This document shows positions 1-64,000 of a DNA stretch of 64,000 nt, piece after piece. The position numbers and the translations under genes were made by a program. The notes beneath the pieces were generated by a model. It was not told the origin of the DNA, made no database searches, and saw nothing but the letters and a program-made list of their open reading frames with translations. The stretch is from an uncultured Pseudomonadota bacterium. Its GTDB lineage: Bacteria; Vulcanimicrobiota; Vulcanimicrobiia; Eremiobacterales; Eremiobacteraceae. Positions within the stretch are counted from its first letter, which is position 1. Each line of letters opens with the position of its first letter. The DNA is taken from NCBI GenBank assembly GCA_963736005.1, contig CAVTNB010000001.1:672001-736000 (forward strand), written 5' to 3'.

Positions 1-1
1 G

Positions 2-526
2 CATGCCGATCAGTGCCCGAGCTGCGCCGTCCTGCTCGCCGAGGCTATGAGGACCGCCGCAGCCTTAGAGCCACCGGGTGAACGAACTCTGGTGACGCGC
101 ATTTCTTCACGACAACCTCGCCGCATCGCCCCGTGGATTGGGTCCTTCGTGGCCGCAGCAGCCTTAATAGCGCTTGCGATCTGGAATATCGACCTTCGCT
201 CGAAGATTTTTCCTGTTCCGATTGCGTCCCTCGTGCATAGTCACTTCCAGCATCACGAGCTGCACGGAATCGTAGGCTCGGCCAAAGTCATTCAGGCGCT
301 GGATGGTAGTTGGCTCTATCTGGTTGGAGATGAGCTCGCTCCGCGCTCGACTTATTATCTCTGGGAAGTCGTTGGAGGCAAAGAGCGTGAGGTGGGATCG
401 TTTGAAACGAACTCTAGCGGACAAGCTGCAGCATACTGGGGGTCATCCCCCGCGAAGATTCAAGCGCTGGTCGTGAGCAGCGCGCCGGGTGAACCGAGCA
501 ACGGGGGCGACCTGCGCTGGCCCTAA
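2..526 (+). CDS. Zinc-finger anti-sigma factor, RskA-like (5' truncated by window edge)
   Basis: The frame is open from nt 2: HADQCPSC is an HxxxCxxC (ZAS) motif, followed by one TM segment (WIGSFVAAAALIALAIW) and a C-terminal domain with YYLW...VGSF...LVVSSAP resembling RskA. Confidence 0.75.
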   Translation, partial: HADQCPSCAVLLAEAMRTAAALEPPGERTLVTRISSRQPRRIAPWIGSFVAAAALIALAIWNIDLRSKIFPVPIASLVHSHFQHHELHGIVGSAKVIQALDGSWLYLVGDELAPRSTYYLWEVVGGKEREVGSFETNSSGQAAAYWGSSPAKIQALVVSSAPGEPSNGGDLRWP

Positions 527-894
527 AGGTTCGTTGCCTTGTTGGCGTCTGCGTTGCTCGCTTGCGAGCTTAAGGCGCGGAGGGCGTTCGCAGTGCGGAT
601 TGTTGCTCTGAGCCTGAAGACAACCATGACGATGACCCCGACAAAAACTATCGCTACCCCGGGAGTTGCATTGCTCAAGTTGGCCGAGAGGTCGCCAAAC
701 TTCAATCCGAGATCCATGCTCCCAGTGAAGCCCTTGAAGATGATGATGACTCCGACAACCGCCAAGAAACCGCCCACCAGCGTACCGATGAGGCTATTCC
801 AAATCTCGGCGCTAATTAACTTTCCGGCGGTGACTGGATCCAGACCACCAGGAACTTGAACGTCGAAGGATCGTACTGGCGGCGGCCCTTGCAT
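523..894 (-). CDS. Small membrane protein with two TM helices
   Basis: ATG at 894 preceded by AGAGGA. Two hydrophobic stretches: LIGTLVGGFLAVVGVIIIF and GVAIVFVGVIVMVVF. Confidence 0.6.
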   Translation of the reverse strand: MQGPPPVRSFDVQVPGGLDPVTAGKLISAEIWNSLIGTLVGGFLAVVGVIIIFKGFTGSMDLGLKFGDLSANLSNATPGVAIVFVGVIVMVVFRLRATIRTANALRALSSQASNADANKATNL

Positions 895-935
895 TTCGCA
901 TCCTCTTTCGCCTGAAGTGCATATTGTCCGGTTTA

Positions 936-1538
936 TTACAAAATCGCGGGCTCTGGTGCGATGGGCCACGGATTACGCACCGCCATCCGGCGCATTCGCG
1001 CCGGGTAGGTCCCGTTTGGACGGGCGCGCATCCAATCTTCTGAAAGCACCGCCAGGTACTCGAAATTCTCCCAAAGCGCGACATTGCCAGTAGCCTCGCG
1101 AGCCAACCCGAGGAGTTTTTCCAACCTCGTCCAGTTGCCCGCAATAACCCACGAATAGCGATCAAGAAAGATGCTCTGGTCGACAACGCCATTCTTGACA
1201 AGGATGCCAAGCTCTTCGTACGAGTTACCAACGAGGTTTACCGCTTTGTGCAGTTCCTCGTATTCTGGTTTGACGTCTGGAGTCGCGTGACGGCGATCCA
1301 GCGCGACATTATACTCGCGAAAAAGCGGATCATTGAGCGCCGCCTCGAGCTGCTCCCTCACCAACGTTTGGGCATCCGAAAATCGCTTCGCGCTAAATTC
1401 TTCACCGATGCTCAGCATGGCGTTGATTTGATTTCCGGCACGCAAGTGCCGTAATTGCACGAGCGCTGCGACAGCAGCTGCAGCCACAATGAGTACCGTT
1501 ATGACGGTGCCCAGAGTATTAATGAGTTCGAGCGACAT
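936..1538 (-). CDS. DUF4760-like membrane-anchored protein (paralog 1 of 4)
   Basis: GGAGG SD before ATG 1538. N-terminal TM, then QLRHLRxxNQ, NSYEELG and ENFEYLA..W...P.G.YP...RM motifs shared with three ORFs at 61-62.7 kb. The family name is from recall. Confidence 0.7.
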   Translation of the reverse strand: MSLELINTLGTVITVLIVAAAAVAALVQLRHLRAGNQINAMLSIGEEFSAKRFSDAQTLVREQLEAALNDPLFREYNVALDRRHATPDVKPEYEELHKAVNLVGNSYEELGILVKNGVVDQSIFLDRYSWVIAGNWTRLEKLLGLAREATGNVALWENFEYLAVLSEDWMRARPNGTYPARMRRMAVRNPWPIAPEPAIL

Positions 1539-1782
1539 GGCGACCTCCAATGATAATGAGAGAGTAGCCCCCCTCTAATCGGGCCCGGCGCGAACACCAG
1601 TGGCGCAGGAATTTGGGTAGCTGGGCTGTGCCACCTACGATACACTTGCCTACCCTCCCAAGAGGCGTTTACAAGCGCGACGCAGATTGGCGAGACTCCA
1701 TAAGAAAGCTACGCAAAGGGCAAGAGCAGCTAGGCGCTAGGTCCTGCAGCGAGGTTGCAGAAAGCACAGCCCGGAGGTGCGC

Positions 1783-2913
1783 ATGCTCAACCTCAAGCGC
1801 GCTGGCATTGTCTGTTTGGCGCTCACCTTGTTTCTTACGCAACATTCGACTGCTGCAATGGTGCAACCCACGCAGCCGTCGACATCGACCGCTCAGCCCG
1901 TACCGAGCGGACTCGTTGTCGTCATAAGAAACACGCCGCAAAGTGGATCATTGGATGCACAAGCATTGAATAACCCCTACATTAGCGGCGTGGCGTTGCA
2001 GATCCATTGGAGCGACATCGAACCGGTTGAAGGAAAACCAGATTGGTCGAAGCTCGATGCACTGTTCGCCGCTGCGGAATCATCAAAGAAATGGGTGCAG
2101 CTCTGCATCTATCCTGGCTTTTTTACGCCTGCGTGGGCCCTGAAGGGCGTGCAGACCGACCTCTTCCCAATTCCATATGGACCATACATAGGTAAGGTCG
2201 AGAGCCTTCCGATGCCCTGGGATACGATGTACCTTAACCGTTGGTTTGCATTCCTGAAACTACTGAGCGACAGGTACGGAATGTCGTCCGCTTTTCGAGT
2301 GGTCGCAGCTGACGGGCCAACATCGGTTTCGCCAGAGTTCACATTGCCAAACTCGCCACAGGACCTTAAGCAGTGGCAAAATGATGGTTATACGCCATCT
2401 AAATATCTCGGAGCATGGCAACTGGTCTTCCGAGCATATGCCGCCGATTTTCCTCGTCAGTACTTTTCTTTGTCCACGGGGACTGGTCTTAGTATTAATG
2501 ACCAAGGTAAAATTGATCCTCGTGAGCATTTGCAAACGAGACAGGCACTGGTTAACGAAGCGAATGCTCTCTTGGGACGCCGATTTGCGCTTGAGATGGA
2601 CGATGTCCATGCAGGCTTGGGTGCTCACACCCCCAATTCACAGATGGAAGATCAATTTATTATCGGTTATAACGGACGTAGTATCACCGGTTTTCAAATG
2701 CGCACCTCTGCCGAACTCGACAGCCGAGGGATGGGAGCTGCGGGCGATCCTCCGCTGGCTTTGCGAAGGTCAATCGATTTCGCGATGGAGCCGAACAGTG
2801 TCGGGCAGCATGTAAACTATCTGGAAATCTACGAACCCGACGTCCGCGCCGATGACTTGCAATCAACGCTGCGCTATGGAGCATCGCTGTTCGCGCCTCG
2901 GGCCACGCCCTAA
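1783..2913 (+). CDS. Secreted glycoside hydrolase-like protein (GH42/beta-galactosidase-like TIM barrel)
   Basis: GGAGG SD, signal peptide, and motifs WSDIEPVEGKPDWSKLD, TPAWAL, PMPWD...W, YLEIY. Confidence 0.6.
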   Translation: MLNLKRAGIVCLALTLFLTQHSTAAMVQPTQPSTSTAQPVPSGLVVVIRNTPQSGSLDAQALNNPYISGVALQIHWSDIEPVEGKPDWSKLDALFAAAESSKKWVQLCIYPGFFTPAWALKGVQTDLFPIPYGPYIGKVESLPMPWDTMYLNRWFAFLKLLSDRYGMSSAFRVVAADGPTSVSPEFTLPNSPQDLKQWQNDGYTPSKYLGAWQLVFRAYAADFPRQYFSLSTGTGLSINDQGKIDPREHLQTRQALVNEANALLGRRFALEMDDVHAGLGAHTPNSQMEDQFIIGYNGRSITGFQMRTSAELDSRGMGAAGDPPLALRRSIDFAMEPNSVGQHVNYLEIYEPDVRADDLQSTLRYGASLFAPRATP

Positions 2914-4103
2914 TTCTGAGCTGGCCCGTGCAATTGCTCAGGATTGCCACAAAAAATGCGGCCAATCATGTTCCACACATTGCGACACAAGTTTGCCAGG
3001 GCACTTGCTCGACAAAACGTCCACCCTCGGATCGCTCAAAACTTACTTGGCCTTTCAGACCCTCGGCTGACAATGGCAATCTATAGCTCACGCCGATTTC
3101 TCTCGATCTTGTCCCGATAGAGATCGAAAGCATCGCTCTGCTTGCAGTGGCGTTTTGAGCCTTTCGCACCAGCGTGAGCGACGTCCGCCCTGCTAAAATA
3201 GCCACAATCGCTTGGTGTTTACGAAGCGGTTCGGGCGCGATGAGGCGCTCTCTCCAGAAAACCAAAGGAGAACTTCCTCATGTATTCGACACCGAAAATC
3301 ATCGCCTCACTCGACGTGCGACTGCTCTTAGCCGACGCGGTTGGTACCGGCAGTTGTACAGATCCCGCCGGTTGCGGTTAATGGCGAAAGCCTAGACAGC
3401 TCGAAGCATTGGGCTGATCGGAGAGGGCACCGCGCTAGCGGTGCACTCTCCATTTTCTTAGCTCCCGCCACTGAAGGAAGCGCTCAAGGTCTAGTCGCCG
3501 ATTCGCGCGATCTTCGCCCGATATGGATGGGCCCATCAACGTGCCTGGCCGTGCTCGTAAACTCGCGGCATGCACGGTTCCTGGCATAACGGGCCGATAG
3601 TCGGTGCAACGCCGACAATACGCCTTTGCCCGGTCGCGTACGACGCACTGTACGGTGGCTGCATAGGCGACCTCGTTCGTCTGAATGAGCAGAATCGAAA
3701 ACCAGACGTCGCAAAGCATTTGGTTTACTAGGAAACGAAAATTAAATTCATTCGCAGTTACTCTGCTCAATGTTCGAGGAACGGCTAGCAATCGAACGTT
3801 TACGAAAATGGCTTAACTATGAATTTGGCAGCTCCGATGAGCGCGGCAAAGCACGCAAAGATACGTACGAGCGGCAACTTTCCGAGGCGCGCCTTGTTCA
3901 TGGACGCCTGAGGAATCTGAAGTAGAAAGCTGCGAACACCAAGACAATGCCAATATTCACCGTCAGCCGTTCCCAGAATCGGTTTCTGAAGAACGCGAAA
4001 TCTACAGCGACTATGACGGCTACCATCGCCACCAGGTACAGCACGACAACTAGACGCAAGATCTGGCCCCATTCGCGCTCAAATTTTCGCCAGCGGTCAA
4101 CAT

Positions 4104-4322
4104 GTGCTAGGTAGCGTGCGGCAACGAAAATCGACTGTCCTTTTCCGCTGGTATCTACGCAACGCCGTGAGTTCTGACGTTACGGTCGCAGCCGTCAACC
4201 CAGCCTCAGCGCCGGCGGTCAAAGATCCAAACGATTCTCGAAAGTCGGTGACGTTCACCGTAACTCCGGTCGCGCCGGGCACGTGAACGATTACGGTTAC
4301 GGACAAGCAGGGCACTAATTAG
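4104..4322 (+). pseudogene. Fragment of an Ig-like surface-protein repeat interrupted by TGA
   Basis: Reads ...SVTFTVTPVAPGT*TITVTDKQGTN*. The beta-strand pattern continues across TGA 4284-4286. No convincing start or signal peptide. Confidence 0.4.
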
Positions 4323-4576
4323 GGGCGAAGCCAAGAGTATACGTTTCAACCGCAAGGGTGAGCCCGTTCTTGTAACAGTCTCGCCTCTCGTGCAGTTACA
4401 AGCAATCCGGGACGATTTTAGGATGACGTTAGGCATTTAACCAAGCGCCTCACAAACCCGCATTTCCTGTCTTTTCCAAGAAAAGGTTAGACAGAGGTTA
4501 GATTCGCGCTGTCAAGTGCGCCTGTCAAGAGCCGCGAAGTCTTAGCAAACCGTTATGTGATAAGCGAAAGATTGGA

Positions 4577-4648
4577 AGCCGACGGAGGGATTTGAACCCC
4601 CGACCCGCGGTTTACAAAACCGCTGCTCTACCCCTGAGCTACGTCGGC
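4577..4648 (-). tRNA. tRNA-Thr(UGU)
   Basis: Reverse complement GCCGACG-TAGCTCAGGGGTAGAGC-AGCGGTT-TGT-AAACCGC-GGGTC-GGGGGTTCAAATCCCTC-CGTCGGC-T. Acceptor, D, anticodon and T arms all pair. Confidence 0.97.
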
Positions 4649-4702
4649 ACGCTGCCCACGAGTGTTTCGGTTCTCGTGCGATGGAACCTAGCTCGGATGC
4701 TC

Positions 4703-6487
4703 CTACGCAGGCTGAGTCTGCGTGTCTGCGAGCCGAGTTCGCAATGACTCGATTTCTCTCGTTGCCGAGTCGAGGATTTTTCTCATCGCTTCGGCATCCA
4801 GATGATCGTACGCCGCCGCCGCGCCGGGTGCGAGACCGGCAATCGCCTTGGTCTCATCCGGGTCGAGCGCTTCACCACGAATGTGAGCGCCATAAACTAC
4901 GATCGCTGCAAGGTTGCGACGAACAATGATAGGAAGCGCCAAGACGGGATGCGCCGGACCCGAAGGCACACCTTGAGTGCGCCACGGATGATCGTCCAGT
5001 GACAGCGGCCCGTTCTCGGTCTGCAACAGCATCAAAAAGTGCGCGTCATCGTCGTCCAATCTCGAAACATCGCTTAGCGCCCATCCCTCAGACGCCTCGC
5101 GGACGTATATGCCATCGTTACCGCGTCGGAAAAGGGCCGCAGATGCAAGGGACAGCGTTCGCACTGGTTCGCTCACCAATGCCTGTGCGACAGCTCCCGT
5201 CGTCGTGGCTGAAGGGAGCGCCGCAGCATTGCGAGCAAGCTGCACTTCTGCCCGATGACGCTGGCGGAAAAACGTCGCGTCAATGAGCGTTTCGACGCGC
5301 CGGTGCAGGCTATTGAACCAAAAGCCGACGCCGATCGCCACGCCTACCTCTGCGATCGTACCTAACCGTGCCAGCTTGAGCTTGTCGAGGAAGAACCAGT
5401 CAATGACTGAGAAGACGCCGACGAGCAACGTCGTGAGCAGGGCATACACAAGAGTACGGCTCACGACAAAGCTTACGTCGATGACACGATGCTTTATGAC
5501 CGCGTAGGCAACGGTGAGGGGCACAACGACGCTGACGAGGCTGAGGCTTGCATAGAACCAATACGGCAGGTTGAACTTGGTAAAAAGAAGCACCATGCGA
5601 GCCACAAAAACGATCCCAAAACCAAGGACGACCCAGCGTATGCGCTGCCTGTCATTTCCATCAGAGTGTAGGTAGGTGCCAATGAGCGCAAACAATGCGA
5701 GCAAAAACACAGCCCCGGCTAAGACGAAGATGAGGTTGAGGGTAGCCTCAGCCGGCCAACCAAACCACTCGCTGCCCAATAGCCTGTAGGTGCCAAGTCC
5801 CCAAAGAACGAGCACGAGAAATGGGGACCAGCGACAAATTAGCCGTCGCCAGCCGCCGAATTCTTTCCGTAAGAAGACCGCGCAAAAGACGGCCAGGCCC
5901 ACAGCGCCCGCGGCGAGCAGATACACCGAAACAATATCGGAGATAACGCCCCAAGGCGGACCCAGCACATACGACTTCAAGCTGGCAGGCGCCCCGTTCA
6001 ATCCGAGACAAAAGGCATAAAAAGCCCACGTCGTGATTGATGGACGCAGGAGCACCAACGCGGCTCCGATACCGACAAAAAGCAACACAGCGAATTCTCG
6101 TACCACAATGAGAGTCTGCTTGGCAATCCCCATCGTTTCTGGTTCGCTCACCATCGCCACGTAGCGGCCGCTCGAACCGCTTCTAATTGCCACTACAGCA
6201 CGCTGTCCGGGCAAGGATGTTCCCCCACTCGCGACCACCTCCCGATATTCGGGCTTCGTCGCTGCGATGTCGATCCGATCGCCGACGTTCAGCCCTGCGC
6301 GAGAAGCCGGAGAGTCTGGGTACGAAGCTGTGATGACGTTGTCATCATCACGCACGTAGCCGAAATCTCCCTCAGGTTGCCAAACCCTCCGGATGTCGGG
6401 CAATGAAAACACCAGAACCAGTGCGGCCAAGAAGAGCACCGCGAACGTTCGTAAAGCGGCTTTGCTCGATATTGTGTCTATAGCCAT
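4703..6487 (-). CDS. PDZ + multi-TM + GAF-like membrane sensor without output domain (paralog A)
   Basis: N-terminal TM; PDZ signature DSPASRAGLNVGDRI; about 8 further hydrophobic helices; PLTVAYAVIKHRV; GAF-like LALPIIVRRNLAAIVVYG; short coiled-coil C-terminus. AGGAG SD. Confidence 0.8.
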   Translation of the reverse strand: MAIDTISSKAALRTFAVLFLAALVLVFSLPDIRRVWQPEGDFGYVRDDDNVITASYPDSPASRAGLNVGDRIDIAATKPEYREVVASGGTSLPGQRAVVAIRSGSSGRYVAMVSEPETMGIAKQTLIVVREFAVLLFVGIGAALVLLRPSITTWAFYAFCLGLNGAPASLKSYVLGPPWGVISDIVSVYLLAAGAVGLAVFCAVFLRKEFGGWRRLICRWSPFLVLVLWGLGTYRLLGSEWFGWPAEATLNLIFVLAGAVFLLALFALIGTYLHSDGNDRQRIRWVVLGFGIVFVARMVLLFTKFNLPYWFYASLSLVSVVVPLTVAYAVIKHRVIDVSFVVSRTLVYALLTTLLVGVFSVIDWFFLDKLKLARLGTIAEVGVAIGVGFWFNSLHRRVETLIDATFFRQRHRAEVQLARNAAALPSATTTGAVAQALVSEPVRTLSLASAALFRRGNDGIYVREASEGWALSDVSRLDDDDAHFLMLLQTENGPLSLDDHPWRTQGVPSGPAHPVLALPIIVRRNLAAIVVYGAHIRGEALDPDETKAIAGLAPGAAAAYDHLDAEAMRKILDSATREIESLRTRLADTQTQPA

Positions 6488-6502
6488 ACGCTCCTACGCG
6501 AG

Positions 6503-7138
6503 CTACATACCGCCGTAGAGGCCCAAGGTTATGTACACAGCATGGCCGTCGCGAAAGACGACGACGCCGAAGTGGGCGCAGCGCTGGGGCTTCGGGCAAT
6601 TCTTCAAGACCGATAATGCTGAAGTGTGAGCGTCCAAGCGTTTGGCGGCGGAGGCCGAAACGCCGAAGTCGCTGGCCGCTTGACTCGGTGACATGCCTAA
6701 TTTCAGACCGCGGACGGATACCACTCCGGAAAGGTTGCGCCCGGGAATTTTGGACGGAGGCGCAGCCGCGTAGGCGATCAGGTCATCCCATCCACCATCA
6801 TCATTGTAGGCCGTACCGGCAGCGATACGGTGGACGCTGTCATACACCCAACTCGACCCTGCCCCAGCGGTCGGAAGATCGACTCCAGGGTATCCCAGAC
6901 CGTTTTGACCGCGCTTGCTCCATGCTTCGTATGGAATCGATCCAAAATGATCGGCCACCATTGTCGACGCCGTCGTGAGCGAGCCCGCTTGCCACGCCAT
7001 GGGCGTTGTTTTCTCGGCCCAGGAGACCAGTGCGTCAGTTGTGTCTGCAGCGGCGATGCTCGTACAAAGTATAGCAGCGAAAAACGCAATGAGACTGCGC
7101 ACGCGTGAGCGCGAAGCTTTCAGGCCTCCATGAAACAT
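6503..7138 (-). CDS. Secreted hypothetical protein
   Basis: Signal-like LIAFFAAILCTSIAAA. C-terminal GLKLGMSPSQAASDFG...FRDGHAV resembles BLIP/SmpA-like folds (inference). Ends 15 nt before paralog A. Confidence 0.7.
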   Translation of the reverse strand: MFHGGLKASRSRVRSLIAFFAAILCTSIAAADTTDALVSWAEKTTPMAWQAGSLTTASTMVADHFGSIPYEAWSKRGQNGLGYPGVDLPTAGAGSSWVYDSVHRIAAGTAYNDDGGWDDLIAYAAAPPSKIPGRNLSGVVSVRGLKLGMSPSQAASDFGVSASAAKRLDAHTSALSVLKNCPKPQRCAHFGVVVFRDGHAVYITLGLYGGM

Positions 7139-7282
7139 GAAACTTGGCCCTCCGTCATGACCGCGGAGAATTATGAGGATACGGTCGAGCGCTTAGGTTC
7201 GAGCGATGGTCCCCTAGAGCCTCGTAGTTCGACGTGACGATTGAGCGAGGCGTCAGCTTGCAAATGGACGGTCGAAAATCGA

Positions 7283-8104
7283 CTATTGCGCCAACTCGTG
7301 GGCCGTAAACTTCTCCGGATACGGACTGCCCCACTGGCCTGTCATTGTTATGTTGCCGCCGCTTCCATGAAGGCCGCAATAATAGTGGCCAGACTCATAG
7401 CTGCCTACTTGGAACTCGAAATACTTCACCCCGCCTTGTGTAAAACCGCCTGTGAAGGGACTAGTTCCGGTGACGACTCCATCTTTGTTAAATACCGCAA
7501 GAGTGCCTGAAAACTCACCCTTGTCGCTCTCGCTTGTAATACGGATTTGTTCCTGGAAGACGCCGTCGTCGCTCGTAAGCTGCCACGTCCCGATGAGGTT
7601 GGGATACGATCCGGAGGAGGCCGTCGTGCTCTCAAGACGATCAACCGCGCGGGCGAGCATGCCGCGAGAATCCTCGATATTGGAAAGCTTCACAGTGATT
7701 TCGCGGCTCTGATCTTGCAGCGCCTTGAGAAATAGCTTTTGCGTAGCGACGATGTGCGCGCCGGCCTGCGCTGCTTGCTTGGATGTAATTTGACCCGTGA
7801 ACACCATCATCGCGATCTCGTCCACGAGACGTTGGCGGTCGAATTCGAGCGGTCCGATTTCGAGCGGTCCAGCGATTTCAAATCCGAAGAGGACGCCTTT
7901 CCCGCTCTTCACATCCGTTATGCGAGTTTCGACGAACTGCTGCTCTTCTTGAAGAACCTTCTCTTCCTCGTTTAGCCTAGCGATTTGCGCTTGATAGTTC
8001 TTCAGTTGCTGGCTGTTGTCTGCGCCTGCTGCTATGGAGCCCGACCCCAATACAAACAAGGCCATAGCGGTAACGAGGCCAAACAGAACGCGACTCGATA
8101 GCAT
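7283..8104 (-). CDS. Secreted hypothetical protein, coiled coil plus small beta-rich C-terminal domain
   Basis: Signal peptide; heptad-like QLKNYQAQIARLNEEEKVLQEEQ; Ser/Thr linker; LIGTW followed by alternating beta strands. Confidence 0.7.
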   Translation of the reverse strand: MLSSRVLFGLVTAMALFVLGSGSIAAGADNSQQLKNYQAQIARLNEEEKVLQEEQQFVETRITDVKSGKGVLFGFEIAGPLEIGPLEFDRQRLVDEIAMMVFTGQITSKQAAQAGAHIVATQKLFLKALQDQSREITVKLSNIEDSRGMLARAVDRLESTTASSGSYPNLIGTWQLTSDDGVFQEQIRITSESDKGEFSGTLAVFNKDGVVTGTSPFTGGFTQGGVKYFEFQVGSYESGHYYCGLHGSGGNITMTGQWGSPYPEKFTAHELAQ

Positions 8105-8121
8105 CAGGGGCTTCAGCGTCT

Positions 8122-8511
8122 CTAGTTAGGAATCGCCCAGAAGTCGTTATCTTTGTCGGTGAAATCGCTGCCCGGTGAGTAGCTGCAAAAGTCGATGGCA
8201 TACCATGTGCGGGATGTTCCATCGGACCAATGCACGTTCACGTTGTACGTCGTGTCAGCAGCGCAGACATCTTGATCTATCGTCACCGCTTGGTAGTCCG
8301 ACGTGAATGCGGGGATGGTTGGGTCAGATCCATCGTTGAGAAGATTCGTGCTCCAAGCAGACGGTGTGTGGTTTGCATCGAGCGTTTGGAGGTAAAACCC
8401 ATTCAGAATGGCGCTGTAATGGTTGTCAACGCCTATCGTGCTGTTGGCGAGCGCAATTGATGGGGCAAGAAGCATTACTGCTGCGCACACCACGATGAAT
8501 GACCTCTTCAT
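8122..8511 (-). CDS. Small secreted two-Cys beta protein
   Basis: MKRSFIVVCAAVMLLAPSIALA signal peptide; W..NLL, C...YNV.V.WSDG and IDFC pattern. Confidence 0.7.
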   Translation of the reverse strand: MKRSFIVVCAAVMLLAPSIALANSTIGVDNHYSAILNGFYLQTLDANHTPSAWSTNLLNDGSDPTIPAFTSDYQAVTIDQDVCAADTTYNVNVHWSDGTSRTWYAIDFCSYSPGSDFTDKDNDFWAIPN

Positions 8512-8609
8512 GATGTATTTATCGGGTTCGCCGCAGACTCTTTCGAGCGTGCCTCCTATCACATTCTTGGCAGCGAATCCACGTGGCAAGGCCGAACTAA
8601 CCGCCAGCG

Positions 8610-10493
8610 ATGGTAGCTAGCCCACAGCTTGTTTCTCGCTCGGTCGTGAGGACGTTTGTCGTTGCGGCCCTTGCTTTATTGGTCGTCATCACGACGCTGC
8701 CTGGCCTGAGCTTTGTGTGGGACTCAACCGATGCCGCGTGGGGCTCCGATGGGGAACTCGGCTTTCAGTCCGACTACGATGGCAACGTCAAAGTCGTTGC
8801 CCCAGACTCCGCCGCAAGTCGAGCCGGCATTGTCGCTGGAGATCGCATAGATCTCTTTCGAACTCCCTTTGACTCGCGTGCCTACGTGGCCGGTTCGCCA
8901 GCGAGAGTTCCGGCGGGCACGCACGTGATGGTGTGGGTAAACCATCGGGGCGTTGATCGCCTCGACGAGCTCGTGCCGACACACGAGACCTACCCGCCGA
9001 TCGCAAAGCTCAACTTGGTCAGCAGAACCATCGCCGCGCTGATCTTTGTGGTGGTGGGTGGGTTGCTTGTCCTCTTGCGCCCAAGCCCAATGACCTGGGG
9101 GTTCTATCTCTATTGCCTAGGCTTTAGCCCGGGCATCGCCTTTGCTGGTTTCTCTCGTTTTCCATCGCCAACGATGCACGCCATAAACATCATTGGTGGG
9201 GACTTGCTCACGGCAGCCGGCACCGTCGGCATTCTTTTCTTTGCAATGGGTTTTCTGTGCGAAAATCCGGCGCCGTGGCGGCAACGTGTTGAGCGCGCTA
9301 TTCCCATTCTCTTCGTCCTTTTTGCTCTGCTTGTGACCTATCCTGATGTCGCAAACTTATTGCTCGGCTGGCCGGCGGAGTTGGCGCAGCGCATCATGCT
9401 GACGCTTCAGGGTGCGGTCTTCGCGCTGAGCATCATCGCCGTGTTCCAGACCTACATCCACGGGCAGCCACAAAACCGCCCGCGGATCCAGTGGGTCGTC
9501 GTTGGACTCCTTGTCGGTATTCTCGGAACGTATGTTGGGAGTCTGCTCGCGTTTAGCTCTGCACTGCCATTCACCACACCACGCTGGTTCCAAAGCTCGT
9601 TGCTCGTGCTCAATGTGACTTTGCCGTTAACGGTCGCTTATGCCGTGGTGCGGCATAGGGTTTTCGAAGTGAGTTTTGTGGTCAGCCGGGCGATCGTCTA
9701 TGCGATCTTGACCTTCATGATCGTCAGCACGTTTGCGCTGATCGAATGGTTCGTCGGTCAGGAACTTGCGGCAGCGCGCCTCGCGGTGTTTATCGAAATC
9801 GCCGTGGCCGTCGCCATCAGCTTTTGGGTGAACTCGCTCGAAAAGCAGGTCGGAAAGCTCGTCGATGGTATCTTTTTCCGCCGGCGTCGGGAGGCGTTGC
9901 AGCGAATCGAACGAGACGCAAACGCCGTTCATCGCGCGCGCGAGCAAAGCACCGTTGATGGATATGTCGTGAATGAAGCAACGACAGCGCTCGCTCTTTC
10001 TTCTGCTGCGCTTTTCCGCCGAAATGATGACGCCGTGTATGGACGGGTCCTCGCGTGCGGCTGGCCCGAAAATTCAGTGTCGTCCATCGATCACGAGGAC
10101 AAACTCGTGTTGACGCTTGAGTCTGAGTGGGAACCGCTGCGCATCGCAGAAATCGGTTGGCAGCACACGGGAGTGCCAACCGGGAACGTGGCACCCGTGC
10201 TCGCGGTGCCGCTGATCGCGCGACAAGCCCTTTGCGCTTTCGTTCTCTACGGGCCGCATTCCAATGGCGCCGATGTCGATCCCGAGGAAGTGCAGCGGCT
10301 CTTTCGCCTCTGCCGCGCAGCCCAGGCGACCTACGACGAGTTGCAGGTCGAGACGATGATGAAGCTCATTGAAGAGCTTCGCAATGAGGTCACGCGACTG
10401 CAAAATGGTGCGACAAGCATGGCGCCCGCAAGAGGCGCGATATCCCAATCGCCCCCTACAGCATCGTCGCAGGTCGCGCCCGGATCTGCGTGA
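8610..10493 (+). CDS. PDZ + multi-TM + GAF-like membrane sensor without output domain (paralog B)
   Basis: DSAASRAGIVAGDRI; LVLLRPSPMTWGFYLYCLG; RIQWVVVG; PLTVAYAVVRHRVFEVSFVVSR; PVLAVPLIAR; YGPH..G...DPEE. All colinear with 4703..6487. Confidence 0.8.
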   Translation: MVASPQLVSRSVVRTFVVAALALLVVITTLPGLSFVWDSTDAAWGSDGELGFQSDYDGNVKVVAPDSAASRAGIVAGDRIDLFRTPFDSRAYVAGSPARVPAGTHVMVWVNHRGVDRLDELVPTHETYPPIAKLNLVSRTIAALIFVVVGGLLVLLRPSPMTWGFYLYCLGFSPGIAFAGFSRFPSPTMHAINIIGGDLLTAAGTVGILFFAMGFLCENPAPWRQRVERAIPILFVLFALLVTYPDVANLLLGWPAELAQRIMLTLQGAVFALSIIAVFQTYIHGQPQNRPRIQWVVVGLLVGILGTYVGSLLAFSSALPFTTPRWFQSSLLVLNVTLPLTVAYAVVRHRVFEVSFVVSRAIVYAILTFMIVSTFALIEWFVGQELAAARLAVFIEIAVAVAISFWVNSLEKQVGKLVDGIFFRRRREALQRIERDANAVHRAREQSTVDGYVVNEATTALALSSAALFRRNDDAVYGRVLACGWPENSVSSIDHEDKLVLTLESEWEPLRIAEIGWQHTGVPTGNVAPVLAVPLIARQALCAFVLYGPHSNGADVDPEEVQRLFRLCRAAQATYDELQVETMMKLIEELRNEVTRLQNGATSMAPARGAISQSPPTASSQVAPGSA

Positions 10494-12745
10494 GAGCGAT
10501 GCGTCACTGGATCGTCGCGGTGTTGGGTATGCTTATGATCGCGTCTTTGCCGATCATCGCTTGGGCTTTTAACGATCAGACCGATAAGGTCACGGCGGTC
10601 GAGGCAAGCCAGCCTCTTCCTCTAGAGGGCAAATTGACAAACCCTGTCTGGCAAACCGGTGCAGTCGCCAAAGATTTTGTCAATTTCACAACGCGCCGGC
10701 CGGCGGCCCCCGAGGTGGCGACCACAGTCTACATCCTCTACGATGCCACGTATTTGTATGTAGGCTTCGTGTGCAATCAAGCCTCAGCCACCATCACCGC
10801 AAATCAGATCACAAATGGCGTGGGCGAAGAACTCGATGACCAGGTAGAAATCAACATTGATACGAGTGGGAACGGAACACGCGTGTACACATTCAAAACG
10901 ACTCCGAGAGCAGCTCGCTATCAAGATTCAAGCGAGTCCAACCGTTTTGATCCTCCGTGGCAGGCAGCGGCAAGCATACAACGAGCGAGCTGGTCTGCTG
11001 AGATGATCATCCCGCTCAAGGACTTGCGCGCCGCGGGCGGAACGCAAATCTGGCGCATCAACTTTCAGCGCCGGATCGCCGCTTTGGACGAATCCTTCTC
11101 GTGGGCATACAGTCCCCAGATGTCGAGCCCCGACCAAAGCCAATACTGGCCCGCGCTCACCGGCATTCGTATCGCCGGCAACTCGACTCGCCCCCTTCCG
11201 CACGCGGACATCTACGGTTTGGCAAGCATGGGTTCCGACCGCAATCAGTTTCAGCAAACCGACGGCTCGTTTGCCTTTCAGAAAGTTCGTGACTTCGGCG
11301 CGGATATGACCTACCCGATGACCAACACGCTGGCCCTCGTAGGCACTGCAAACCCCGATTTCTCGAACGTCGAGGTCGACCAGCAAACAATCGCACCGCA
11401 ACAGTTCCAACGCGTGTTTCTCGAATACCGGCCATTTTTTGCCGAGGGCTCCGACTATCTCATCCCCGGAGCTCACTTCAACTCGAGCGGAACAAAAGAC
11501 GAGATATTTTACTCACCGAGCATCGGAACGTTCAACTGGGGCGCTAAGATCGAGGGCACCATCGGATCGAATTCCCTTGGCGTGCTCGATACTGCTGGGC
11601 CCGGTTTCAATGACCAGGCGTTTGGCATCGACCACACCTCGTCATCGCAAGATTTCCGGCTCTTCGCCGACGGCGTCATGGCCCATCACACCCAGGATGG
11701 ATCGAGTGTCACGCCATGTCCGGGTATCTTGCTCACCTGTCATGACAACACGTATGAATTCGGGCTTCACAAGCAACTGCTCGCCACCGGTTGGTTGGCG
11801 AATCTTGCCTACGGGGGAGAGTCAGGCGATTTTGTTACAAATCCAAGTCTGGGCCACAGCTTCGTCGGGCTCTTTGGTCGCGAGCGACAGTACTCCGACG
11901 TTTACTTCATCTATCATGACATCGGACCGCACTACGCCCCGGTAGACGGATTTACGCTCTTGAGTGACGTTCGCGGCCCCGGCCTGTTTTCCGACTTTAA
12001 CGGTGTTGGAAAGCCGGGTGAAGCCATCAAGAACTATTTCGGTTTCTTTGGCGGGGAGCGTTCGGTCGACCGCTCTGGACAGGTTGCCTATGCATCGGCC
12101 TACGCTGACCTCACGCTCAATTTCAAGGATCTGATGACCCTCGACGTTGGACCTTCGATAAGCGAGCAGAGAACGAGCAATGGGTATCCGTCTTATACCG
12201 ATTCGCAAACGCTACCCTACAATCAGACGCACGTCGCACTAGGCTACGCCGAACAGTCGGCCTCCCCGGTCTCAGTGTCGTATTCGTGGGGACCCTTTGC
12301 GACGCTGTGCTCGGTGCCGGCAAGCGCCACAACGCCAAATCCGCTGTTTTGCGGGCCATTTTCGAACCTGTACGCGAACTTCTACCTTCAGCAATTCACG
12401 TCGGCATGGGCGCGGCAGTTCGACACGCGATTCAACATTTCAGCCGAATTTGACGGCACGGATGAGCGAGCGTTCGTTGGGCCAAGCGACGGCCAGTGGC
12501 TCCGTCGAATCTCACTTGGCGAGAACCTGGGACCGAATGCGAGTTTCTCAATTGGACTGCGATCGATCAGCGGCACTGGCGGATTCGCGGAACCAGGTTT
12601 GAATTTTGCTGCGTCACTCCACGACAAATTTCCAACCGGCAACGAATTGTTTGTCGCTTTTGGGTCGCCAGCGTCCTCGATCACCTTAAACCGGGTCATC
12701 GTCAAATACATCCTGCATATCGGGCAGGGCGGTACCGGCACCTAA
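10490..12745 (+). CDS. CBM9-like / DUF5916-like exported protein, probable outer-membrane beta-barrel
   Basis: Signal peptide; LEGKL..PVW, YDATYLYVGF, WSAEMIIP, WRINFQR (CBM9-like); TANPDFSNVEVD...EYRPFFAEG (DUF5916-like); amphipathic beta strands. GTGA overlap with paralog B. Confidence 0.75.
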   Translation: MRAMRHWIVAVLGMLMIASLPIIAWAFNDQTDKVTAVEASQPLPLEGKLTNPVWQTGAVAKDFVNFTTRRPAAPEVATTVYILYDATYLYVGFVCNQASATITANQITNGVGEELDDQVEINIDTSGNGTRVYTFKTTPRAARYQDSSESNRFDPPWQAAASIQRASWSAEMIIPLKDLRAAGGTQIWRINFQRRIAALDESFSWAYSPQMSSPDQSQYWPALTGIRIAGNSTRPLPHADIYGLASMGSDRNQFQQTDGSFAFQKVRDFGADMTYPMTNTLALVGTANPDFSNVEVDQQTIAPQQFQRVFLEYRPFFAEGSDYLIPGAHFNSSGTKDEIFYSPSIGTFNWGAKIEGTIGSNSLGVLDTAGPGFNDQAFGIDHTSSSQDFRLFADGVMAHHTQDGSSVTPCPGILLTCHDNTYEFGLHKQLLATGWLANLAYGGESGDFVTNPSLGHSFVGLFGRERQYSDVYFIYHDIGPHYAPVDGFTLLSDVRGPGLFSDFNGVGKPGEAIKNYFGFFGGERSVDRSGQVAYASAYADLTLNFKDLMTLDVGPSISEQRTSNGYPSYTDSQTLPYNQTHVALGYAEQSASPVSVSYSWGPFATLCSVPASATTPNPLFCGPFSNLYANFYLQQFTSAWARQFDTRFNISAEFDGTDERAFVGPSDGQWLRRISLGENLGPNASFSIGLRSISGTGGFAEPGLNFAASLHDKFPTGNELFVAFGSPASSITLNRVIVKYILHIGQGGTGT

Positions 12746-13032
12746 GGCGAGAGCAGGTTCGAGCGAATCGTGATTGGTCGGTAATCGGCATCTCCGACCG
12801 AGGCTGATTTTATGACGTGCAGATCGCGAGGCGCGTAAAGGTCGTTCTCATGGCCGGCGGGGCACATGATCGAAAAAGCGCTGCGCAGGTCACGCTCCTC
12901 GACCGGTAACTTCACAATCATGCCGTCAGGGTAGACAACGTCGGACGTCCGTCCTTCTACCACGATCAGCTCACCGCAATCGGGCTCGGCGCATTTCACG
13001 TCGTGTCGGTAACGCACTCGTAAGTAATGCAT
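12742..13032 (-). CDS. Small hypothetical protein with possible metal-binding Cys/His pairs
   Basis: CAEPDC and CPAGH motifs in 96 aa. Confidence 0.5.
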   Translation of the reverse strand: MHYLRVRYRHDVKCAEPDCGELIVVEGRTSDVVYPDGMIVKLPVEERDLRSAFSIMCPAGHENDLYAPRDLHVIKSASVGDADYRPITIRSNLLSP

Positions 13033-13228
13033 CTATATTAGTAATCGACCAGCTCGCCGCTCGATATAGCCCCGACTTTACCGGCCTGCGTGGTTGGGTT
13101 AACGATCGCTCTCTCCTCAGCGCCCGTACCCATAATGTGCGGGACGCTTGCTGCTGCACAGACGATCCGATACCCGCAAAATAATGAAGCGGACGACGTC
13201 ACCGTCGCCCGCTCCGTGCGTTTTGAGT

Positions 13229-13876
13229 TTAGTAGAGCTCGACTTCGCTAAGATTCTTCTCGATCTTACGCTTGACGCGCTGGAGCGCGTTGTCGATCGA
13301 CTTGACATGGCGGTTAAGATCCCGCGCCATCTCTTGATACGACTTGCCTTCCAGATAGCTCAGCAGCACCTGCGACTCGAGATCGCTGAGGTTCTCCTGA
13401 ATGCGCTCCTTGATATCTTCCGAAACTTCCTGGTTGATCACCAGTTCCTCGGGATCCGACATCTTGGCGCTTGCCATCACGTCGAGCAGGGTCCGCTCAC
13501 TATCTTCATCATAGATGGGCTTATTGAGCGAGATGTACTGATTCAGCGGGATGTGTTTCTGCCGCGTCGCTGTCTTGATCGCGGTAATGATTTGGCGCGT
13601 GATGCAGAGCTCCGCGAAGGCCCGGAACGACGAGAGCTTATCCGCGCGAAAGTCGCGAACAGCCTTGTAGAGTCCGATCATTCCCTCTTGAATGATGTCT
13701 TCTCGGTCTGCACCGATGAGAAAGTAGCTCTTAGCCTTGATGCGGACGAAGTTCTTATATTTGTTGAGCAGGAACTCCATGGCGAGGTTGTCGCCACATT
13801 TGGCTGCATTTACGAGTTCTTCGTCGGCGCGCTCACTGTAGTCGTAGGTCTCTTCTACCGGGTGAAGTGCCCCCAA
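13229..13876 (-). CDS. sigH: RNA polymerase sigma factor SigH
   Basis: KAKSYFLIGADREDIIQEGMIGLYKA, TAIKTATRQKHIPLN, KSIDNALQRVKRK; canonical position after rlmB. Confidence 0.95.
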   Translation of the reverse strand: MGALHPVEETYDYSERADEELVNAAKCGDNLAMEFLLNKYKNFVRIKAKSYFLIGADREDIIQEGMIGLYKAVRDFRADKLSSFRAFAELCITRQIITAIKTATRQKHIPLNQYISLNKPIYDEDSERTLLDVMASAKMSDPEELVINQEVSEDIKERIQENLSDLESQVLLSYLEGKSYQEMARDLNRHVKSIDNALQRVKRKIEKNLSEVELY

Positions 13877-13932
13877 AATTGTTTTCTACCCCCTAAATTT
13901 GGCTGCCCCAGCCGCCCTGGCAGTCCTACCCG

Positions 13933-13961
13933 ATTATATGTTCGGGCCTCGATTTCGTCAA
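13933..13961 (-). promoter_or_regulatory. Sigma70-type promoter of sigH
   Basis: TTGACG-17 nt-TATAAT on the minus strand, 56 nt upstream of the TTG start. Confidence 0.8.
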
Positions 13962-14022
13962 GTTTTGGGCCGTGTTTTCGGCTTGTTTGCCTGCGTCACA
14001 ATGTCCGAGACACCCTTGACAA

Positions 14023-14076
14023 GGGCGACTTGACAGTCGCCCGCTACGTTTGGGCGACTTGCCAATCGCCCCCTAC
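14023..14076. repeat. REP doublet (type A + type B palindromes)
   Basis: gggcgacttgacagtcgccc-g-ctac, then gggcgacttgccaatcgcccc-ctac. Confidence 0.9.
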
Positions 14077-14813
14077 AGTTTCTTCGCCGCTTCAAAGAGG
14101 ACGATGGCTGCTGCGCTTGCTGCATTGAGCGATCCGACGCGACCTCGCAATGGAATCCGCACCAAAGCATCGCATCGCTCGCTCACTAAGCGTGACAAAC
14201 CCTTGCCCTCTGCACCGACAACCAAGACGCATTTTCCCGTGTAATCTGCTGTATCGTACTCCTGCGCGGTCGCGGCTGGCGAGAGGCCTGTGACCCAACA
14301 TCCATCCTCTTTGAGTGCCATCAGTGCAGCGACGATATTCGGGACACGAGCAATCTTCAGGTGAGATGTGGCTCCGGCGGCGGCCCGGCGCGTGACCGCG
14401 GTAACAGCGGCGTTGCGGCGATCTGGCATCACCACGGCATTCGCTCCCGCGCCCTCGGCATTGCGCAACACGGCCCCAAGATTCTGCGGATCCTCGAGAT
14501 GATCGATGGCAACGATCAAGGCCTTGCTCGCCTTGCGCACCATCGCTCTGACGTCTGCTATGGGAGTATATGCAAAGGCAGGCAAATCTGCCGCGACGTC
14601 TTGATGGCCTTCTCCCCGACCGAAACGACGATCGCCAGTCGGCACCTCGAAATCAACGGGGATTCCTTGCGAGCGCGCCGTCGCGATTAACGCGGCAAGC
14701 TTTGGATCTTTTTCTCTGTGCTTGGGGACGCGGATGCGCCGGAGCGCCTCGCCTCCCTTAAGCGCTTCGTCAACCGCGTGAAAGCCGTAAATACGTTCCT
14801 CATCGGTTCCCAT
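14073..14813 (-). CDS. rlmB: 23S rRNA Gm2251 methyltransferase
   Basis: IYGFHAV, HQDVAA, DPQNLGAVLR, VVGAEGKG, SLNAASA (SPOUT motifs); follows cysS. Confidence 0.93.
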   Translation of the reverse strand: MGTDEERIYGFHAVDEALKGGEALRRIRVPKHREKDPKLAALIATARSQGIPVDFEVPTGDRRFGRGEGHQDVAADLPAFAYTPIADVRAMVRKASKALIVAIDHLEDPQNLGAVLRNAEGAGANAVVMPDRRNAAVTAVTRRAAAGATSHLKIARVPNIVAALMALKEDGCWVTGLSPAATAQEYDTADYTGKCVLVVGAEGKGLSRLVSERCDALVRIPLRGRVGSLNAASAAAIVLFEAAKKL

Positions 14814-16251
14814 CAAGAGCCCATTCACTGCCGGATTTGAGATCCCGCACATTGACGCCAGCCGATGCAAGCGCGTCGCGCAACCTGTCCGAGGTAGCAA
14901 AGTTCTTCTTGGCCCGAGCCTCTTCACGCAACTCGAGAATGCGATTGACAAGCGCCGCGCCATCCAATTCGCCGTCGCCCGCGAGCGCCCGCAGTAGATC
15001 GCGTTGCGCCGGCGCCAACTCAACCCGACGCGCAACGGGCCAGCCGGCTTGCTCCGCTGTGGCGGGTAATCCCAAAACACCCAGGCAGCGCTCCACGATC
15101 GCAATCGTGTTGCCGGCGGACCGGGGGTTGGCGATCGCGCTCGTGCGCCCTTCGCGCACTTTCGTCTGAAGCCAGCCGAGGGCCCCAGCGGTATTGAGAT
15201 CGTCATCAAGAAAGGCATCGAATGCCGTCGCATCGATCGGGCCCGTTCCACCGATAGCGGCGTGGGACCGCAGCGCGTTGAGCTCCTCGTACAAACCCCG
15301 AAGACCCTTGGCTGCTGCTTCGAGCGCCGCTATCGTAAAGTTCGACGGCTTGCGGTATCCGGTTTGAAGAAAGAGATAGCGGACCGCTGCGGCACGATGC
15401 TGTTGCAAGAGCTCGCGCATGGGTATGAAATTTCCAAGCGACTTGCTCATTTTTTGCCCGTCGACGTTCAGCAACCCGGCGTGAACCCAGAAACGCGCCA
15501 TTGGGTGTTTCCCGGTTGCTGTTTCCGTTTGAGCGATTTCATTCTCGTGATGCGGGAAGACGAGATCCGCCGCTCCGCCGTGGAGGTCGAACTGATCTCC
15601 GAGATAGCGCTTGCACATCGCGGAGCACTCGATATGCCAACCCGGTCGCCCGGGGCCCCAGGGGCTCTCCCACGTCGGCTCGCCCGGCTTCGCCTTTTTC
15701 CAGAGGGCAAAGTCAAGTGGATCGCGCTTTTCCTCACGCACCGCGATGCGTTCGCCGGCGCGCAGTTCGTCCAAATTGCGGCGGCTTAGCTCGCCGTAGT
15801 GCGAGTCCCGCGCGACTGCAAAATAGACGCCGTCACTTGTCTCGTACGCCGCTTCGGATGCGACGAGGCATGCGATCAGACTTGTGATTTCGGGCATCTC
15901 CTGCGTTGCTCGGGGAGAGCAGCTGGGTTCCAGCAAACCAAGCGCTTCAGCGCACTCCTCAAATTCCCCATAGTAACGAGCCACCACGTCATTCCAAGGC
16001 ACCTTGTCCTTTGCTGCGCGATCGATGATGCGGTCATCAATGTCGGTGACGTTTCGGATATAGTTGACCTCGATGCCCTTGGCCCGCAAATGGCGGACCA
16101 AAATGTCAAACGTTAGAAACGTGCGCGCATGACCGAGGTGCGGGTGAAAGCTTGGGGTCATCCCGCAAACATACATCGACACGCGGCCAGGTTGCATTGG
16201 CTCGAACGTTTCGACTTTGCGGGTCAGCGTGTTAAAGAGTTGGAGAGCCAT
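14800..16251 (-). CDS. cysS: Cysteinyl-tRNA synthetase
   Basis: [33 protein letters not shown]. Confidence 0.97.
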
Positions 16252-16903
16252 GACTCGATTCCGCGCTGCGTCGCATTTCAAGCGCATCGATGCGCGCGTT
16301 GAGCGCGGCGAGCGCTTCGCTGGTTGGATCCGGCATGTCGACTTGCGGAATGATCGGTTCTTCGACTTTCTTACCGTCGACAAACACCAGCCTACCAGGC
16401 ACCCCTACCACCGTGCTATTGGGAGGCACCGACTTCACCACAGCGGCACCGGCGGCGACTTTCGAATTGCTCCCGATGACGATGGCGCCAAGGATCGCTG
16501 CTCCCGCACCGACGACGACGTTGTCTTCGAGGGTTGGGTGTCGTTTGCCGTGCTGGAGGCTCGTGCCGCCAAGGGTCACGCCTTGGTAAAGGGTGCAATT
16601 TCTGCCGATCTCGGTTGTCTCTCCAATGACCACACCCATGCCGTGATCGATGAACAATCCGGCGCCGATCTCCGCCCCCGGATGGATCTCAATGCCGGTA
16701 ACAAAGCGCATGATGTGCGAGAGCAGGCGCGGCAGAACTGGAATATGCCAGCGGTAGAGCGGATGAATGAATCGATGGGCGACAACGGCATGGAGGCCGG
16801 GATATGCTAGGAGCACCTCAAGCCAGTTGACGGCGGCGGGATCGCGCTCGAAGCATGCTCGCCAGTCAGCCTGCACTTGTCTGAAGATGGAATCGCGTTT
16901 CAT
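16232..16903 (-). CDS. cysE: Serine O-acetyltransferase
   Basis: [32 protein letters not shown] hexapeptide repeats. Confidence 0.96.
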
Positions 16904-16961
16904 GGTAGTCCTGCCTCGCCCGTTGTGACGTTGGTTCGCGAGTTCATTCGCGACCGTAGAA

Positions 16962-16991
16962 AGGATGAAGGGCGCTTAAGCGCCCTGTCAA
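16962..16991 (-). promoter_or_regulatory. Possible cysE promoter containing a perfect 18-bp palindrome
   Basis: TTGACA-18 nt-CATCCT; AGGGCGCTTAAGCGCCCT at 16969-16986. Confidence 0.45.
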
Positions 16992-17074
16992 CAGCAACAG
17001 CGGCAGGACTGTATCAGACTTTTGGAAGTGGGCGGCAACGGCCGTGCGGCTCTGTGCATCTGGATGCCACCTTC

Positions 17075-18571
17075 TCAGACGGGGCGGGACTGCTCCTGCC
17101 CGATCTGTTGGAACCGGTCAAGCGACGTCTTCATGCGGAGCGCGATGCGCTTGGGACCGAGGAGCCGAAGCAGCAGGGGCAGCTCGATGCCGTGTTCGGA
17201 ACCCGTGGTCGCGAGGCGAATCGGCCGAAAGAGCGATCGTCCTTTCAAGCCGTACTTGTCGCCGAGTGCTTTGAGCCCTTCCTTTGAAGTGGCACGCGCA
17301 AACTGTTCGGCGGTTTTTGCGCTCTCGGCGATGTGACGCAGTTCCTCGAGCATCTGCCGAACCGGTGCTTGCGCAAACGCTACATCGGCGCTCGGATCCC
17401 AAGGAAGCGTGTCGCTCAGCAGTGACTCAAGTTCGCGTGGGATGTCTGAGAGCACCTCAATGTGATCGCTTGCTGCTTCTGCAAAACTTTCTAACCATGC
17501 CGGATCGTTCACCTCCGGTAAGTCCGCCAAGCGTCCGTCGCGTCGCACTGTCTGCCCAAAGAGCGAAGCACGATCGGCGATCGTCCGGCGACGGATATAC
17601 TGTGCATTGAACCAGCGCAGTTTGCCCGAGTCGAAGATCGCAGGACTCTTGCTCGCTCGCTCGAGCGAGAACGCAGTCGCGAGCTCGTCGAGGCTGAAGA
17701 ACTCGCGGTCGTCTCCCGGCGACCACCCCAAGAGGGCAAGATAGTTCACGAGCGCTTCAGGCAAAAACCCTGCATCGCGGTATTCTCCCACCGCCGTGGC
17801 ACCGTGGCGCTTTGACAATTTGTGATGATCGGGCGCGAGAATCATGGAGACGTGGGCGAAGAGGGGCAGTGCCAACTCGAGCGCTTCGAAGAGCGCGACT
17901 TGGCGTGGCGTGTTCGGTAGATGTTCGTCGGCGCGGATCACGTGCGTGATGCCCATATCGCTATCGTCAACGACCACCGCGAAGTTGTACGTTGGTGTTT
18001 TGTTCGGGCGTAAAATGACGAAGTCACCGAGCGTGCCTGCCGGGAAATGAATGGAGCCACGGATGAGGTCTTCGACATACATGTCGCGCTGGGGCATAGC
18101 AAACCGCAGTGCGGGCGTACGACCCGCCGTTTCCAAGACAACTCGCTGCTGGGCAGTTAGGTTGCGACACTTGCCTGAATATTTTGGAGCTTCGCCGCGT
18201 TTTTCTTGAGCGGCGCGCTCCGCCTCGAGTTCTTCGGGCGTGCAGTAGCACGCATACACGGCTTCAGTTTCGATGAGGCGAGCCGTGGCAAGCGCATAGC
18301 GATCCAGACGCTCGGTCTGACGGTACGGCGCAAACGGGCCGCCCACATCTGGGCCCTCATCCCAATTCAGGCCAAGCCATCGCAGGTCGGCCGCAATGGC
18401 CGCTTCGTGCTCCCGGCTCGAGCGCTCGGCATCCGTGTCTTCAGAGCGAAGCACCAGCGTCCCATTGTTGTGCCGCGCAAAGAGATAATTGAAGAGCGCC
18501 GTTCGCGCGCCGCCGACGTGGAGCGCACCTGTCGGCGAGGGAGCGAAGCGAACGCGTACAAGGGGCGTCAT
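17075..18571 (-). CDS. gltX: Glutamyl-tRNA synthetase
   Basis: RFAPSPTG..HVGG, WDEGPD, KLSKR; start set at MTPLVRV. Confidence 0.97.
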   Translation of the reverse strand: MTPLVRVRFAPSPTGALHVGGARTALFNYLFARHNNGTLVLRSEDTDAERSSREHEAAIAADLRWLGLNWDEGPDVGGPFAPYRQTERLDRYALATARLIETEAVYACYCTPEELEAERAAQEKRGEAPKYSGKCRNLTAQQRVVLETAGRTPALRFAMPQRDMYVEDLIRGSIHFPAGTLGDFVILRPNKTPTYNFAVVVDDSDMGITHVIRADEHLPNTPRQVALFEALELALPLFAHVSMILAPDHHKLSKRHGATAVGEYRDAGFLPEALVNYLALLGWSPGDDREFFSLDELATAFSLERASKSPAIFDSGKLRWFNAQYIRRRTIADRASLFGQTVRRDGRLADLPEVNDPAWLESFAEAASDHIEVLSDIPRELESLLSDTLPWDPSADVAFAQAPVRQMLEELRHIAESAKTAEQFARATSKEGLKALGDKYGLKGRSLFRPIRLATTGSEHGIELPLLLRLLGPKRIALRMKTSLDRFQQIGQEQSRPV

Positions 18572-18585
18572 CGCCTGACGTCTTC

Positions 18586-18612
18586 GGGGCGATTTTCCCA
18601 ATCGCCCCCTAG
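18586..18612. repeat. REP type B
   Basis: ggggcgattttcccaatcgcccc-ctag. Confidence 0.9.
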
Positions 18613-19160
18613 ATGAAGGGGAGTCGCTCGTGACGCGCAGAGAATTCGATGAGCTTGGCCAAACGTTTTTCTCTCGTCTGCGCTTGCTTTGCGCTTGCGA
18701 CCCAGCCGATGGCCATGCGGCGATAGCCAGGCGGAAAGCTTTGGAAGACATTCCAAGCGGCGCTACTGCGCTTGAAACGCCGCTCGAGCTCTTGGGGCAA
18801 TCGAGTCGGCAGCGGTGGCGTGCGCCGCTTCTGGTGTCCTGCAAATGCTGCCCTTCCCGCTGCAGTCATCCGGCGTTGGGCGATGAGGCGCTTGACGCGC
18901 GTAATGTTCGAAGGTGACCACGAGCTTCGAGGCTGGCGGGGTACGAAGCGCATCATGAAGCGAGCCACGTCGAGAGATTTGATTTTTGTGTCGATCCAGC
19001 CGAAGCATAACGCCTCGTCGAGGGCGTCGCTAAACTCGATTGTCGGCTTGCCGCTGTCTTTCTTGAAGTAAACGAGCCATACTTCAGTCGCCGTCGTGGA
19101 GTGTTTCTTCAACCAGGCGCGCCACTGCGCGGAGTTTTTTGCGTAGGTCAATTTGTCCAT
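18609..19160 (-). CDS. YdeI/OmpD-associated family protein
   Basis: WRAWL..H, EALCFGWID, R.PRSSWS..N, GM.AAG-like segment, W..SAK...TR.KR. Confidence 0.9.
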   Translation of the reverse strand: MDKLTYAKNSAQWRAWLKKHSTTATEVWLVYFKKDSGKPTIEFSDALDEALCFGWIDTKIKSLDVARFMMRFVPRQPRSSWSPSNITRVKRLIAQRRMTAAGRAAFAGHQKRRTPPLPTRLPQELERRFKRSSAAWNVFQSFPPGYRRMAIGWVASAKQAQTREKRLAKLIEFSARHERLPFI

Positions 19161-19186
19161 GGGGCGATTTTCCAATCGCCCCCTAC
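19161..19186. repeat. REP type B filling the whole ispF-ydeI spacer
   Basis: ggggcgattttccaatcgcccc-ctac. Confidence 0.92.
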
Positions 19187-19656
19187 AACTCCATGAGGGT
19201 GGCGGTGGCGAAGGCTGCCATGCCCACGCCTTCCCCTGTGAAACCCATGCCCTCCGTATGCTTTGCCTTCACGCTACACGATTCGAGCCCGATGCCGCAC
19301 GCCTCAGCAAGCACGCTGCGCATCTTCTCAAGGTAGGGAGCAAGCGCGGGCCGCTCTGCAACGATGGTGCAGTCCACGTTGCCGACTCGAAACCCGCTCT
19401 CGACAATGCTTTTTACGGCGCGGTGAAGCAAGAGCACGCTGTCGGCGCCTGCGAATTCCGGATTCCCGGCCGGAAACATCGTGCCGCAGTCGCCTAAAGC
19501 CGCTGCGCCAAGCAATGCGTCGATCAGCGCATGCGCAACAACGTCAGCGTCGGAATAGCCTTCGAGCCCGCGATCGAAGGGAATCCGGCAACCGCCAAGG
19601 ACGAGCGGTCGACCTGCTACCAGTCGGTGGGCATCGAATCCAAATCCGAGTCTCAT
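19183..19656 (-). CDS. ispF: MECDP synthase
   Basis: G.GFDAHRL, SDADV..HA..DALLGA, KAKHTEGMG. Confidence 0.96.
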   Translation of the reverse strand: MRLGFGFDAHRLVAGRPLVLGGCRIPFDRGLEGYSDADVVAHALIDALLGAAALGDCGTMFPAGNPEFAGADSVLLLHRAVKSIVESGFRVGNVDCTIVAERPALAPYLEKMRSVLAEACGIGLESCSVKAKHTEGMGFTGEGVGMAAFATATLMEL

Positions 19657-19670
19657 TGTAGATCGCCCCC

Positions 19671-20402
19671 CTATGAGGTGCGGTTAGCGGCGATGCGCTC
19701 TGCGACGACGAGGTCTTCCTGCGTCGTTATTTTCAAGTTTTGGTACGAACTTTCGACGATGGCAACACTCACGCTGCCTAACCGCTCGACGAGTTCAGCG
19801 TCATCCGTGGCAAGAAAACCCGCCTCTTCGGCATCCTCGTGCGCTCTGAAAAGAACATCAAAGGCAAACGCTTGAGGTGTCTGGGCAGCCCACACGCGAT
19901 CGCGGGGGATCGTTTTGAGGATGGCCCCCGATTCGCCCGCCTGCTTGATTGTGTCTTTGACCGGGACGGCCGCAATCGCGCCGCCAAACTCTCGTGCCTT
20001 TTCAATCACGCTGCGCAATAGATCGCCTGTGAGAAACGGTCTGGCTCCGTCGTGGACAACCACGAGTTCAACCGGATGGGTTATCGCGCGCAGTGCTGCA
20101 AAAACGGAATCTTGCCGACGGACACCGCCGGGCACGATCGCGCGTACTTTGTTTGGGGTGATTCGTTGCGAGAGCACTTCGAATTGGTCGCGCTCGTCGG
20201 GCTCGCACGCGATGACCACCTGCGTCACGATAGGCGATCTCGCGAACACTTCAAGCGACCAAGCGGCAACGGGTTTGCCGCCGAGTTGCAGGAGCTGCTT
20301 GCGCTGACCAAGGCGTATGCCGCGACCGGCCGCGGCGAGGATTGCGCAGACCGAGGGGACGACGTGCCAATCGCCTCCTGCCCTAGCGTTTGAGTTTTGC
20401 AA
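19671..20402 (-). CDS. ispD: MEP cytidylyltransferase (start uncertain)
   Basis: [33 protein letters not shown]. Confidence 0.95.
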
Positions 20403-21432
20403 AGATCATTCGGCCGGCGGCCGTCTGCAGCACGGACGTCACGAGCACCTCAACATCTTCGCCCATGACGCGTTTGCCATTCTCAACAACGATCATCGTC
20501 CCATCATCGAGGTAGGCCACGCCTTGGTTTGGCTCTTTTCCATCCTTGACAACCTTGGCCAGCATTTCTTCTCCAGGCATCACCACCGGCTTCAATGCAT
20601 TCGCGAGCTCGTTGATGTTGAGCACGGCAACTCCTTGAACTTTGGCAACCCGATTGAGATTGTAATCATTCGTAAGAATTTGGGCGCCAAGGGTGCGGCC
20701 GAGTGAAATAAGCTTTCCGTCGACATCTCGTTCGGGGGCGTCGTGTTCTGATACCTCAAGCCCTGGCGACGCCTCGCGAAGCTTGTTGAGCACCTCGAGG
20801 CCGCGCCGGCCCCGGCTGCGCTTGACCGGATCGGCGGAATCGGCGATCAACTGCAATTCGCGCAGGACGAACTTTGGCACCATGAGCCGTCCATCCAAGA
20901 AGCCTGCTTGCACGATTTCGAGGATGCGGCCGTCGACGATGACGGACGTATCGAGCAGCTTCGGTGCGACTTCGCTGTGATATGCCGCGCCGCGAGACCA
21001 CCACGTGAGGCGCTGTCGCAAGCCGAGCCGCACTCCAAAGTAACCAAAGAACAGCGTGATGACTGCGTAAATGACGAACGAGATGAGCGGACCGAAGCGC
21101 GGCAGCTGCGCGAAGGGCGCGAAGATGTCGCGCACGAGAAAGGCGACGACAAGACCGACAATGAGCCCAATGGCCCCGGACAGCGCCTCCGCCGGTGCCC
21201 GTCGCGCAATCGCCTCTTCGATCCCGCTGACGAGCCGCTCGAACCCACGAGCGGCGAGCGGTGAGATCGCGATGCCGACCAGCGTACCGAGCAGCGGCAA
21301 ACCGACGAAGCGGAGGTCGTACTGAAAGCGCGTGTCGATCGGCAAGTTGATCGACCGCGCAATCTCGTGGCCGATCAAAAGACCAATCAGCCCAAACAGC
21401 GACGCGAACACGACGCGGAAAATTAAATTCAC
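20383..21432 (-). CDS. PIN/TRAM domain membrane protein (YacL family)
   Basis: Four TM helices, [48 protein letters not shown]. Confidence 0.93.
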
Positions 21433-21436
21433 GGCG

Positions 21437-22648
21437 TCACCTAACGGCTGCGAGCTCGGGTTCGAGAAACTCGGCGCACACCGGGTTGGCAAGCAAGCGC
21501 CCCGATTGCGTCAGCCGCATCCCCCGTTCGTCTTCTTCGAGAAGCCCTAATGCCTTGCATTTTTCTCGAGCGCGCGCGAAGGCTGCTTTCGCATCCACGC
21601 CAAAGCGCCGGAGAAAATCCTCATGTTCGATGCCGGCCGAGCTGCGCAACGCGAGCATTGCCGCTTCCCCCACGCGCGCCGTTTCGGAAAGTCGTTCTTC
21701 TTCTTCAATAGGAGAATCGCCGCGCTCGAGTCTGTCGCAGTAATGAGCCATCGATCGCGTATTTCTGTAGCGCAGGCCATCACGATAACCGGCGGCCGAC
21801 ATCCCAAAGGCCAGACAATTTCGTTGGCGCCAGTAGCCGAGATTATGCGCGCTTTCAAAACCGGGCCGGGCGAAATTTGAAATCTCGTAGTGTGTCATGC
21901 CCGCGCGCGTCAGAACTGTGTGAGCGCGGTCGAGCAAGTTGGCAACAACATCATCGTCCGGAAATGCTGCCGGATCGCGGCGGTGCCAGCGCGCATACGG
22001 GGTCGCGCCTTCGATGGTAAGCCCGTAAGCGGAAACGTGCTCGGGCTCAAGGTGCAGTGCTCGTTCGAGCGAGCGCTCGAACGAGGCTTCCGATTGCCCT
22101 GGCACGCCGACCATGAGATCCAGGCTTACATTTGCGAATCCTGCAGCTCTTGCCGCGCGGTAAAATGAGATGGCTTGTGCCGCATCGTGCTCTCTGCCAA
22201 GCCGGCGCAACTCATGGTCGTCGAAGGATTGCACGCCAATGGAAAGACGGTTGACCCCAAATGCCAACCAGTCATCGAGGCTAGCTGTCGCGCGCGATGG
22301 GTTTGCCTCCAAGGTGAACTCGATGCTGCCTGGCCAGGTCGCAAAGCGATCAAAAATTGTTCGGGTAACTTTTTGGAACCAAGGGCGCGGTAGTGTTGAG
22401 GGAGTTCCCCCGCCGAAATAGAGCGTCTGGATGGGACCAACGAGCGGACCTAAAGGTCCGCTGCTACATATTTCTGTGATGAGCGCTGACATGTAGCGCG
22501 ACGTATGCTCTTCTTTGTACCGGACAACCGCGAAGTCGCAGTAGGGACAAATCCGATCGCAAAATGGAATGTGCACGTAACAGCCCGTGCCGGCATCGCT
22601 CGTGTGCGCGAACCACTTGGGTCCAGCTACCACTGCAACAGCCTTCAT
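21437..22648 (-). CDS. hemW: Radical SAM heme chaperone HemW (HemN-like)
   Basis: YVHIPFC..IC.YCDF, GGGTPS, EANP, YEISNFA, HNLGYW; start at MKAVAV. Confidence 0.9.
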
Positions 22649-23487
22649 TGCAAGAACGCGACCCCAACCGCACCGGGACCCGCATGCGTTCCCACGGTTG
22701 GGCCGACACAGCTCTGAATCAGCAGAGCGGGCGCCACCGCCTGCTCGATGCGCCTCGCCACGGAATCCGCGAGATCCGGCGCGACGGAATGCAGGATCGC
22801 GACGCGCGCCGTCCCTCTTGCGTGAATACGGGTGGTCACAACCTCCACCATCCGATCGACGGCGCGAGCGAACGTTCGCACCTTGGAATATTCGGCAACT
22901 TCGCCGTCGCGCAACGTGATGATCGGCACGATCTTCAGCACATTTCCGAGCACGCTTTGCAATTGGCCAATGCGGCCGCCCCGAGCCAGGTATGTCAACG
23001 TGGGAATGGTGGCAAACAATTCCACTTTCTTTGCGCTCGCCTGCGCCCGATCGACGATCGCTTCGAGGTCGAGCCCAGTTCGCGCATCCTCTGCGGCTTG
23101 GAGTGCGAGCAAGCCGAGGGCGAGCGTTGCGGTGCCTGAATCGATCACCCTGATCCGCTCCCCATCCACTTCTTGCGCCGCCGAGAGTGCTGAGTTGTAC
23201 GTGCCTGAGAGTTTGGAGGACAGGTGCAGCGAGACGATGCCCGACGCACCGGCTCCGAGCAGTTGGGTATAGACTGCGACAAACGCTGAGGGCGAGGGCT
23301 GAGCAGTGGTAGGAGGTTGTTGGCTCGTTTCGAGTTTGTGGTAAAAGTCCTCGCGCGAGAGATCGACGCCGTCGCGATACACTTGGTTCCCGAATGACAC
23401 GCTGAGTGGAACGACTACGATGTTGTGAGAAGCAGCGAGTTCTCCGAGATCCGCGGTCGAATCGGTGACGACCGCAACCGCACTCAC
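22645..23487 (-). CDS. DegV family fatty-acid binding protein (FakB-like)
   Basis: VTDSTADL, TTAQPSP, LSSKLSGTYNSA, LARGGRI, THAGPG. Confidence 0.93.
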   Translation of the reverse strand: MSAVAVVTDSTADLGELAASHNIVVVPLSVSFGNQVYRDGVDLSREDFYHKLETSQQPPTTAQPSPSAFVAVYTQLLGAGASGIVSLHLSSKLSGTYNSALSAAQEVDGERIRVIDSGTATLALGLLALQAAEDARTGLDLEAIVDRAQASAKKVELFATIPTLTYLARGGRIGQLQSVLGNVLKIVPIITLRDGEVAEYSKVRTFARAVDRMVEVVTTRIHARGTARVAILHSVAPDLADSVARRIEQAVAPALLIQSCVGPTVGTHAGPGAVGVAFLQ

Positions 23488-24524
23488 GACGAAGAAGCTT
23501 CGGCCGCCGGTGGCGACGTGGAGGCAGCCGCGACCATCCCTCCGATGCTGCCAACGAGATCCTGGCGCACCGCGCGCAACGCAGTTCGACAAGCACTGAT
23601 GATGGCGCGGGCGTCGGCGCGCCCGTGCCCAACCAGACATATGCCGCGCACGCCGAGCAGCGGCGCGCCGCCATATTCACGATGGTCGAAACGCTTGCGC
23701 AACGCCCGCAGTGCAGGCTTGAGGATTTGCAAACCAATCATGCCTCGGACGTTTGCCTTGGCGTGTTCGAGCAAGACGCCAAAGAAGTATTCGCCCGCGG
23801 CTTCGGCCAGCTTGAGCGCGACGTTGCCCACAAAACCGTCGCACACGACGACATCCGCGTCGCCGAGCAGGAGATCGCGGCCTTCGACGTTACCCACGAA
23901 ATTAATTGGTGCAGCTTCCAGCAGAGGAAAGGATGCCTCGGTGAGCCCGTTACCCTTATCCTCTTCCTCTCCCACGGAAAGCAAGCCCACTTTCGGGTTC
24001 TCAACACCCAAGACAAAATGCGAATACGCGCTGCCCATGATGCCAAATTGCATGAGCCACTCGGGCCTGCAGTCAACGTTCGCGCCGGCATCGAGCAAGA
24101 GCATAGGCCCCTTGCGGGCCGGCCACGCCGTCGCGATCGCGGGCCGCGCAATGCCGGGCAGCGTGCGCAGACGGACTGTGGCAATGGCGAGAAAGGCGCC
24201 GCTGTTGCCGGCGCTAAACGCAGCATGCGCCGTGCCCTCGTGAACGAGATCGACCATCTTCCCCATCGAGGTGCTCGGCCCGCGCCGCACTGCGGCGGCC
24301 GGTGCTTCATCCATCGCAACGGCCCCCTCGGCATGAACGACGGCGATGGTCGGGGGCAGTCCGCCGGCCTGCTTAGCGATTTCTTCGATGCGTGCTCGAT
24401 CGCCAACCAGCGCGATGCGACAGTCTAAAACGCGAGCCGCCTGGCAGGCGCCGGTGACGATTTCTTCCGGCGCGTGATCGCCGCCCATCGCGTCGATCGC
24501 GATACAAATATCTCTGTCGTTCAC
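23484..24524 (-). CDS. plsX: Phosphate acyltransferase PlsX
   Basis: IAIDAMGGDHAP, SAGNSGA, LDAGAN, CDGFVGN, GGAPLLG. Confidence 0.96.
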   Translation of the reverse strand: MNDRDICIAIDAMGGDHAPEEIVTGACQAARVLDCRIALVGDRARIEEIAKQAGGLPPTIAVVHAEGAVAMDEAPAAAVRRGPSTSMGKMVDLVHEGTAHAAFSAGNSGAFLAIATVRLRTLPGIARPAIATAWPARKGPMLLLDAGANVDCRPEWLMQFGIMGSAYSHFVLGVENPKVGLLSVGEEEDKGNGLTEASFPLLEAAPINFVGNVEGRDLLLGDADVVVCDGFVGNVALKLAEAAGEYFFGVLLEHAKANVRGMIGLQILKPALRALRKRFDHREYGGAPLLGVRGICLVGHGRADARAIISACRTALRAVRQDLVGSIGGMVAAASTSPPAAEASSS

Positions 24525-24525
24525 C

Positions 24526-26190
24526 TTAACGTTCGATCGATATGACGTAGTCAGAAGCAGCCTGACCGCCATAGTACGCCTCAACAACGGTGTTTGGGTA
24601 GGCCGCCCGCAATGCCTTTGCCAGCAGCTCGGCGTCCTTGCGCTTGCGCATGCCTCCGTAATACAAAGTGATCAAGGAAGCATTCGTCGCTTCCGCTTCG
24701 CGTACCATCGACGCGGCGATCGTCGCCGCATCCGGTCCCTTTACAACGGCTTCCGGCTTTCCGTTGCGCGAGTCGAGCGCACCCATGAGCTCCCCATGCC
24801 GAACGCTCTTGCCGCCATATGTGGTGTCACGCCCAGCTCGAAAGATTGATCCGCTCGCACAGAGGGTGGATTCGGCGATGAGGTGTTCCGGATCGCTGAT
24901 CTTGTCAGTCGGCTCGTTGAGCAACCCAAAAAGCGTCGCGATCCCTTCGGGGATGGTCCGGGTTGGTACGACGACGACCTGTCTGTCGGTCAGCGGCTGT
25001 ACTTCGCGGGCCGCAGCAATGACGTTCTTGTCATTGGGAAAGAGGTAGACGACTGGCGCGAGCACCTTGTTCACCGCCACCAGGAGGTCTTTGACCGACG
25101 GATTCATGGAGGGCCCACCGTTCACGGTGACATCGGCGCCCAGCTCCTTGCAAATCTTTGCGAAACCATCGCCGGGAACCACACAGACGATGCCGCGCGG
25201 TTTGGACTCGCGATCCACCACGAGCACGTTGTGCTGCTCTTCCATATTGTCGACCTTCGTGCGCGAGACTTCGCCGAACTCTTGAGCGAGAGCCATGACT
25301 TTGTTGGGATAGTCAGTGTGGATGTGCACGCGGAGCGCTCCGTCGCCACCCGCCACGATCAGAGAATCACCATGACTTGCGAGCAAGTTGCGCAAGGCAA
25401 GCGAGCTCATCGTTTCAGTCGCGAGCACGAACTCCGTGCAGAAGCGGTGCTCTTCCACTTTTTGGCGGGCGGTAAAAGTTGTGCGCCGAACCGGACGCCG
25501 GGGGAAGGCGGTGGTGTACGGCGCTCTGCCTGGCAGCATTCGAATGGGGCCTTCCATGAAGTAAACGAATCCTTGACCACCGGCGTCGACTACCTTGGCT
25601 TCTTTCAGCACGGCGAGTTGCTCGGGTGTTTTTTCGAGCGCCTCGTTGGCTGCATTCACGATTGCGTGCAAGACGGCGAAGAAGTCGGGCTCGCTCACCG
25701 CAGTTCTGAACGCGGCGTTCGCTGCAGCCGCCGCAACCGAGAGAATCGTACCTTCGACCGGTTTCAGCAATGCTTGCCGTGCTGCGTGCACGGCGTCTTG
25801 CATGGCGGACGCAAGATCGCGCGTTTCAATTGATTGCCGGTGTCGAACAGCCTGCGCGAATGCGCGGAACATCTGCGATAGAATAACACCTGAGTTTCCC
25901 CGTGCCCCCATGAGCGAACCTGATGCTGCGGCGGCGGCGGCGACTGAGAGGTCGTCAGTTTTGGATCGGCTCGCTTCGACCATGGCCGACCGCACGGTCA
26001 TGTACATATTCGTTCCAGTGTCGCCGTCTGGAACCGGGAAGACATTGAGATCGTTGACGACGGAGCGATACTTGCGAAGAAAATAAGTGCCAGCGACCAA
26101 AAAACGAAAAAATGCTCTTCCGCCGCACCGTGTAACGGGTGGCGGATGCAGTTTGGATGCGACGGAAGTTGGTGCTTCTCGATCGTGCAT
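24526..26190 (-). CDS. DAK2 domain protein (fatty acid kinase FakA/YloV family)
   Basis: LNVFPVPDGDTGTNM, GARGNSGVILSQ, PVEGTILSV, VVDAGG, FCTEF, MNPS. Confidence 0.93.
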   Translation of the reverse strand: MHDREAPTSVASKLHPPPVTRCGGRAFFRFLVAGTYFLRKYRSVVNDLNVFPVPDGDTGTNMYMTVRSAMVEASRSKTDDLSVAAAAAASGSLMGARGNSGVILSQMFRAFAQAVRHRQSIETRDLASAMQDAVHAARQALLKPVEGTILSVAAAAANAAFRTAVSEPDFFAVLHAIVNAANEALEKTPEQLAVLKEAKVVDAGGQGFVYFMEGPIRMLPGRAPYTTAFPRRPVRRTTFTARQKVEEHRFCTEFVLATETMSSLALRNLLASHGDSLIVAGGDGALRVHIHTDYPNKVMALAQEFGEVSRTKVDNMEEQHNVLVVDRESKPRGIVCVVPGDGFAKICKELGADVTVNGGPSMNPSVKDLLVAVNKVLAPVVYLFPNDKNVIAAAREVQPLTDRQVVVVPTRTIPEGIATLFGLLNEPTDKISDPEHLIAESTLCASGSIFRAGRDTTYGGKSVRHGELMGALDSRNGKPEAVVKGPDAATIAASMVREAEATNASLITLYYGGMRKRKDAELLAKALRAAYPNTVVEAYYGGQAASDYVISIER

Positions 26191-26203
26191 GGTTGTTCGG
26201 GCC

Positions 26204-26232
26204 TTGAAGGCCTACCGACCGTGTGATATTAT
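26204..26232 (+). promoter_or_regulatory. Sigma70-type promoter of rpmB
   Basis: TTGAAG-17 nt-TATTAT with extended TG. Confidence 0.65.
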
Positions 26233-26281
26233 GTCTCGGTGTAGCAGCGGACCTTTAGGACCGCCTTCTTGAGGAAATTTC

Positions 26282-26473
26282 GTGGCAAAGAGATGCGATG
26301 TCTGCGGCAAGGGCCCGGCATCAGGGAACAACGTCAGTCATTCGATGCGCAAGACGAGGCGCCGGTGGCTACCCAATCTACAGTCAGTTCGGGTTCGCGA
26401 AGCAGGGACCGTGAAGACGGCTCGCGTCTGCTCGTCATGTTTGCGTTCACGCAAGGTCGTCCGCGCGGTTTAA
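26282..26473 (+). CDS. rpmB: 50S ribosomal protein L28
   Basis: CDVCGK...GNNVSHS..KT.R.W.PNLQ; GAGGA SD. Confidence 0.97.
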
Positions 26474-27472
26474 ATGATCGTATCCCCGCGGGGCATGCTC
26501 GCGACGATTCCCGTCTTCGAGTGTCCACACTTTCCCATCACCTTGTTCGAAATGTCCGGCAACCCATAACTCGCGTCCGAACCGCGCTTTGAAGCGGCGT
26601 GCGATGTGCTGGTAGGCACGAGGATCGACTGCCGCTAGTAATTCGTAGTCATCACCGCCGTAAAGCATGAGCTCCAAAGAGTTGTCGAAAGAGGCTAGTG
26701 CTTTCGGGCAGTGCCGGCGCAATGCGTCGACGTCGAGACAAACATCGAGTTTGGAGGCGCTTGCCATCCGCCAGGCGTCTAACGACAGCCCGTCGGAGAT
26801 ATCCATCATCGCGTGCGTGGAGCGCGATGCGCCAAGAAACTTCCCTTCGGGAACCCGTGGAGTCGGGGTGTCGTAGGCGGCGCGCAGCAGCGCCGCGTCA
26901 ACGGGATCGATTCGAGATGAGCGGACCTGAAGGACCGCTGCTACACCCGCTTTGAGAGCCGCTGCGGAAAGACCCAGCGCGCCCGTCACACACGCAAAAT
27001 CGCCAGCCTTTGCCGCGCAGCGCAACCGAAGATTGCTCTTGCGCACTTCTCCGATCACGGTCACCGCAATGAAGAGTGCGGGTGCGCGCACGATGTCGCC
27101 GCCTGCGATCGCGCACCCGTAGCGCTTCGCGAGTGTGCCCATGCCATGATAGAACGTGCGAACCCACGTTTCGTCCACGCGATCGGTGACGCCAAGAGCG
27201 ACGACCGCGAGCGTGGGGCTGCCCCCCATCGCTGCGATATCTGAAAAATTAACTGCAAGCGCCTTATGCCCGAGCGCACCCGGACTCGTTGCTCCCAAGC
27301 GAAAGTGAACCTCATCGACGAGAGCGTCGGTGCTAACAAGCGACAGATGCGATCGGCGCGTCTTCCAAACAGCGGCATCGTCTCCGATGCCCACACGCAG
27401 GAGACGCGGCTGCTGGCCCAATACTTCGGCAATGCCGGCAACGAGCCGGTCCTCGGTGAGCTCCGTCGTCAG
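26447..27472 (-). CDS. thiL: Thiamine-monophosphate kinase (probable CTG start)
   Basis: [41 protein letters not shown]. The typical N-terminal E..L. helix lies upstream of the ORF-track start. Confidence 0.92.
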
Positions 27473-28152
27473 ACCTCACATAACTTTCGGGCGCGAGCGA
27501 TCGTCTCCGCAGGATCTGCGGTCGCAAAGATACCGGAACCCATGACGACGTTATCGGCGCCTGCGCGAACCACGTCAGCTAGGTTATTGAGACTGACGCC
27601 GCCATCCACTTCAAGTTCCACGCGGCTTCGGTGCCGGTCGAGCAGCTCGCGTGCGGCTGCAATCTTGCGAGTCGACGTGGGAATGTAGCTCTGGCCAGAA
27701 AAGCCAGGATTGACGCTCATGATAAGTAGCAGATCGAGGTAAGGCAAAATTTCATCGAGCACGTTGAGGGGCGTCGCTGGGTTGAGGGAGAGCCCTGCGC
27801 GCACTCCCAATTTCTTAATTTGCGAAATGAGAAGGTGCGCGTGCGGCGCGACTTCCCAATGTACGGTGATGGTGTTTGAACCAGCAGCGGCAAATTCGGC
27901 AATGTAGCGCTCCGGCTCGACGATCATGAGGTGAGTGTCAAATGGCAGACTCGTCAGCTTTCGTAAGTCCGTTATGATCTTTGGACCCCAGGTTATGTTG
28001 GGAACGAACCTGCCGTCCATGACGTCGAGATGCAAAAAGTCGACGCCGGCTTGCTCGACCAGTGCGATCTCTTGTTTGATGTTGGCGAAATCGGCAGCCA
28101 AAAGCGAAGGGCCAATCTTGACTTTGCGCCTCGAACCATTACCGTGCGGCAT
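27469..28152 (-). CDS. rpe: Ribulose-phosphate 3-epimerase
   Basis: PSLLAADF, HLDVMDG.FVPN, MSVNPGF.GQ, EVDGG. Confidence 0.97.
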   Translation of the reverse strand: MPHGNGSRRKVKIGPSLLAADFANIKQEIALVEQAGVDFLHLDVMDGRFVPNITWGPKIITDLRKLTSLPFDTHLMIVEPERYIAEFAAAGSNTITVHWEVAPHAHLLISQIKKLGVRAGLSLNPATPLNVLDEILPYLDLLLIMSVNPGFSGQSYIPTSTRKIAAARELLDRHRSRVELEVDGGVSLNNLADVVRAGADNVVMGSGIFATADPAETIARARKLCEV

Positions 28153-28199
28153 TAGCGCATCGTTTCAACAAGCGGAGCGAAAGGTCTTTGGGGCGACGA

Positions 28200-28225
28200 G
28201 GGGCGATTTTCCAATCGCCCCCTAC
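28200..28225. repeat. REP type B
   Basis: ggggcgattttccaatcgcccc-ctac. Confidence 0.92.
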
Positions 28226-29328
28226 AACGGGGTCGAGCTCACCAGCTTGTCGTTCACGTAGGTTTCAATCGTCCCTTGGCCGACCACAGTCACGTCGAAC
28301 GAAAGCGTGACGCCCCCATTGGTCGTTTGATCGAAAATGATCCGTGAGCCAGTTGCGTCTTCCAGCACAACGCGGACGGGTTGGGCGACGTCCGACTGCG
28401 GCAGCGCCACTGAAATGCGCATGGTGCGTGAGGCGCCGGGTGACGCAAGGAGCGCGCTTGGGGCGGGCGAGGGGGAAGGAGCTGGTGAGCCAGCGAGCGG
28501 CAACGACGTTGCGATGGGGCTTGGCGTTGGCGTGGCGGGAGCACCACCCGAAATTTGCAGTGAAATCTTTTGGCCTGGCGTGAGTTGCTGTCCGGCAACC
28601 GGATCTTGCGCCACCACTGTCCCCTTGGGCTTTGCGCCAGGGGTGATGGGCATGTCCGTGATGCTTCCTAGAGCGATGTTCGCATCGCCGGCCGCTTTTT
28701 TGGCAAAATCGATCGACATCCCGATGAAACTCGGCGCGTACATCTGCGGACGTCCTTGTGCCACGGTCACATCGACCGTGCTACCTGCGGAGAGCGAGGT
28801 AAACGGATCTGGACGTTGCCCCAAGACGACGCCCGCGACCACTCCAAGATTCGTCGTCTCTTTCACTGTTCCCAAGCTGAGATGCGCATTACCAAGGGCA
28901 ACTTTTGCGTCGCGGAGAGAAAGGTTGCTCAGGTTTGGCGCTTTCACCATAGGAACGCCGTCGGAGAGAATCACGTCGATGACGCGGCCTTCGCGAACTT
29001 TCTCTCCCGCGCTCGGCAACTGTCCGATGATCACGTCCTTTGGCGCGTGAAAGTCGGCGCGGTGTGCCACAACGCGCAGTCCGACGTGCGCTGACGCCGA
29101 CAGCGAGCGCGCCTCGTCAAACGGCATGCCAATAAATGGTGGAACGGTGATCGGTCGACCCGCAGGCGTGAGCCAGCTAAACGCCGCAATTGCAACGACT
29201 GCGATGGCGACCACCAAAGCGATGAGCGAGATGAGCGGCAGGTAGTCGACCCAGCTTCGGCTGCGCCGAGCGCTCGCGTGGGTCGGTCGCGGGCGTCGGC
29301 GGCGCGAGCGGCCAGCGTCGTCACTCAT
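28222..29328 (-). CDS. Membrane-anchored protein with three PASTA domains, no kinase domain
   Basis: One TM; three VP..G...A / V..Q.P..G repeats; Pro-rich linker. Confidence 0.88.
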   Translation of the reverse strand: MSDDAGRSRRRRPRPTHASARRSRSWVDYLPLISLIALVVAIAVVAIAAFSWLTPAGRPITVPPFIGMPFDEARSLSASAHVGLRVVAHRADFHAPKDVIIGQLPSAGEKVREGRVIDVILSDGVPMVKAPNLSNLSLRDAKVALGNAHLSLGTVKETTNLGVVAGVVLGQRPDPFTSLSAGSTVDVTVAQGRPQMYAPSFIGMSIDFAKKAAGDANIALGSITDMPITPGAKPKGTVVAQDPVAGQQLTPGQKISLQISGGAPATPTPSPIATSLPLAGSPAPSPSPAPSALLASPGASRTMRISVALPQSDVAQPVRVVLEDATGSRIIFDQTTNGGVTLSFDVTVVGQGTIETYVNDKLVSSTPL

Positions 29329-30086
29329 GCCAAGGCCTCGAGCACGGCGTCAGGTATGTCGGCGTTGGAATAAACGCTTGTGACGTCGTCGTGTTCTCCG
29401 AGAGCGTCAAGCAGCCGTAAGACATCAGGGGCAGCAGCAGCGGAAACCTCAATCGGCGTTTTGGGCCGCAAATCCACGACGGCCTCGCTGATCTTCAGAT
29501 GCTTGGGCTGCAAAAGGGTTTGCTCGATGTGGTCCCTCACTGCTGATAGCGCGCCCGGCTCGGTGATGACTTCGGCGCAGTCACCCTGAATTTGCACGTC
29601 GATCACGCCATCGACCACGGCCGCGTCGAGGAGTTCTTCTTCAGTGACCCCTGTCATCGGCACGGTCACCACGCCGCGCTCGTCAAACATCCAGCCGACG
29701 CTGCCGGTTTCGCCCAGATTGCCGCCGTTGCGCGAAAAGAGATAGCGCATTTCCGAGGCGGTACGATTGCGATTGTCGGTCACCGCAGCAACGATCACAG
29801 CCACACCGTGAGGCCCGTAGCCCTCATAGCGAATCTCTTCGAAAGCGTCGCCCTTCCCCTCTCCCGTGGCACGAGCGATGGCCCGCTTGATGGTATCCAT
29901 GGGCATGTTCGCATCGCGCGCTCGCGTGACGGCAATTTTTAAGCGAAAGTTTGCCTCCGGGTCGGGGAGACCGGACCTCGCGGCCACAATGATTTCCTTG
30001 CTGAGTTTTGTAAAGCGCTGCCCGCGCTGCGCATCGGCTTTGCCTTTGCGCAGCTTGATGTTATGCCACTTTGAGTGCCCAGACAT
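29325..30086 (-). CDS. yebC: YebC/PmpR family protein
   Basis: MSGHSKW..IK..K, YEGYGP.G, TDN.NRT, DDV..VYSN. Confidence 0.96.
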   Translation of the reverse strand: MSGHSKWHNIKLRKGKADAQRGQRFTKLSKEIIVAARSGLPDPEANFRLKIAVTRARDANMPMDTIKRAIARATGEGKGDAFEEIRYEGYGPHGVAVIVAAVTDNRNRTASEMRYLFSRNGGNLGETGSVGWMFDERGVVTVPMTGVTEEELLDAAVVDGVIDVQIQGDCAEVITEPGALSAVRDHIEQTLLQPKHLKISEAVVDLRPKTPIEVSAAAAPDVLRLLDALGEHDDVTSVYSNADIPDAVLEALA

Positions 30087-30137
30087 GTCAATCTGATTCA
30101 GTAACCCTGTAGCAGCGCACCTCTAGGCCGAAGCAGC

Positions 30138-30163
30138 GGGGCGATTTTCCAATCGCCCCCTAC
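30138..30163. repeat. REP type B
   Basis: ggggcgattttccaatcgcccc-ctac. Confidence 0.92.
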
Positions 30164-30173
30164 AGAATTGCGT

Positions 30174-30884
30174 TTAGTTGAGCGGTTTGCCCAAACGCAA
30201 TCGCACGACGTCTCTGATCGTCTTCAGAATCACTTTTGGCGTGGCACCCTTGGAAACGCCGGTCGTGCGCGGATAGTGGTGCACGCCTCGCTCGACCATC
30301 GGCACGTTGCGCCTGCGGAGTTTGATAAGCAATTCCGAGCTCACGAATGCTCCATTGGATTCAAGCGGTAAAACCTGCGCGAGGCTATCTTTGCGAAAGA
30401 GTTTGTAGGCGCAATCAATATCGCGCACGCGCAGGCCAAACACTGTCCGGATGACCAAATTGTAGACCTTCGCGATGAAGAGGCGATGCGCCGGGTCGCT
30501 CCGCCGAATCCGGTAACCCAAAACGACGGGTGCTCGGTCGAGCATCCCAAGCAATCCGGGCAGCTCCTGCAAGTCGAACTGGCCATCGGCATCGGAGAAA
30601 AAGACTAACTCTTTGGCCGCGTTCGCAAAGCCCGTGCGTAATGCGGCTCCATAACCGCGGTTCACCTCGTGCCGGATGAGGCGAACGTGGGGATCGTGTT
30701 TGGTGATTTCCTCCACCATGGCGGCCGTCGCATCGGAGCTGCCATCGTCCACAACGATGATCTCGTAGTCGTCAGCGAAGCGCGCAACCGCGCTCGAGGC
30801 GGATTCAACCGTCTTGGCAATGATGTCTTGTTCGTTATACGCGGGAAAAAAGACCGACAGCGATGCGGCGCGCTCTTGGGCCAA
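30174..30884 (-). CDS. GT2 glycosyltransferase, polyprenol-phosphate glycosyl synthase-like
   Basis: PAYNE, VDDGS.D, NRGYGAA, DADGQ, DIDCAYKLF. Confidence 0.88.
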   Translation of the reverse strand: MAQERAASLSVFFPAYNEQDIIAKTVESASSAVARFADDYEIIVVDDGSSDATAAMVEEITKHDPHVRLIRHEVNRGYGAALRTGFANAAKELVFFSDADGQFDLQELPGLLGMLDRAPVVLGYRIRRSDPAHRLFIAKVYNLVIRTVFGLRVRDIDCAYKLFRKDSLAQVLPLESNGAFVSSELLIKLRRRNVPMVERGVHHYPRTTGVSKGATPKVILKTIRDVVRLRLGKPLN

Positions 30885-30887
30885 TGC

Positions 30888-33800
30888 TCAGATCCATCCA
30901 TAGGGGTGCGGCACACCATCTTTGTACCAGATGCGTGCATCCCACTGCTTCCACGTCATGTGAGCGCCGTCCAGGATCGGCATAAAAAAGATAAACGAGA
31001 GCACGCACGCGGCAAGGTAGCCGAGCACAATGGCCCTGACCGTCTTTGGCGACGCAGCGTTGTTCGCCCATTGCCACAGCTTCATCAAAACGTATGCTCC
31101 GCACAGACAAATGATGGCATTGTCGGGATAGAAATTGTACTGGAAGTCGATGCGCGGCGACATGACCCATGGGAGCCATTGGAAGAAATATGCCGCCACG
31201 CACCACATCATGCCTTTGTGCCGCGTGTGCCACGCCAGAATGCCGGCCACCGGCACCGTCACGAGTTGCGCAAGCCACATGATCGGATTCGGCAACGCGA
31301 GCACTTCCCCGACGACTTGATTGGGGGGCTGGGTACCAGAGAAAACGTGGTAGTAGTAGGAAACCGGACGCAGTTCGAGCGGCCACGTCCACCACGTCGA
31401 CGCGTACGGGTGCGTCGCTTTGAGATTGTGGTGGTACCCGTACATGGTTTTTTGCAGTTCCCACCAATCGTGCAAGTTGCCGTGAAAGTCACCTGCGTTG
31501 GTGTTGCCAATTTGGAAGAACGGAATGTACGTGAGCAGATAAACGACCGAGGTCACGATGAGCGATGACGCAATAAAGATCGGGAAGCGGAAACCATAGG
31601 CGTTGCCCCACACAAAGCGTCGGGGTGTTGCCTTGCTCTTTGGCTTTTCCGGTACCCAAGGCAAGCGGCGCTGCAGGCTGACGGCAAAGGCAAGCCCCCA
31701 AATCCCGGCCAAGTCGAAAAACCCATTCCATTTGCTTGAGATGACGCAGGCGACGGCGAGGCTGGTCATGCCCATCCAGAAGGCCCACTTTTGGGTGTCA
31801 AGCACCGGAAGGCCATTAACCGTGCCCGCGATTGTCCCGTCGCGGCGCCAGTCTATGGTATTGCCATCTTCTTCTATCCGAGCGCCGTCTGCGCTCCACG
31901 TCGTCTTCTGGTCGTCGTCCGCCAGCTTTGCTCCTCGCAACGGCACCCGCTCGCCATCCTCAAACACAACTTCATTTTGTTCGATCGAACTTCCATCGGG
32001 GAAGATGAGCTCGCCACCGCGCTTCACGCTCTGGCCCGCAATCCACAAGCGGTACGTGCAGTAGATCGTCGCCAGCGCAAAAAACGCGACGAAGATCTCC
32101 GGCGTCGCGATTCGAGACTGCACGTAGAAATAGCCGCTCGAGAGGAGCAGGATGACTGAGGCGACCGCGGCCGGGGTTGAGGAAAAAAGCCGCTTGGCAA
32201 ACGCGTACAGCAGCGGGACCGTCAGCGTGCCGAAGAGCGCGCTCATGAGCCGAGCGCCGACCGGATCGACTTTGTAGATGAGCGCACCGATCGTAAGGAT
32301 CAATTTGGACAGCGGAGGATGCGTCCACTCGAACTGCGATACGTGATGGATGTACTCTTGGGCTGAGCGTGCATAGTAAATCTCGTCAAAAATCCGCTCC
32401 GCGGGGCGTCCGATGTTCGTGTACAGGAGCGCCGCCGTGATGGCCATGAGTCCGCCGACGATGAGGTAATCGGTGCGAGTGAGCCCGACAAGGCCTTCCC
32501 ACGCGAGGGGCGCAAGCCGGCGCGGCTGACCTTGTCCAATGACGAATTTCTTGAGCCGCTGAGTCGCGTCGTCCAATGAGTCGCCGATTTCGGGAATCAG
32601 GTAGGTAGCCGCAACGATAAACAGACACGCGACGTTGAGAATCGAAAGAGGATGAACGAGAGCGGGCGCGAGATCGGCGCTGGGATTGTACAGATAGGCA
32701 AGCGCGTAGAACAAATTGATCAAGAACGTGCCGGAGAGAATCACGTAGATAACGCGATTCACGATGTTGATGTTCCAAATCAGCGGACCAAACGCAAGGG
32801 CCGAGAAGAGATAGCGCTCGTGCATGCGCGTGGCGAACATGAAGAGTCCGAGCAGGGAGAGGAAAAGCGCCATATAGAGCGATCCCTCGCGCTCCGTTTG
32901 CTTGTAGTCTTTCCCAAGCGTCCGCCACTCGCGCACCACCACCGCAAAGACGAACGCACAGACGATCACGATGCCCCACGCCCACTGCGGCCAACCCGCG
33001 AATCCCGGCAGATTGGGGATGAGTTTGCTGTCGGGCTGCCAGAAATCCAAGCGCGTGGAGTAGAGGTTGAACGCATTGCACGAGTTGTACGGATACAGCG
33101 CGGTGCCCGTGTGGTAACGGTCGTAGAGCCACGCGATCACGTTGATCGGGTTGGTATCTGGTGCAAAAAACACGCTGCCGCCATAGGCGACGATAAAGCC
33201 CATGACGGGAACGAGCAGGATCCGCCACCATTGCGCGTTGCTGCGGAGCTGCCAAATCAGTAACGCCGGCGCCGCAGCGAGTGGCTGTGGCTTGATGAGC
33301 ACTGCCAATGCAAATGCCAGCCAAGCAAATTCGTATCGCTGCGTCAGCATCAAATATACAGACCAAACCAAGAACACCGCCGTCACCGAATCGGCTTGCC
33401 CCCAGTATGCCGAGACGAACCAGACCGCCGGGTTGAACACAACGATCGCCATGGCCCATACGCCGGCTTTGACTGACCACGTTCGGCGCACGATCAAAAA
33501 TGATAGATAGGCAAGGCCGATGTCGGCCAACACTGCCGGTAATTTCACCATGAGACGCAGCAAATCGACCGGCAGGTTGAACTGCGAAAGAAAATGATAG
33601 ATCGCGCCAAAGAACGCGAGGATGAGCATGTAGCCGGGCGGGTAATCCACAAAGCCGGCGTGTCCGTAGAACCCCGGGATGCCGTACTTGATAACGCTCA
33701 ACATCCAGGACTCAAAGGTCCCGATGTCCGTCTCATGCCCGTGCATGGGCATGAAGATCGCTCGGACGAGCAGGCCCACCAACAAAATGACGACAACGGC

Positions 33801-33926
33801 CTGCACTTCGGCGAGGCTTAAGCGCCCTCTGTTCGGCTCGCCTAGAGCACCATCAGGAGACGAAGCAGCTGGCACACCAGCTACGTCCTGCTTGGATCCC
33901 TGTTTTGACTTCACGGTTTCTGCCAC
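30888..33926 (-). CDS. Double GT-C membrane glycosyltransferase: N-terminal GT-C unit + PMT/GT39-like unit
   Basis: N-half DYPPG, SAYWGQ.DS, KPQ, MHERY. C-half FDEIYY, EWTHPPL.K, SKW.G, HPY.S.WW.WP, NP..W. Confidence 0.85.
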   Translation of the reverse strand: MAETVKSKQGSKQDVAGVPAASSPDGALGEPNRGRLSLAEVQAVVVILLVGLLVRAIFMPMHGHETDIGTFESWMLSVIKYGIPGFYGHAGFVDYPPGYMLILAFFGAIYHFLSQFNLPVDLLRLMVKLPAVLADIGLAYLSFLIVRRTWSVKAGVWAMAIVVFNPAVWFVSAYWGQADSVTAVFLVWSVYLMLTQRYEFAWLAFALAVLIKPQPLAAAPALLIWQLRSNAQWWRILLVPVMGFIVAYGGSVFFAPDTNPINVIAWLYDRYHTGTALYPYNSCNAFNLYSTRLDFWQPDSKLIPNLPGFAGWPQWAWGIVIVCAFVFAVVVREWRTLGKDYKQTEREGSLYMALFLSLLGLFMFATRMHERYLFSALAFGPLIWNINIVNRVIYVILSGTFLINLFYALAYLYNPSADLAPALVHPLSILNVACLFIVAATYLIPEIGDSLDDATQRLKKFVIGQGQPRRLAPLAWEGLVGLTRTDYLIVGGLMAITAALLYTNIGRPAERIFDEIYYARSAQEYIHHVSQFEWTHPPLSKLILTIGALIYKVDPVGARLMSALFGTLTVPLLYAFAKRLFSSTPAAVASVILLLSSGYFYVQSRIATPEIFVAFFALATIYCTYRLWIAGQSVKRGGELIFPDGSSIEQNEVVFEDGERVPLRGAKLADDDQKTTWSADGARIEEDGNTIDWRRDGTIAGTVNGLPVLDTQKWAFWMGMTSLAVACVISSKWNGFFDLAGIWGLAFAVSLQRRLPWVPEKPKSKATPRRFVWGNAYGFRFPIFIASSLIVTSVVYLLTYIPFFQIGNTNAGDFHGNLHDWWELQKTMYGYHHNLKATHPYASTWWTWPLELRPVSYYYHVFSGTQPPNQVVGEVLALPNPIMWLAQLVTVPVAGILAWHTRHKGMMWCVAAYFFQWLPWVMSPRIDFQYNFYPDNAIICLCGAYVLMKLWQWANNAASPKTVRAIVLGYLAACVLSFIFFMPILDGAHMTWKQWDARIWYKDGVPHPYGWI

Positions 33927-33943
33927 ACGTTATGCCCGGTCCC

Positions 33944-33980
33944 AGACAATAAGACAATAAGACAATAAGACAATAAGATA
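33944..33980. repeat. Simple sequence repeat (AGACAATA)x4 + AGATA
   Basis: Four perfect 8-bp units, directly visible, starting 17 nt upstream of the GTG at 33926. Confidence 0.95.
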
Positions 33981-34050
33981 GTTATCGGCAACACTGCGGC
34001 GCTTGCGCGATTGCGCGCTGCGAACCTGCCAATTCATGAAGCATGCGAGA

Positions 34051-34665
34051 TCAGTCAACAGTCAGCTGCGGCAAGGCAAGGGCGAGCACTGCTGACGCTA
34101 AGCGTGCGCACCGCGGCGCCTCGCGCCAGAGCCAGAGCGCTTGCGGCCACAACCGCGGCCGGCCGAGCACACGTGCAGGTTTGAGCCAGGCGTCGGATAG
34201 TTCTTGTTGCGGAGTGTCAAGGATGACTCGCAGCGCGGCGATCCGGCGCGCGTGCAAAAACCCGGTCTCCATGTCGACAGCGACAAAGCCGCGCTGCGCC
34301 CATTGCGTGCGAGCGCTACCGGTGATGAGCGTCCTGCTCGTCAGCAAGGGCTCCTGCAACGGCGTGCGGCCGAGTCGCATTGCTGCAGCAACTAATGACG
34401 CGCTCAAACGCTGGTCGCAGTTTATGGTCTCGCCGCTGGGTGTCGCGACTTCCTTTGGTATCACGATAGACCCGGTCGGCACGTCCTCCCTCAGACCACC
34501 TGCAAGTCCGCAGCTCACCACAATGTCGTACTCATGAGCGCTGATGCCGGCAAGGCCAACGCCTGTTTGGATCACGCGTACGTCCGGGGCGGCGCGGCGA
34601 ATGGCTGCCGCTTCGAGCCCGGTGGCCGCGATGATGGTTAAGGAAGCTTCAATTGAGGTAACCAT
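34051..34665 (-). CDS. hpnG: Hopanoid-associated nucleosidase/phosphorylase, HpnG-like
   Basis: GLAGGL, VAVDMET, LRVILDT (PNP/UDP-1 motifs); last gene of the hpn cluster. Confidence 0.75.
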   Translation of the reverse strand: MVTSIEASLTIIAATGLEAAAIRRAAPDVRVIQTGVGLAGISAHEYDIVVSCGLAGGLREDVPTGSIVIPKEVATPSGETINCDQRLSASLVAAAMRLGRTPLQEPLLTSRTLITGSARTQWAQRGFVAVDMETGFLHARRIAALRVILDTPQQELSDAWLKPARVLGRPRLWPQALWLWREAPRCARLASAVLALALPQLTVD

Positions 34666-35626
34666 TCGCGCGATACCATGCGACCGCGCGGGCAAGCGCA
34701 CCGCGCACGGAACCGGCACGATATGCCAGTTCTTGCTTCGCCTTACTGCAGTCCACGTACATGTGCTCGCGCGCCATGCGAACTCCCTCGAGCGGCACCG
34801 CGGGTTCTGATCTTGGCACGATGCGGCAACGCAGTTCATCGAGCACGCCGGCGGTCAGCGCCACAACGTGGGGGAGGCGTAATGTGGGTGCGCGTCGGCC
34901 CGTCACCTCGGCTAACAGGTCCCAGAGTTGATCGAACGAGAGATTTTCGCCGCCGATAAGGTATCGCTCGCGCGGCGTGCCGTGCCTCAGCGCCGCGACG
35001 TGGGCCGAAGCAACATCCTCCACTGCCACGAGATTGAGGCCTCCACCGGGGGGTCGAGCCGGTATTCGTCCGCGAGCGAAATCAAGCACGAGGCGCCCCG
35101 TCGGCGTCGGTTTCCAGTCGCCGGGCCCGACTGGAGCGCTCGGGAGGAGCAGCACCACCGGCACTCGGGCTGCGAGGGCAGCTCGCTCCTGTTCGAGCTT
35201 GGAGCGATGGTATGCAGAACCACCTGCGTGAAATGCGTGCGTTTTTTCGGTGGCGGCAATCCCATTTTTCGCCGGGCCGACGGTTGAGCCGCTCGACGTA
35301 ACGACCGCGCGCTGCACGCCAGCGATGCGCGCCGCTTCCAAAACGGCGGCCGTTCCCGCGACGTTCACGCGTTGCATCACCGACCGATCGCGGGGAGCAA
35401 ACGAGTACAGCGCTGCGCAATGGACGAGGAATTGACACCCCCGCATCGCCCGAGCGAGCTCTCCCGCGCGGGTGAGATCGCCACTGACGATTTGTGCACC
35501 CTCCACCTGCGCTCCGGCTCGACGAACGAGCGCCCGCACGCGATAACCCTCCGCCGCAAGCGCGCGAGCTACGTGGCTGCCAATGAAGCCGGTGGCCCCG
35601 GTAACAAAAACAAACTCACTTGGCAA
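34649..35626 (-). CDS. hpnA: Hopanoid-associated NAD-dependent epimerase/dehydratase
   Basis: VTGATGFIG, H.AA.Y, Y..SK, PVGPGD.KPTPTG. Confidence 0.85.
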   Translation of the reverse strand: MPSEFVFVTGATGFIGSHVARALAAEGYRVRALVRRAGAQVEGAQIVSGDLTRAGELARAMRGCQFLVHCAALYSFAPRDRSVMQRVNVAGTAAVLEAARIAGVQRAVVTSSGSTVGPAKNGIAATEKTHAFHAGGSAYHRSKLEQERAALAARVPVVLLLPSAPVGPGDWKPTPTGRLVLDFARGRIPARPPGGGLNLVAVEDVASAHVAALRHGTPRERYLIGGENLSFDQLWDLLAEVTGRRAPTLRLPHVVALTAGVLDELRCRIVPRSEPAVPLEGVRMAREHMYVDCSKAKQELAYRAGSVRGALARAVAWYRANGYLN

Positions 35627-36623
35627 GAGCGGCCCGCAGCATTTCTTTGGGTGAGCCCATGGTCATGTTCACAGCGGTTGGCTCGTAACCGCAGTGGGCC
35701 ATGCAGTTCTCACACTTGGGATGACGGCCGCGACCATACTTCGACCAGTCAGTCTCCCCGATAAGCTCTTTGTAGCTTTTGGCATACGGCTCGGACGACA
35801 TGAGGTAGCACGGTCGCTGCCAGCCTAACACCGAGTACGACGGTATTCCCCATGCGGTGCACGCAAAGTCAACCTTGCCCTCGAGGAAATCTAAATACAT
35901 CGGGCTGTGGTTAAGGCGCCAACGCTTCCGCCGACCGTCCCCAAACGCTTCGCGGAAAATCGCTCGCGTACGCTCGACGCCGAGAAAGTGCTCTTGGTCC
36001 GGCGCTTTTTCGTAGGCGAAGCCTGGAGCGATCTGCATTTCGTCAACTTCGAGCTCGTCGTTGAGGTAATCAAGGACGTCGCGGATGGAACGCGCATCGT
36101 CTTGCCCGAAAAACGTGGAGTTCGTCGTCACGCGGAAGCCTCGCCGTTTCGCTTCACGTACGGCCTCCACAGCTTTGTCAAAAATACCTGTACGGCACAC
36201 AGACTGATCGTGACGTTCGCGCAGACCATCAAGGTGGACTGACCAAGCAAAATACTGTGAGGGCTTGAAGAGATCGAGCTTTCTTTGCATCAGAATTGCA
36301 TTCGTGCATAAGTAAACGAAGCGACGGCGCTCGATCAAAGCGCGGGCGATCTCGTGGATCTCTCGGTGAATGAGCGGCTCGCCACCAGCAATAGAGACGA
36401 TCGGCGCCTCGCACTCGAGAGCGGCCGCGACGCATTCGTCCACGCTCAAGCGGCGCGCCAAAATGTCATCTGGGTGCTGGATTTTGCCGCAGCCGGCGCA
36501 TGCGAGATTACAAAAATACAAAGGTTCGAGTTGCAGGACGAGCGCGTATCGCTCGATGCCGCGCAAGCGTTTGCCGCTTACGTACGCGGCGACGGCCAGC
36601 TTTTGAGCTAAAGGAATGCTCAC
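35616..36623 (-). CDS. hpnH: Adenosylhopane synthase, radical SAM
   Basis: LEPL..CNLACAGCGKI, SIAGGEPL, GWQRPCYL, C.NCMAHCGYEPTA. Confidence 0.93.
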   Translation of the reverse strand: MSIPLAQKLAVAAYVSGKRLRGIERYALVLQLEPLYFCNLACAGCGKIQHPDDILARRLSVDECVAAALECEAPIVSIAGGEPLIHREIHEIARALIERRRFVYLCTNAILMQRKLDLFKPSQYFAWSVHLDGLRERHDQSVCRTGIFDKAVEAVREAKRRGFRVTTNSTFFGQDDARSIRDVLDYLNDELEVDEMQIAPGFAYEKAPDQEHFLGVERTRAIFREAFGDGRRKRWRLNHSPMYLDFLEGKVDFACTAWGIPSYSVLGWQRPCYLMSSEPYAKSYKELIGETDWSKYGRGRHPKCENCMAHCGYEPTAVNMTMGSPKEMLRAALAK

Positions 36624-38515
36624 GTTCTCACCCTTTCGACTGGCTGTTCCCAGGTAGCGGGGCGGGGCGCCGCCATCGCGCGATCACCCGCAAGCGCCAT
36701 CATCGGGAACAGATGTCTATACATATGGTAGTTGATGTAGAAATCACCCGGAAACCCTGTTCCTGTATGTTCGAACTCGTGCCAGGTCCCCTCCACCTGA
36801 TGCTCGCGAAGAAACCCGAGTCCTTGCTGACAGGCGCCGTGCGCGCCCAGACCGGCGGATTGCAGCGCCAGCACCGCCCATGCTGTTTGCGACGGGGTGC
36901 TCGTGCCCACGCCGGCAAACGACGCGTCCTTGTACGAGTGGCATGTCTCGCCCCATCCGCCGTCGGGGTTTTGCACCGAAAGCAACCACTGCCCGGCAGT
37001 GCGCATCCGATCTCCATCGACGTGCAGCGCCTTAAGAGCATCGAGCACGCACCAGGTGCCATAGATATGGTTGACGCCCCAGCGACCGAACCACGACCCG
37101 GCTGAGGCTTGCGTTCGTCGAAGATACGCAAGGCCGCTCGCCACGTGCGGCTCATCCGTCCGGTAGTTGAGGGCCGCCAGCATCTCTAAGACGTGCGCCG
37201 TGACGTCTTCGGACGGTGGATCGATCATTGCGCCGAAGTCGGCGAATGGGATGCTGTACGCAATGCGGCGCGTGTTGTTGCGGTCGAAGGCTGCCCACGC
37301 TCCGTTTTGGGAACGCATCGCGAGCACCCAACGCGTAGCGCGGTCGACGGCGCGAGCGACGCGCTCGGGTCTGCCACCTTCAAGCAGCGCGCAGACGACC
37401 ACGGCGGTGTCATCGACATCGGGATAGAGGTCGTTGTCAAATTCAAATGCCCAGCCCCCGCATGGCACGTTCTTGCAACGCACGGTCCAGTCGCCGTCGC
37501 ATTCGATTTGCTCGCGGATGAGCCAATCGATGGCCGACGCCATCGCGTCGTGGTTTGCGCCCACACCTGCGGCATGCAGTGCTCTGACTGCCCATGCCGT
37601 ATCCCAGACCGGTGACATGCACGCCGAAAAGCGCCAACCGCGGCTATCGCAAACCGAAAAGCGCTCCATCCCTGCCAGACCCTTTTGCATCACTGGATGA
37701 TGCGAATCCATACCTTCAAGACTGAGCGCAATGAGCGAATAGACCCAGGGAGGTTGAATACCGCCCCAACTTCCATCGGCTTCTTGATGGTCGAGAATCC
37801 AGTTTGCAACGCGACGACGCGCCCGGTTGCGCCCCGGCTTGATTGGCAACTGTTCGTAGAGCTTGAGCAGCCTATCGAGCCACAAGAACGCTCCTCCACC
37901 TGCTACATGGGAGAGCCGAGGCTGCGTACCGGCAAGGACGACTTCTGTAAGCTCCACGCCGAGTGGCCGCATCGGCCGTCGCGAGATGACAATCGTTAGC
38001 GGCGCAATCGTGCCGCGTGCCCAACAGGCGAAGTCGTACAAATTGAGTGGGACTATCGATGGCAGGTAGATCAGCTCCGGTGGCATTGTCGGAATGCCCT
38101 GCCATGGGTATTGACCAAAAAGCGCGAGCCAGATTTTGGTGAAAACGCGAGCTCGTTCGACGCCACCAAGCCTGGAGATAACCCTCAGCGCTCGCTTCAT
38201 AGGCGGACTCGCCGGATCGACTCCCAGTACCTTCAGTGCCGCATACGCTTCGATCGTGGTGCTCACGTCGGCCGGACCGTCATGGTAAAGAGCCCACGAA
38301 CCGTCATCGCGTTGGGCTTGAAGAATGTGCTCCCGGGCGCCGCCGCGGATTGGATCGAGACTGAGGTCCAGGAAACGCAAGAGCAGCACGTGCTCGGCGG
38401 TCATCGTGACGTTGGTTTCCAGTTCATCGGTCCACCAACCATCGGGGTGCTGATGCTGGAGAAGCCAGTCCGTCGACGCTTTCAGCGCATCATGCGACAA
38501 CTGCGACACCTCCAA
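36620..38515 (-). CDS. shc: Squalene-hopene cyclase
   Basis: DVDDTAVV catalytic motif, QW repeats, SPVWDT, GTGFP..FY..Y..Y. Confidence 0.96.
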   Translation of the reverse strand: MEVSQLSHDALKASTDWLLQHQHPDGWWTDELETNVTMTAEHVLLLRFLDLSLDPIRGGAREHILQAQRDDGSWALYHDGPADVSTTIEAYAALKVLGVDPASPPMKRALRVISRLGGVERARVFTKIWLALFGQYPWQGIPTMPPELIYLPSIVPLNLYDFACWARGTIAPLTIVISRRPMRPLGVELTEVVLAGTQPRLSHVAGGGAFLWLDRLLKLYEQLPIKPGRNRARRRVANWILDHQEADGSWGGIQPPWVYSLIALSLEGMDSHHPVMQKGLAGMERFSVCDSRGWRFSACMSPVWDTAWAVRALHAAGVGANHDAMASAIDWLIREQIECDGDWTVRCKNVPCGGWAFEFDNDLYPDVDDTAVVVCALLEGGRPERVARAVDRATRWVLAMRSQNGAWAAFDRNNTRRIAYSIPFADFGAMIDPPSEDVTAHVLEMLAALNYRTDEPHVASGLAYLRRTQASAGSWFGRWGVNHIYGTWCVLDALKALHVDGDRMRTAGQWLLSVQNPDGGWGETCHSYKDASFAGVGTSTPSQTAWAVLALQSAGLGAHGACQQGLGFLREHQVEGTWHEFEHTGTGFPGDFYINYHMYRHLFPMMALAGDRAMAAPRPATWEQPVERVRT

Positions 38516-39785
38516 GCACGCCCGCGATGAGTCGCGCTGCGGCGCTGCCGCTGCGCACTGCAGACTCCATAGTGTCGGGCCAACCCGTATCGGTCCACGA
38601 ACCGGCGATGGCCAGATTGGGAAACGACGTTTGCGGACCCGGCCGCTTTTGCGTTGGGGACGCTAGATACGTTGCCTCTGGATTTCGCGTGACGGCACTG
38701 CGGAGCAGCGTGGCGCCGGCGAGCGTCGGAATCGCGGTCTTGATCTCATTCCAACACTCCTGGCTCACCTGTGCCGCGGGCATGGTGAGGTATTTCTCTG
38801 CCGCGCTGAGACTGCAGCATAGGTACCCGCTCCGCTTCTCAAAGATCCACTGCAACGGCGAATCGAGCACAGCCGCGAAGTCGAATCCTAAATGCCCGCG
38901 ATCGTGCCACAGATGGACGTCGACGATGGGATGCGCTATGTAACCATCGAGCGCGGGTAACCCGAGTTGCTGCCCAACACCGCCCGCGACGAGCGAGAGC
39001 TGCGGCGGAGATAGTGCCAAGACCACCGCGTCAAAAGGAACTCTTTGACCGTCGCGCAGCGTGACGCCGTCCACTCCACCATGCGTGCGAGCGAACGATA
39101 CACCAGCGACGGGGGTTGAAAGATGCACACGGGCGAGCTTCGCAGCGGCCTTGCGGGCAACGTGGGCCAGTGGAATCGTCGCATACCCAAAGCGCGCCCC
39201 GCCAGCCTCGTGGAGAAACGCTGTCGACAGGACGAACGTGGCGTCCGCAGCACTGACCTCTTCGAGCGGCGCGTTGAGCGCTGGAACAAAAAATGGCCGC
39301 CAAAACGAGCGCAGCGCGTCTTCTGTTTGGCCGTGTTGCGTTAGCCATTGCGCAAAGGTGCCATCGAACGGTGTTGTTCCCGCCGCCCTGAGCGCTCGGG
39401 CGAGGCGCAGCTTATCGGGCCACGCGAGGTGGCGATAGCCAATGAACGATCCAAGCAAGTGCCAGGGCGCCGGCAAACCGACAGCGCGGAGTCTGCTTGC
39501 GACGCCATTGCGTGACAGGACGAGCGCATCGAAGCGCTCTTGCATGCGAACGAACTTTGACATGCCAACTCGATCGACGAATCGCAAGAACTCCGTGCAG
39601 CAGCCCAAAAAGACGTGCTGTCCGTTATCCACTTCCACGCCGTCAACAAGGAACGAGGTCGCGCGTCCGCCGAGCAGGCGGCTGCGCTCGAAGACCTCGA
39701 CATGGAAGCCCGCATCGGTGAGGTCGGTGCCGGCCGCGAGGCCTGCAAGGCCTGCACCAACCACCGCTACCCGGCCTGCAGCCAC
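38490..39785 (-). CDS. hpnE: Hydroxysqualene dehydroxylase
   Basis: VVGAGLAGL, GGRA.S, DNGQHV.LG, W..TG.P.TMESAVRSG. Confidence 0.9.
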   Translation of the reverse strand: MAAGRVAVVGAGLAGLAAGTDLTDAGFHVEVFERSRLLGGRATSFLVDGVEVDNGQHVFLGCCTEFLRFVDRVGMSKFVRMQERFDALVLSRNGVASRLRAVGLPAPWHLLGSFIGYRHLAWPDKLRLARALRAAGTTPFDGTFAQWLTQHGQTEDALRSFWRPFFVPALNAPLEEVSAADATFVLSTAFLHEAGGARFGYATIPLAHVARKAAAKLARVHLSTPVAGVSFARTHGGVDGVTLRDGQRVPFDAVVLALSPPQLSLVAGGVGQQLGLPALDGYIAHPIVDVHLWHDRGHLGFDFAAVLDSPLQWIFEKRSGYLCCSLSAAEKYLTMPAAQVSQECWNEIKTAIPTLAGATLLRSAVTRNPEATYLASPTQKRPGPQTSFPNLAIAGSWTDTGWPDTMESAVRSGSAAARLIAGVLGGVAVVA

Positions 39786-40630
39786 GACTCCACCACCACG
39801 TGCAACTTTTCTGCATGGTTGAGCGATGCGCGGGCGCTCAGCGGCAGCCAAGGATTGGCTTCGATCTTGCCGAGGATTCGCTCGTAGATCCCCGCCATCG
39901 TTTTGACGCACACCGCGGATCGACGAGGGATGTAATCGAGCACGCGCAGCCCCGATGCATACATGCGTGCGGCGCGCGCGGCTTCGAAGCGCACAAATTG
40001 CGGCCAGGCGGCGCCGCCGCGACTGCACAGCAGATCGGATTCAGTGATGCCGAAGCGCTCCAGCTCGTCTCCGGGGAGATAGATTCGGCCCCTAGCAGCG
40101 TCCTCACGCACGTCACGCAGAATATTGGTAAGCTGCAGCGCCAACCCGAGCTCCTCCGCGTGCTCGAGCGCCACCGCAGCCGTGTACCCGAAGATGCGCA
40201 CGCACATGCGACCGACCACCGAAGCAACTAGCCGACAGTACTCGCGTAGGTCGGACCACGTGGCATACCGGGTGCGGTGCAGATCGGTCTCAACGCCGTC
40301 GATGAGTTCTTGAAGTTCAGATTCAGGGATGTGGTAGCGCGCGATTGCCAAAGACAAGACCTGCGTCACCGGATCGGAATATTCACCGCGCATGCATGCG
40401 CGAATCCGAAGACGATGTGCCTCAAGGCGCGCGCGCAAGTCGGAGCCCACGTGCTCGTCTGCGTCATCGTCGACCTGCCGTGCAAAATCATACAACGCGT
40501 AGACGGCGGTGCGCTGCTCGTGGGGCAGCGAGATGAAACCCCAGTAGAAGTTCTTTGCATTGCGCCGTGCGAGCGCGCCGCAGCAGCGCTCCGAGTTACG
40601 CAAGTCAAGGGCCGTTTCAACTTCTCTCAC
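39767..40630 (-). CDS. hpnD: Presqualene diphosphate synthase
   Basis: NFY.G, Y.FAR..DD, YC..VAS.VG, QLTNILRDV.ED...GR.YLP. Confidence 0.88.
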   Translation of the reverse strand: MREVETALDLRNSERCCGALARRNAKNFYWGFISLPHEQRTAVYALYDFARQVDDDADEHVGSDLRARLEAHRLRIRACMRGEYSDPVTQVLSLAIARYHIPESELQELIDGVETDLHRTRYATWSDLREYCRLVASVVGRMCVRIFGYTAAVALEHAEELGLALQLTNILRDVREDAARGRIYLPGDELERFGITESDLLCSRGGAAWPQFVRFEAARAARMYASGLRVLDYIPRRSAVCVKTMAGIYERILGKIEANPWLPLSARASLNHAEKLHVVVESWLQAG

Positions 40631-40634
40631 GCGC

Positions 40635-41483
40635 TCAAGCCGCTTCCAGTTTTTTTGCGTCGCGGTTCTCGCGCAGGCTTAAAACGCACGCACGCAGCAG
40701 CAGGAGAGCTTTTGCTGTTTTGGATACTTGGGGCCGATGCTTATCGGTTGCAAAGCCTTGATGTGCGATCGCGTCAACGATTGCCAACCCGCCGAGACGG
40801 TAGAGCATCAGCTGCACCCGATAGGCAAATGGCGCCATTGCCTCGAGCGCAACGCCGCAAGCCAACAGGTCGCGTGCGCGTTCGCACAATGAGCGGACGG
40901 CAAGCGCTGTGCCCCCAGCCCGCAGGTCTGACTGTAGCAGATAGCAGCGGCCGCGTGCGGTGTCGCGAGCGACATCCTGCGCGTGATTGGCGAGCTGCAA
41001 GCCGATGCACACTTCATCGGAAAGCGATGTCGCTTTGGGAGCCATGAGTCCAAAGACGGGCAACACCATGCGCCCAACCGGCGCCGCGGACAACTCGCAG
41101 TAGGCGCGTAACTGCTGCCATGATTCATACGCCGTGACCTGCTGATCCTGGACGTTCGCTTGGATGAGATCCAAAAACGGTTGTTGAGGAATCCGACAGC
41201 GCGCCACGGTTTCCCGAAGCGCGATGAGCACCGGATGCACTGGTTCCGCGCCAGCGAACAGGCCTGCGACCTCGTCGCGCCAGCGGTCAAGGCGTTCGAT
41301 CGCGCGGTCGCCGCTTTCATCGCCAAGATCGTCGGTCGTCCTGCAGTACGCGTAGATGCGGGTCAGGTCACGCGCCTGTTGGCCCCGCACGAGGCCGCAG
41401 ACGACGACGAAATTCTCATAGTGCCGCCGCGCGAGAAACCGGCAATATTCGTCGGCCGACGTAAGCGCAGTGAGTTCGTTCAC
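40635..41483 (-). CDS. hpnC: Hydroxysqualene synthase
   Basis: HYENF, IYAYCR..DD.GDE, SA.PVGR, C.GLQL.N..QD. Confidence 0.9.
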   Translation of the reverse strand: MNELTALTSADEYCRFLARRHYENFVVVCGLVRGQQARDLTRIYAYCRTTDDLGDESGDRAIERLDRWRDEVAGLFAGAEPVHPVLIALRETVARCRIPQQPFLDLIQANVQDQQVTAYESWQQLRAYCELSAAPVGRMVLPVFGLMAPKATSLSDEVCIGLQLANHAQDVARDTARGRCYLLQSDLRAGGTALAVRSLCERARDLLACGVALEAMAPFAYRVQLMLYRLGGLAIVDAIAHQGFATDKHRPQVSKTAKALLLLRACVLSLRENRDAKKLEAA

Positions 41484-43021
41484 CGCTCAAGGACCTGAAC
41501 CACAACGCTGCGTTCGCGTGGCGAGCACAACTCGATGAGAAAGATGCGCTGCCAGCGCCCGAGCTCCAGGCGGCCGTCGATCACGGGCACGATCTCGCTT
41601 GAGGAGAGAAGCAAATGACGGCAGTGCGCGTGACCGTTGATCGGTTCATCTGGCGGCGTGTTGCGCCGTCGTGTCAGGTCATCATGTTCGTAGAGGCCGT
41701 TACCCGCCGGCACGAGACGATCGAGCAAACGCCCGAAGTCACCGAGCAGCAGTTCCTCATTTTCGTTGACGCGAATCGCGGCGGTTGTGTGAGAGGAGTA
41801 GACATGAACCACGCCCTCACGCACGCCTGACGCGGCCAAGACTCCCGCTACGTCGTCCGTAATGTCGATAAAGGATCCCGCGCGTGCCGTCTTATATTGG
41901 AGGCGGCCGACGGTGGGAAGCGCGGTCTCGGGTTCCCCTTCGCGACGCAGCCAGGGGGTGCGCCGCAAGTCTGCAATCGTGCGTGTGCCGATGGCGAACA
42001 TGCAAACGCGGAGCACTTCAATGAGTTCGCTCGCGAGCTCGTGGACCGCCGCAGTGTTTTGAGCCGCAGCGCGCAAGAAGGGTCCCGCAATGCCCACGAG
42101 GTCAGCACCTAGCGCTATCGCTTTCGCCGCATCAATGCCGTTGCGGATGCCGCCGCTTGCGAAGATCAATCCGTCGGGCACCGCGCGGCGTGCTGCTCGC
42201 AGCGACGCAGCCGTGGGAATGCCCCAGCCGGCAAACATACCGGCGACGCGAGCCCGCAGTGGATCGCTAATGCGATGACGTTCGACCTCGCTCCACGACG
42301 TGCCACCGGCGCCGGCGACGTCGACGGCGCTGACGCCCGCATCGAACAGGGCGCGCACGATATCGGGCGCAAGTCCCCAGCCGACCTCTTTAACGATGAT
42401 CGGAACTTCGAGCACGCGACACACGTCGGCGATCTTGGAGAGCAAACCCGAGAAGCTTGCATCACCGCCGGGCTGGAGCGCTTCTTGCAGCGCGTTGAGG
42501 TGAAGGACGAGCGCATCCGCGCCAAGTTGCGACACAAGCCGCCGGCAATGGTCAGCATCGTAGCCACGGTTCAGCTGCACGGCCCCAAGGTTCGCGAAGA
42601 GCAAGATGTCTGGCGCAAGCGAACGGACAGCGAAAGAATTCAGCAACTCTGGGTGTTCGAGCAGCACGCGTCCGGAACCCAAACCCAACGCTAAGCCGAG
42701 CTCCTGCGCAACGCGCGCCAGATTACGATTGATGCGTCGCGCCTCATCGGTACCACCGGTCATGCACGAGATCAAAAGCGGCGCGGCAAGCTTGCGCCCA
42801 AAAATCTCGGTCGAAGTGTTGATCTCGGCTAAATCGACATCAGGCAGGGCACGGTGGATGAAGCGGTAGTCGTCAAAGCCGTTGCTGACGCCTTTGGCCG
42901 TGACATCCGCTTCCAGGTTGATGCGGATGTGGTCCGCTTTGCGCGATGGAATTCCATCCTCGCTGGCTTTGACCGTGTACAGTTGACGGTCGGTTTGTCT
43001 ATCGACGCCGACGTGCGACAT
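41480..43021 (-). CDS. fni: Type 2 IPP isomerase fused to a C-terminal YjbQ/UPF0047 domain
   Basis: N-part: RKADHI, MTGG, NLGAVQ, HLN.LQE, KEVG.G, AG.GGTSW, SGGIR.G. C-part: IDIT, HTTA...NENE, Y.HD, NGHAH, LG.WQ.IFL.E...PR.R. Confidence 0.9.
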   Translation of the reverse strand: MSHVGVDRQTDRQLYTVKASEDGIPSRKADHIRINLEADVTAKGVSNGFDDYRFIHRALPDVDLAEINTSTEIFGRKLAAPLLISCMTGGTDEARRINRNLARVAQELGLALGLGSGRVLLEHPELLNSFAVRSLAPDILLFANLGAVQLNRGYDADHCRRLVSQLGADALVLHLNALQEALQPGGDASFSGLLSKIADVCRVLEVPIIVKEVGWGLAPDIVRALFDAGVSAVDVAGAGGTSWSEVERHRISDPLRARVAGMFAGWGIPTAASLRAARRAVPDGLIFASGGIRNGIDAAKAIALGADLVGIAGPFLRAAAQNTAAVHELASELIEVLRVCMFAIGTRTIADLRRTPWLRREGEPETALPTVGRLQYKTARAGSFIDITDDVAGVLAASGVREGVVHVYSSHTTAAIRVNENEELLLGDFGRLLDRLVPAGNGLYEHDDLTRRRNTPPDEPINGHAHCRHLLLSSSEIVPVIDGRLELGRWQRIFLIELCSPRERSVVVQVLER

Positions 43022-44054
43022 AATGCGCTACCTCGAGGAACTGGTCAACGTGCTGGCGCGGAAGCCGACTCGCCTCAACAATGGCGGCTGCCCGGTCAGC
43101 AAAGTGCTGAGGAGCATTGCGGGTGAGTTCGGCTCCGCCGGCCGCTTCGAGCAACGAACGGATCTCAGGCAAATGCTCGCCCGACCCCCGCGATGCGGTG
43201 AAGAGTTCTCGCAAGCGCGCGCGCCCGTGCTCGCCCATCGCTGCATAGCCCGCCACAACCGGAAAGGTCAGCTTGCAGCGGCCGAGATCGCCGCTCGAAG
43301 ATTTCCCAGTAATCGCAGAATCGCCCCATGTGCCCAACCAATCATCACGGATTTGGAAGGCGATGCCAAGCAACGTGCCCGCGTAGCCCAGACGCTCGGA
43401 AAGGTGGTCATCAGCACCCGCCATGACCGCTCCCGCCTCCAGACTTGCGCCAATGAGGGCACCTGTCTTCGCTCGAACCATTCGCAAGTAGGCTCGCAAC
43501 GTTGTGTCGGGCTTCCCTTCAAACCGCAAGTCGAGCGATTGGCCCTCGACAACGACGAGAACAGCATCCGCGATCAGTCGCGTGGCTCGCAACTGCCGTT
43601 CGGGATGCGAGGCGTTTGTGGTCAGCGTTGCAAACGCTCTGGCGAATAAGGCGTCTCCCGCGTTGATGCCTTGGGCGAGTCCCCAGATCGCCCACACCGT
43701 TTCTCGGCCGCGCCGTTCGCGATCTCCATCCTGGATGTCATCGTGCACCAACGTGAAGTTATGCACCCATTCGAGCGCCGCAGCGGCGGGTAGGGCTGTT
43801 TCAGGTGAACCGCCACACGCTTGACATGCCCACAAGCACAAGGCGGGCCGTATGAGCTTACCAGGCGATGACTGCGTCGGTTGGCCATCACGGTCCGTCC
43901 AACCCATGTGATACGCGATCATTTTGGAGCTGAAGGAGGCGTTCGCCGGCGCTGTTTCGCGCAAGTTTGCGACGATTGCATCCTTGTGCAACGTCAGGAT
44001 TGGCGGAACGTCAACACCGCCAGCCGTCTCGCTTACCAGCGTCTCGTAGGCCAC
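42999..44054 (-). CDS. Polyprenyl diphosphate (FPP/GGPP) synthase
   Basis: GK..RP, LVHDDIQDGD..RRG, KTGAL, FQIRDD. Confidence 0.92.
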   Translation of the reverse strand: MAYETLVSETAGGVDVPPILTLHKDAIVANLRETAPANASFSSKMIAYHMGWTDRDGQPTQSSPGKLIRPALCLWACQACGGSPETALPAAAALEWVHNFTLVHDDIQDGDRERRGRETVWAIWGLAQGINAGDALFARAFATLTTNASHPERQLRATRLIADAVLVVVEGQSLDLRFEGKPDTTLRAYLRMVRAKTGALIGASLEAGAVMAGADDHLSERLGYAGTLLGIAFQIRDDWLGTWGDSAITGKSSSGDLGRCKLTFPVVAGYAAMGEHGRARLRELFTASRGSGEHLPEIRSLLEAAGGAELTRNAPQHFADRAAAIVEASRLPRQHVDQFLEVAHYVARRRR

Positions 44055-44287
44055 ATGCAGATTCTCCGGGAGTCCGGCAATCGTGCGAACGGAGAATTTA
44101 CGTACGGAAGTATAAAGACAGATGACGCACGCCTTGCCGGATTTCGTTCCGCGAGCGTTTCGTTTCTTCTATCATACCCCCATCCCTGTGTCACATTCTT
44201 ATAGAAGAAAGAGCGACGATCGACTCGACGAAATAACAAGTCGACTCTTTCGTCCACCGCGCCTGTGTGCTCGTGCTTGTGAGGGGC

Positions 44288-45145
44288 CTACGCCCAAACT
44301 GTTTCCGCTTGCGGGAACCAATCCATCAGCTTGTCGATGACTTCGTCCGCGAGAAAGCCAGGCGTCGATGCGCCAGTGGCGATGCCGACTCGCTCTTCGC
44401 CATTGAACCACTCGCGTTTGAGATCATCGGGGTTCTCGATGAGATGCGCCTTTGCGCCCTCGGCCATGGAAATCTCGGCGAGGTGCCTCGTATTGGCGGA
44501 CTTGGTGCCGCCGATGACGATCATGGTATCGACTTCGCCCGCAAGCTCGCGTGCTGATTTCTGCCGTCCCTGCGTGTCCGAGCAAATGGTGTTGTAGACG
44601 CGCACCTCGTAGTTCATCCCTGCAATCTTGCCGACAAGCTCGCGGAACTTATCGCCGTTGAGCGTGCTCTGCGAAACGATCGCAAGGCGGCGCGCGCGCC
44701 GGATTTCAGTTTCGTCCTCGGGCCACTCGTTCATGATGATGGAGCCGGGGGCGTGCCCGGCTATCCCCTTGACTTCAGGATGATTGGGATCGCCCAAAAT
44801 GACAACTGTGCGACCCTCGTCCGTGAGCTTCTTTGCGAGCCGCTGGGTGCGAGTGACCATTGGGCACGTCGCGTCAACCACGCGGAGCCCCTTAGCTTCC
44901 GCCGCTTCAATGGTCTGGGGCGGCAAACCGTGCGCGCGGACAAAAAGGGTGCCGGTCGAGATGTCGTCGAGGGATTCGACGTTACGCAAACCTTTTTCGT
45001 CGAGCTCCTTCACGATGAGCGGGTTATGCACGATGTTTCCCATCGTGTGGACATCGTCGCGTTCCGAGGTTTCGGAAAGCGCCTTCTTATACGTCAGCTC
45101 AACGCCGAAGCAGAACCCCTGAGTCCGAGCTTTTTGAATCTGCAT
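44288..45145 (-). CDS. ispH: HMBPP reductase
   Basis: GFCFGV, IVHN, AHG, DATCP.V, HPEV, TIC..T..RQ, SANT, GASTP. Confidence 0.96.
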   Translation of the reverse strand: MQIQKARTQGFCFGVELTYKKALSETSERDDVHTMGNIVHNPLIVKELDEKGLRNVESLDDISTGTLFVRAHGLPPQTIEAAEAKGLRVVDATCPMVTRTQRLAKKLTDEGRTVVILGDPNHPEVKGIAGHAPGSIIMNEWPEDETEIRRARRLAIVSQSTLNGDKFRELVGKIAGMNYEVRVYNTICSDTQGRQKSARELAGEVDTMIVIGGTKSANTRHLAEISMAEGAKAHLIENPDDLKREWFNGEERVGIATGASTPGFLADEVIDKLMDWFPQAETVWA

Positions 45146-45737
45146 TCTTCCCCATTAATTCGGCAATGCGCGCCGCAAGCAACTCAGTCCAACCTGTCAA
45201 TTCGTTTTTCGTTGGCTTTCGTTCGCTTCCCTGGAACCGTAGTGGCGCACCGATGCACACTCGGACATGGCTTGCGCGAAGCCGCCGGGCTGCGACATTT
45301 GTGCCAAGCAGGGCGACCGGCACGAGCGGACACTTTGCGGTGGCGGCAAGGAGCACGGCGCCGTTGCGCGCCTGCACATCCCCTTGCGTATTGCGCCGTC
45401 CTTCGGGAAAGATGCCGACGACTTCACCACTCTTGAGAAGGCGCAACGCTCGGCGAATCGCACCGACGTCGCCACTTTCCCGTTCGACGGGGAACGCGTG
45501 CACTCGGGTGAGGATCGAACCAAACAAAGGATTCGTAAAGAGTTCTCGCTTGGCCATGAAATGTATGGTGCGCGGAAACCACGTCCCCAAGAGAGGCGGG
45601 TCCCAATACGAGAGGTGATTCGAAGCCACAACGAGCGGCCCATCGGTGGGTACGTTTTCGACACCGCTGACGCGAGCATCGAATGCGAGCCTCGTGGCTG
45701 GGCGCAACACGACCTTGACAAAGTTGTATAGGGTCAT
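45099..45737 (-). CDS. plsC: 1-acyl-sn-glycerol-3-phosphate acyltransferase
   Basis: NHLSYWD, F.AK.EL, FPEG.R. Confidence 0.9.
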   Translation of the reverse strand: MTLYNFVKVVLRPATRLAFDARVSGVENVPTDGPLVVASNHLSYWDPPLLGTWFPRTIHFMAKRELFTNPLFGSILTRVHAFPVERESGDVGAIRRALRLLKSGEVVGIFPEGRRNTQGDVQARNGAVLLAATAKCPLVPVALLGTNVAARRLRASHVRVCIGAPLRFQGSERKPTKNELTGWTELLAARIAELMGKNADSKSSDSGVLLRR

Positions 45738-46411
45738 GCCGGTCCGCTTTTCACCGTGCGCTCGAGTGCGTCAGCAACTTCTTCGACGGTCAAATCTGAT
45801 GTGTCGATTTCAATTGCATCAGGCGCTCTCATCAAAGGCGATACTTTGCGACTGGTATCGCGCTTGTCGCGCAGGATGATCTCGCGGCGCAATTCGTCAC
45901 GATTCATCATAATGCCGGCTTCGTGCAGTTCGCGCAAGCGACGATCAACTCGCGCGTCCACTGAAGCTGTGAGAAAAAATTTGAAGCGCGCATCGGGGAG
46001 CACGACCGTTCCGATGTCACGGCCGGCCATGACCACAGCACGCTTATCGGCAAACGCGCGCTGCGCACCGATGAGCCGCTGCCGCACCGCGGCCATGGCG
46101 GCGATAGGCGAGACAGCCTGCGAAACTTCAGGCGAAAAGAGCTCTTGCCCAAGCAGTTTGCCATCAATGCGGATGCGGTAGCTCAGCGGATCGCGTTGAT
46201 CCAGCATGACTTCGGGTGTGGCGCGCGCCACCAGTTCATCAACTCGAACTGCGTCGTCGGGCGCAATGCCTGCCTTGAGAGCAACGTAGGCGACTGCGCG
46301 GTAAAGCGCACCCGTGTCCAAGAATGCATAGCCAAGCCTTTCGGCAAGTCTTCTTGCGACGGTGCTTTTTCCCGACGCAACCGGTCCATCGATGGCGATC
46401 TGAACCTGCAT
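45734..46411 (-). CDS. cmk: Cytidylate kinase
   Basis: IAIDGP.ASGKST, DTGALYR, GRDIGTVV.PDA. Confidence 0.96.
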   Translation of the reverse strand: MQVQIAIDGPVASGKSTVARRLAERLGYAFLDTGALYRAVAYVALKAGIAPDDAVRVDELVARATPEVMLDQRDPLSYRIRIDGKLLGQELFSPEVSQAVSPIAAMAAVRQRLIGAQRAFADKRAVVMAGRDIGTVVLPDARFKFFLTASVDARVDRRLRELHEAGIMMNRDELRREIILRDKRDTSRKVSPLMRAPDAIEIDTSDLTVEEVADALERTVKSGPA

Positions 46412-46434
46412 CCCCAGCCCATCTTCACACTGGT

Positions 46435-46459
46435 ATAGCGGGCGACTGTCAAGTCGCCC
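46435..46459. repeat. REP type A, opposite orientation, in the cmk/hutH divergent spacer
   Basis: atag-c-gggcgactgtcaagtcgccc. Confidence 0.85.
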
Positions 46460-46502
46460 ACGGACAACGCCGCTTGGCCGCTGGATTCGGTTCTGGAAAG
46501 CC

Positions 46503-48086
46503 GTGACCTTGGACAGCCGGAAGCGGCCCAGGCCGGCCCGAACAAGCGTCGTGATGCAGACAGCGCCTATCGTTCACATCGATGGTACAAATCTCACATT
46601 AGATCTCGTCAACCGCATCGCAACCGACCGAGTTGGCGTTGCGCTCGACGCGCGCGCCTTGCCACGCATCGCCGCCGCTCGTGAAGTTGTCGAGCGCGCG
46701 GTTGCCTCCAACGGACGAATCTACGGCGTCACGACCGGTTTCGGTAGACTCAAGAACGTCAGGATCGATCCAACCGAGGCTACCGAACTCCAGCGAAATT
46801 TGATCTTGAGCCACGCATGCGGGGTAGGCGAGCCGCTGCCGTGGGCTGCCGCTCGCGCAAGCATGCTCTTACGCGCTCATTCACTCGCGCGTGGGTATTG
46901 CGGCGTTCGCGTCGAGGTGATCGCGCTGCTCATCGAGCTGCTCAACCGCAATGTGACTCCGGTGATTCCGTCGCAGGGGTCGGTCGGCTGTTCGGGCGAT
47001 CTCGCGCCGCTCGCCCATATGGCGCTGGTTCTTATTGGCGAGGGTGAAGCGTGGGTAGGAAACGAGCGCGTCAACGGCAAGACGGCGCTCGAGCGCGCGG
47101 GTCTGTTGCCGCTCACTCTTTCATTTAAAGAGGGGCTCTCGCTCATCAATGGCACGCAAATCATGACCGGCATCGGCGCACTCGCGCTCGTGCGTGCCGA
47201 CAATGCGCTCCGGGCCGCTGACATCACCGGCGCCATGAGCCTTGAAGCCTATTTCGGAACCGATAGCGCCTTTGCAGAGCGCATTAACGCGTTGCGCCCG
47301 CATCACGGGCAAGCCCATACCGCCGCCAACATCCGCCGGTTGCTGCAAGGTTCCGGCGTTCTTGCTTCGCATCGCGATTGCGACCGCGTCCAAGATCCGT
47401 ACTCGTTCCGCTGCATGCCGGTCGTGCATGGCGCCGCCCGTGATACGCTGCGCTTCGCGCACAACACGCTCGATATCGAGATCAACTCCGTCACCGACAA
47501 CCCGATTATTTTCGCCGACGACAGCTCGCTCGTGAGCAACGGAAATTTCCATGGTGGGCCAGTCGGTCTCGCGCTCGACTATGCGAAGATCGCGCTCACG
47601 GATGCGTCCTCCATCGCCGAGCGGCGCATCGACAAACTGCTTTTTGGCGCGGAAGGACTGCCTCCGTTTCTGACCGAGCGATTTGGGTTGTGCAGCGGCT
47701 ATATGCTGGCCCAGTACACAGCCGCGGCGTTGGTGAGCGAAAATAAGACGCTGTCTACACCCGCTTCGGTGGACTCCATCCCGACGTCAGCTGGGCAAGA
47801 GGATCACAACAGCATGGGGACGATTGCGGCACGTCAGTGCGCCTCCGTTGTGGCAAACTACGAGACGGTTGTGGCGATCGAGCTGCTCGTTGCTGCTCAA
47901 GCCCTTGATTTCCGCAAACCGCACGCATTTGGTCGCGGCACCGGACGTGCGCAGCGCTTGATCCGGGAGCACGTGACGCACTTGGGCGCAGATCGCAATC
48001 TCAGCCAAGACGTCGAGGCGGCTCTCGATCTCGTGCGCAGTGGCAAGCTTGTTACAGCGGTGGAAAGTGAGATAGGAGCGCTCTGA
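46503..48086 (+). CDS. hutH: Histidine ammonia-lyase (start may be ATG 46554)
   Basis: [28 protein letters not shown] (MIO tripeptide CSG), KEGL.LING, QD.YS.RC, QEDH.SMG. Confidence 0.95.
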
Positions 48087-48090
48087 AGAC

Positions 48091-49752
48091 ATGAGCACTG
48101 TGTCAGCACCGCGCGTCGTGCGCGCACCGCGAGGACCTGTGCGCACGTGTCTTGGCTGGGGACAAGAAGCAGCCATGCGGATGCTCATGAACAATTTAGA
48201 TCCCGAGGTTGCGGAGCGGCCACAGGATCTGGTCGTGTACGGGGGCAGCGGTCGCGCGGCCCGCTCGTGGGAAGCATACGATGCTATCGTGCGCACGCTG
48301 CAGCGATTGCGCAATGACGAAACACTCCTCGTCCAGTCGGGCAAACCCGTCGCCGTTTTCCAAACGCACGAGGCGGCGCCTCGAGTGCTGCTTGCCAACT
48401 CCTTGCTTGTGCCCGCGTGGGCAAACTGGAAGACGTTTCGCGAGCTTGAGGCCGCAGGGTCTAACGATGTACGGGCAAATGACTGCGGGCTCATGGATCT
48501 ACATCGGCACCCAGGGCATACTTCAAGGAACGTACGAGACGTTTGCGGCGCTGGCACGCCAGCATTTCGGCGGAACGCTTCGAGGCACGATCATGCTCAC
48601 CGCTGGCCTCGGCGGCATGGGCGGGGCGCAACCGCTCGCCATTACAATGAATGGCGGCGTCGCGATCGTCGTCGAAGTCGATCCTGAGAGAATCCGCCGG
48701 CGCATCGAAGGGCGCTATTGCGACGAGTCGGCGGCAACGATCGACGAGGCGCTCGCCAAAGCGCAAGCCGCAGCAAAAGCAGGCAAGGCGCTATCAATTG
48801 GTCTGATCGGCAATGCCGCGGAAGTTTTTCCCGAGCTGTTGCCACGGAACGCCCCGATCGACATCGTGACGGATCAAACATCCGCTCACGATATGCTCAA
48901 CGGGTACGTGCCCGCTGGCGTATCCTTGGAAGGAGCGAGCCGAGCTTCGCGAGCAGGATCCGGAGCGATATGAGAAGCGAGCGTTCGAATCAATCGCAGC
49001 GCACGTCAACGCGATGACCGGCTTCATGCACGCCGGCGCCGTCGTGTTCGACTACGGCAACAACATCCGCGCGCAAGCACGCTTGCGGGCGTGGAGGACG
49101 CTTTCGCGTTCCCTGGCTTCACGCCGGCGTTCATCCGGCCACTCTTCTGCGAAGGGCAAGGGCCCGTTTCGCTGGGCGGCACTGTCCGGCGATCCCGCCG
49201 ACATCGCGGCGCTCGACGATGCACTGCTTGAGACGTTTCCGGACGACGAGTCACTTGCGGCGCTGGATCGCGCTGGCGCGCGAGCGCGTGAAGTTCCAGG
49301 GATTGCCGGCGCGCATCTGCTGGCTCGGCTACGGCGAGCGGCGCACGTTCGGGCTGCGCATCAACGAGATGGTGCGCTCCGGCGCGCTGGAAGCGCCGAT
49401 CGTCATCGGGCGCGATCACTTGACGCGGGCTCGGTCGCGTCGCCGTATCGGGAGACCGAAGCATGAAAGACGGATCCGATGCGATCGCGGACTGGCCGAT
49501 CCTCAACGCGCTGATCAACGCCGTTGGCGGAGCCCACTGGGTCAGCGTGCACCACGGTGGCGGCGTCGGCATCGGATACTCAATCCACGCCGGGCATGGT
49601 TGTCGTTGCAGACGGCTCCGAGGACGCAGCGGGAAGGTTGAACCGCGTGCTGACCACGCGATCCGGGCATAGGCATCGTCCGTCACGCAGATGCGGGATA
49701 TGCAGAGGCAAGGGCCGCCGCCGATCGCCACGGCATCGACTGGAAACTGTGA
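48091..49752 (+). pseudogene. hutU: Urocanate hydratase with about 9 single-base frameshifts (likely sequencing errors)
   Basis: Colinear HutU motifs spread across frames: [79 protein letters not shown]. Confidence 0.9.
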
Positions 49753-49815
49753 AATTGACGCGATGTAGTCGCGCGAATTTATTCGCGCGTCTGCGTAACT
49801 CACGGAGTTAGTGAC

Positions 49816-50553
49816 ATGGCAATCAAAGCACCCATTTTCTCGATTCAAAAAAGCAACGAGCGCTTCTGCGCTGACCATGGCTGGCTCAAGACGTGCTTCT
49901 CGTTCAGCTTTGCGGAGTACCAAGACCCTAACAATACCAATTGGGGCGCTTTGCGCGTTTTGAACGACGATCGCATTGCACCGAGCGAGGGGTTCCCGCC
50001 GCATCCGCATCGCGATATGGAAATCATCACCTACGTGCTTTCCGGAGAGCTCGAGCATAAGGACAGCATGGGCAATCACGGCGTCGTCGGTCCGGGCGGC
50101 GTCCAGTACATGAGCGCTGGCACGGGGGTGAGGCATTCCGAATTCAATCACTCGGCCACGGACGAGCTGCATATGGTGCAGATGTGGGTCGTCCCTCCGA
50201 CCGGATCCCAAGGTCCGTCGGCACAAGCGCCCCGCTACGGCCAACGGGAATTCACGACCAAAGACCGGCTCAACCAATGGCTCCTCGTCGCAAGCGGCAA
50301 GCCTGGCGTGGCTGCACCGGTCGCGCTCAGTCAAAACGCAGCCTTCCTTGTCTTGAGACTGGAAAGCGACTCGCTGACCTATGCCCTCGACCCGGCGCGA
50401 TTGGGCTTTCTCTTCCTCGCCGAAGGAGAGGTCACGGCCAATGGCCAGACGCTGAGAACGGGCGACGCGGTAAGGATGGCCGGCGTTTCCGAGCTGGAGA
50501 TTGGCGGCACAGGTGAGGTCCTGCTGTGGGACGTGCCCGATTTCCCGACGTGA
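49816..50553 (+). CDS. Pirin family protein (YhhW-like)
   Basis: LRVLNDD, HPH.DMEI.TYV..G...H.DSMGN, MSAGTGV.HSE.N, QMW. Confidence 0.93.
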   Translation: MAIKAPIFSIQKSNERFCADHGWLKTCFSFSFAEYQDPNNTNWGALRVLNDDRIAPSEGFPPHPHRDMEIITYVLSGELEHKDSMGNHGVVGPGGVQYMSAGTGVRHSEFNHSATDELHMVQMWVVPPTGSQGPSAQAPRYGQREFTTKDRLNQWLLVASGKPGVAAPVALSQNAAFLVLRLESDSLTYALDPARLGFLFLAEGEVTANGQTLRTGDAVRMAGVSELEIGGTGEVLLWDVPDFPT

Positions 50554-50566
50554 TGGCCAGTTGACG

Positions 50567-51541
50567 ATGCCTCAAACCGCCGATACTTGTAATGAGATGA
50601 GCGACGAACGACAACCGCAGCAATACGAGGATTTTGGTTCAGCGGCAGAAGTAGCGCTTGGCCTTTTGCGCGAGAAAGTGGGATTGCAGTTTTGGATGAT
50701 CACCCGACTTGCGGGCGACGAACTGATCGTCCTGAATTGCGTTGGCAATAATTTCGCAGTGAAAAATGGCGACAGCATGTTGTGGACGGACACGATATGC
50801 TCGCGCATGCTCGCCGGCAGCGGACCGCGCGTTGCTCCAAAGGTGGCCGAGGTTCCCGCATACGCTGGCGCGCCTCTCACACAAGCTCTGCACATCGGCG
50901 CGTACATAGGTGCTCCGCTTTCGCTCGCCGATGGCAAACTGTACGGCATTCTTGCGGGCTTGGACCGAGAGCCCAAAGGCGATGACCTCAAATCGCAGCA
51001 GTGGCTCGTCGAGATGGTGGCTGGGTTGCTCGGTGCGATCGTCTCGCGCGAGAAAAGCGCGGGTGACAGCGCGCACCAGATTGTCGCCGAAGGCGGCGAA
51101 GTGCTCGTTGATAAGCTGACGCAAACGTTCAATCGCCGGGCTTGGGATCGCATCCTCGTAGCCGAAGAGTCGCGTTGCGCGCGCCACAATCATTCAGCTT
51201 GCGTGATTTGTGTTGACATCGATGGTCTGCGCGCCGTGAACGACTCGCAAGGCCGCGATAAGGGAGACGAGATGCTCGTGCGAGCCGCGCAGATTCTCAA
51301 GCGCGCGTGTCGCGGCTACGACATCGTTGCCCGCACGGGTGAGGACGAATTCGCCATTCTCGCGGTGGAGTGCGGCCTCAAGGGCGCTAAGGGTATGTTC
51401 GACCGCATCAACGGCGGGTTTGCGAAAGATGAGATCAAAGCGTCGTTGGGCATCGCGTTACGCAATGCCAACACCGGCTTGCCCCGCACATTTGACGAGG
51501 CAACCAACACGCTGCTCAACGCGAAGCGCATTAGGACGTAG
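50567..51541 (+). CDS. GAF + degenerate GGDEF domain protein
   Basis: GAF (C..M, AYIGAPL...G..YG.L); D.LT...NRR, DIDGL..VND..G...GD, RGYD-IVART-GEDEF. Confidence 0.88.
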   Translation: MPQTADTCNEMSDERQPQQYEDFGSAAEVALGLLREKVGLQFWMITRLAGDELIVLNCVGNNFAVKNGDSMLWTDTICSRMLAGSGPRVAPKVAEVPAYAGAPLTQALHIGAYIGAPLSLADGKLYGILAGLDREPKGDDLKSQQWLVEMVAGLLGAIVSREKSAGDSAHQIVAEGGEVLVDKLTQTFNRRAWDRILVAEESRCARHNHSACVICVDIDGLRAVNDSQGRDKGDEMLVRAAQILKRACRGYDIVARTGEDEFAILAVECGLKGAKGMFDRINGGFAKDEIKASLGIALRNANTGLPRTFDEATNTLLNAKRIRT

Positions 51542-52442
51542 CAGCCTGAAAGTATTTTGACGTCAGCGGGTGGTCCAGATGCGCCGCGATGAGGAGAGAT
51601 GCCTGGACAACGCCCTCGAGATCCACGCCGGTCTGAATCCCCATCCCGTCTAACATATAAATGAGATCTTCGGTGGCGAGGTTCCCGGCCGCGCCCGGCG
51701 CGTAGGGGCAGCCGCCCAGACCACCCGCAGACGAATCAAAAATTGCGATTCCGGAAAGCAACCCGGCAACAACATTCGCCAGCGCCGTGCCGCGCGTGTC
51801 GTGGAAATGGAGCGCCAGCCGCCCCGGGTCCACGGTACGCAAGAGCAGCGCGCATACCTGAGCAACTTGTGTTGGCGTTGCAACGCCGATCGTGTCGCCG
51901 ACGCTGATCTCGTCGACGCCGAGTGCCAGCAGTTTGCCGACCACGTCAATCACCGCTTGGGGCTTGACCTCGCCTTCGTAGGGGCAACCGAAGCCCGTTG
52001 ACACGTAGCCTCTGACGCGCATGTCCATCTTTTTGGCGCGTTCCACGACCGGTGCGAATCGTTCAAGTGACTGGGCGATTGTCGCATTGATATTGTGGTT
52101 GGCAAACGACTCCGAGGCCGCCGTGAAGAGGGCAATTTCGTGCGCCCCGGCGCTAACGGCCCGGTCTAAGCCACGCTCGTTCGGAACAAGCACTGGATAA
52201 CGAACTCCAGGCTTGCGGTCGATAGACTGCATCACGTCTTCTGCATCCGCAAGTTGCGGGATCGACTCTGGGCGCACGAACGACGTCACTTCGATGGCGG
52301 GAAGTCCGGCATCCGAGAGCGCGTTGACAAAGGCTACTTTGACCGCGGTGGGGATGCTGACGGCTTCGTTTTGCAGACCGTCGCGCGGTCCCACTTCAAC
52401 GACCGTCACTCGCTTGGGAAGCGATGAGAATGCTGCACCCAT
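51531..52442 (-). CDS. Hydroxymethylglutaryl-CoA lyase
   Basis: EVGPRDGLQNE, GDTIG, HFHDTRG, GLGGCPYAPGA.GN.ATED. Confidence 0.95.
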   Translation of the reverse strand: MGAAFSSLPKRVTVVEVGPRDGLQNEAVSIPTAVKVAFVNALSDAGLPAIEVTSFVRPESIPQLADAEDVMQSIDRKPGVRYPVLVPNERGLDRAVSAGAHEIALFTAASESFANHNINATIAQSLERFAPVVERAKKMDMRVRGYVSTGFGCPYEGEVKPQAVIDVVGKLLALGVDEISVGDTIGVATPTQVAQVCALLLRTVDPGRLALHFHDTRGTALANVVAGLLSGIAIFDSSAGGLGGCPYAPGAAGNLATEDLIYMLDGMGIQTGVDLEGVVQASLLIAAHLDHPLTSKYFQAATS

Positions 52443-52445
52443 GCG

Positions 52446-54458
52446 TTACCCTTCCGTCAGCAGGACCAGCACTTCACCTGCGCTGACCGTCTGACCGGGC
52501 TGCACCAAGACTTTGGTGACGGTGCCAGGGTAGGGGGCGACGACCGTGTGCTCCATCTTCATCGCCTCCATGACCACCAAAACCGTAAACGCGCTGACGG
52601 CGTCACTTGGTTTGACGTTTACTTTGACAATCGTGCCGCTCATCGGCGCCTGCACCGAGCCTGTCGCGGCATCGGTGCCTTGCCGGTGCACCGTCTGCGC
52701 GGATGCTGACGGCGGTTGCGCCACGACGAACTTCGCTACCTCTCCCCGCAGGCTCGAGGCAACTCCTTCGGGGGTACGCCAAGCTGCAAACTTTAATCGG
52801 CTGCCGTCCGACGTCAACGTGAAGACGCCGCCTCCGAGCGACTGGATTTGCGCTTCTCTATTCTCGGCGCTGCAATGCCACGCGCTTTCATTGTACAGCC
52901 AGCGTGCTTCAATCCGGACTGGGGGTTCGACAAAGTCGATGATGCGTGGATTGGCGGTGTGTCGCCACGCGCCAAGGCTCAGAATTGCGTTCGCCGGCTT
53001 TGCAGGCGGCGAGATTGGCAGCGCCGCAAGCGCGCCGGCTGCTGCGAGCGCCGCAAGATCACGATCCTCGCGGGGCACAAATTTATTCGCGACGCCAAGG
53101 TGTTTTTCGATAAAGTCAGTCTGGGTCTGACCCGCGACGAAATCTGGTTGATCGACAAGCCAGCGCAAGAATCCAATGTTGGTTGCGACGCCGCCAACGA
53201 TATATTCGTCTAGCGCTTGACGAAGCAAACGGATGCACTCGGTGCGAGTCTCCGCATGGGCGATGAGCTTCGCGATCATCGAGTCGTAGGCCGCCGACAC
53301 GATTGATCCCGCTTCGATCGCAACGTCGTTGCGCACGCCCGGTCGCTTTGGGGGCTCGAAGCTCGTAATGCGGCCCGTCGATGGGAGGAAACCCGCAGCG
53401 ATATCCTCGGCATAGACGCGCACTTCGATGGCGTGCCCGCGAGGTTCGATACGCGCGAATGAACTCGCGCGACTATACTCGAGTTCGCGGCCGGCGGCGA
53501 TCCACAGCTGTTCCCGAACCAAATCCATTCCGGTGACCATTTCGGTTGCCGGATGCTCCACTTGCAGCCGTGCGTTCATCTCCAAAAAATAAAAACTGCC
53601 GTTCTCATCGAGCATGAATTCAACCGTGCCCGCATTTCGATACCCGACAGCCCGGGCGATCTTGATTGCAGCGTCTTGGAGCGCGCCTCGGAGCTCCATC
53701 CCTACCGCAGACGATGGTGATTCCTCGAGAATCTTTTGATAGCGCCGTTGAATCGAGCACTCCCGCTCGACGAAGGTCACGATATGTGCAAAGCTGTCTG
53801 CAAGAACTTGAATCTCGATGTGCCGCGGTGTCGCCACGTAGCGCTCGAGAAAGACTGTTGGATCGCCGAAGGCAGCTTGTGCTTCGCGCTGTGCTCCCTC
53901 GAGAGCCGTCTCGAACTGGGTGAGGTCCTGCACGAGGCGCATGCCTCTGCCGCCGCCGCCTGCCGCAGCCTTGATGAGGAGCGGAGGCCCGATCTGCCGA
54001 GCATGCGCCGCCAGAGTCTCAATGGATTGATCTCGCTCGCTATAACCCGCAACGACGGGAACACCGCACTCCATCGCTGTTTTCTTTGCGAAGATCTTGT
54101 CACCGACTGCGGCCATCGCATCGGGTGGAGGGCCGACGAACACGATGCCAGCTTGAGCGCACGCGCCGGCGAATGACGAATTTTCCGAGAGGAATCCATA
54201 GCCCGGATGGATGGCCTGCGCGCCCGAACGCCTCGCTGCTTCGATGATCGCATCGCCGCGCAGATATGAATCCTTGGGAGAAACCCCCCCGATTGGGATG
54301 GCTTCATCGCACACTTTGGTGTGAAGCGCGCCGGCATCTGCGTCGGAGTACACGGCGATTGACCGAACGCCAAGCTCCCGGCAGGTGCGCGCGACTCGCA
54401 CGGCGATTTCGCCGCGATTCGCGATGAGAACCGACTCGAACGGCTTTACTTGAGCCAC
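52446..54458 (-). CDS. Methylcrotonyl-CoA carboxylase alpha subunit (biotin carboxylase + BCCP)
   Basis: ANRGEIA, HPGYGFLSEN, GGGGRGM, EMNARLQVEH, EAMKM; leucine-catabolism context. Confidence 0.9.
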   Translation of the reverse strand: MAQVKPFESVLIANRGEIAVRVARTCRELGVRSIAVYSDADAGALHTKVCDEAIPIGGVSPKDSYLRGDAIIEAARRSGAQAIHPGYGFLSENSSFAGACAQAGIVFVGPPPDAMAAVGDKIFAKKTAMECGVPVVAGYSERDQSIETLAAHARQIGPPLLIKAAAGGGGRGMRLVQDLTQFETALEGAQREAQAAFGDPTVFLERYVATPRHIEIQVLADSFAHIVTFVERECSIQRRYQKILEESPSSAVGMELRGALQDAAIKIARAVGYRNAGTVEFMLDENGSFYFLEMNARLQVEHPATEMVTGMDLVREQLWIAAGRELEYSRASSFARIEPRGHAIEVRVYAEDIAAGFLPSTGRITSFEPPKRPGVRNDVAIEAGSIVSAAYDSMIAKLIAHAETRTECIRLLRQALDEYIVGGVATNIGFLRWLVDQPDFVAGQTQTDFIEKHLGVANKFVPREDRDLAALAAAGALAALPISPPAKPANAILSLGAWRHTANPRIIDFVEPPVRIEARWLYNESAWHCSAENREAQIQSLGGGVFTLTSDGSRLKFAAWRTPEGVASSLRGEVAKFVVAQPPSASAQTVHRQGTDAATGSVQAPMSGTIVKVNVKPSDAVSAFTVLVVMEAMKMEHTVVAPYPGTVTKVLVQPGQTVSAGEVLVLLTEG

Positions 54459-55225
54459 GCTGGGCGGCGCTTGTCGAGAAAGGCGCGCAAGCCTTCTTGG
54501 CCCTCGGCGCTGATGCGCTGGCTTGCGATCCGTTCGGCCGTCCAGTGTCGCGCCTCCTCGGCGCTTAAGCCGCTGACCGTTCGGGCAATTTCTTTGGCAA
54601 GCCGGGCGGCGGACGGCCCACTCGTGAGCACTTCGCCGACCTTGCTTTCCGTCGAGGCGTCGAGCTGTCCGGGCGGGACGACCTCGTGCACCAATCCGAT
54701 TCGCAACGCACGCTCGGCACGAAAGCGCTCAGCGCTCGGGAAGAGCGCTCGCGCGTGACTCCGGCCAATTTTGCGCAGAACAAAAGGCGAAATAACCGCG
54801 GGCACGATGCCAAGTTTCGCTTCAGTGAACCCGAACAGGGCATCTTCTTCTGCAATCACGATGTCGCAGACTGCGATGAGCCCCGCTCCCCCGCCAAGCG
54901 CGGCGCCTTGCACTTTCGCGATGATCGGACACGGACAGTTGTCAATCGCGGCAAACATGTCGGACAATCGCAATGCGTCTTCGAAGTTTTGTGTTTCGGA
55001 GAGCGCGAGGGCGGCGCGCATGTACTTGATGTCCGCACCCCCGCAGAAGATCGCACCCTCTCCCTCGAGGACTACCGCGCGTAAAGATTCTTGACGCCCG
55101 AACTCCAAAAACATCTCGGTCAACGTGGCAATCGTCTCGATGTCCAAAGCATTGCGCACATCCGGGCGATTGAGTCGCACGTGGGTGACTTTTCCATCCT
55201 CGATCAGGCGCACTGGGTCGGGCAT
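54446..55225 (-). CDS. Methylglutaconyl-CoA hydratase-like enoyl-CoA hydratase
   Basis: LNRP..RNA, FC.GAD, A.GGG.GL, E.KLGI.PA.ISP. Confidence 0.88.
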   Translation of the reverse strand: MPDPVRLIEDGKVTHVRLNRPDVRNALDIETIATLTEMFLEFGRQESLRAVVLEGEGAIFCGGADIKYMRAALALSETQNFEDALRLSDMFAAIDNCPCPIIAKVQGAALGGGAGLIAVCDIVIAEEDALFGFTEAKLGIVPAVISPFVLRKIGRSHARALFPSAERFRAERALRIGLVHEVVPPGQLDASTESKVGEVLTSGPSAARLAKEIARTVSGLSAEEARHWTAERIASQRISAEGQEGLRAFLDKRRPAWLK

Positions 55226-55245
55226 TTGCAATCATCCCCTACGAT

Positions 55246-55376
55246 GGGCGACTTGACAGTCGCCCGCTACGTTTGTATTTGGGGCGATTTGCCAATCGCC
55301 CCCTACATTTCTCTGGGGCGACTTGACAGTCGCCCACTACGTTTGTGTTTGGGGCGATTTGCCAATCGCCCACTAC
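55246..55376. repeat. BIME-like REP array A-B-A-B, 70-bp period
   Basis: Units at 55246-55270, 55281-55306, 55315-55340 and 55351-55376, each ending in CTAC. Confidence 0.95.
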
Positions 55377-55389
55377 ATTTCCGATTTCG

Positions 55390-56997
55390 TTACATGCGGA
55401 AGATGCCGAATTTGGTTGCGCGCGGTGGTGCGTTTGCGGCCGCGGAAATGCCTAGCGCCAGCACCTCACGCGTCTGTGCGGGATCGATGATGCCGTCATC
55501 CCAGAGTCTGGCAGTGCTATAATAAGGATTTCCCTCGGCCTCGTATTTGTCCAGAATCGGCTGCGTGAACTCGCGCTGCTCGTCTACGTTCATCGTCTTA
55601 CCCTGGCGCTCCATTCCTTCCATGCGCACGGTGAGCAGCACGCTTGCCGCTTGGGGTCCACCCATCACCGAGATGCGCGCATTTGGCCACATCCAAAGCT
55701 GCCGCGGCGAGTAGGCCCGCCCGCACATGCCATAGTTGCCCGCGCCGAACGAGCCGCCAATGATCACCGTGAATTTCGGCACTTGCGCGTTGGCGACCGC
55801 CATCACCATTTTTGCGCCGTCTTTAGCGATGCCGCCCTCCTCGTACTGCTTGCCCACCATAAAGCCCGTAATGTTCTGCAAGAAGACAAGCGGTATGCCT
55901 CGCTCGCAGCATAATTCTATGAAGTGGGTCGCCTTGAGCGCGCTCTGCGAGAAGAGAATTCCTTGATTGGCAATGATGCCGACTGGATAGCCTTCGATGT
56001 GCGCAAACCCGCAAACCACGGTTTGGCCGTAGAGTGCCTTAAACTCGTGAAACTCGCTTGCGTCGACAATGCGAGCGATGACCTCGTGCACGTCGTAGGG
56101 TTTGCGCCAGTCGCGCTGCACGATGCCATAGATTTCCCGTGGGTCATACGCCGGTGGTTGGGATTCTTGGATCGGCCAGGGCATCTTCTTCTCGTAAGCA
56201 AGGTTGGCCACGATCTCGCGGCAGATGCCCAGCGCTTGCTCGTCCGAGAGCGCGTAGTGGTCGGTGACGCCGGAGACGCGTGAATGCACGTCCGCGCCGC
56301 CCAACTCTTCGGCTGTGACAATCTCCCCAGTTGCGGCTTTCACCAAAGGAGGGCCGCCCAAAAAAATGGTGCCCTCGCCCTTGACGATGACGGTTTCGTC
56401 CGACATGGCCGGAACGTATGCGCCGCCTGCAGTGCACGAACCCATCACCGCCGCAATTTGCGCGATGCCCTTGCTCGACATGCGCGCTTGGTTGTAGAAA
56501 ATTCGTCCGAAGTGGTCGCGGTCGGGAAAGACCTCTGCCTGAAGCGGTAAGAATGCGCCGCCGGAATCAACCAAATACACGCACGGCAGATAGTTTTGCT
56601 CGGCGATTTCCTGCGCGCGCAGATGCTTTTTGACCGTGAGCGGAAAGTAGGTGCCGCCTTTGACCGTTGCATCGTTCGCCACGATAACGCACTCGCGCCC
56701 GCATACAACGCCAATCCCAGTGACTAAACCTGCGCTCGGCGCTTCGCCCTTGTACAGATCCCAGGCTGCGAGCGCGGAAAACTCGAGGAATGGCCTATCC
56801 GGATCGACGAGACGCGAAATCCGATCGCGCGCCGGCATTTTTTTTCGAGACACGTGCAACGCCATCGCCTCCGCGCCGCCACCCTGACTCACTCGCGCGG
56901 TGCGTGCGGAAAGTTCGCTCAGTAAATCGGTAAAGAACTGGCGATTGTGGGCGAATTCGGGCGACGAAGTATCGACGCGCGTCTGGAGAACGGCCAT
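55390..56997 (-). CDS. Methylcrotonyl-CoA carboxylase beta subunit
   Basis: [56 protein letters not shown]. Confidence 0.93.
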
Positions 56998-57062
56998 GAA
57001 CAGCCTGCTCCTTTCCTATCCAAAGGGACGCAGCCTGCTCGACGCCAACTCACCGGAGCTAG

Positions 57063-57941
57063 ATGCCAAAACTCTTTGAGTGCGTGCCGAACATTTCAGA
57101 GGGCAGGCGTGCAGACGTCGTTGCGAAGATCGGGCAACTGGCGGCCGATGCTCCCGGCGTGACGCTCATCGATACGCAAAGCGATCCATCACATAACCGC
57201 TCGGTGTACACGCTCGTCGGCAGTGGCGACGGCGTGGTTGAGGCGGCGTTGCGCTTGGCGGGAGGCGCCATCGAGAACATCGACTTGCGCACCCACCACG
57301 GAGAACATCCGCGCATGGGGGCAGTCGACGTCATCCCCTTCATCCCACTCGATGGCGCCAGCATGGATGAAGCCGTGCTGCTAGCGCGGCGTTGCGCTCA
57401 GGGCCTGTGGGAACGCTATCGCGTTCCCTCTTATTTTTATGAGGCGGCGGCCACGCGCCCCGAGCGACGCGATCTTGCGGCGGTTCGCAAGGGCCAGTTC
57501 GAAGGTCTGCTCACCGCCGTCAAAGAGCCCGACCGCCGTCCGGACGTGGGCGAGCCGGAGCTGCATCCCTCGGCTGGGGCGATTGCCGTTGGTGCTCGGG
57601 ACTTTTTGATCGCCTTCAACGTGAATCTGGCGACCGCGGACGTCAAAGTTGCCGAGCGTATCGCAGTTGCGGTGCGCCAGCGCAGCGGCGGTTTGGCCGG
57701 GATCAAGGCATTGGGGTTCTCGCTACCTGACAATATCGTGCAAGTCTCGATGAACGTAGTCAACGTCAACGCAATTCCACTTTACCGCGTCACCGAACTC
57801 ATTCGCCGCGAGGCGGCCGCCGCCGGCGTCAGCATCTGTGGCTGCGAACTCGTCGGCCTGGCGCCGCTCCGCGCCATCTTGGCCAGCGCCTCCTACTATC
57901 TTCACTTCGAGAACGTGGACCGCTCGCAGATAACGTGGTAG
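57063..57941 (+). CDS. Glutamate formiminotransferase (FT domain only)
   Basis: ECVPN.SEGR, HNR.V, H.GEHPRMGA.DV.PF.P, GAR..LIAFN, QVSMN, ELVGL.P. Confidence 0.93.
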   Translation: MPKLFECVPNISEGRRADVVAKIGQLAADAPGVTLIDTQSDPSHNRSVYTLVGSGDGVVEAALRLAGGAIENIDLRTHHGEHPRMGAVDVIPFIPLDGASMDEAVLLARRCAQGLWERYRVPSYFYEAAATRPERRDLAAVRKGQFEGLLTAVKEPDRRPDVGEPELHPSAGAIAVGARDFLIAFNVNLATADVKVAERIAVAVRQRSGGLAGIKALGFSLPDNIVQVSMNVVNVNAIPLYRVTELIRREAAAAGVSICGCELVGLAPLRAILASASYYLHFENVDRSQITW

Positions 57942-59218
57942 AGTCGCAGCGCGGAAAGAAGTTCGGGCGATTACCCTCCTATTCCATTCACAATGCAACG
58001 CTCCTTAGTCTTGCTCCGCTCGCTGCGGCTGCCGGAGCACAGGCGCAGATCCAGGCAGACGATCTTGGAGTGATCGAGCGCGGCACGCTGCTCGTTGAGA
58101 ACGGGGTCATCACGGCTGTCGGCTTGCACAAGGAGTGTGCGGCGGCCGTCGCGCACGCGCGCTCTCGATTCTCTCGTTTCGAGGAGCACGACGCGGCAGG
58201 CGACGTGGTCATGCCCGGGTTCGTCGACGCTCATACGCATGCGCTCTTTGCGGGCAATCGAATTTCGGATTTCGAAGACTTAGCGGCGGGCCGGAAGCCT
58301 TCGCTTGGCATGGCATATACGATCGAGCAAACGCGCGCCGCGGGCGAAGCAGCGCTGTTGGAGATCGGCGCGCGTCATCTGACGCTCATGCGCGATCACG
58401 GCACCACAACGGCCGAGGTCAAAAGCGGCTACGAGCTCAACGTGCAGGGGGAGTTGCTCCTTCTCTCCGTGATGGCACGTTTGGGGGCGCGGCCGGATCT
58501 GCCCCGCATCGTGCCCACGTTTTGCGGCGCTCACGCGCTTGCTCCTGAGTTTGACGACTACGACGCGTTCGTCGACGAATTGTGCGATCGCATCTTGCCG
58601 CGCGTCGCCGAGCAAGGGATAGCCTGGTTTGCCGATGCCTTTTGTGAAACCGGATTTTTTACTCCGCAACAATCCGAGCGCTTTCTGCGAGCGTGCGCCG
58701 CCACCGGACTCCGCTTGCGCATCCACGCCGACGAGCTGGCCAAAAGTGGCGGCGCCCAGGTGGCAGCCAAGCTGCGTACGATGTCCGTCGATCATCTCAA
58801 CTTCGTCGACAAAGAGGGCATCGAAGCAATTGCGGCCGCCGGATGCGTTGCCGTGCTGTGCCCTGGCACAGTCGAATACCTGGCGCTTTCAACCTATGCG
58901 CCCGCTCGCAAGCTGATCGAGGCAGGAGTACCGGTCGCCCTTGCAACCGATTTTAATCCGGGAACCTGCCCCTGCTTCTCGCTGCAGACAGTCGCGTATC
59001 TCGCGCGCAGTCGGATGGGTATGACCGCCCACGAGACCATCGTGGCGATCACCCTCAACGCCGCCTACTCGCTCGGTTTGGCGGGCGAAATCGGCACTCT
59101 CACGGCGGGCAAACGGGCCGACGTTGTCGTCCTTGGCACGAGCGATTATCGAGAGCTCGGCTACTTTTTCGGCACCAATTTGGTGACCGTCGGATTCATC
59201 GGAGCGAAAAGTGGTTAA
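57935..59218 (+). CDS. hutI: Imidazolonepropionase
   Basis: PGFVDAHTH, GTTT.EVKSGY, D.FCE, HADE, DHL, ATDFNPG. Confidence 0.95.
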   Translation: MVESQRGKKFGRLPSYSIHNATLLSLAPLAAAAGAQAQIQADDLGVIERGTLLVENGVITAVGLHKECAAAVAHARSRFSRFEEHDAAGDVVMPGFVDAHTHALFAGNRISDFEDLAAGRKPSLGMAYTIEQTRAAGEAALLEIGARHLTLMRDHGTTTAEVKSGYELNVQGELLLLSVMARLGARPDLPRIVPTFCGAHALAPEFDDYDAFVDELCDRILPRVAEQGIAWFADAFCETGFFTPQQSERFLRACAATGLRLRIHADELAKSGGAQVAAKLRTMSVDHLNFVDKEGIEAIAAAGCVAVLCPGTVEYLALSTYAPARKLIEAGVPVALATDFNPGTCPCFSLQTVAYLARSRMGMTAHETIVAITLNAAYSLGLAGEIGTLTAGKRADVVVLGTSDYRELGYFFGTNLVTVGFIGAKSG

Positions 59219-59273
59219 GATGAGGTTTTGGTATGACGCCCGCGGGAATGCTACATAATAGTATGATCGCGTC

Positions 59274-59813
59274 ATGAAGACGTTTAGGCGTCAGTACCCG
59301 AGCAGCTACCCGTCGGTGCCAAAAGCCCGGCGCGACGTTGCCGCATTTGCCCGCAGCTGCGGGCTCTATCCAAACGACATCAATGACATTGCTTTGGCCG
59401 CTGGTGAGGCGTGCAACAACGCCGCCGAGCACGGACATGTGGCTGCGGGCCATTTTACGGTTCGTTGTGCATATGAAAACGGCGAGTTGACCATTGAAGT
59501 CATCGATCGCGGGGCCGGCTTCGATCCCACGGGAAAAGGCGAGTGCAGCGATCCTGAAAACCTGGGGATGCGCGGGCTCGGCATTTTCATCATGCGATCG
59601 CTCATGGACGACATTTGCTTCACGGTTCAGAAATCCGGCACGTCGGTGAAGCTCACCAAATATGCGCTGCGCGAGACGCCCGTCACGGTCGCCGGCTTGC
59701 TGAAAGGAAATGGCGTGGCGGGCCCGCGCTTGACCCTAGCGGCCGTTCACGACCGGCTCAAATCGCTTTTGAAACTCGCTCGGTTCCAATCGGGCGGCCG
59801 CCGCCAGCGCTAA
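59274..59813 (+). CDS. RsbW-like anti-sigma / HATPase_c_2 protein
   Basis: LA.GEA.NNA.EH, D.G.GFD, GLG.FIM..LMD. Confidence 0.88.
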   Translation: MKTFRRQYPSSYPSVPKARRDVAAFARSCGLYPNDINDIALAAGEACNNAAEHGHVAAGHFTVRCAYENGELTIEVIDRGAGFDPTGKGECSDPENLGMRGLGIFIMRSLMDDICFTVQKSGTSVKLTKYALRETPVTVAGLLKGNGVAGPRLTLAAVHDRLKSLLKLARFQSGGRRQR

Positions 59814-60986
59814 CAATCGAGGCGGCTCCAAGTCCGCCGGCTCCAGTCGAATCATGTATTTGCGACCAACCTCGTACGCTTCGGTCTGCGTGTCAACCAA
59901 GCGAACGCGTACCCGGCCGGTTGTGGGGTCGAGCATCTCCTGCAGGGTCACGGGCGTAACCTTGCCACCACGGAGAGCGACCATAGCGCCCGACCCACCG
60001 GAGAGCAAGTATCTGACGGCCCCATACCCCAGCGTTCGCGCGTACTCGACATCGAACGCGACAGGCTTTGCGCATCGCAATTCATAGCCGATGTCTTTGG
60101 CGACGATCGTCACGTCCAAGGTGAGCGCTTTGAGCGCGGCCGTCAGCGAGCGTTTCAGCAGATCTCCTAGATCAACGTCCGTGAGACGAACGTTGCCGTA
60201 GGCGTCGCGTCCGGCGCTTTCCAGCGATCCGAGCTCTGCGGGATCGAGTCGTTCGGCAAGCCCTTCCGCGATGACGGCTACTCCGTGATTGTGATCGGAA
60301 ACTCGGCGCTTGATGATGCTGCCAACGATGGTGTCGGTCACGATGCTCAGTGGCACCGTGCCCGCAGGATACTCTTCGGGTATCACAGCCAGCGTCGCGC
60401 CAGCTGCTTTGGCGATGCCGAGCGCCAAGGCGCCGGATTTTCTACCCATCGTGATGACGAGGTACCAGCGTGTGGTGGTGCGAGCATCTTCCATCAAGCT
60501 TTCGACAATGTTCGTTCCCACCGCGCGAGCCGTCTCGAAACCAAACGTCGGCATGTTGTCGGGCAAGGGCAAATCGTTGTCGATTGTCTTGGGGACAGTG
60601 GCAACGTGAATCGAGCCAGCGGCACGTTCGGCGATACGCGCAGCCCCAAAAGTCGTATCGTCGCCACCAATGCACAACAAATGCGTGATGCCAAGGGTCC
60701 GCAATGCGCGCACGGCATTATCCAGCGAGCGTTCGTCCTTGGCCGGGTTGGTGCGCGACGTTCGAAGAATCGACCCGCCCAGCCAGTGGATGCGGCTGAC
60801 CTCTTCAATGGAAACCTCTGCGCTGTGCGTTGCATCGCCTAAAACAAGCCACTGGTAGCCGTCGTAGATCCCGATGACGCGGCAACCTTCGTTGATCGCC
60901 TCGATGGTCGCCGAAGCGATAACGCCATTGATTCCGGGTGCCGGCCCGCCTCCAACAAGAATACCAAGCGTCGGCTTGTTCGTCAT
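59736..60986 (-). CDS. pfp: Phosphofructokinase, PPi-dependent signature
   Basis: GGGPAPG.N, GGDDT and PKTIDND (Asp/Lys typical of PPi-using enzymes), MGR..G, GYELR. Confidence 0.88.
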   Translation of the reverse strand: MTNKPTLGILVGGGPAPGINGVIASATIEAINEGCRVIGIYDGYQWLVLGDATHSAEVSIEEVSRIHWLGGSILRTSRTNPAKDERSLDNAVRALRTLGITHLLCIGGDDTTFGAARIAERAAGSIHVATVPKTIDNDLPLPDNMPTFGFETARAVGTNIVESLMEDARTTTRWYLVITMGRKSGALALGIAKAAGATLAVIPEEYPAGTVPLSIVTDTIVGSIIKRRVSDHNHGVAVIAEGLAERLDPAELGSLESAGRDAYGNVRLTDVDLGDLLKRSLTAALKALTLDVTIVAKDIGYELRCAKPVAFDVEYARTLGYGAVRYLLSGGSGAMVALRGGKVTPVTLQEMLDPTTGRVRVRLVDTQTEAYEVGRKYMIRLEPADLEPPRLLALAAAARLEPSEFQKRFEPVVNGR

Positions 60987-61558
60987 TGCGGCTCTGGCGC
61001 GCGCACTTGCGCTGCTCTTAATTGGGCCATCCGCGGCGTGTTCGCGGGATAGTTTCCATCCGCATGCCGATCCAGCCATAACCGGGAGCGTGCTGCAGCG
61101 TATTCGAAATTCTCGAACGACGATTCACCATAGCGCTCCCGAACCGTCATGACGACCGGTTCGAGCAGATCCCAGAAACCAAGCATCTGCGGCGCTGCGA
61201 CATCGAGCCACGAGCGCTCATCGATGAGGCCATATTTTATAAACAAGCCGATTTGCTCCCAGAAGTCGGCGACCGCAAATTCGTCGTGCTGAGTCCGAGA
61301 GATCGGCCCCTTTGCGAGGTGCGCGGCAAGCTCGGCGAGGAAGCTCGGCTCCTTGAGTCGCTCTTGCAACTCACCGCGCACATAGGAAAGATGCTCTTGC
61401 AGCGGCGCTTGGTTCCATAACTCCATTAAGGTCAGCAGCGCGTTGAGCTCGTTGCTCGCGCGCAGATGACGCAGCTGAATGAGCGCCGCAATGGCAGTCG
61501 CGCCAATGACCACAAATGTGCCGCCAGCGAAAATGCTGCTCAAAACCTCTGGTGACAT
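60983..61558 (-). CDS. DUF4760-like protein (paralog 2)
   Basis: TM + QLRHLRASNE, DFWEQIG, FENFEYAA, HADGNYP..TPRM; ATGA overlap with pfp. Confidence 0.7.
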   Translation of the reverse strand: MSPEVLSSIFAGGTFVVIGATAIAALIQLRHLRASNELNALLTLMELWNQAPLQEHLSYVRGELQERLKEPSFLAELAAHLAKGPISRTQHDEFAVADFWEQIGLFIKYGLIDERSWLDVAAPQMLGFWDLLEPVVMTVRERYGESSFENFEYAAARSRLWLDRHADGNYPANTPRMAQLRAAQVRAPEPQ

Positions 61559-61560
61559 CG

Positions 61561-62121
61561 TCAAAGCTCTGGATCCGCCGGAAACGGATCGACGACCGGA
61601 AGGTGTGGGGTGTTTCTTGGAAACAGGCCGTCCGGGTGCTTTGATTCCCAAATCATGGCGCGCGAGACGAGATACTCAAAGTTGTCGTATGCCTGCGGGC
61701 CACGTTTGCGGCGAATGATCGCAACGACGGGCATGAGTTTCTGCCAAGCCCTGATTGCCGTCGGACCTCCCGATTCCATCACCGTCTCGTCAGCAATGTA
61801 GCCGAGTTTGAGCATGCCTCCGAGCGACTCCCAAAAATCTAGATACTGGACTTCGGGGTGCGCGAGCCTATCGATGATAGGACTGCCCAGCTCCGCTCGA
61901 TAGGTTGGGTCGATCAGCTTGCGGTCCAATTCCCCACTGAACACATAGTTTGCGTGTTCGCGAGCTTGCGGGCTCGACCACTTGTCCATGAAGCCGAGAA
62001 AACCGCTGATGGCGTTGCCTGCACGCATGTGGCGCAATTGAAAGACGGCTGCGATCGCCGATGCTGCGATAACGATCATCGTGACGAAGGTCGAAATCGC
62101 GGAGAGTTCATCCCACTTCAT
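61561..62121 (-). CDS. DUF4760-like protein (paralog 3)
   Basis: TM + QLRHMRAGN, DFWESLG, YDNFEYL, HPDGLFP..TP. Confidence 0.7.
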   Translation of the reverse strand: MKWDELSAISTFVTMIVIAASAIAAVFQLRHMRAGNAISGFLGFMDKWSSPQAREHANYVFSGELDRKLIDPTYRAELGSPIIDRLAHPEVQYLDFWESLGGMLKLGYIADETVMESGGPTAIRAWQKLMPVVAIIRRKRGPQAYDNFEYLVSRAMIWESKHPDGLFPRNTPHLPVVDPFPADPEL

Positions 62122-62660
62122 AGGTTGCTCTTAGCATCGACGTGCATGCGTGGAGTACCTTTTGGATAATTACCAACAGGATGTTTCCCTATCCAGACTT
62201 GCGCCCGAGCTGCGAGATATTCGAAGTTTTCGAAGACAAACGGTCGATTCCGACGCACCAGCATCACCACAGGCTCCAAGAGCCGCCAGTACAGCCTCAC
62301 ATTATACCAATGAGCGCGGAGAAACAGCTCCTCGTCGATGAGGCCACCGCGAGTATACGATCCGATCTCTTCATACATCTCGCACAGATGGAGTTCGGGG
62401 TGTTCCCGACGATCGACGGGAATTTTTTCCAAACCAGCACGAAAGCTTCCGCTTTCCAGATGAGACGGCAAATCCTGGCGCACGTAGTTGATGAGTTCGA
62501 GCACCTGGGGCTGCTGAAACAGCTGGAGGACCGAGAGGAGCCCAGGCAGTTGGTTGCTGTGACGGATGTGACGCAACTGAACGAGTGCGGCAAGAGCGCT
62601 GACCGTTACGACGACAAACGTTCCCAGCGTGCCCACGGCGATCCATGACTCAGGGGACAT
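62118..62660 (-). CDS. DUF4760-like protein (paralog 4)
   Basis: TM + QLRHIRHSNQ, EMYEEIG, FENFEYLA, HPVGNYP..TPRM. Confidence 0.7.
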   Translation of the reverse strand: MSPESWIAVGTLGTFVVVTVSALAALVQLRHIRHSNQLPGLLSVLQLFQQPQVLELINYVRQDLPSHLESGSFRAGLEKIPVDRREHPELHLCEMYEEIGSYTRGGLIDEELFLRAHWYNVRLYWRLLEPVVMLVRRNRPFVFENFEYLAARAQVWIGKHPVGNYPKGTPRMHVDAKSNL

Positions 62661-62665
62661 AGCGA

Positions 62666-62727
62666 GGGGCGATTTTCCAATCGCCCCATCGATAACCTTG
62701 ACGAAGGGGCGATTTTTCAATCGCCCC
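62666..62727. repeat. Two REP type B copies lacking the CTAC flank
   Basis: ggggcgattttccaatcgcccc (62666-62687) and ggggcgatttttcaatcgcccc (62706-62727). Confidence 0.88.
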
Positions 62728-62734
62728 GGCGGCA

Positions 62735-64000
62735 CTAGGAACCGGTCGGTTGAGGGGCCGGCGGCTTGAGCGGCTCGCCGATCTTGCGAAAAACCGACTT
62801 GCCGTCTTCGACATCCATCTGGATGTGATCGCCCACCTTGAAAGTGCCTCGCAGCAGCTCTTCGGAGAGCGGGTCCTCAACCAGACGTTGAATGGCTCGG
62901 CGCAGCGGGCGCGCGCCAAACTGGGGATCCCAGCCTTCCTTGGCGATGAACTCCTTTGCGGCTTCGGTGGCCTCGAGCGCCACGCGCTGGTTCTCCAGCT
63001 CCTTGACGACCTTGGCCAGCTCGAGAGCGACGATTTGCTTGATTTCGTCGAGGTCGAGCGAATGAAAGACAACGACTTCGTCGATGCGGTTAAGAAATTC
63101 TGGCCGGAAGAGATGCTTGACTTCCTCCAGGATTTTGTTCTTCATCCGCTCGTAACGAATGGCCGTCGAACCCTCTTCCTTGATCGAACGGAAGCCGATT
63201 TCGGCTGCCTTGACCATCCCCATGGTGCCTACGTTGCTCGTCATGATGATGAGGCTGTGCTTGAAATCGACCACGCGACCTTGCGAATCGGTCAGGCGCC
63301 CATCTTCAAGAACCTGCAGCAGCAAGTTGAAGACGTCTGGATGAGCCTTCTCGATCTCATCAAGCAGCACCACGGCGTACGGACGCCGACGGACCGCTTC
63401 TGTGAGCTGGCCACCCTCTTCGTATCCGACGTATCCTGGCGGTGCGCCGACCAGCCGCGAGACCGAATATTTCTCCATATACTCGGACATGTCGATACGA
63501 ACCATCGACGTCGACATCGTCGAAGAGAAATTCCGCGAGCGTTCGCGCGAGTTCTGTCTTGCCAACGCCCGTCGGGCCCAGAAATATGAAGGAACCGATA
63601 GGCCGCATGGGGCTCTTGAGCCCGGCACGCGCTCTTCGAATCGCCCGCGTGATGACCTTGATCGCCTCGTCTTGGCCAACGATGCGCTTGTGCAGCGCCC
63701 CCTCCATGTTGAGCAGCTTGAGGGTCTCTTCTTCTTTGAGCTTGCTCACCGGAATGCGCGTCCAGGTTGAGACGATGTGTGCGATTTCTTCCGGGCCGAC
63801 GGTATTGGTCGTGGTCGCCTTTGACGTTGCGCTTCTCGCGCCACTCTTCTTCCATCTGCGTCTTGCTGAGCGCGCAACTTTTCTTCGCGGTCGCGGATTT
63901 GCGCAGCTTTCTCGAACTCTTGCGCCTTGATAACCGCTTCTTTCTCGGTGCTGCACTTTGCGGATTTCGGTTTCGACTTCACGGATTTCCGGAGGCAGTG
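62735..64000 (-). CDS. clpC: ClpC ATPase, 3' part (5' outside window; several frameshifts)
   Basis: UVR-like [64 protein letters not shown], spread over three frames. Confidence 0.93.

Follow-up and report, generated by a model that had tools for sequence, protein, structure and literature searches.

Divergent membrane receptors with a predicted GPCR-type fold and no attached output enzyme, members of a large Eremiobacterota family

Within the window (the whole stretch of DNA analysed, 64,000 nucleotides from a soil bacterium), two open reading frames pointing away from each other were found to encode the paralogous membrane proteins A (4703..6487, minus strand, 594 aa) and B (8610..10493, plus strand, 627 aa), which are colinear and 38% identical over 592 aa (E 4e-119). 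Between them lie three minus-strand ORFs with signal-peptide-like N-termini and secreted-type products: s1 (6503..7138, 211 aa), situated 16 bp upstream of A, s2 (7283..8104, 273 aa) and s3 (8122..8511, 129 aa). The s3 ORF spans 8122-8589, with the start likely to be the ATG at 8511 because the sister-genome ortholog has a stop upstream. The gene behind B, D (10490..12745, plus strand, 751 aa), encodes a CBM9_1/DUF5916 exported protein and its start overlaps the stop of B. These ORFs, including the overlap at the stop of B, agree with an earlier note on this DNA, which had described A and B as divergent PDZ/multi-TM/GAF paralogs flanking three signal-peptide proteins. The stop of A is 55 bp from a tRNA-Thr(TGT) gene (4577..4648, minus strand), which lies outside the receptor and borders an island of variable gene content. 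For s1, s2 and s3, searches found no Pfam family above cut-off and no NCBIfam or PADLOC family, and PADLOC anti-phage profiles returned 0 families for A, B, s1-s3 and D.

The arrangement of A and B is not conserved. In the congeneric genome G002, s2, s3, B and D were found in the same order at 91% DNA identity; A and s1 are missing, and ~100 unrelated bases stand in place of the 2.6 kb A+s1 block (4649..7242). B is the resident gene of the family's tRNA-Thr/sigH locus, and its orthologs at the sigH-side locus in G001, G004, G010 and G017 have unrelated neighbours, with D directly behind B only in the source genome and G002 among the B loci read. Likewise s2 was found only in these two genomes (2/151; dN/dS 0.15), and s3 in 3/61 genomes (dN/dS 0.06). 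Within flanks of up to 1.5 kb, no receptor stood beside s1 homologs (0/22 other loci) or distant s3 homologs (0/2 loci), and s1-s3 had no match within 79 receptor loci. By a crude signal-peptide rule, 18 of 125 receptor neighbours were secreted-looking, compared to 438 of 2631 genes genome-wide, which is no excess; the earlier note had proposed to check whether the receptors consistently sit beside secreted genes. The genes between A and B look like island cargo and chance neighbours.

A was predicted by AlphaFold to comprise, in order, a transmembrane helix (TM1), an outer PDZ domain (residues 38-115; 6143..6376), a seven-helix bundle of GPCR topology (TM2-TM8, residues 116-342; 5462..6142), a membrane hairpin (TM9-TM10, residues 344-395; 5303..5458), a GAF domain (residues 408-568; 4784..5266) and a free coiled-coil tail with a conserved C-terminal motif (4706..4798), all on the minus strand; B has the same architecture. 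The model thus holds ten helices in total, seven of these in a GPCR-type fold. The PDZ domain is predicted to lie outside the cytoplasm, the topology being taken to be as in ComP (available text of PMC9620489). PDZ_6 matched 41/46 family members, the PDB matches being the PDZ domains of DegP and RseP, and GAF_2 matched 18/46; the GAF of A aligned with that of PtsP (3trc) over 158 residues (Z 15.8, rmsd 3.4), which places it in the GAF fold. The hairpin was modelled at a low pLDDT of 50-70, yet is strongly conserved among paralogs. The tails of both A and B contain a/d heptads, and that of A ends in QTQPA (QIQPA in the family).

The seven-helix bundle of A was modelled with a pLDDT of 87.5 and a pTM of 0.84, and GPCRs occupied 50/50 of the best structural rows in VIA and 50/50 in Foldseek. 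Alignments to GPCRs covered 206-226 of the 227 residues (rmsd 3.4-4.7) with Z scores of 12.4-15.1, which by the tool's own account are near the range that helical bundles can reach, and with Foldseek E values of only 0.006-0.04. The predicted fold is that of a seven-helix bundle with GPCR connectivity across the whole domain. The Pfam matches of the 46 members included no 7tm family, and the best 60 matches of a PDB sequence search were all PDZ, with no GPCR family. A-type receptors share with eukaryotic GPCRs the predicted GPCR-topology bundle and the absence of an attached enzyme, whereas A is only 6-14% identical to eukaryotic GPCRs and prokaryotic GPCR-fold domains and has three extra helices, a PDZ and a GAF. 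GPCR-fold 7TM domains occur in prokaryotic kinases and diguanylate cyclases (available text of PMC13581589), which bear enzymes, unlike A and B.

Neither A and B nor the alignment of 46 members matched any kinase, GGDEF, cyclase or PP2C family, and HisKA_3 and HATPase domains were absent from A and B, in line with the earlier note, which had read only a short coiled coil after the GAF. Past the stops, no output domain was found in another frame, a continuation that the note had considered; the same-strand frames listed there, read by eye, are 58-125 aa apart from D. Family matches were found in 26/31 searched Eremiobacterota genomes (1-13 per genome, 6 in the source genome), with nearly all full-length matches in frames of ~570-770 aa. 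In profile searches, homologs were taken from the best 150 of 29,122 matches. The short form, whose consistency the note had proposed to check, is shared by 254 of the 259 distinct homologs that reach the end of the GAF, which stop no more than 70 residues past it, and at 0/79 receptor loci did the gene continue into an output. A 1060-aa protein (P0121/L034) was judged an artefact of a duplicated scaffold and left out. Purifying selection acts on the genes of both receptors, with a dN/dS of 0.17 in A and 0.116 in B. The two genes are intact and belong to a large Eremiobacterota family, which is very probably functional in its output-less form. Frameshifts inside the receptor gene at several loci could point to decayed kinases or assembly artefacts, but dN/dS values of 0.12-0.17, the same end point over hundreds of homologs and the conserved C-terminal motif already refute that reading, which we regard as negligible; the note's argument that truncation in both paralogs is not decay is upheld.

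The source genome's own paralogs A, C1:659450 and C1:1650630 show identities of 31-38% in the PDZ and 35-39% in the 7TM region, against 67-85% in TM9/10, 76-85% in the linker and 67-75% in the GAF. Such a division (31-39% in the sensor, 67-85% in the hairpin-GAF) is as expected for varied receptors on one shared transducer. These three proteins alone among 2832 called genes of the source genome end in Q-x-Q-P-A (the 'QxQPA' clade), and the motif is retained despite tail shortenings of ~7 and ~14 residues.

P0220, P0265 and L087 are fusions of a receptor with a MalT-like half (WHD/Trans_reg_C/BTAD), and the hairpin-GAF alone is fused to an NB-ARC STAND protein (2TM-GAF-STAND; family-profile E 5e-21) in 20/151 class genomes, with a receptor in the flanks of 1/20 such loci. 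The conserved His of a YDH motif was considered as a phospho-acceptor and rejected, because a single short helix follows it and the fusions lack it. A coil-less receptor clade adjoins SARP-STAND genes, the pairs being arranged divergently, in tandem or convergently, and a receptor lies in the flanks of 8/20 top SARP-STAND loci, 5 of these 8 being the loci that raised the idea (fresh share 3/15). Cyclase-STAND genes lie within 5 kb of 7/51 receptors versus 1.9 expected (3.7x). DUF4760 and the CBM9 family are at least as enriched (5.1x and 4.6x), and shared islands can therefore explain the closeness. In a further receptor clade, 11/12 members belong to a tightly packed operon in which the receptor comes after a borosin methyltransferase gene (matching dbOphM at E 4e-52) and a short ORF resembling a precursor gene. 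A and B fall outside both the SARP-linked and the borosin clades, and the source genome contained no close SARP-STAND of the clade-linked family, no 2TM-GAF-STAND and no sensor-less hairpin-GAF transducer; a stand-alone NBD-less partner equivalent to the C-half found in the MalT-like fusions was absent from this genome and from the 79 loci (4-sequence profile). The source genome does encode 11 cyclase-STAND, 2 SARP-STAND, 1 MalT-like and 18 DUF4760 proteins. Signalling in trans by the receptors appears probable, and these sequence links put a STAND-type partner at slightly under even odds; the ligand and partner of A and B themselves we infer.

ComP, the ComX pheromone receptor kinase of Bacillus (ComQXPA), has an N-terminal TM, an outer PDZ and ten helices in the available text of PMC9620489, and A has in common with it TM1, the outer PDZ and ~ten TM helices, along with cytoplasmic helix-sheet-helix subdomains of like size (ComP 388-543, A 408-568). 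ComP, however, possesses a HisKA/HATPase part and a response regulator, both lacking for A and B, and the A/B family has many paralogs per genome. The order of modifying enzyme, precursor and receptor in comQXP, as far as that text describes it, is similar to that of the borosin-linked operons. The genes neighbouring A and B include no comQ, comX or comA, a ComX profile with a weak control gave 0 matches in the source genome, and two Bacillales chromosomes gave PDZ-level or weak matches only and no ComX. The PrsK model (TIGR02916) matched 5/46 members weakly (best E 1e-9) and covers P0258 across its membrane and GAF regions, but the family scores far below the curated cut-off of 300 and has no kinase domain, and so lies outside PrsK. 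GAF-HisKA_3 kinases with 7TM input (P0267, E 6e-19) bear a kinase, unlike A and B, and the distant relatives P0267-P0270 and P0258 carry kinases or a cyclase. Control of STAND proteins or of other regulators by a membrane protein in trans is known, as with MalK and MalT, and chemoreceptors have a C-terminal docking pentapeptide. The A/B family would resemble these in output by protein contact, a variable sensor, a conserved signalling end and a terminal motif; the folds are unrelated and the analogy is one of logic only.

As a predicted GPCR-like sensor is present without an enzyme, the receptors likely signal by binding a separate intracellular regulator. We propose, with a probability of about 0.5, that these enzyme-less GPCR-fold receptors bind an outside ligand and that the conserved hairpin-GAF-coil contacts a separate soluble regulator, most likely a STAND-type ATPase. 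The base layer of this proposal is the family itself, its absent output, the selection upon it and its variable sensor on a conserved inner module. Folding suggests a PDZ above a GPCR-type 7TM bundle, followed by TM9/10, GAF and coil. By comparison with ComP and the borosin operons, the ligand may be a peptide or peptide end, distinct for each paralog; as in kinases with such input, the receptor would be a dimer in which bound ligand shifts TM9/10 and the GAF/coil. The fusions and neighbours suggest that the shifted GAF/coil surface would bind or release a SARP/MalT-like or cyclase-bearing STAND protein, with the C-terminal QxQPA motif of the A clade perhaps also part of this contact, and STAND switching could then lead to transcription or cAMP. 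The split-receptor reading of the earlier note survives in part, since signalling to a partner encoded elsewhere is our best reading too; its PDZ reading a co-encoded secreted partner is not retained. A bolder and rather doubtful extension is that Eremiobacterota use a third kind of transmembrane signalling, in which a genome would encode as many as a dozen peptide receptors with a GPCR fold and no enzyme, one ligand to each, and these would switch soluble STAND NTPases in trans via a shared GAF-coil surface, parallel to GPCR-G-protein logic, the hairpin-GAF being a portable output module also mounted on intracellular STAND sensors.

The same receptors might instead have a non-STAND partner, the GAF-coil docking on a membrane-anchored DUF4760 protein or on a soluble GAF kinase, cyclase or GGDEF enzyme. 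Of the neighbouring families, DUF4760 shows the highest enrichment (10/51 receptors within 5 kb versus 1.95 expected) and is absent from G022, G023 and G027, the same three f2 genomes without a full-length receptor match, and soluble GAF-kinase and GAF-cyclase genes exist in the source genome. However, DUF4760 matches number 11 in G009 and 7 in G018, two genomes in which no receptor was matched, DUF4760 is equally enriched near STAND genes, and the long homologs examined included no receptor-DUF4760 fusion; we consider this reading unlikely, though the strongest of the alternatives. It is somewhat less probable again that the proteins do not signal but bind, sequester or transport peptides (for example in self-protection or export in borosin operons), with a GAF that is regulatory or serves assembly. 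The absent output, the tight operon with a RiPP methyltransferase and the position of one receptor clade behind an amino-acid permease-like gene (family named by eye from sequence) are consistent with such a role, but fusions join the module to a kinase, cyclase or transcription activator, the cytoplasmic part is the most conserved among paralogs, and the fold comparison matched receptors rather than transporters.

Databases contain full-length relatives whose output is a cyclase or a kinase (P0258, P0267), and the short receptors could act as decoys or modulators by forming mixed dimers with such proteins, which bear the same input module. The source genome (84% complete) has no output-bearing hairpin-GAF protein, its six short receptors being the only matches, and the narrow range of frame lengths across the 31 genomes likewise makes this improbable. 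Slightly more improbable still is the proposal that the C-termini of the co-encoded proteins s1, s2, s3 or D serve as the ligands that A and B recognise. s1 is adjacent to A and gained or lost with it, s2, s3 and D accompany B in G002 under purifying selection, and a fragment similar to s1 was found 4.4 kb away from another paralog of the A clade; the PDZ-ligand pairing put forward in the earlier note is nevertheless contradicted by the absence of A and s1 from G002, the unrelated neighbours of B orthologs, the s1 and s3 homologs without receptors and the lack of conserved pairing or excess of secreted neighbours.

Catalogues of bacterial membrane sensors are organised by output type (kinase, cyclase, phosphatase, chemoreceptor tip) and therefore miss a family that has none, and members of the A/B family are annotated as hypothetical. 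Here a GPCR-fold receptor has been expanded across an entire bacterial class and, if it signals, must act via a separate partner. This offers a testable model for how enzyme-linked 7TM sensors turn into receptors coupled to a partner, as well as a candidate for the receptor of borosin peptides and a potential upstream input to the many STAND regulators of the lineage. The output-less family has apparently not been described before: no description was found in the open-access literature, supplements excluded (members may well be listed in the supplementary 7TM catalogue of PMC13581589), and neither passages of PMC7159879 nor a term search of bioRxiv 10.1101/2024.01.09.574750 gave anything on it. 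The plasmid collection held no match to A, and outside the class matches were found in 2/301 genomes of another phylum. Look-alike clusters of similar length were seen for Acidobacteriota in the Atlas.

The two receptor genes, A (4703-6487, minus strand, 594 aa) and B (8610-10493, plus strand, 627 aa), the three signal-peptide ORFs on the minus strand between them, s1 (6503-7138), s2 (7283-8104) and s3 (8122-8511), and the overlapping CBM9/DUF5916 gene D (10490-12745, plus strand) were all found where the earlier note had placed them, with A and B 38% identical across 592 residues (pairwise alignment). A tRNA-Thr gene lies 55 bp from the stop of A and the start of D overlaps the stop of B, so that no output can follow either receptor; the remaining same-strand frames near both stops were short, and the claim that neither continues into an output domain was upheld. 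Judged from sequence, s2, s3 and D (dN/dS 0.06-0.15) are real genes under selection. The island left of the tRNA-Thr gene (1-4570) is variable, with an RskA-like anti-sigma end (47-526), a DUF4760 gene (936-1550) and a gene for a GH42-like secreted protein (1777-2913); the same island of G002, a genome of the same genus, has a cyclase-STAND gene. A conserved run at 13229-20402 comprised ispD/ispF-like, gltX, cysE, cysS, rlmB and sigH-like genes, the sigma factor matching Bacillales SigH at up to 70%.

The short, output-less form is the norm of this receptor family. From 8000 candidates of 326-1040 aa a word-based search picked out 183 relatives, of which 120 were listed (342-642 aa long), and these, together with the best 150 of 29,122 matches from a full HMM search, made 263 distinct proteins. 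The end of the GAF domain was reached by 259 of them, and among these listed matches 254 of the 259 had no more than 70 residues beyond it (median 35), bearing out the expectation that homologs lack outputs. Of the five longer exceptions, two were MalT-like fusions (P0220, P0228) and one was a class III cyclase fusion (P0258); the others were a duplicated scaffold and a protein with a 77-residue tail. Searching longer proteins returned seven matches: four kinases, a tandem double receptor, a further MalT-like fusion and one fused to a STAND protein. The kinases are distant from the receptors (E 6e-19 or weaker), so outputs do occur in the wider superfamily. None of 79 genomic receptor loci examined, several of them frameshifted, continued into an output, and no output-bearing version was found in the source genome (84% complete), which has six members. 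By homolog names and record titles the family belongs to Eremiobacterota, occurring in 26/31 related genomes (1-13 matches), in 52/61 genomes with a profile of the C-terminal half (C-half) and in 2/301 genomes of another phylum, tallies that take in three genomes flagged unpublished (G008, G011, G013). Between B and its G002 ortholog the dN/dS was 0.116, and between A and its 78% ortholog, 0.17. One protein, P0264, has two receptors in a single chain of 1224 aa, and three to five divergent receptors form tandem arrays at L050, L055, L066 and L097. Two locus types were vertically kept (subset of L041-L077): Lon protease, permease, receptor, oxoacid oxidoreductase and groEL (about 13 loci, names read by eye), and secDF, recG-like helicase and receptor (about 7 loci, secDF named by eye).

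The predicted structure of A (pLDDT 83) comprised TM1, a PDZ domain, nine further helices, a GAF domain confirmed by its fold (PtsP GAF, Z 15.8) and a last helix, the membrane hairpin before the GAF (TM9/10) being the least confident part (50-70). Folded separately, TM2-TM8 (pLDDT 87.5, pTM 0.84) matched GPCRs over 206-226 of 227 residues, and all of the best 50 rows were GPCRs both by VIA (Z 12.4-15.1; top, galanin receptor, rmsd 3.9) and by Foldseek (E 0.006-0.04). The tool itself warns that a helical bundle may score a Z of about 13; the argument for a GPCR fold comes from the uniformity of the structural matches, not from high Z. GPCR-like 7TM domains have already been described in prokaryotic kinases and cyclases (PMC13581589). 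Bacillus ComP is modelled with ten helices, a PDZ following TM1 and a helix-sheet-helix part ahead of the kinase (PMC9620489), and the predicted layout of A is the same in overall architecture, minus the kinase. With no kinase part, A and B are not a ComP, though as modelled they are built like one. No description of the output-less family was found in searches of open-access papers; that it forms a distinct signalling class is doubtful.

The earlier note suggested that A and B may read locally encoded ligands, each PDZ recognising a co-encoded secreted partner. On comparison of genome sequences the local cluster appears incidental. G002 matches the window at 91% over 7243-13053 and again at the tRNA, with about 100 bases in place of A and s1, and B orthologs in G001, G004, G010 and G017 lie at the same locus with different neighbours. 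The gene s1 was present in 20/151 genomes, s2 in 2/151 and s3 in 3/61, and a receptor was found in the flanks of 0/22 other s1 loci and 0/2 distant s3 loci, so the co-encoded partner was not borne out. Nor were receptors consistently beside secreted genes: secreted-looking genes made up 18/125 of those flanking receptors versus 438/2631 in the source genome (a crude rule, with one genome as background). Divergent receptor pairs recur at L015 and L040 with other genes in between. An s1-like fragment, its start not clear, lies at G000:C1:1656889-1657113 of the source genome, 4.4 kb from the receptor paralog at C1:1650630.

Pairwise identity among three source-genome paralogs, including A, was 31-38% for the PDZ and 35-39% for the 7TM bundle, but their inner parts were more alike, at 67-85% (TM9/10), 76-85% (linker) and 67-75% (GAF). 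The three C-termini read QTQPA, QIQPA and QIQPA, an end found in only these 3 of 2832 called genes of the source genome and in 68/259 homologs (among the matches listed), and retained where the coil is about one or two heptads shorter. The motif is absent from B, which falls in a different clade (40% identity in the GAF). This pairing of variable sensor with conserved inner module and end motif suggests that paralogs bind different ligands and share one downstream partner per clade. In the most likely mechanism, a peptide-type ligand would bind the PDZ and the 7TM pocket and shift TM9/10 together with the GAF-coil in a receptor dimer, whose conserved cytoplasmic surface would engage a soluble STAND regulator, a partner to which we give a probability of about 0.4-0.5. 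MalK-MalT and the chemoreceptor pentapeptide are analogies for receptors of this type.

Rivals to the proposed mechanism are a non-STAND partner, a peptide-binding role outside signalling, receptors acting as decoys that form dimers, and the locally encoded ligands of the earlier note. A tree built from the C-halves gave clade-specific gene contexts; its 83 rows comprised 72 locus proteins, six proteins from the source genome (A among them) and six that were fusions or outgroup, with frameshifted or partial rows excluded. A coil-less clade adjoins SARP-type STAND regulators (Trans_reg_C + AAA) in three different gene orders, and, taking the regulator as starting point, receptors lay in the flanks of 8 of the best 20 SARP-STAND loci, two of them on both sides; five of these eight had raised the idea, and fresh loci gave 3/15 versus roughly 0.4-0.8 expected by our own density estimate. 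A MalT-like WHD/Trans_reg_C/BTAD half is fused to a receptor in P0220, P0265 and L087, and a sensor-less hairpin-GAF unit heads an NB-ARC STAND protein in 20/151 class genomes (frames of at least 900 aa), confirmed at 20/20 fetched loci. Only 1/20 of these loci had a receptor nearby, and among the 151 class genomes none in the genus of the source genome carried this protein. A and B fall outside both the SARP-linked clade and a borosin-linked one, and the source genome, with 11 cyclase-STAND loci, two SARP-type STANDs and one MalT-like STAND, yielded no close member of the receptor-linked SARP-STAND family. Across six genomes, within 5 kb, cyclase-STAND genes lay near 7/51 receptors (1.9 expected), DUF4760 near 10/51 (1.95 expected) and the CBM9 family near 4/51 (0.87 expected), with phosphoesterases for comparison at 1/28 (1.17 expected); this proximity is real and not specific, because island genes cluster, and DUF4760 was enriched near cyclase-STAND genes as well as near receptors.

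At L136-L140, L145, L146 and L151 a SARP-type STAND has a coil-less receptor as its immediate neighbour, or one on each side. Membrane-anchored STANDs of a 2TM-GAF-NB-ARC-TPR family (L094:4093-6861, L095:327-3203, L156-L175) occurred in at least 20/151 class genomes with up to seven matches per genome, and their N-terminus is homologous to the inner module of the receptors. DUF4760 is expanded in the source genome (18 matches, including the one in the tRNA-Thr island and G000:C1:658811-659401), and a receptor, DUF4760 and cyclase-STAND run on a single strand at C1:655962-661285. Two coil-less-clade receptors, P0239 and P0251, have an N-terminal HTH_29 domain, which we take to be transposase-like, and are possible one-component membrane regulators.

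In another clade, 11/12 receptors were preceded by a borosin methyltransferase (E 4e-52 to dbOphM, 6e-49 to SonM) and a small precursor-like ORF (L021-L037), with gaps mostly of a few bases; at L025:6793-9665 the operon comprises a precursor-like ORF, a borosin alpha-N-methyltransferase and an output-less receptor. These gene sets share the logic of comQ-comX-comP, and the receptors are candidate receptors for the borosin peptide. At G000:C2:11293-15002 of the source genome the next gene after a borosin-like methyltransferase, at a distance of 39 bp, encodes a 935-aa ATPase-type regulator in place of the receptor.
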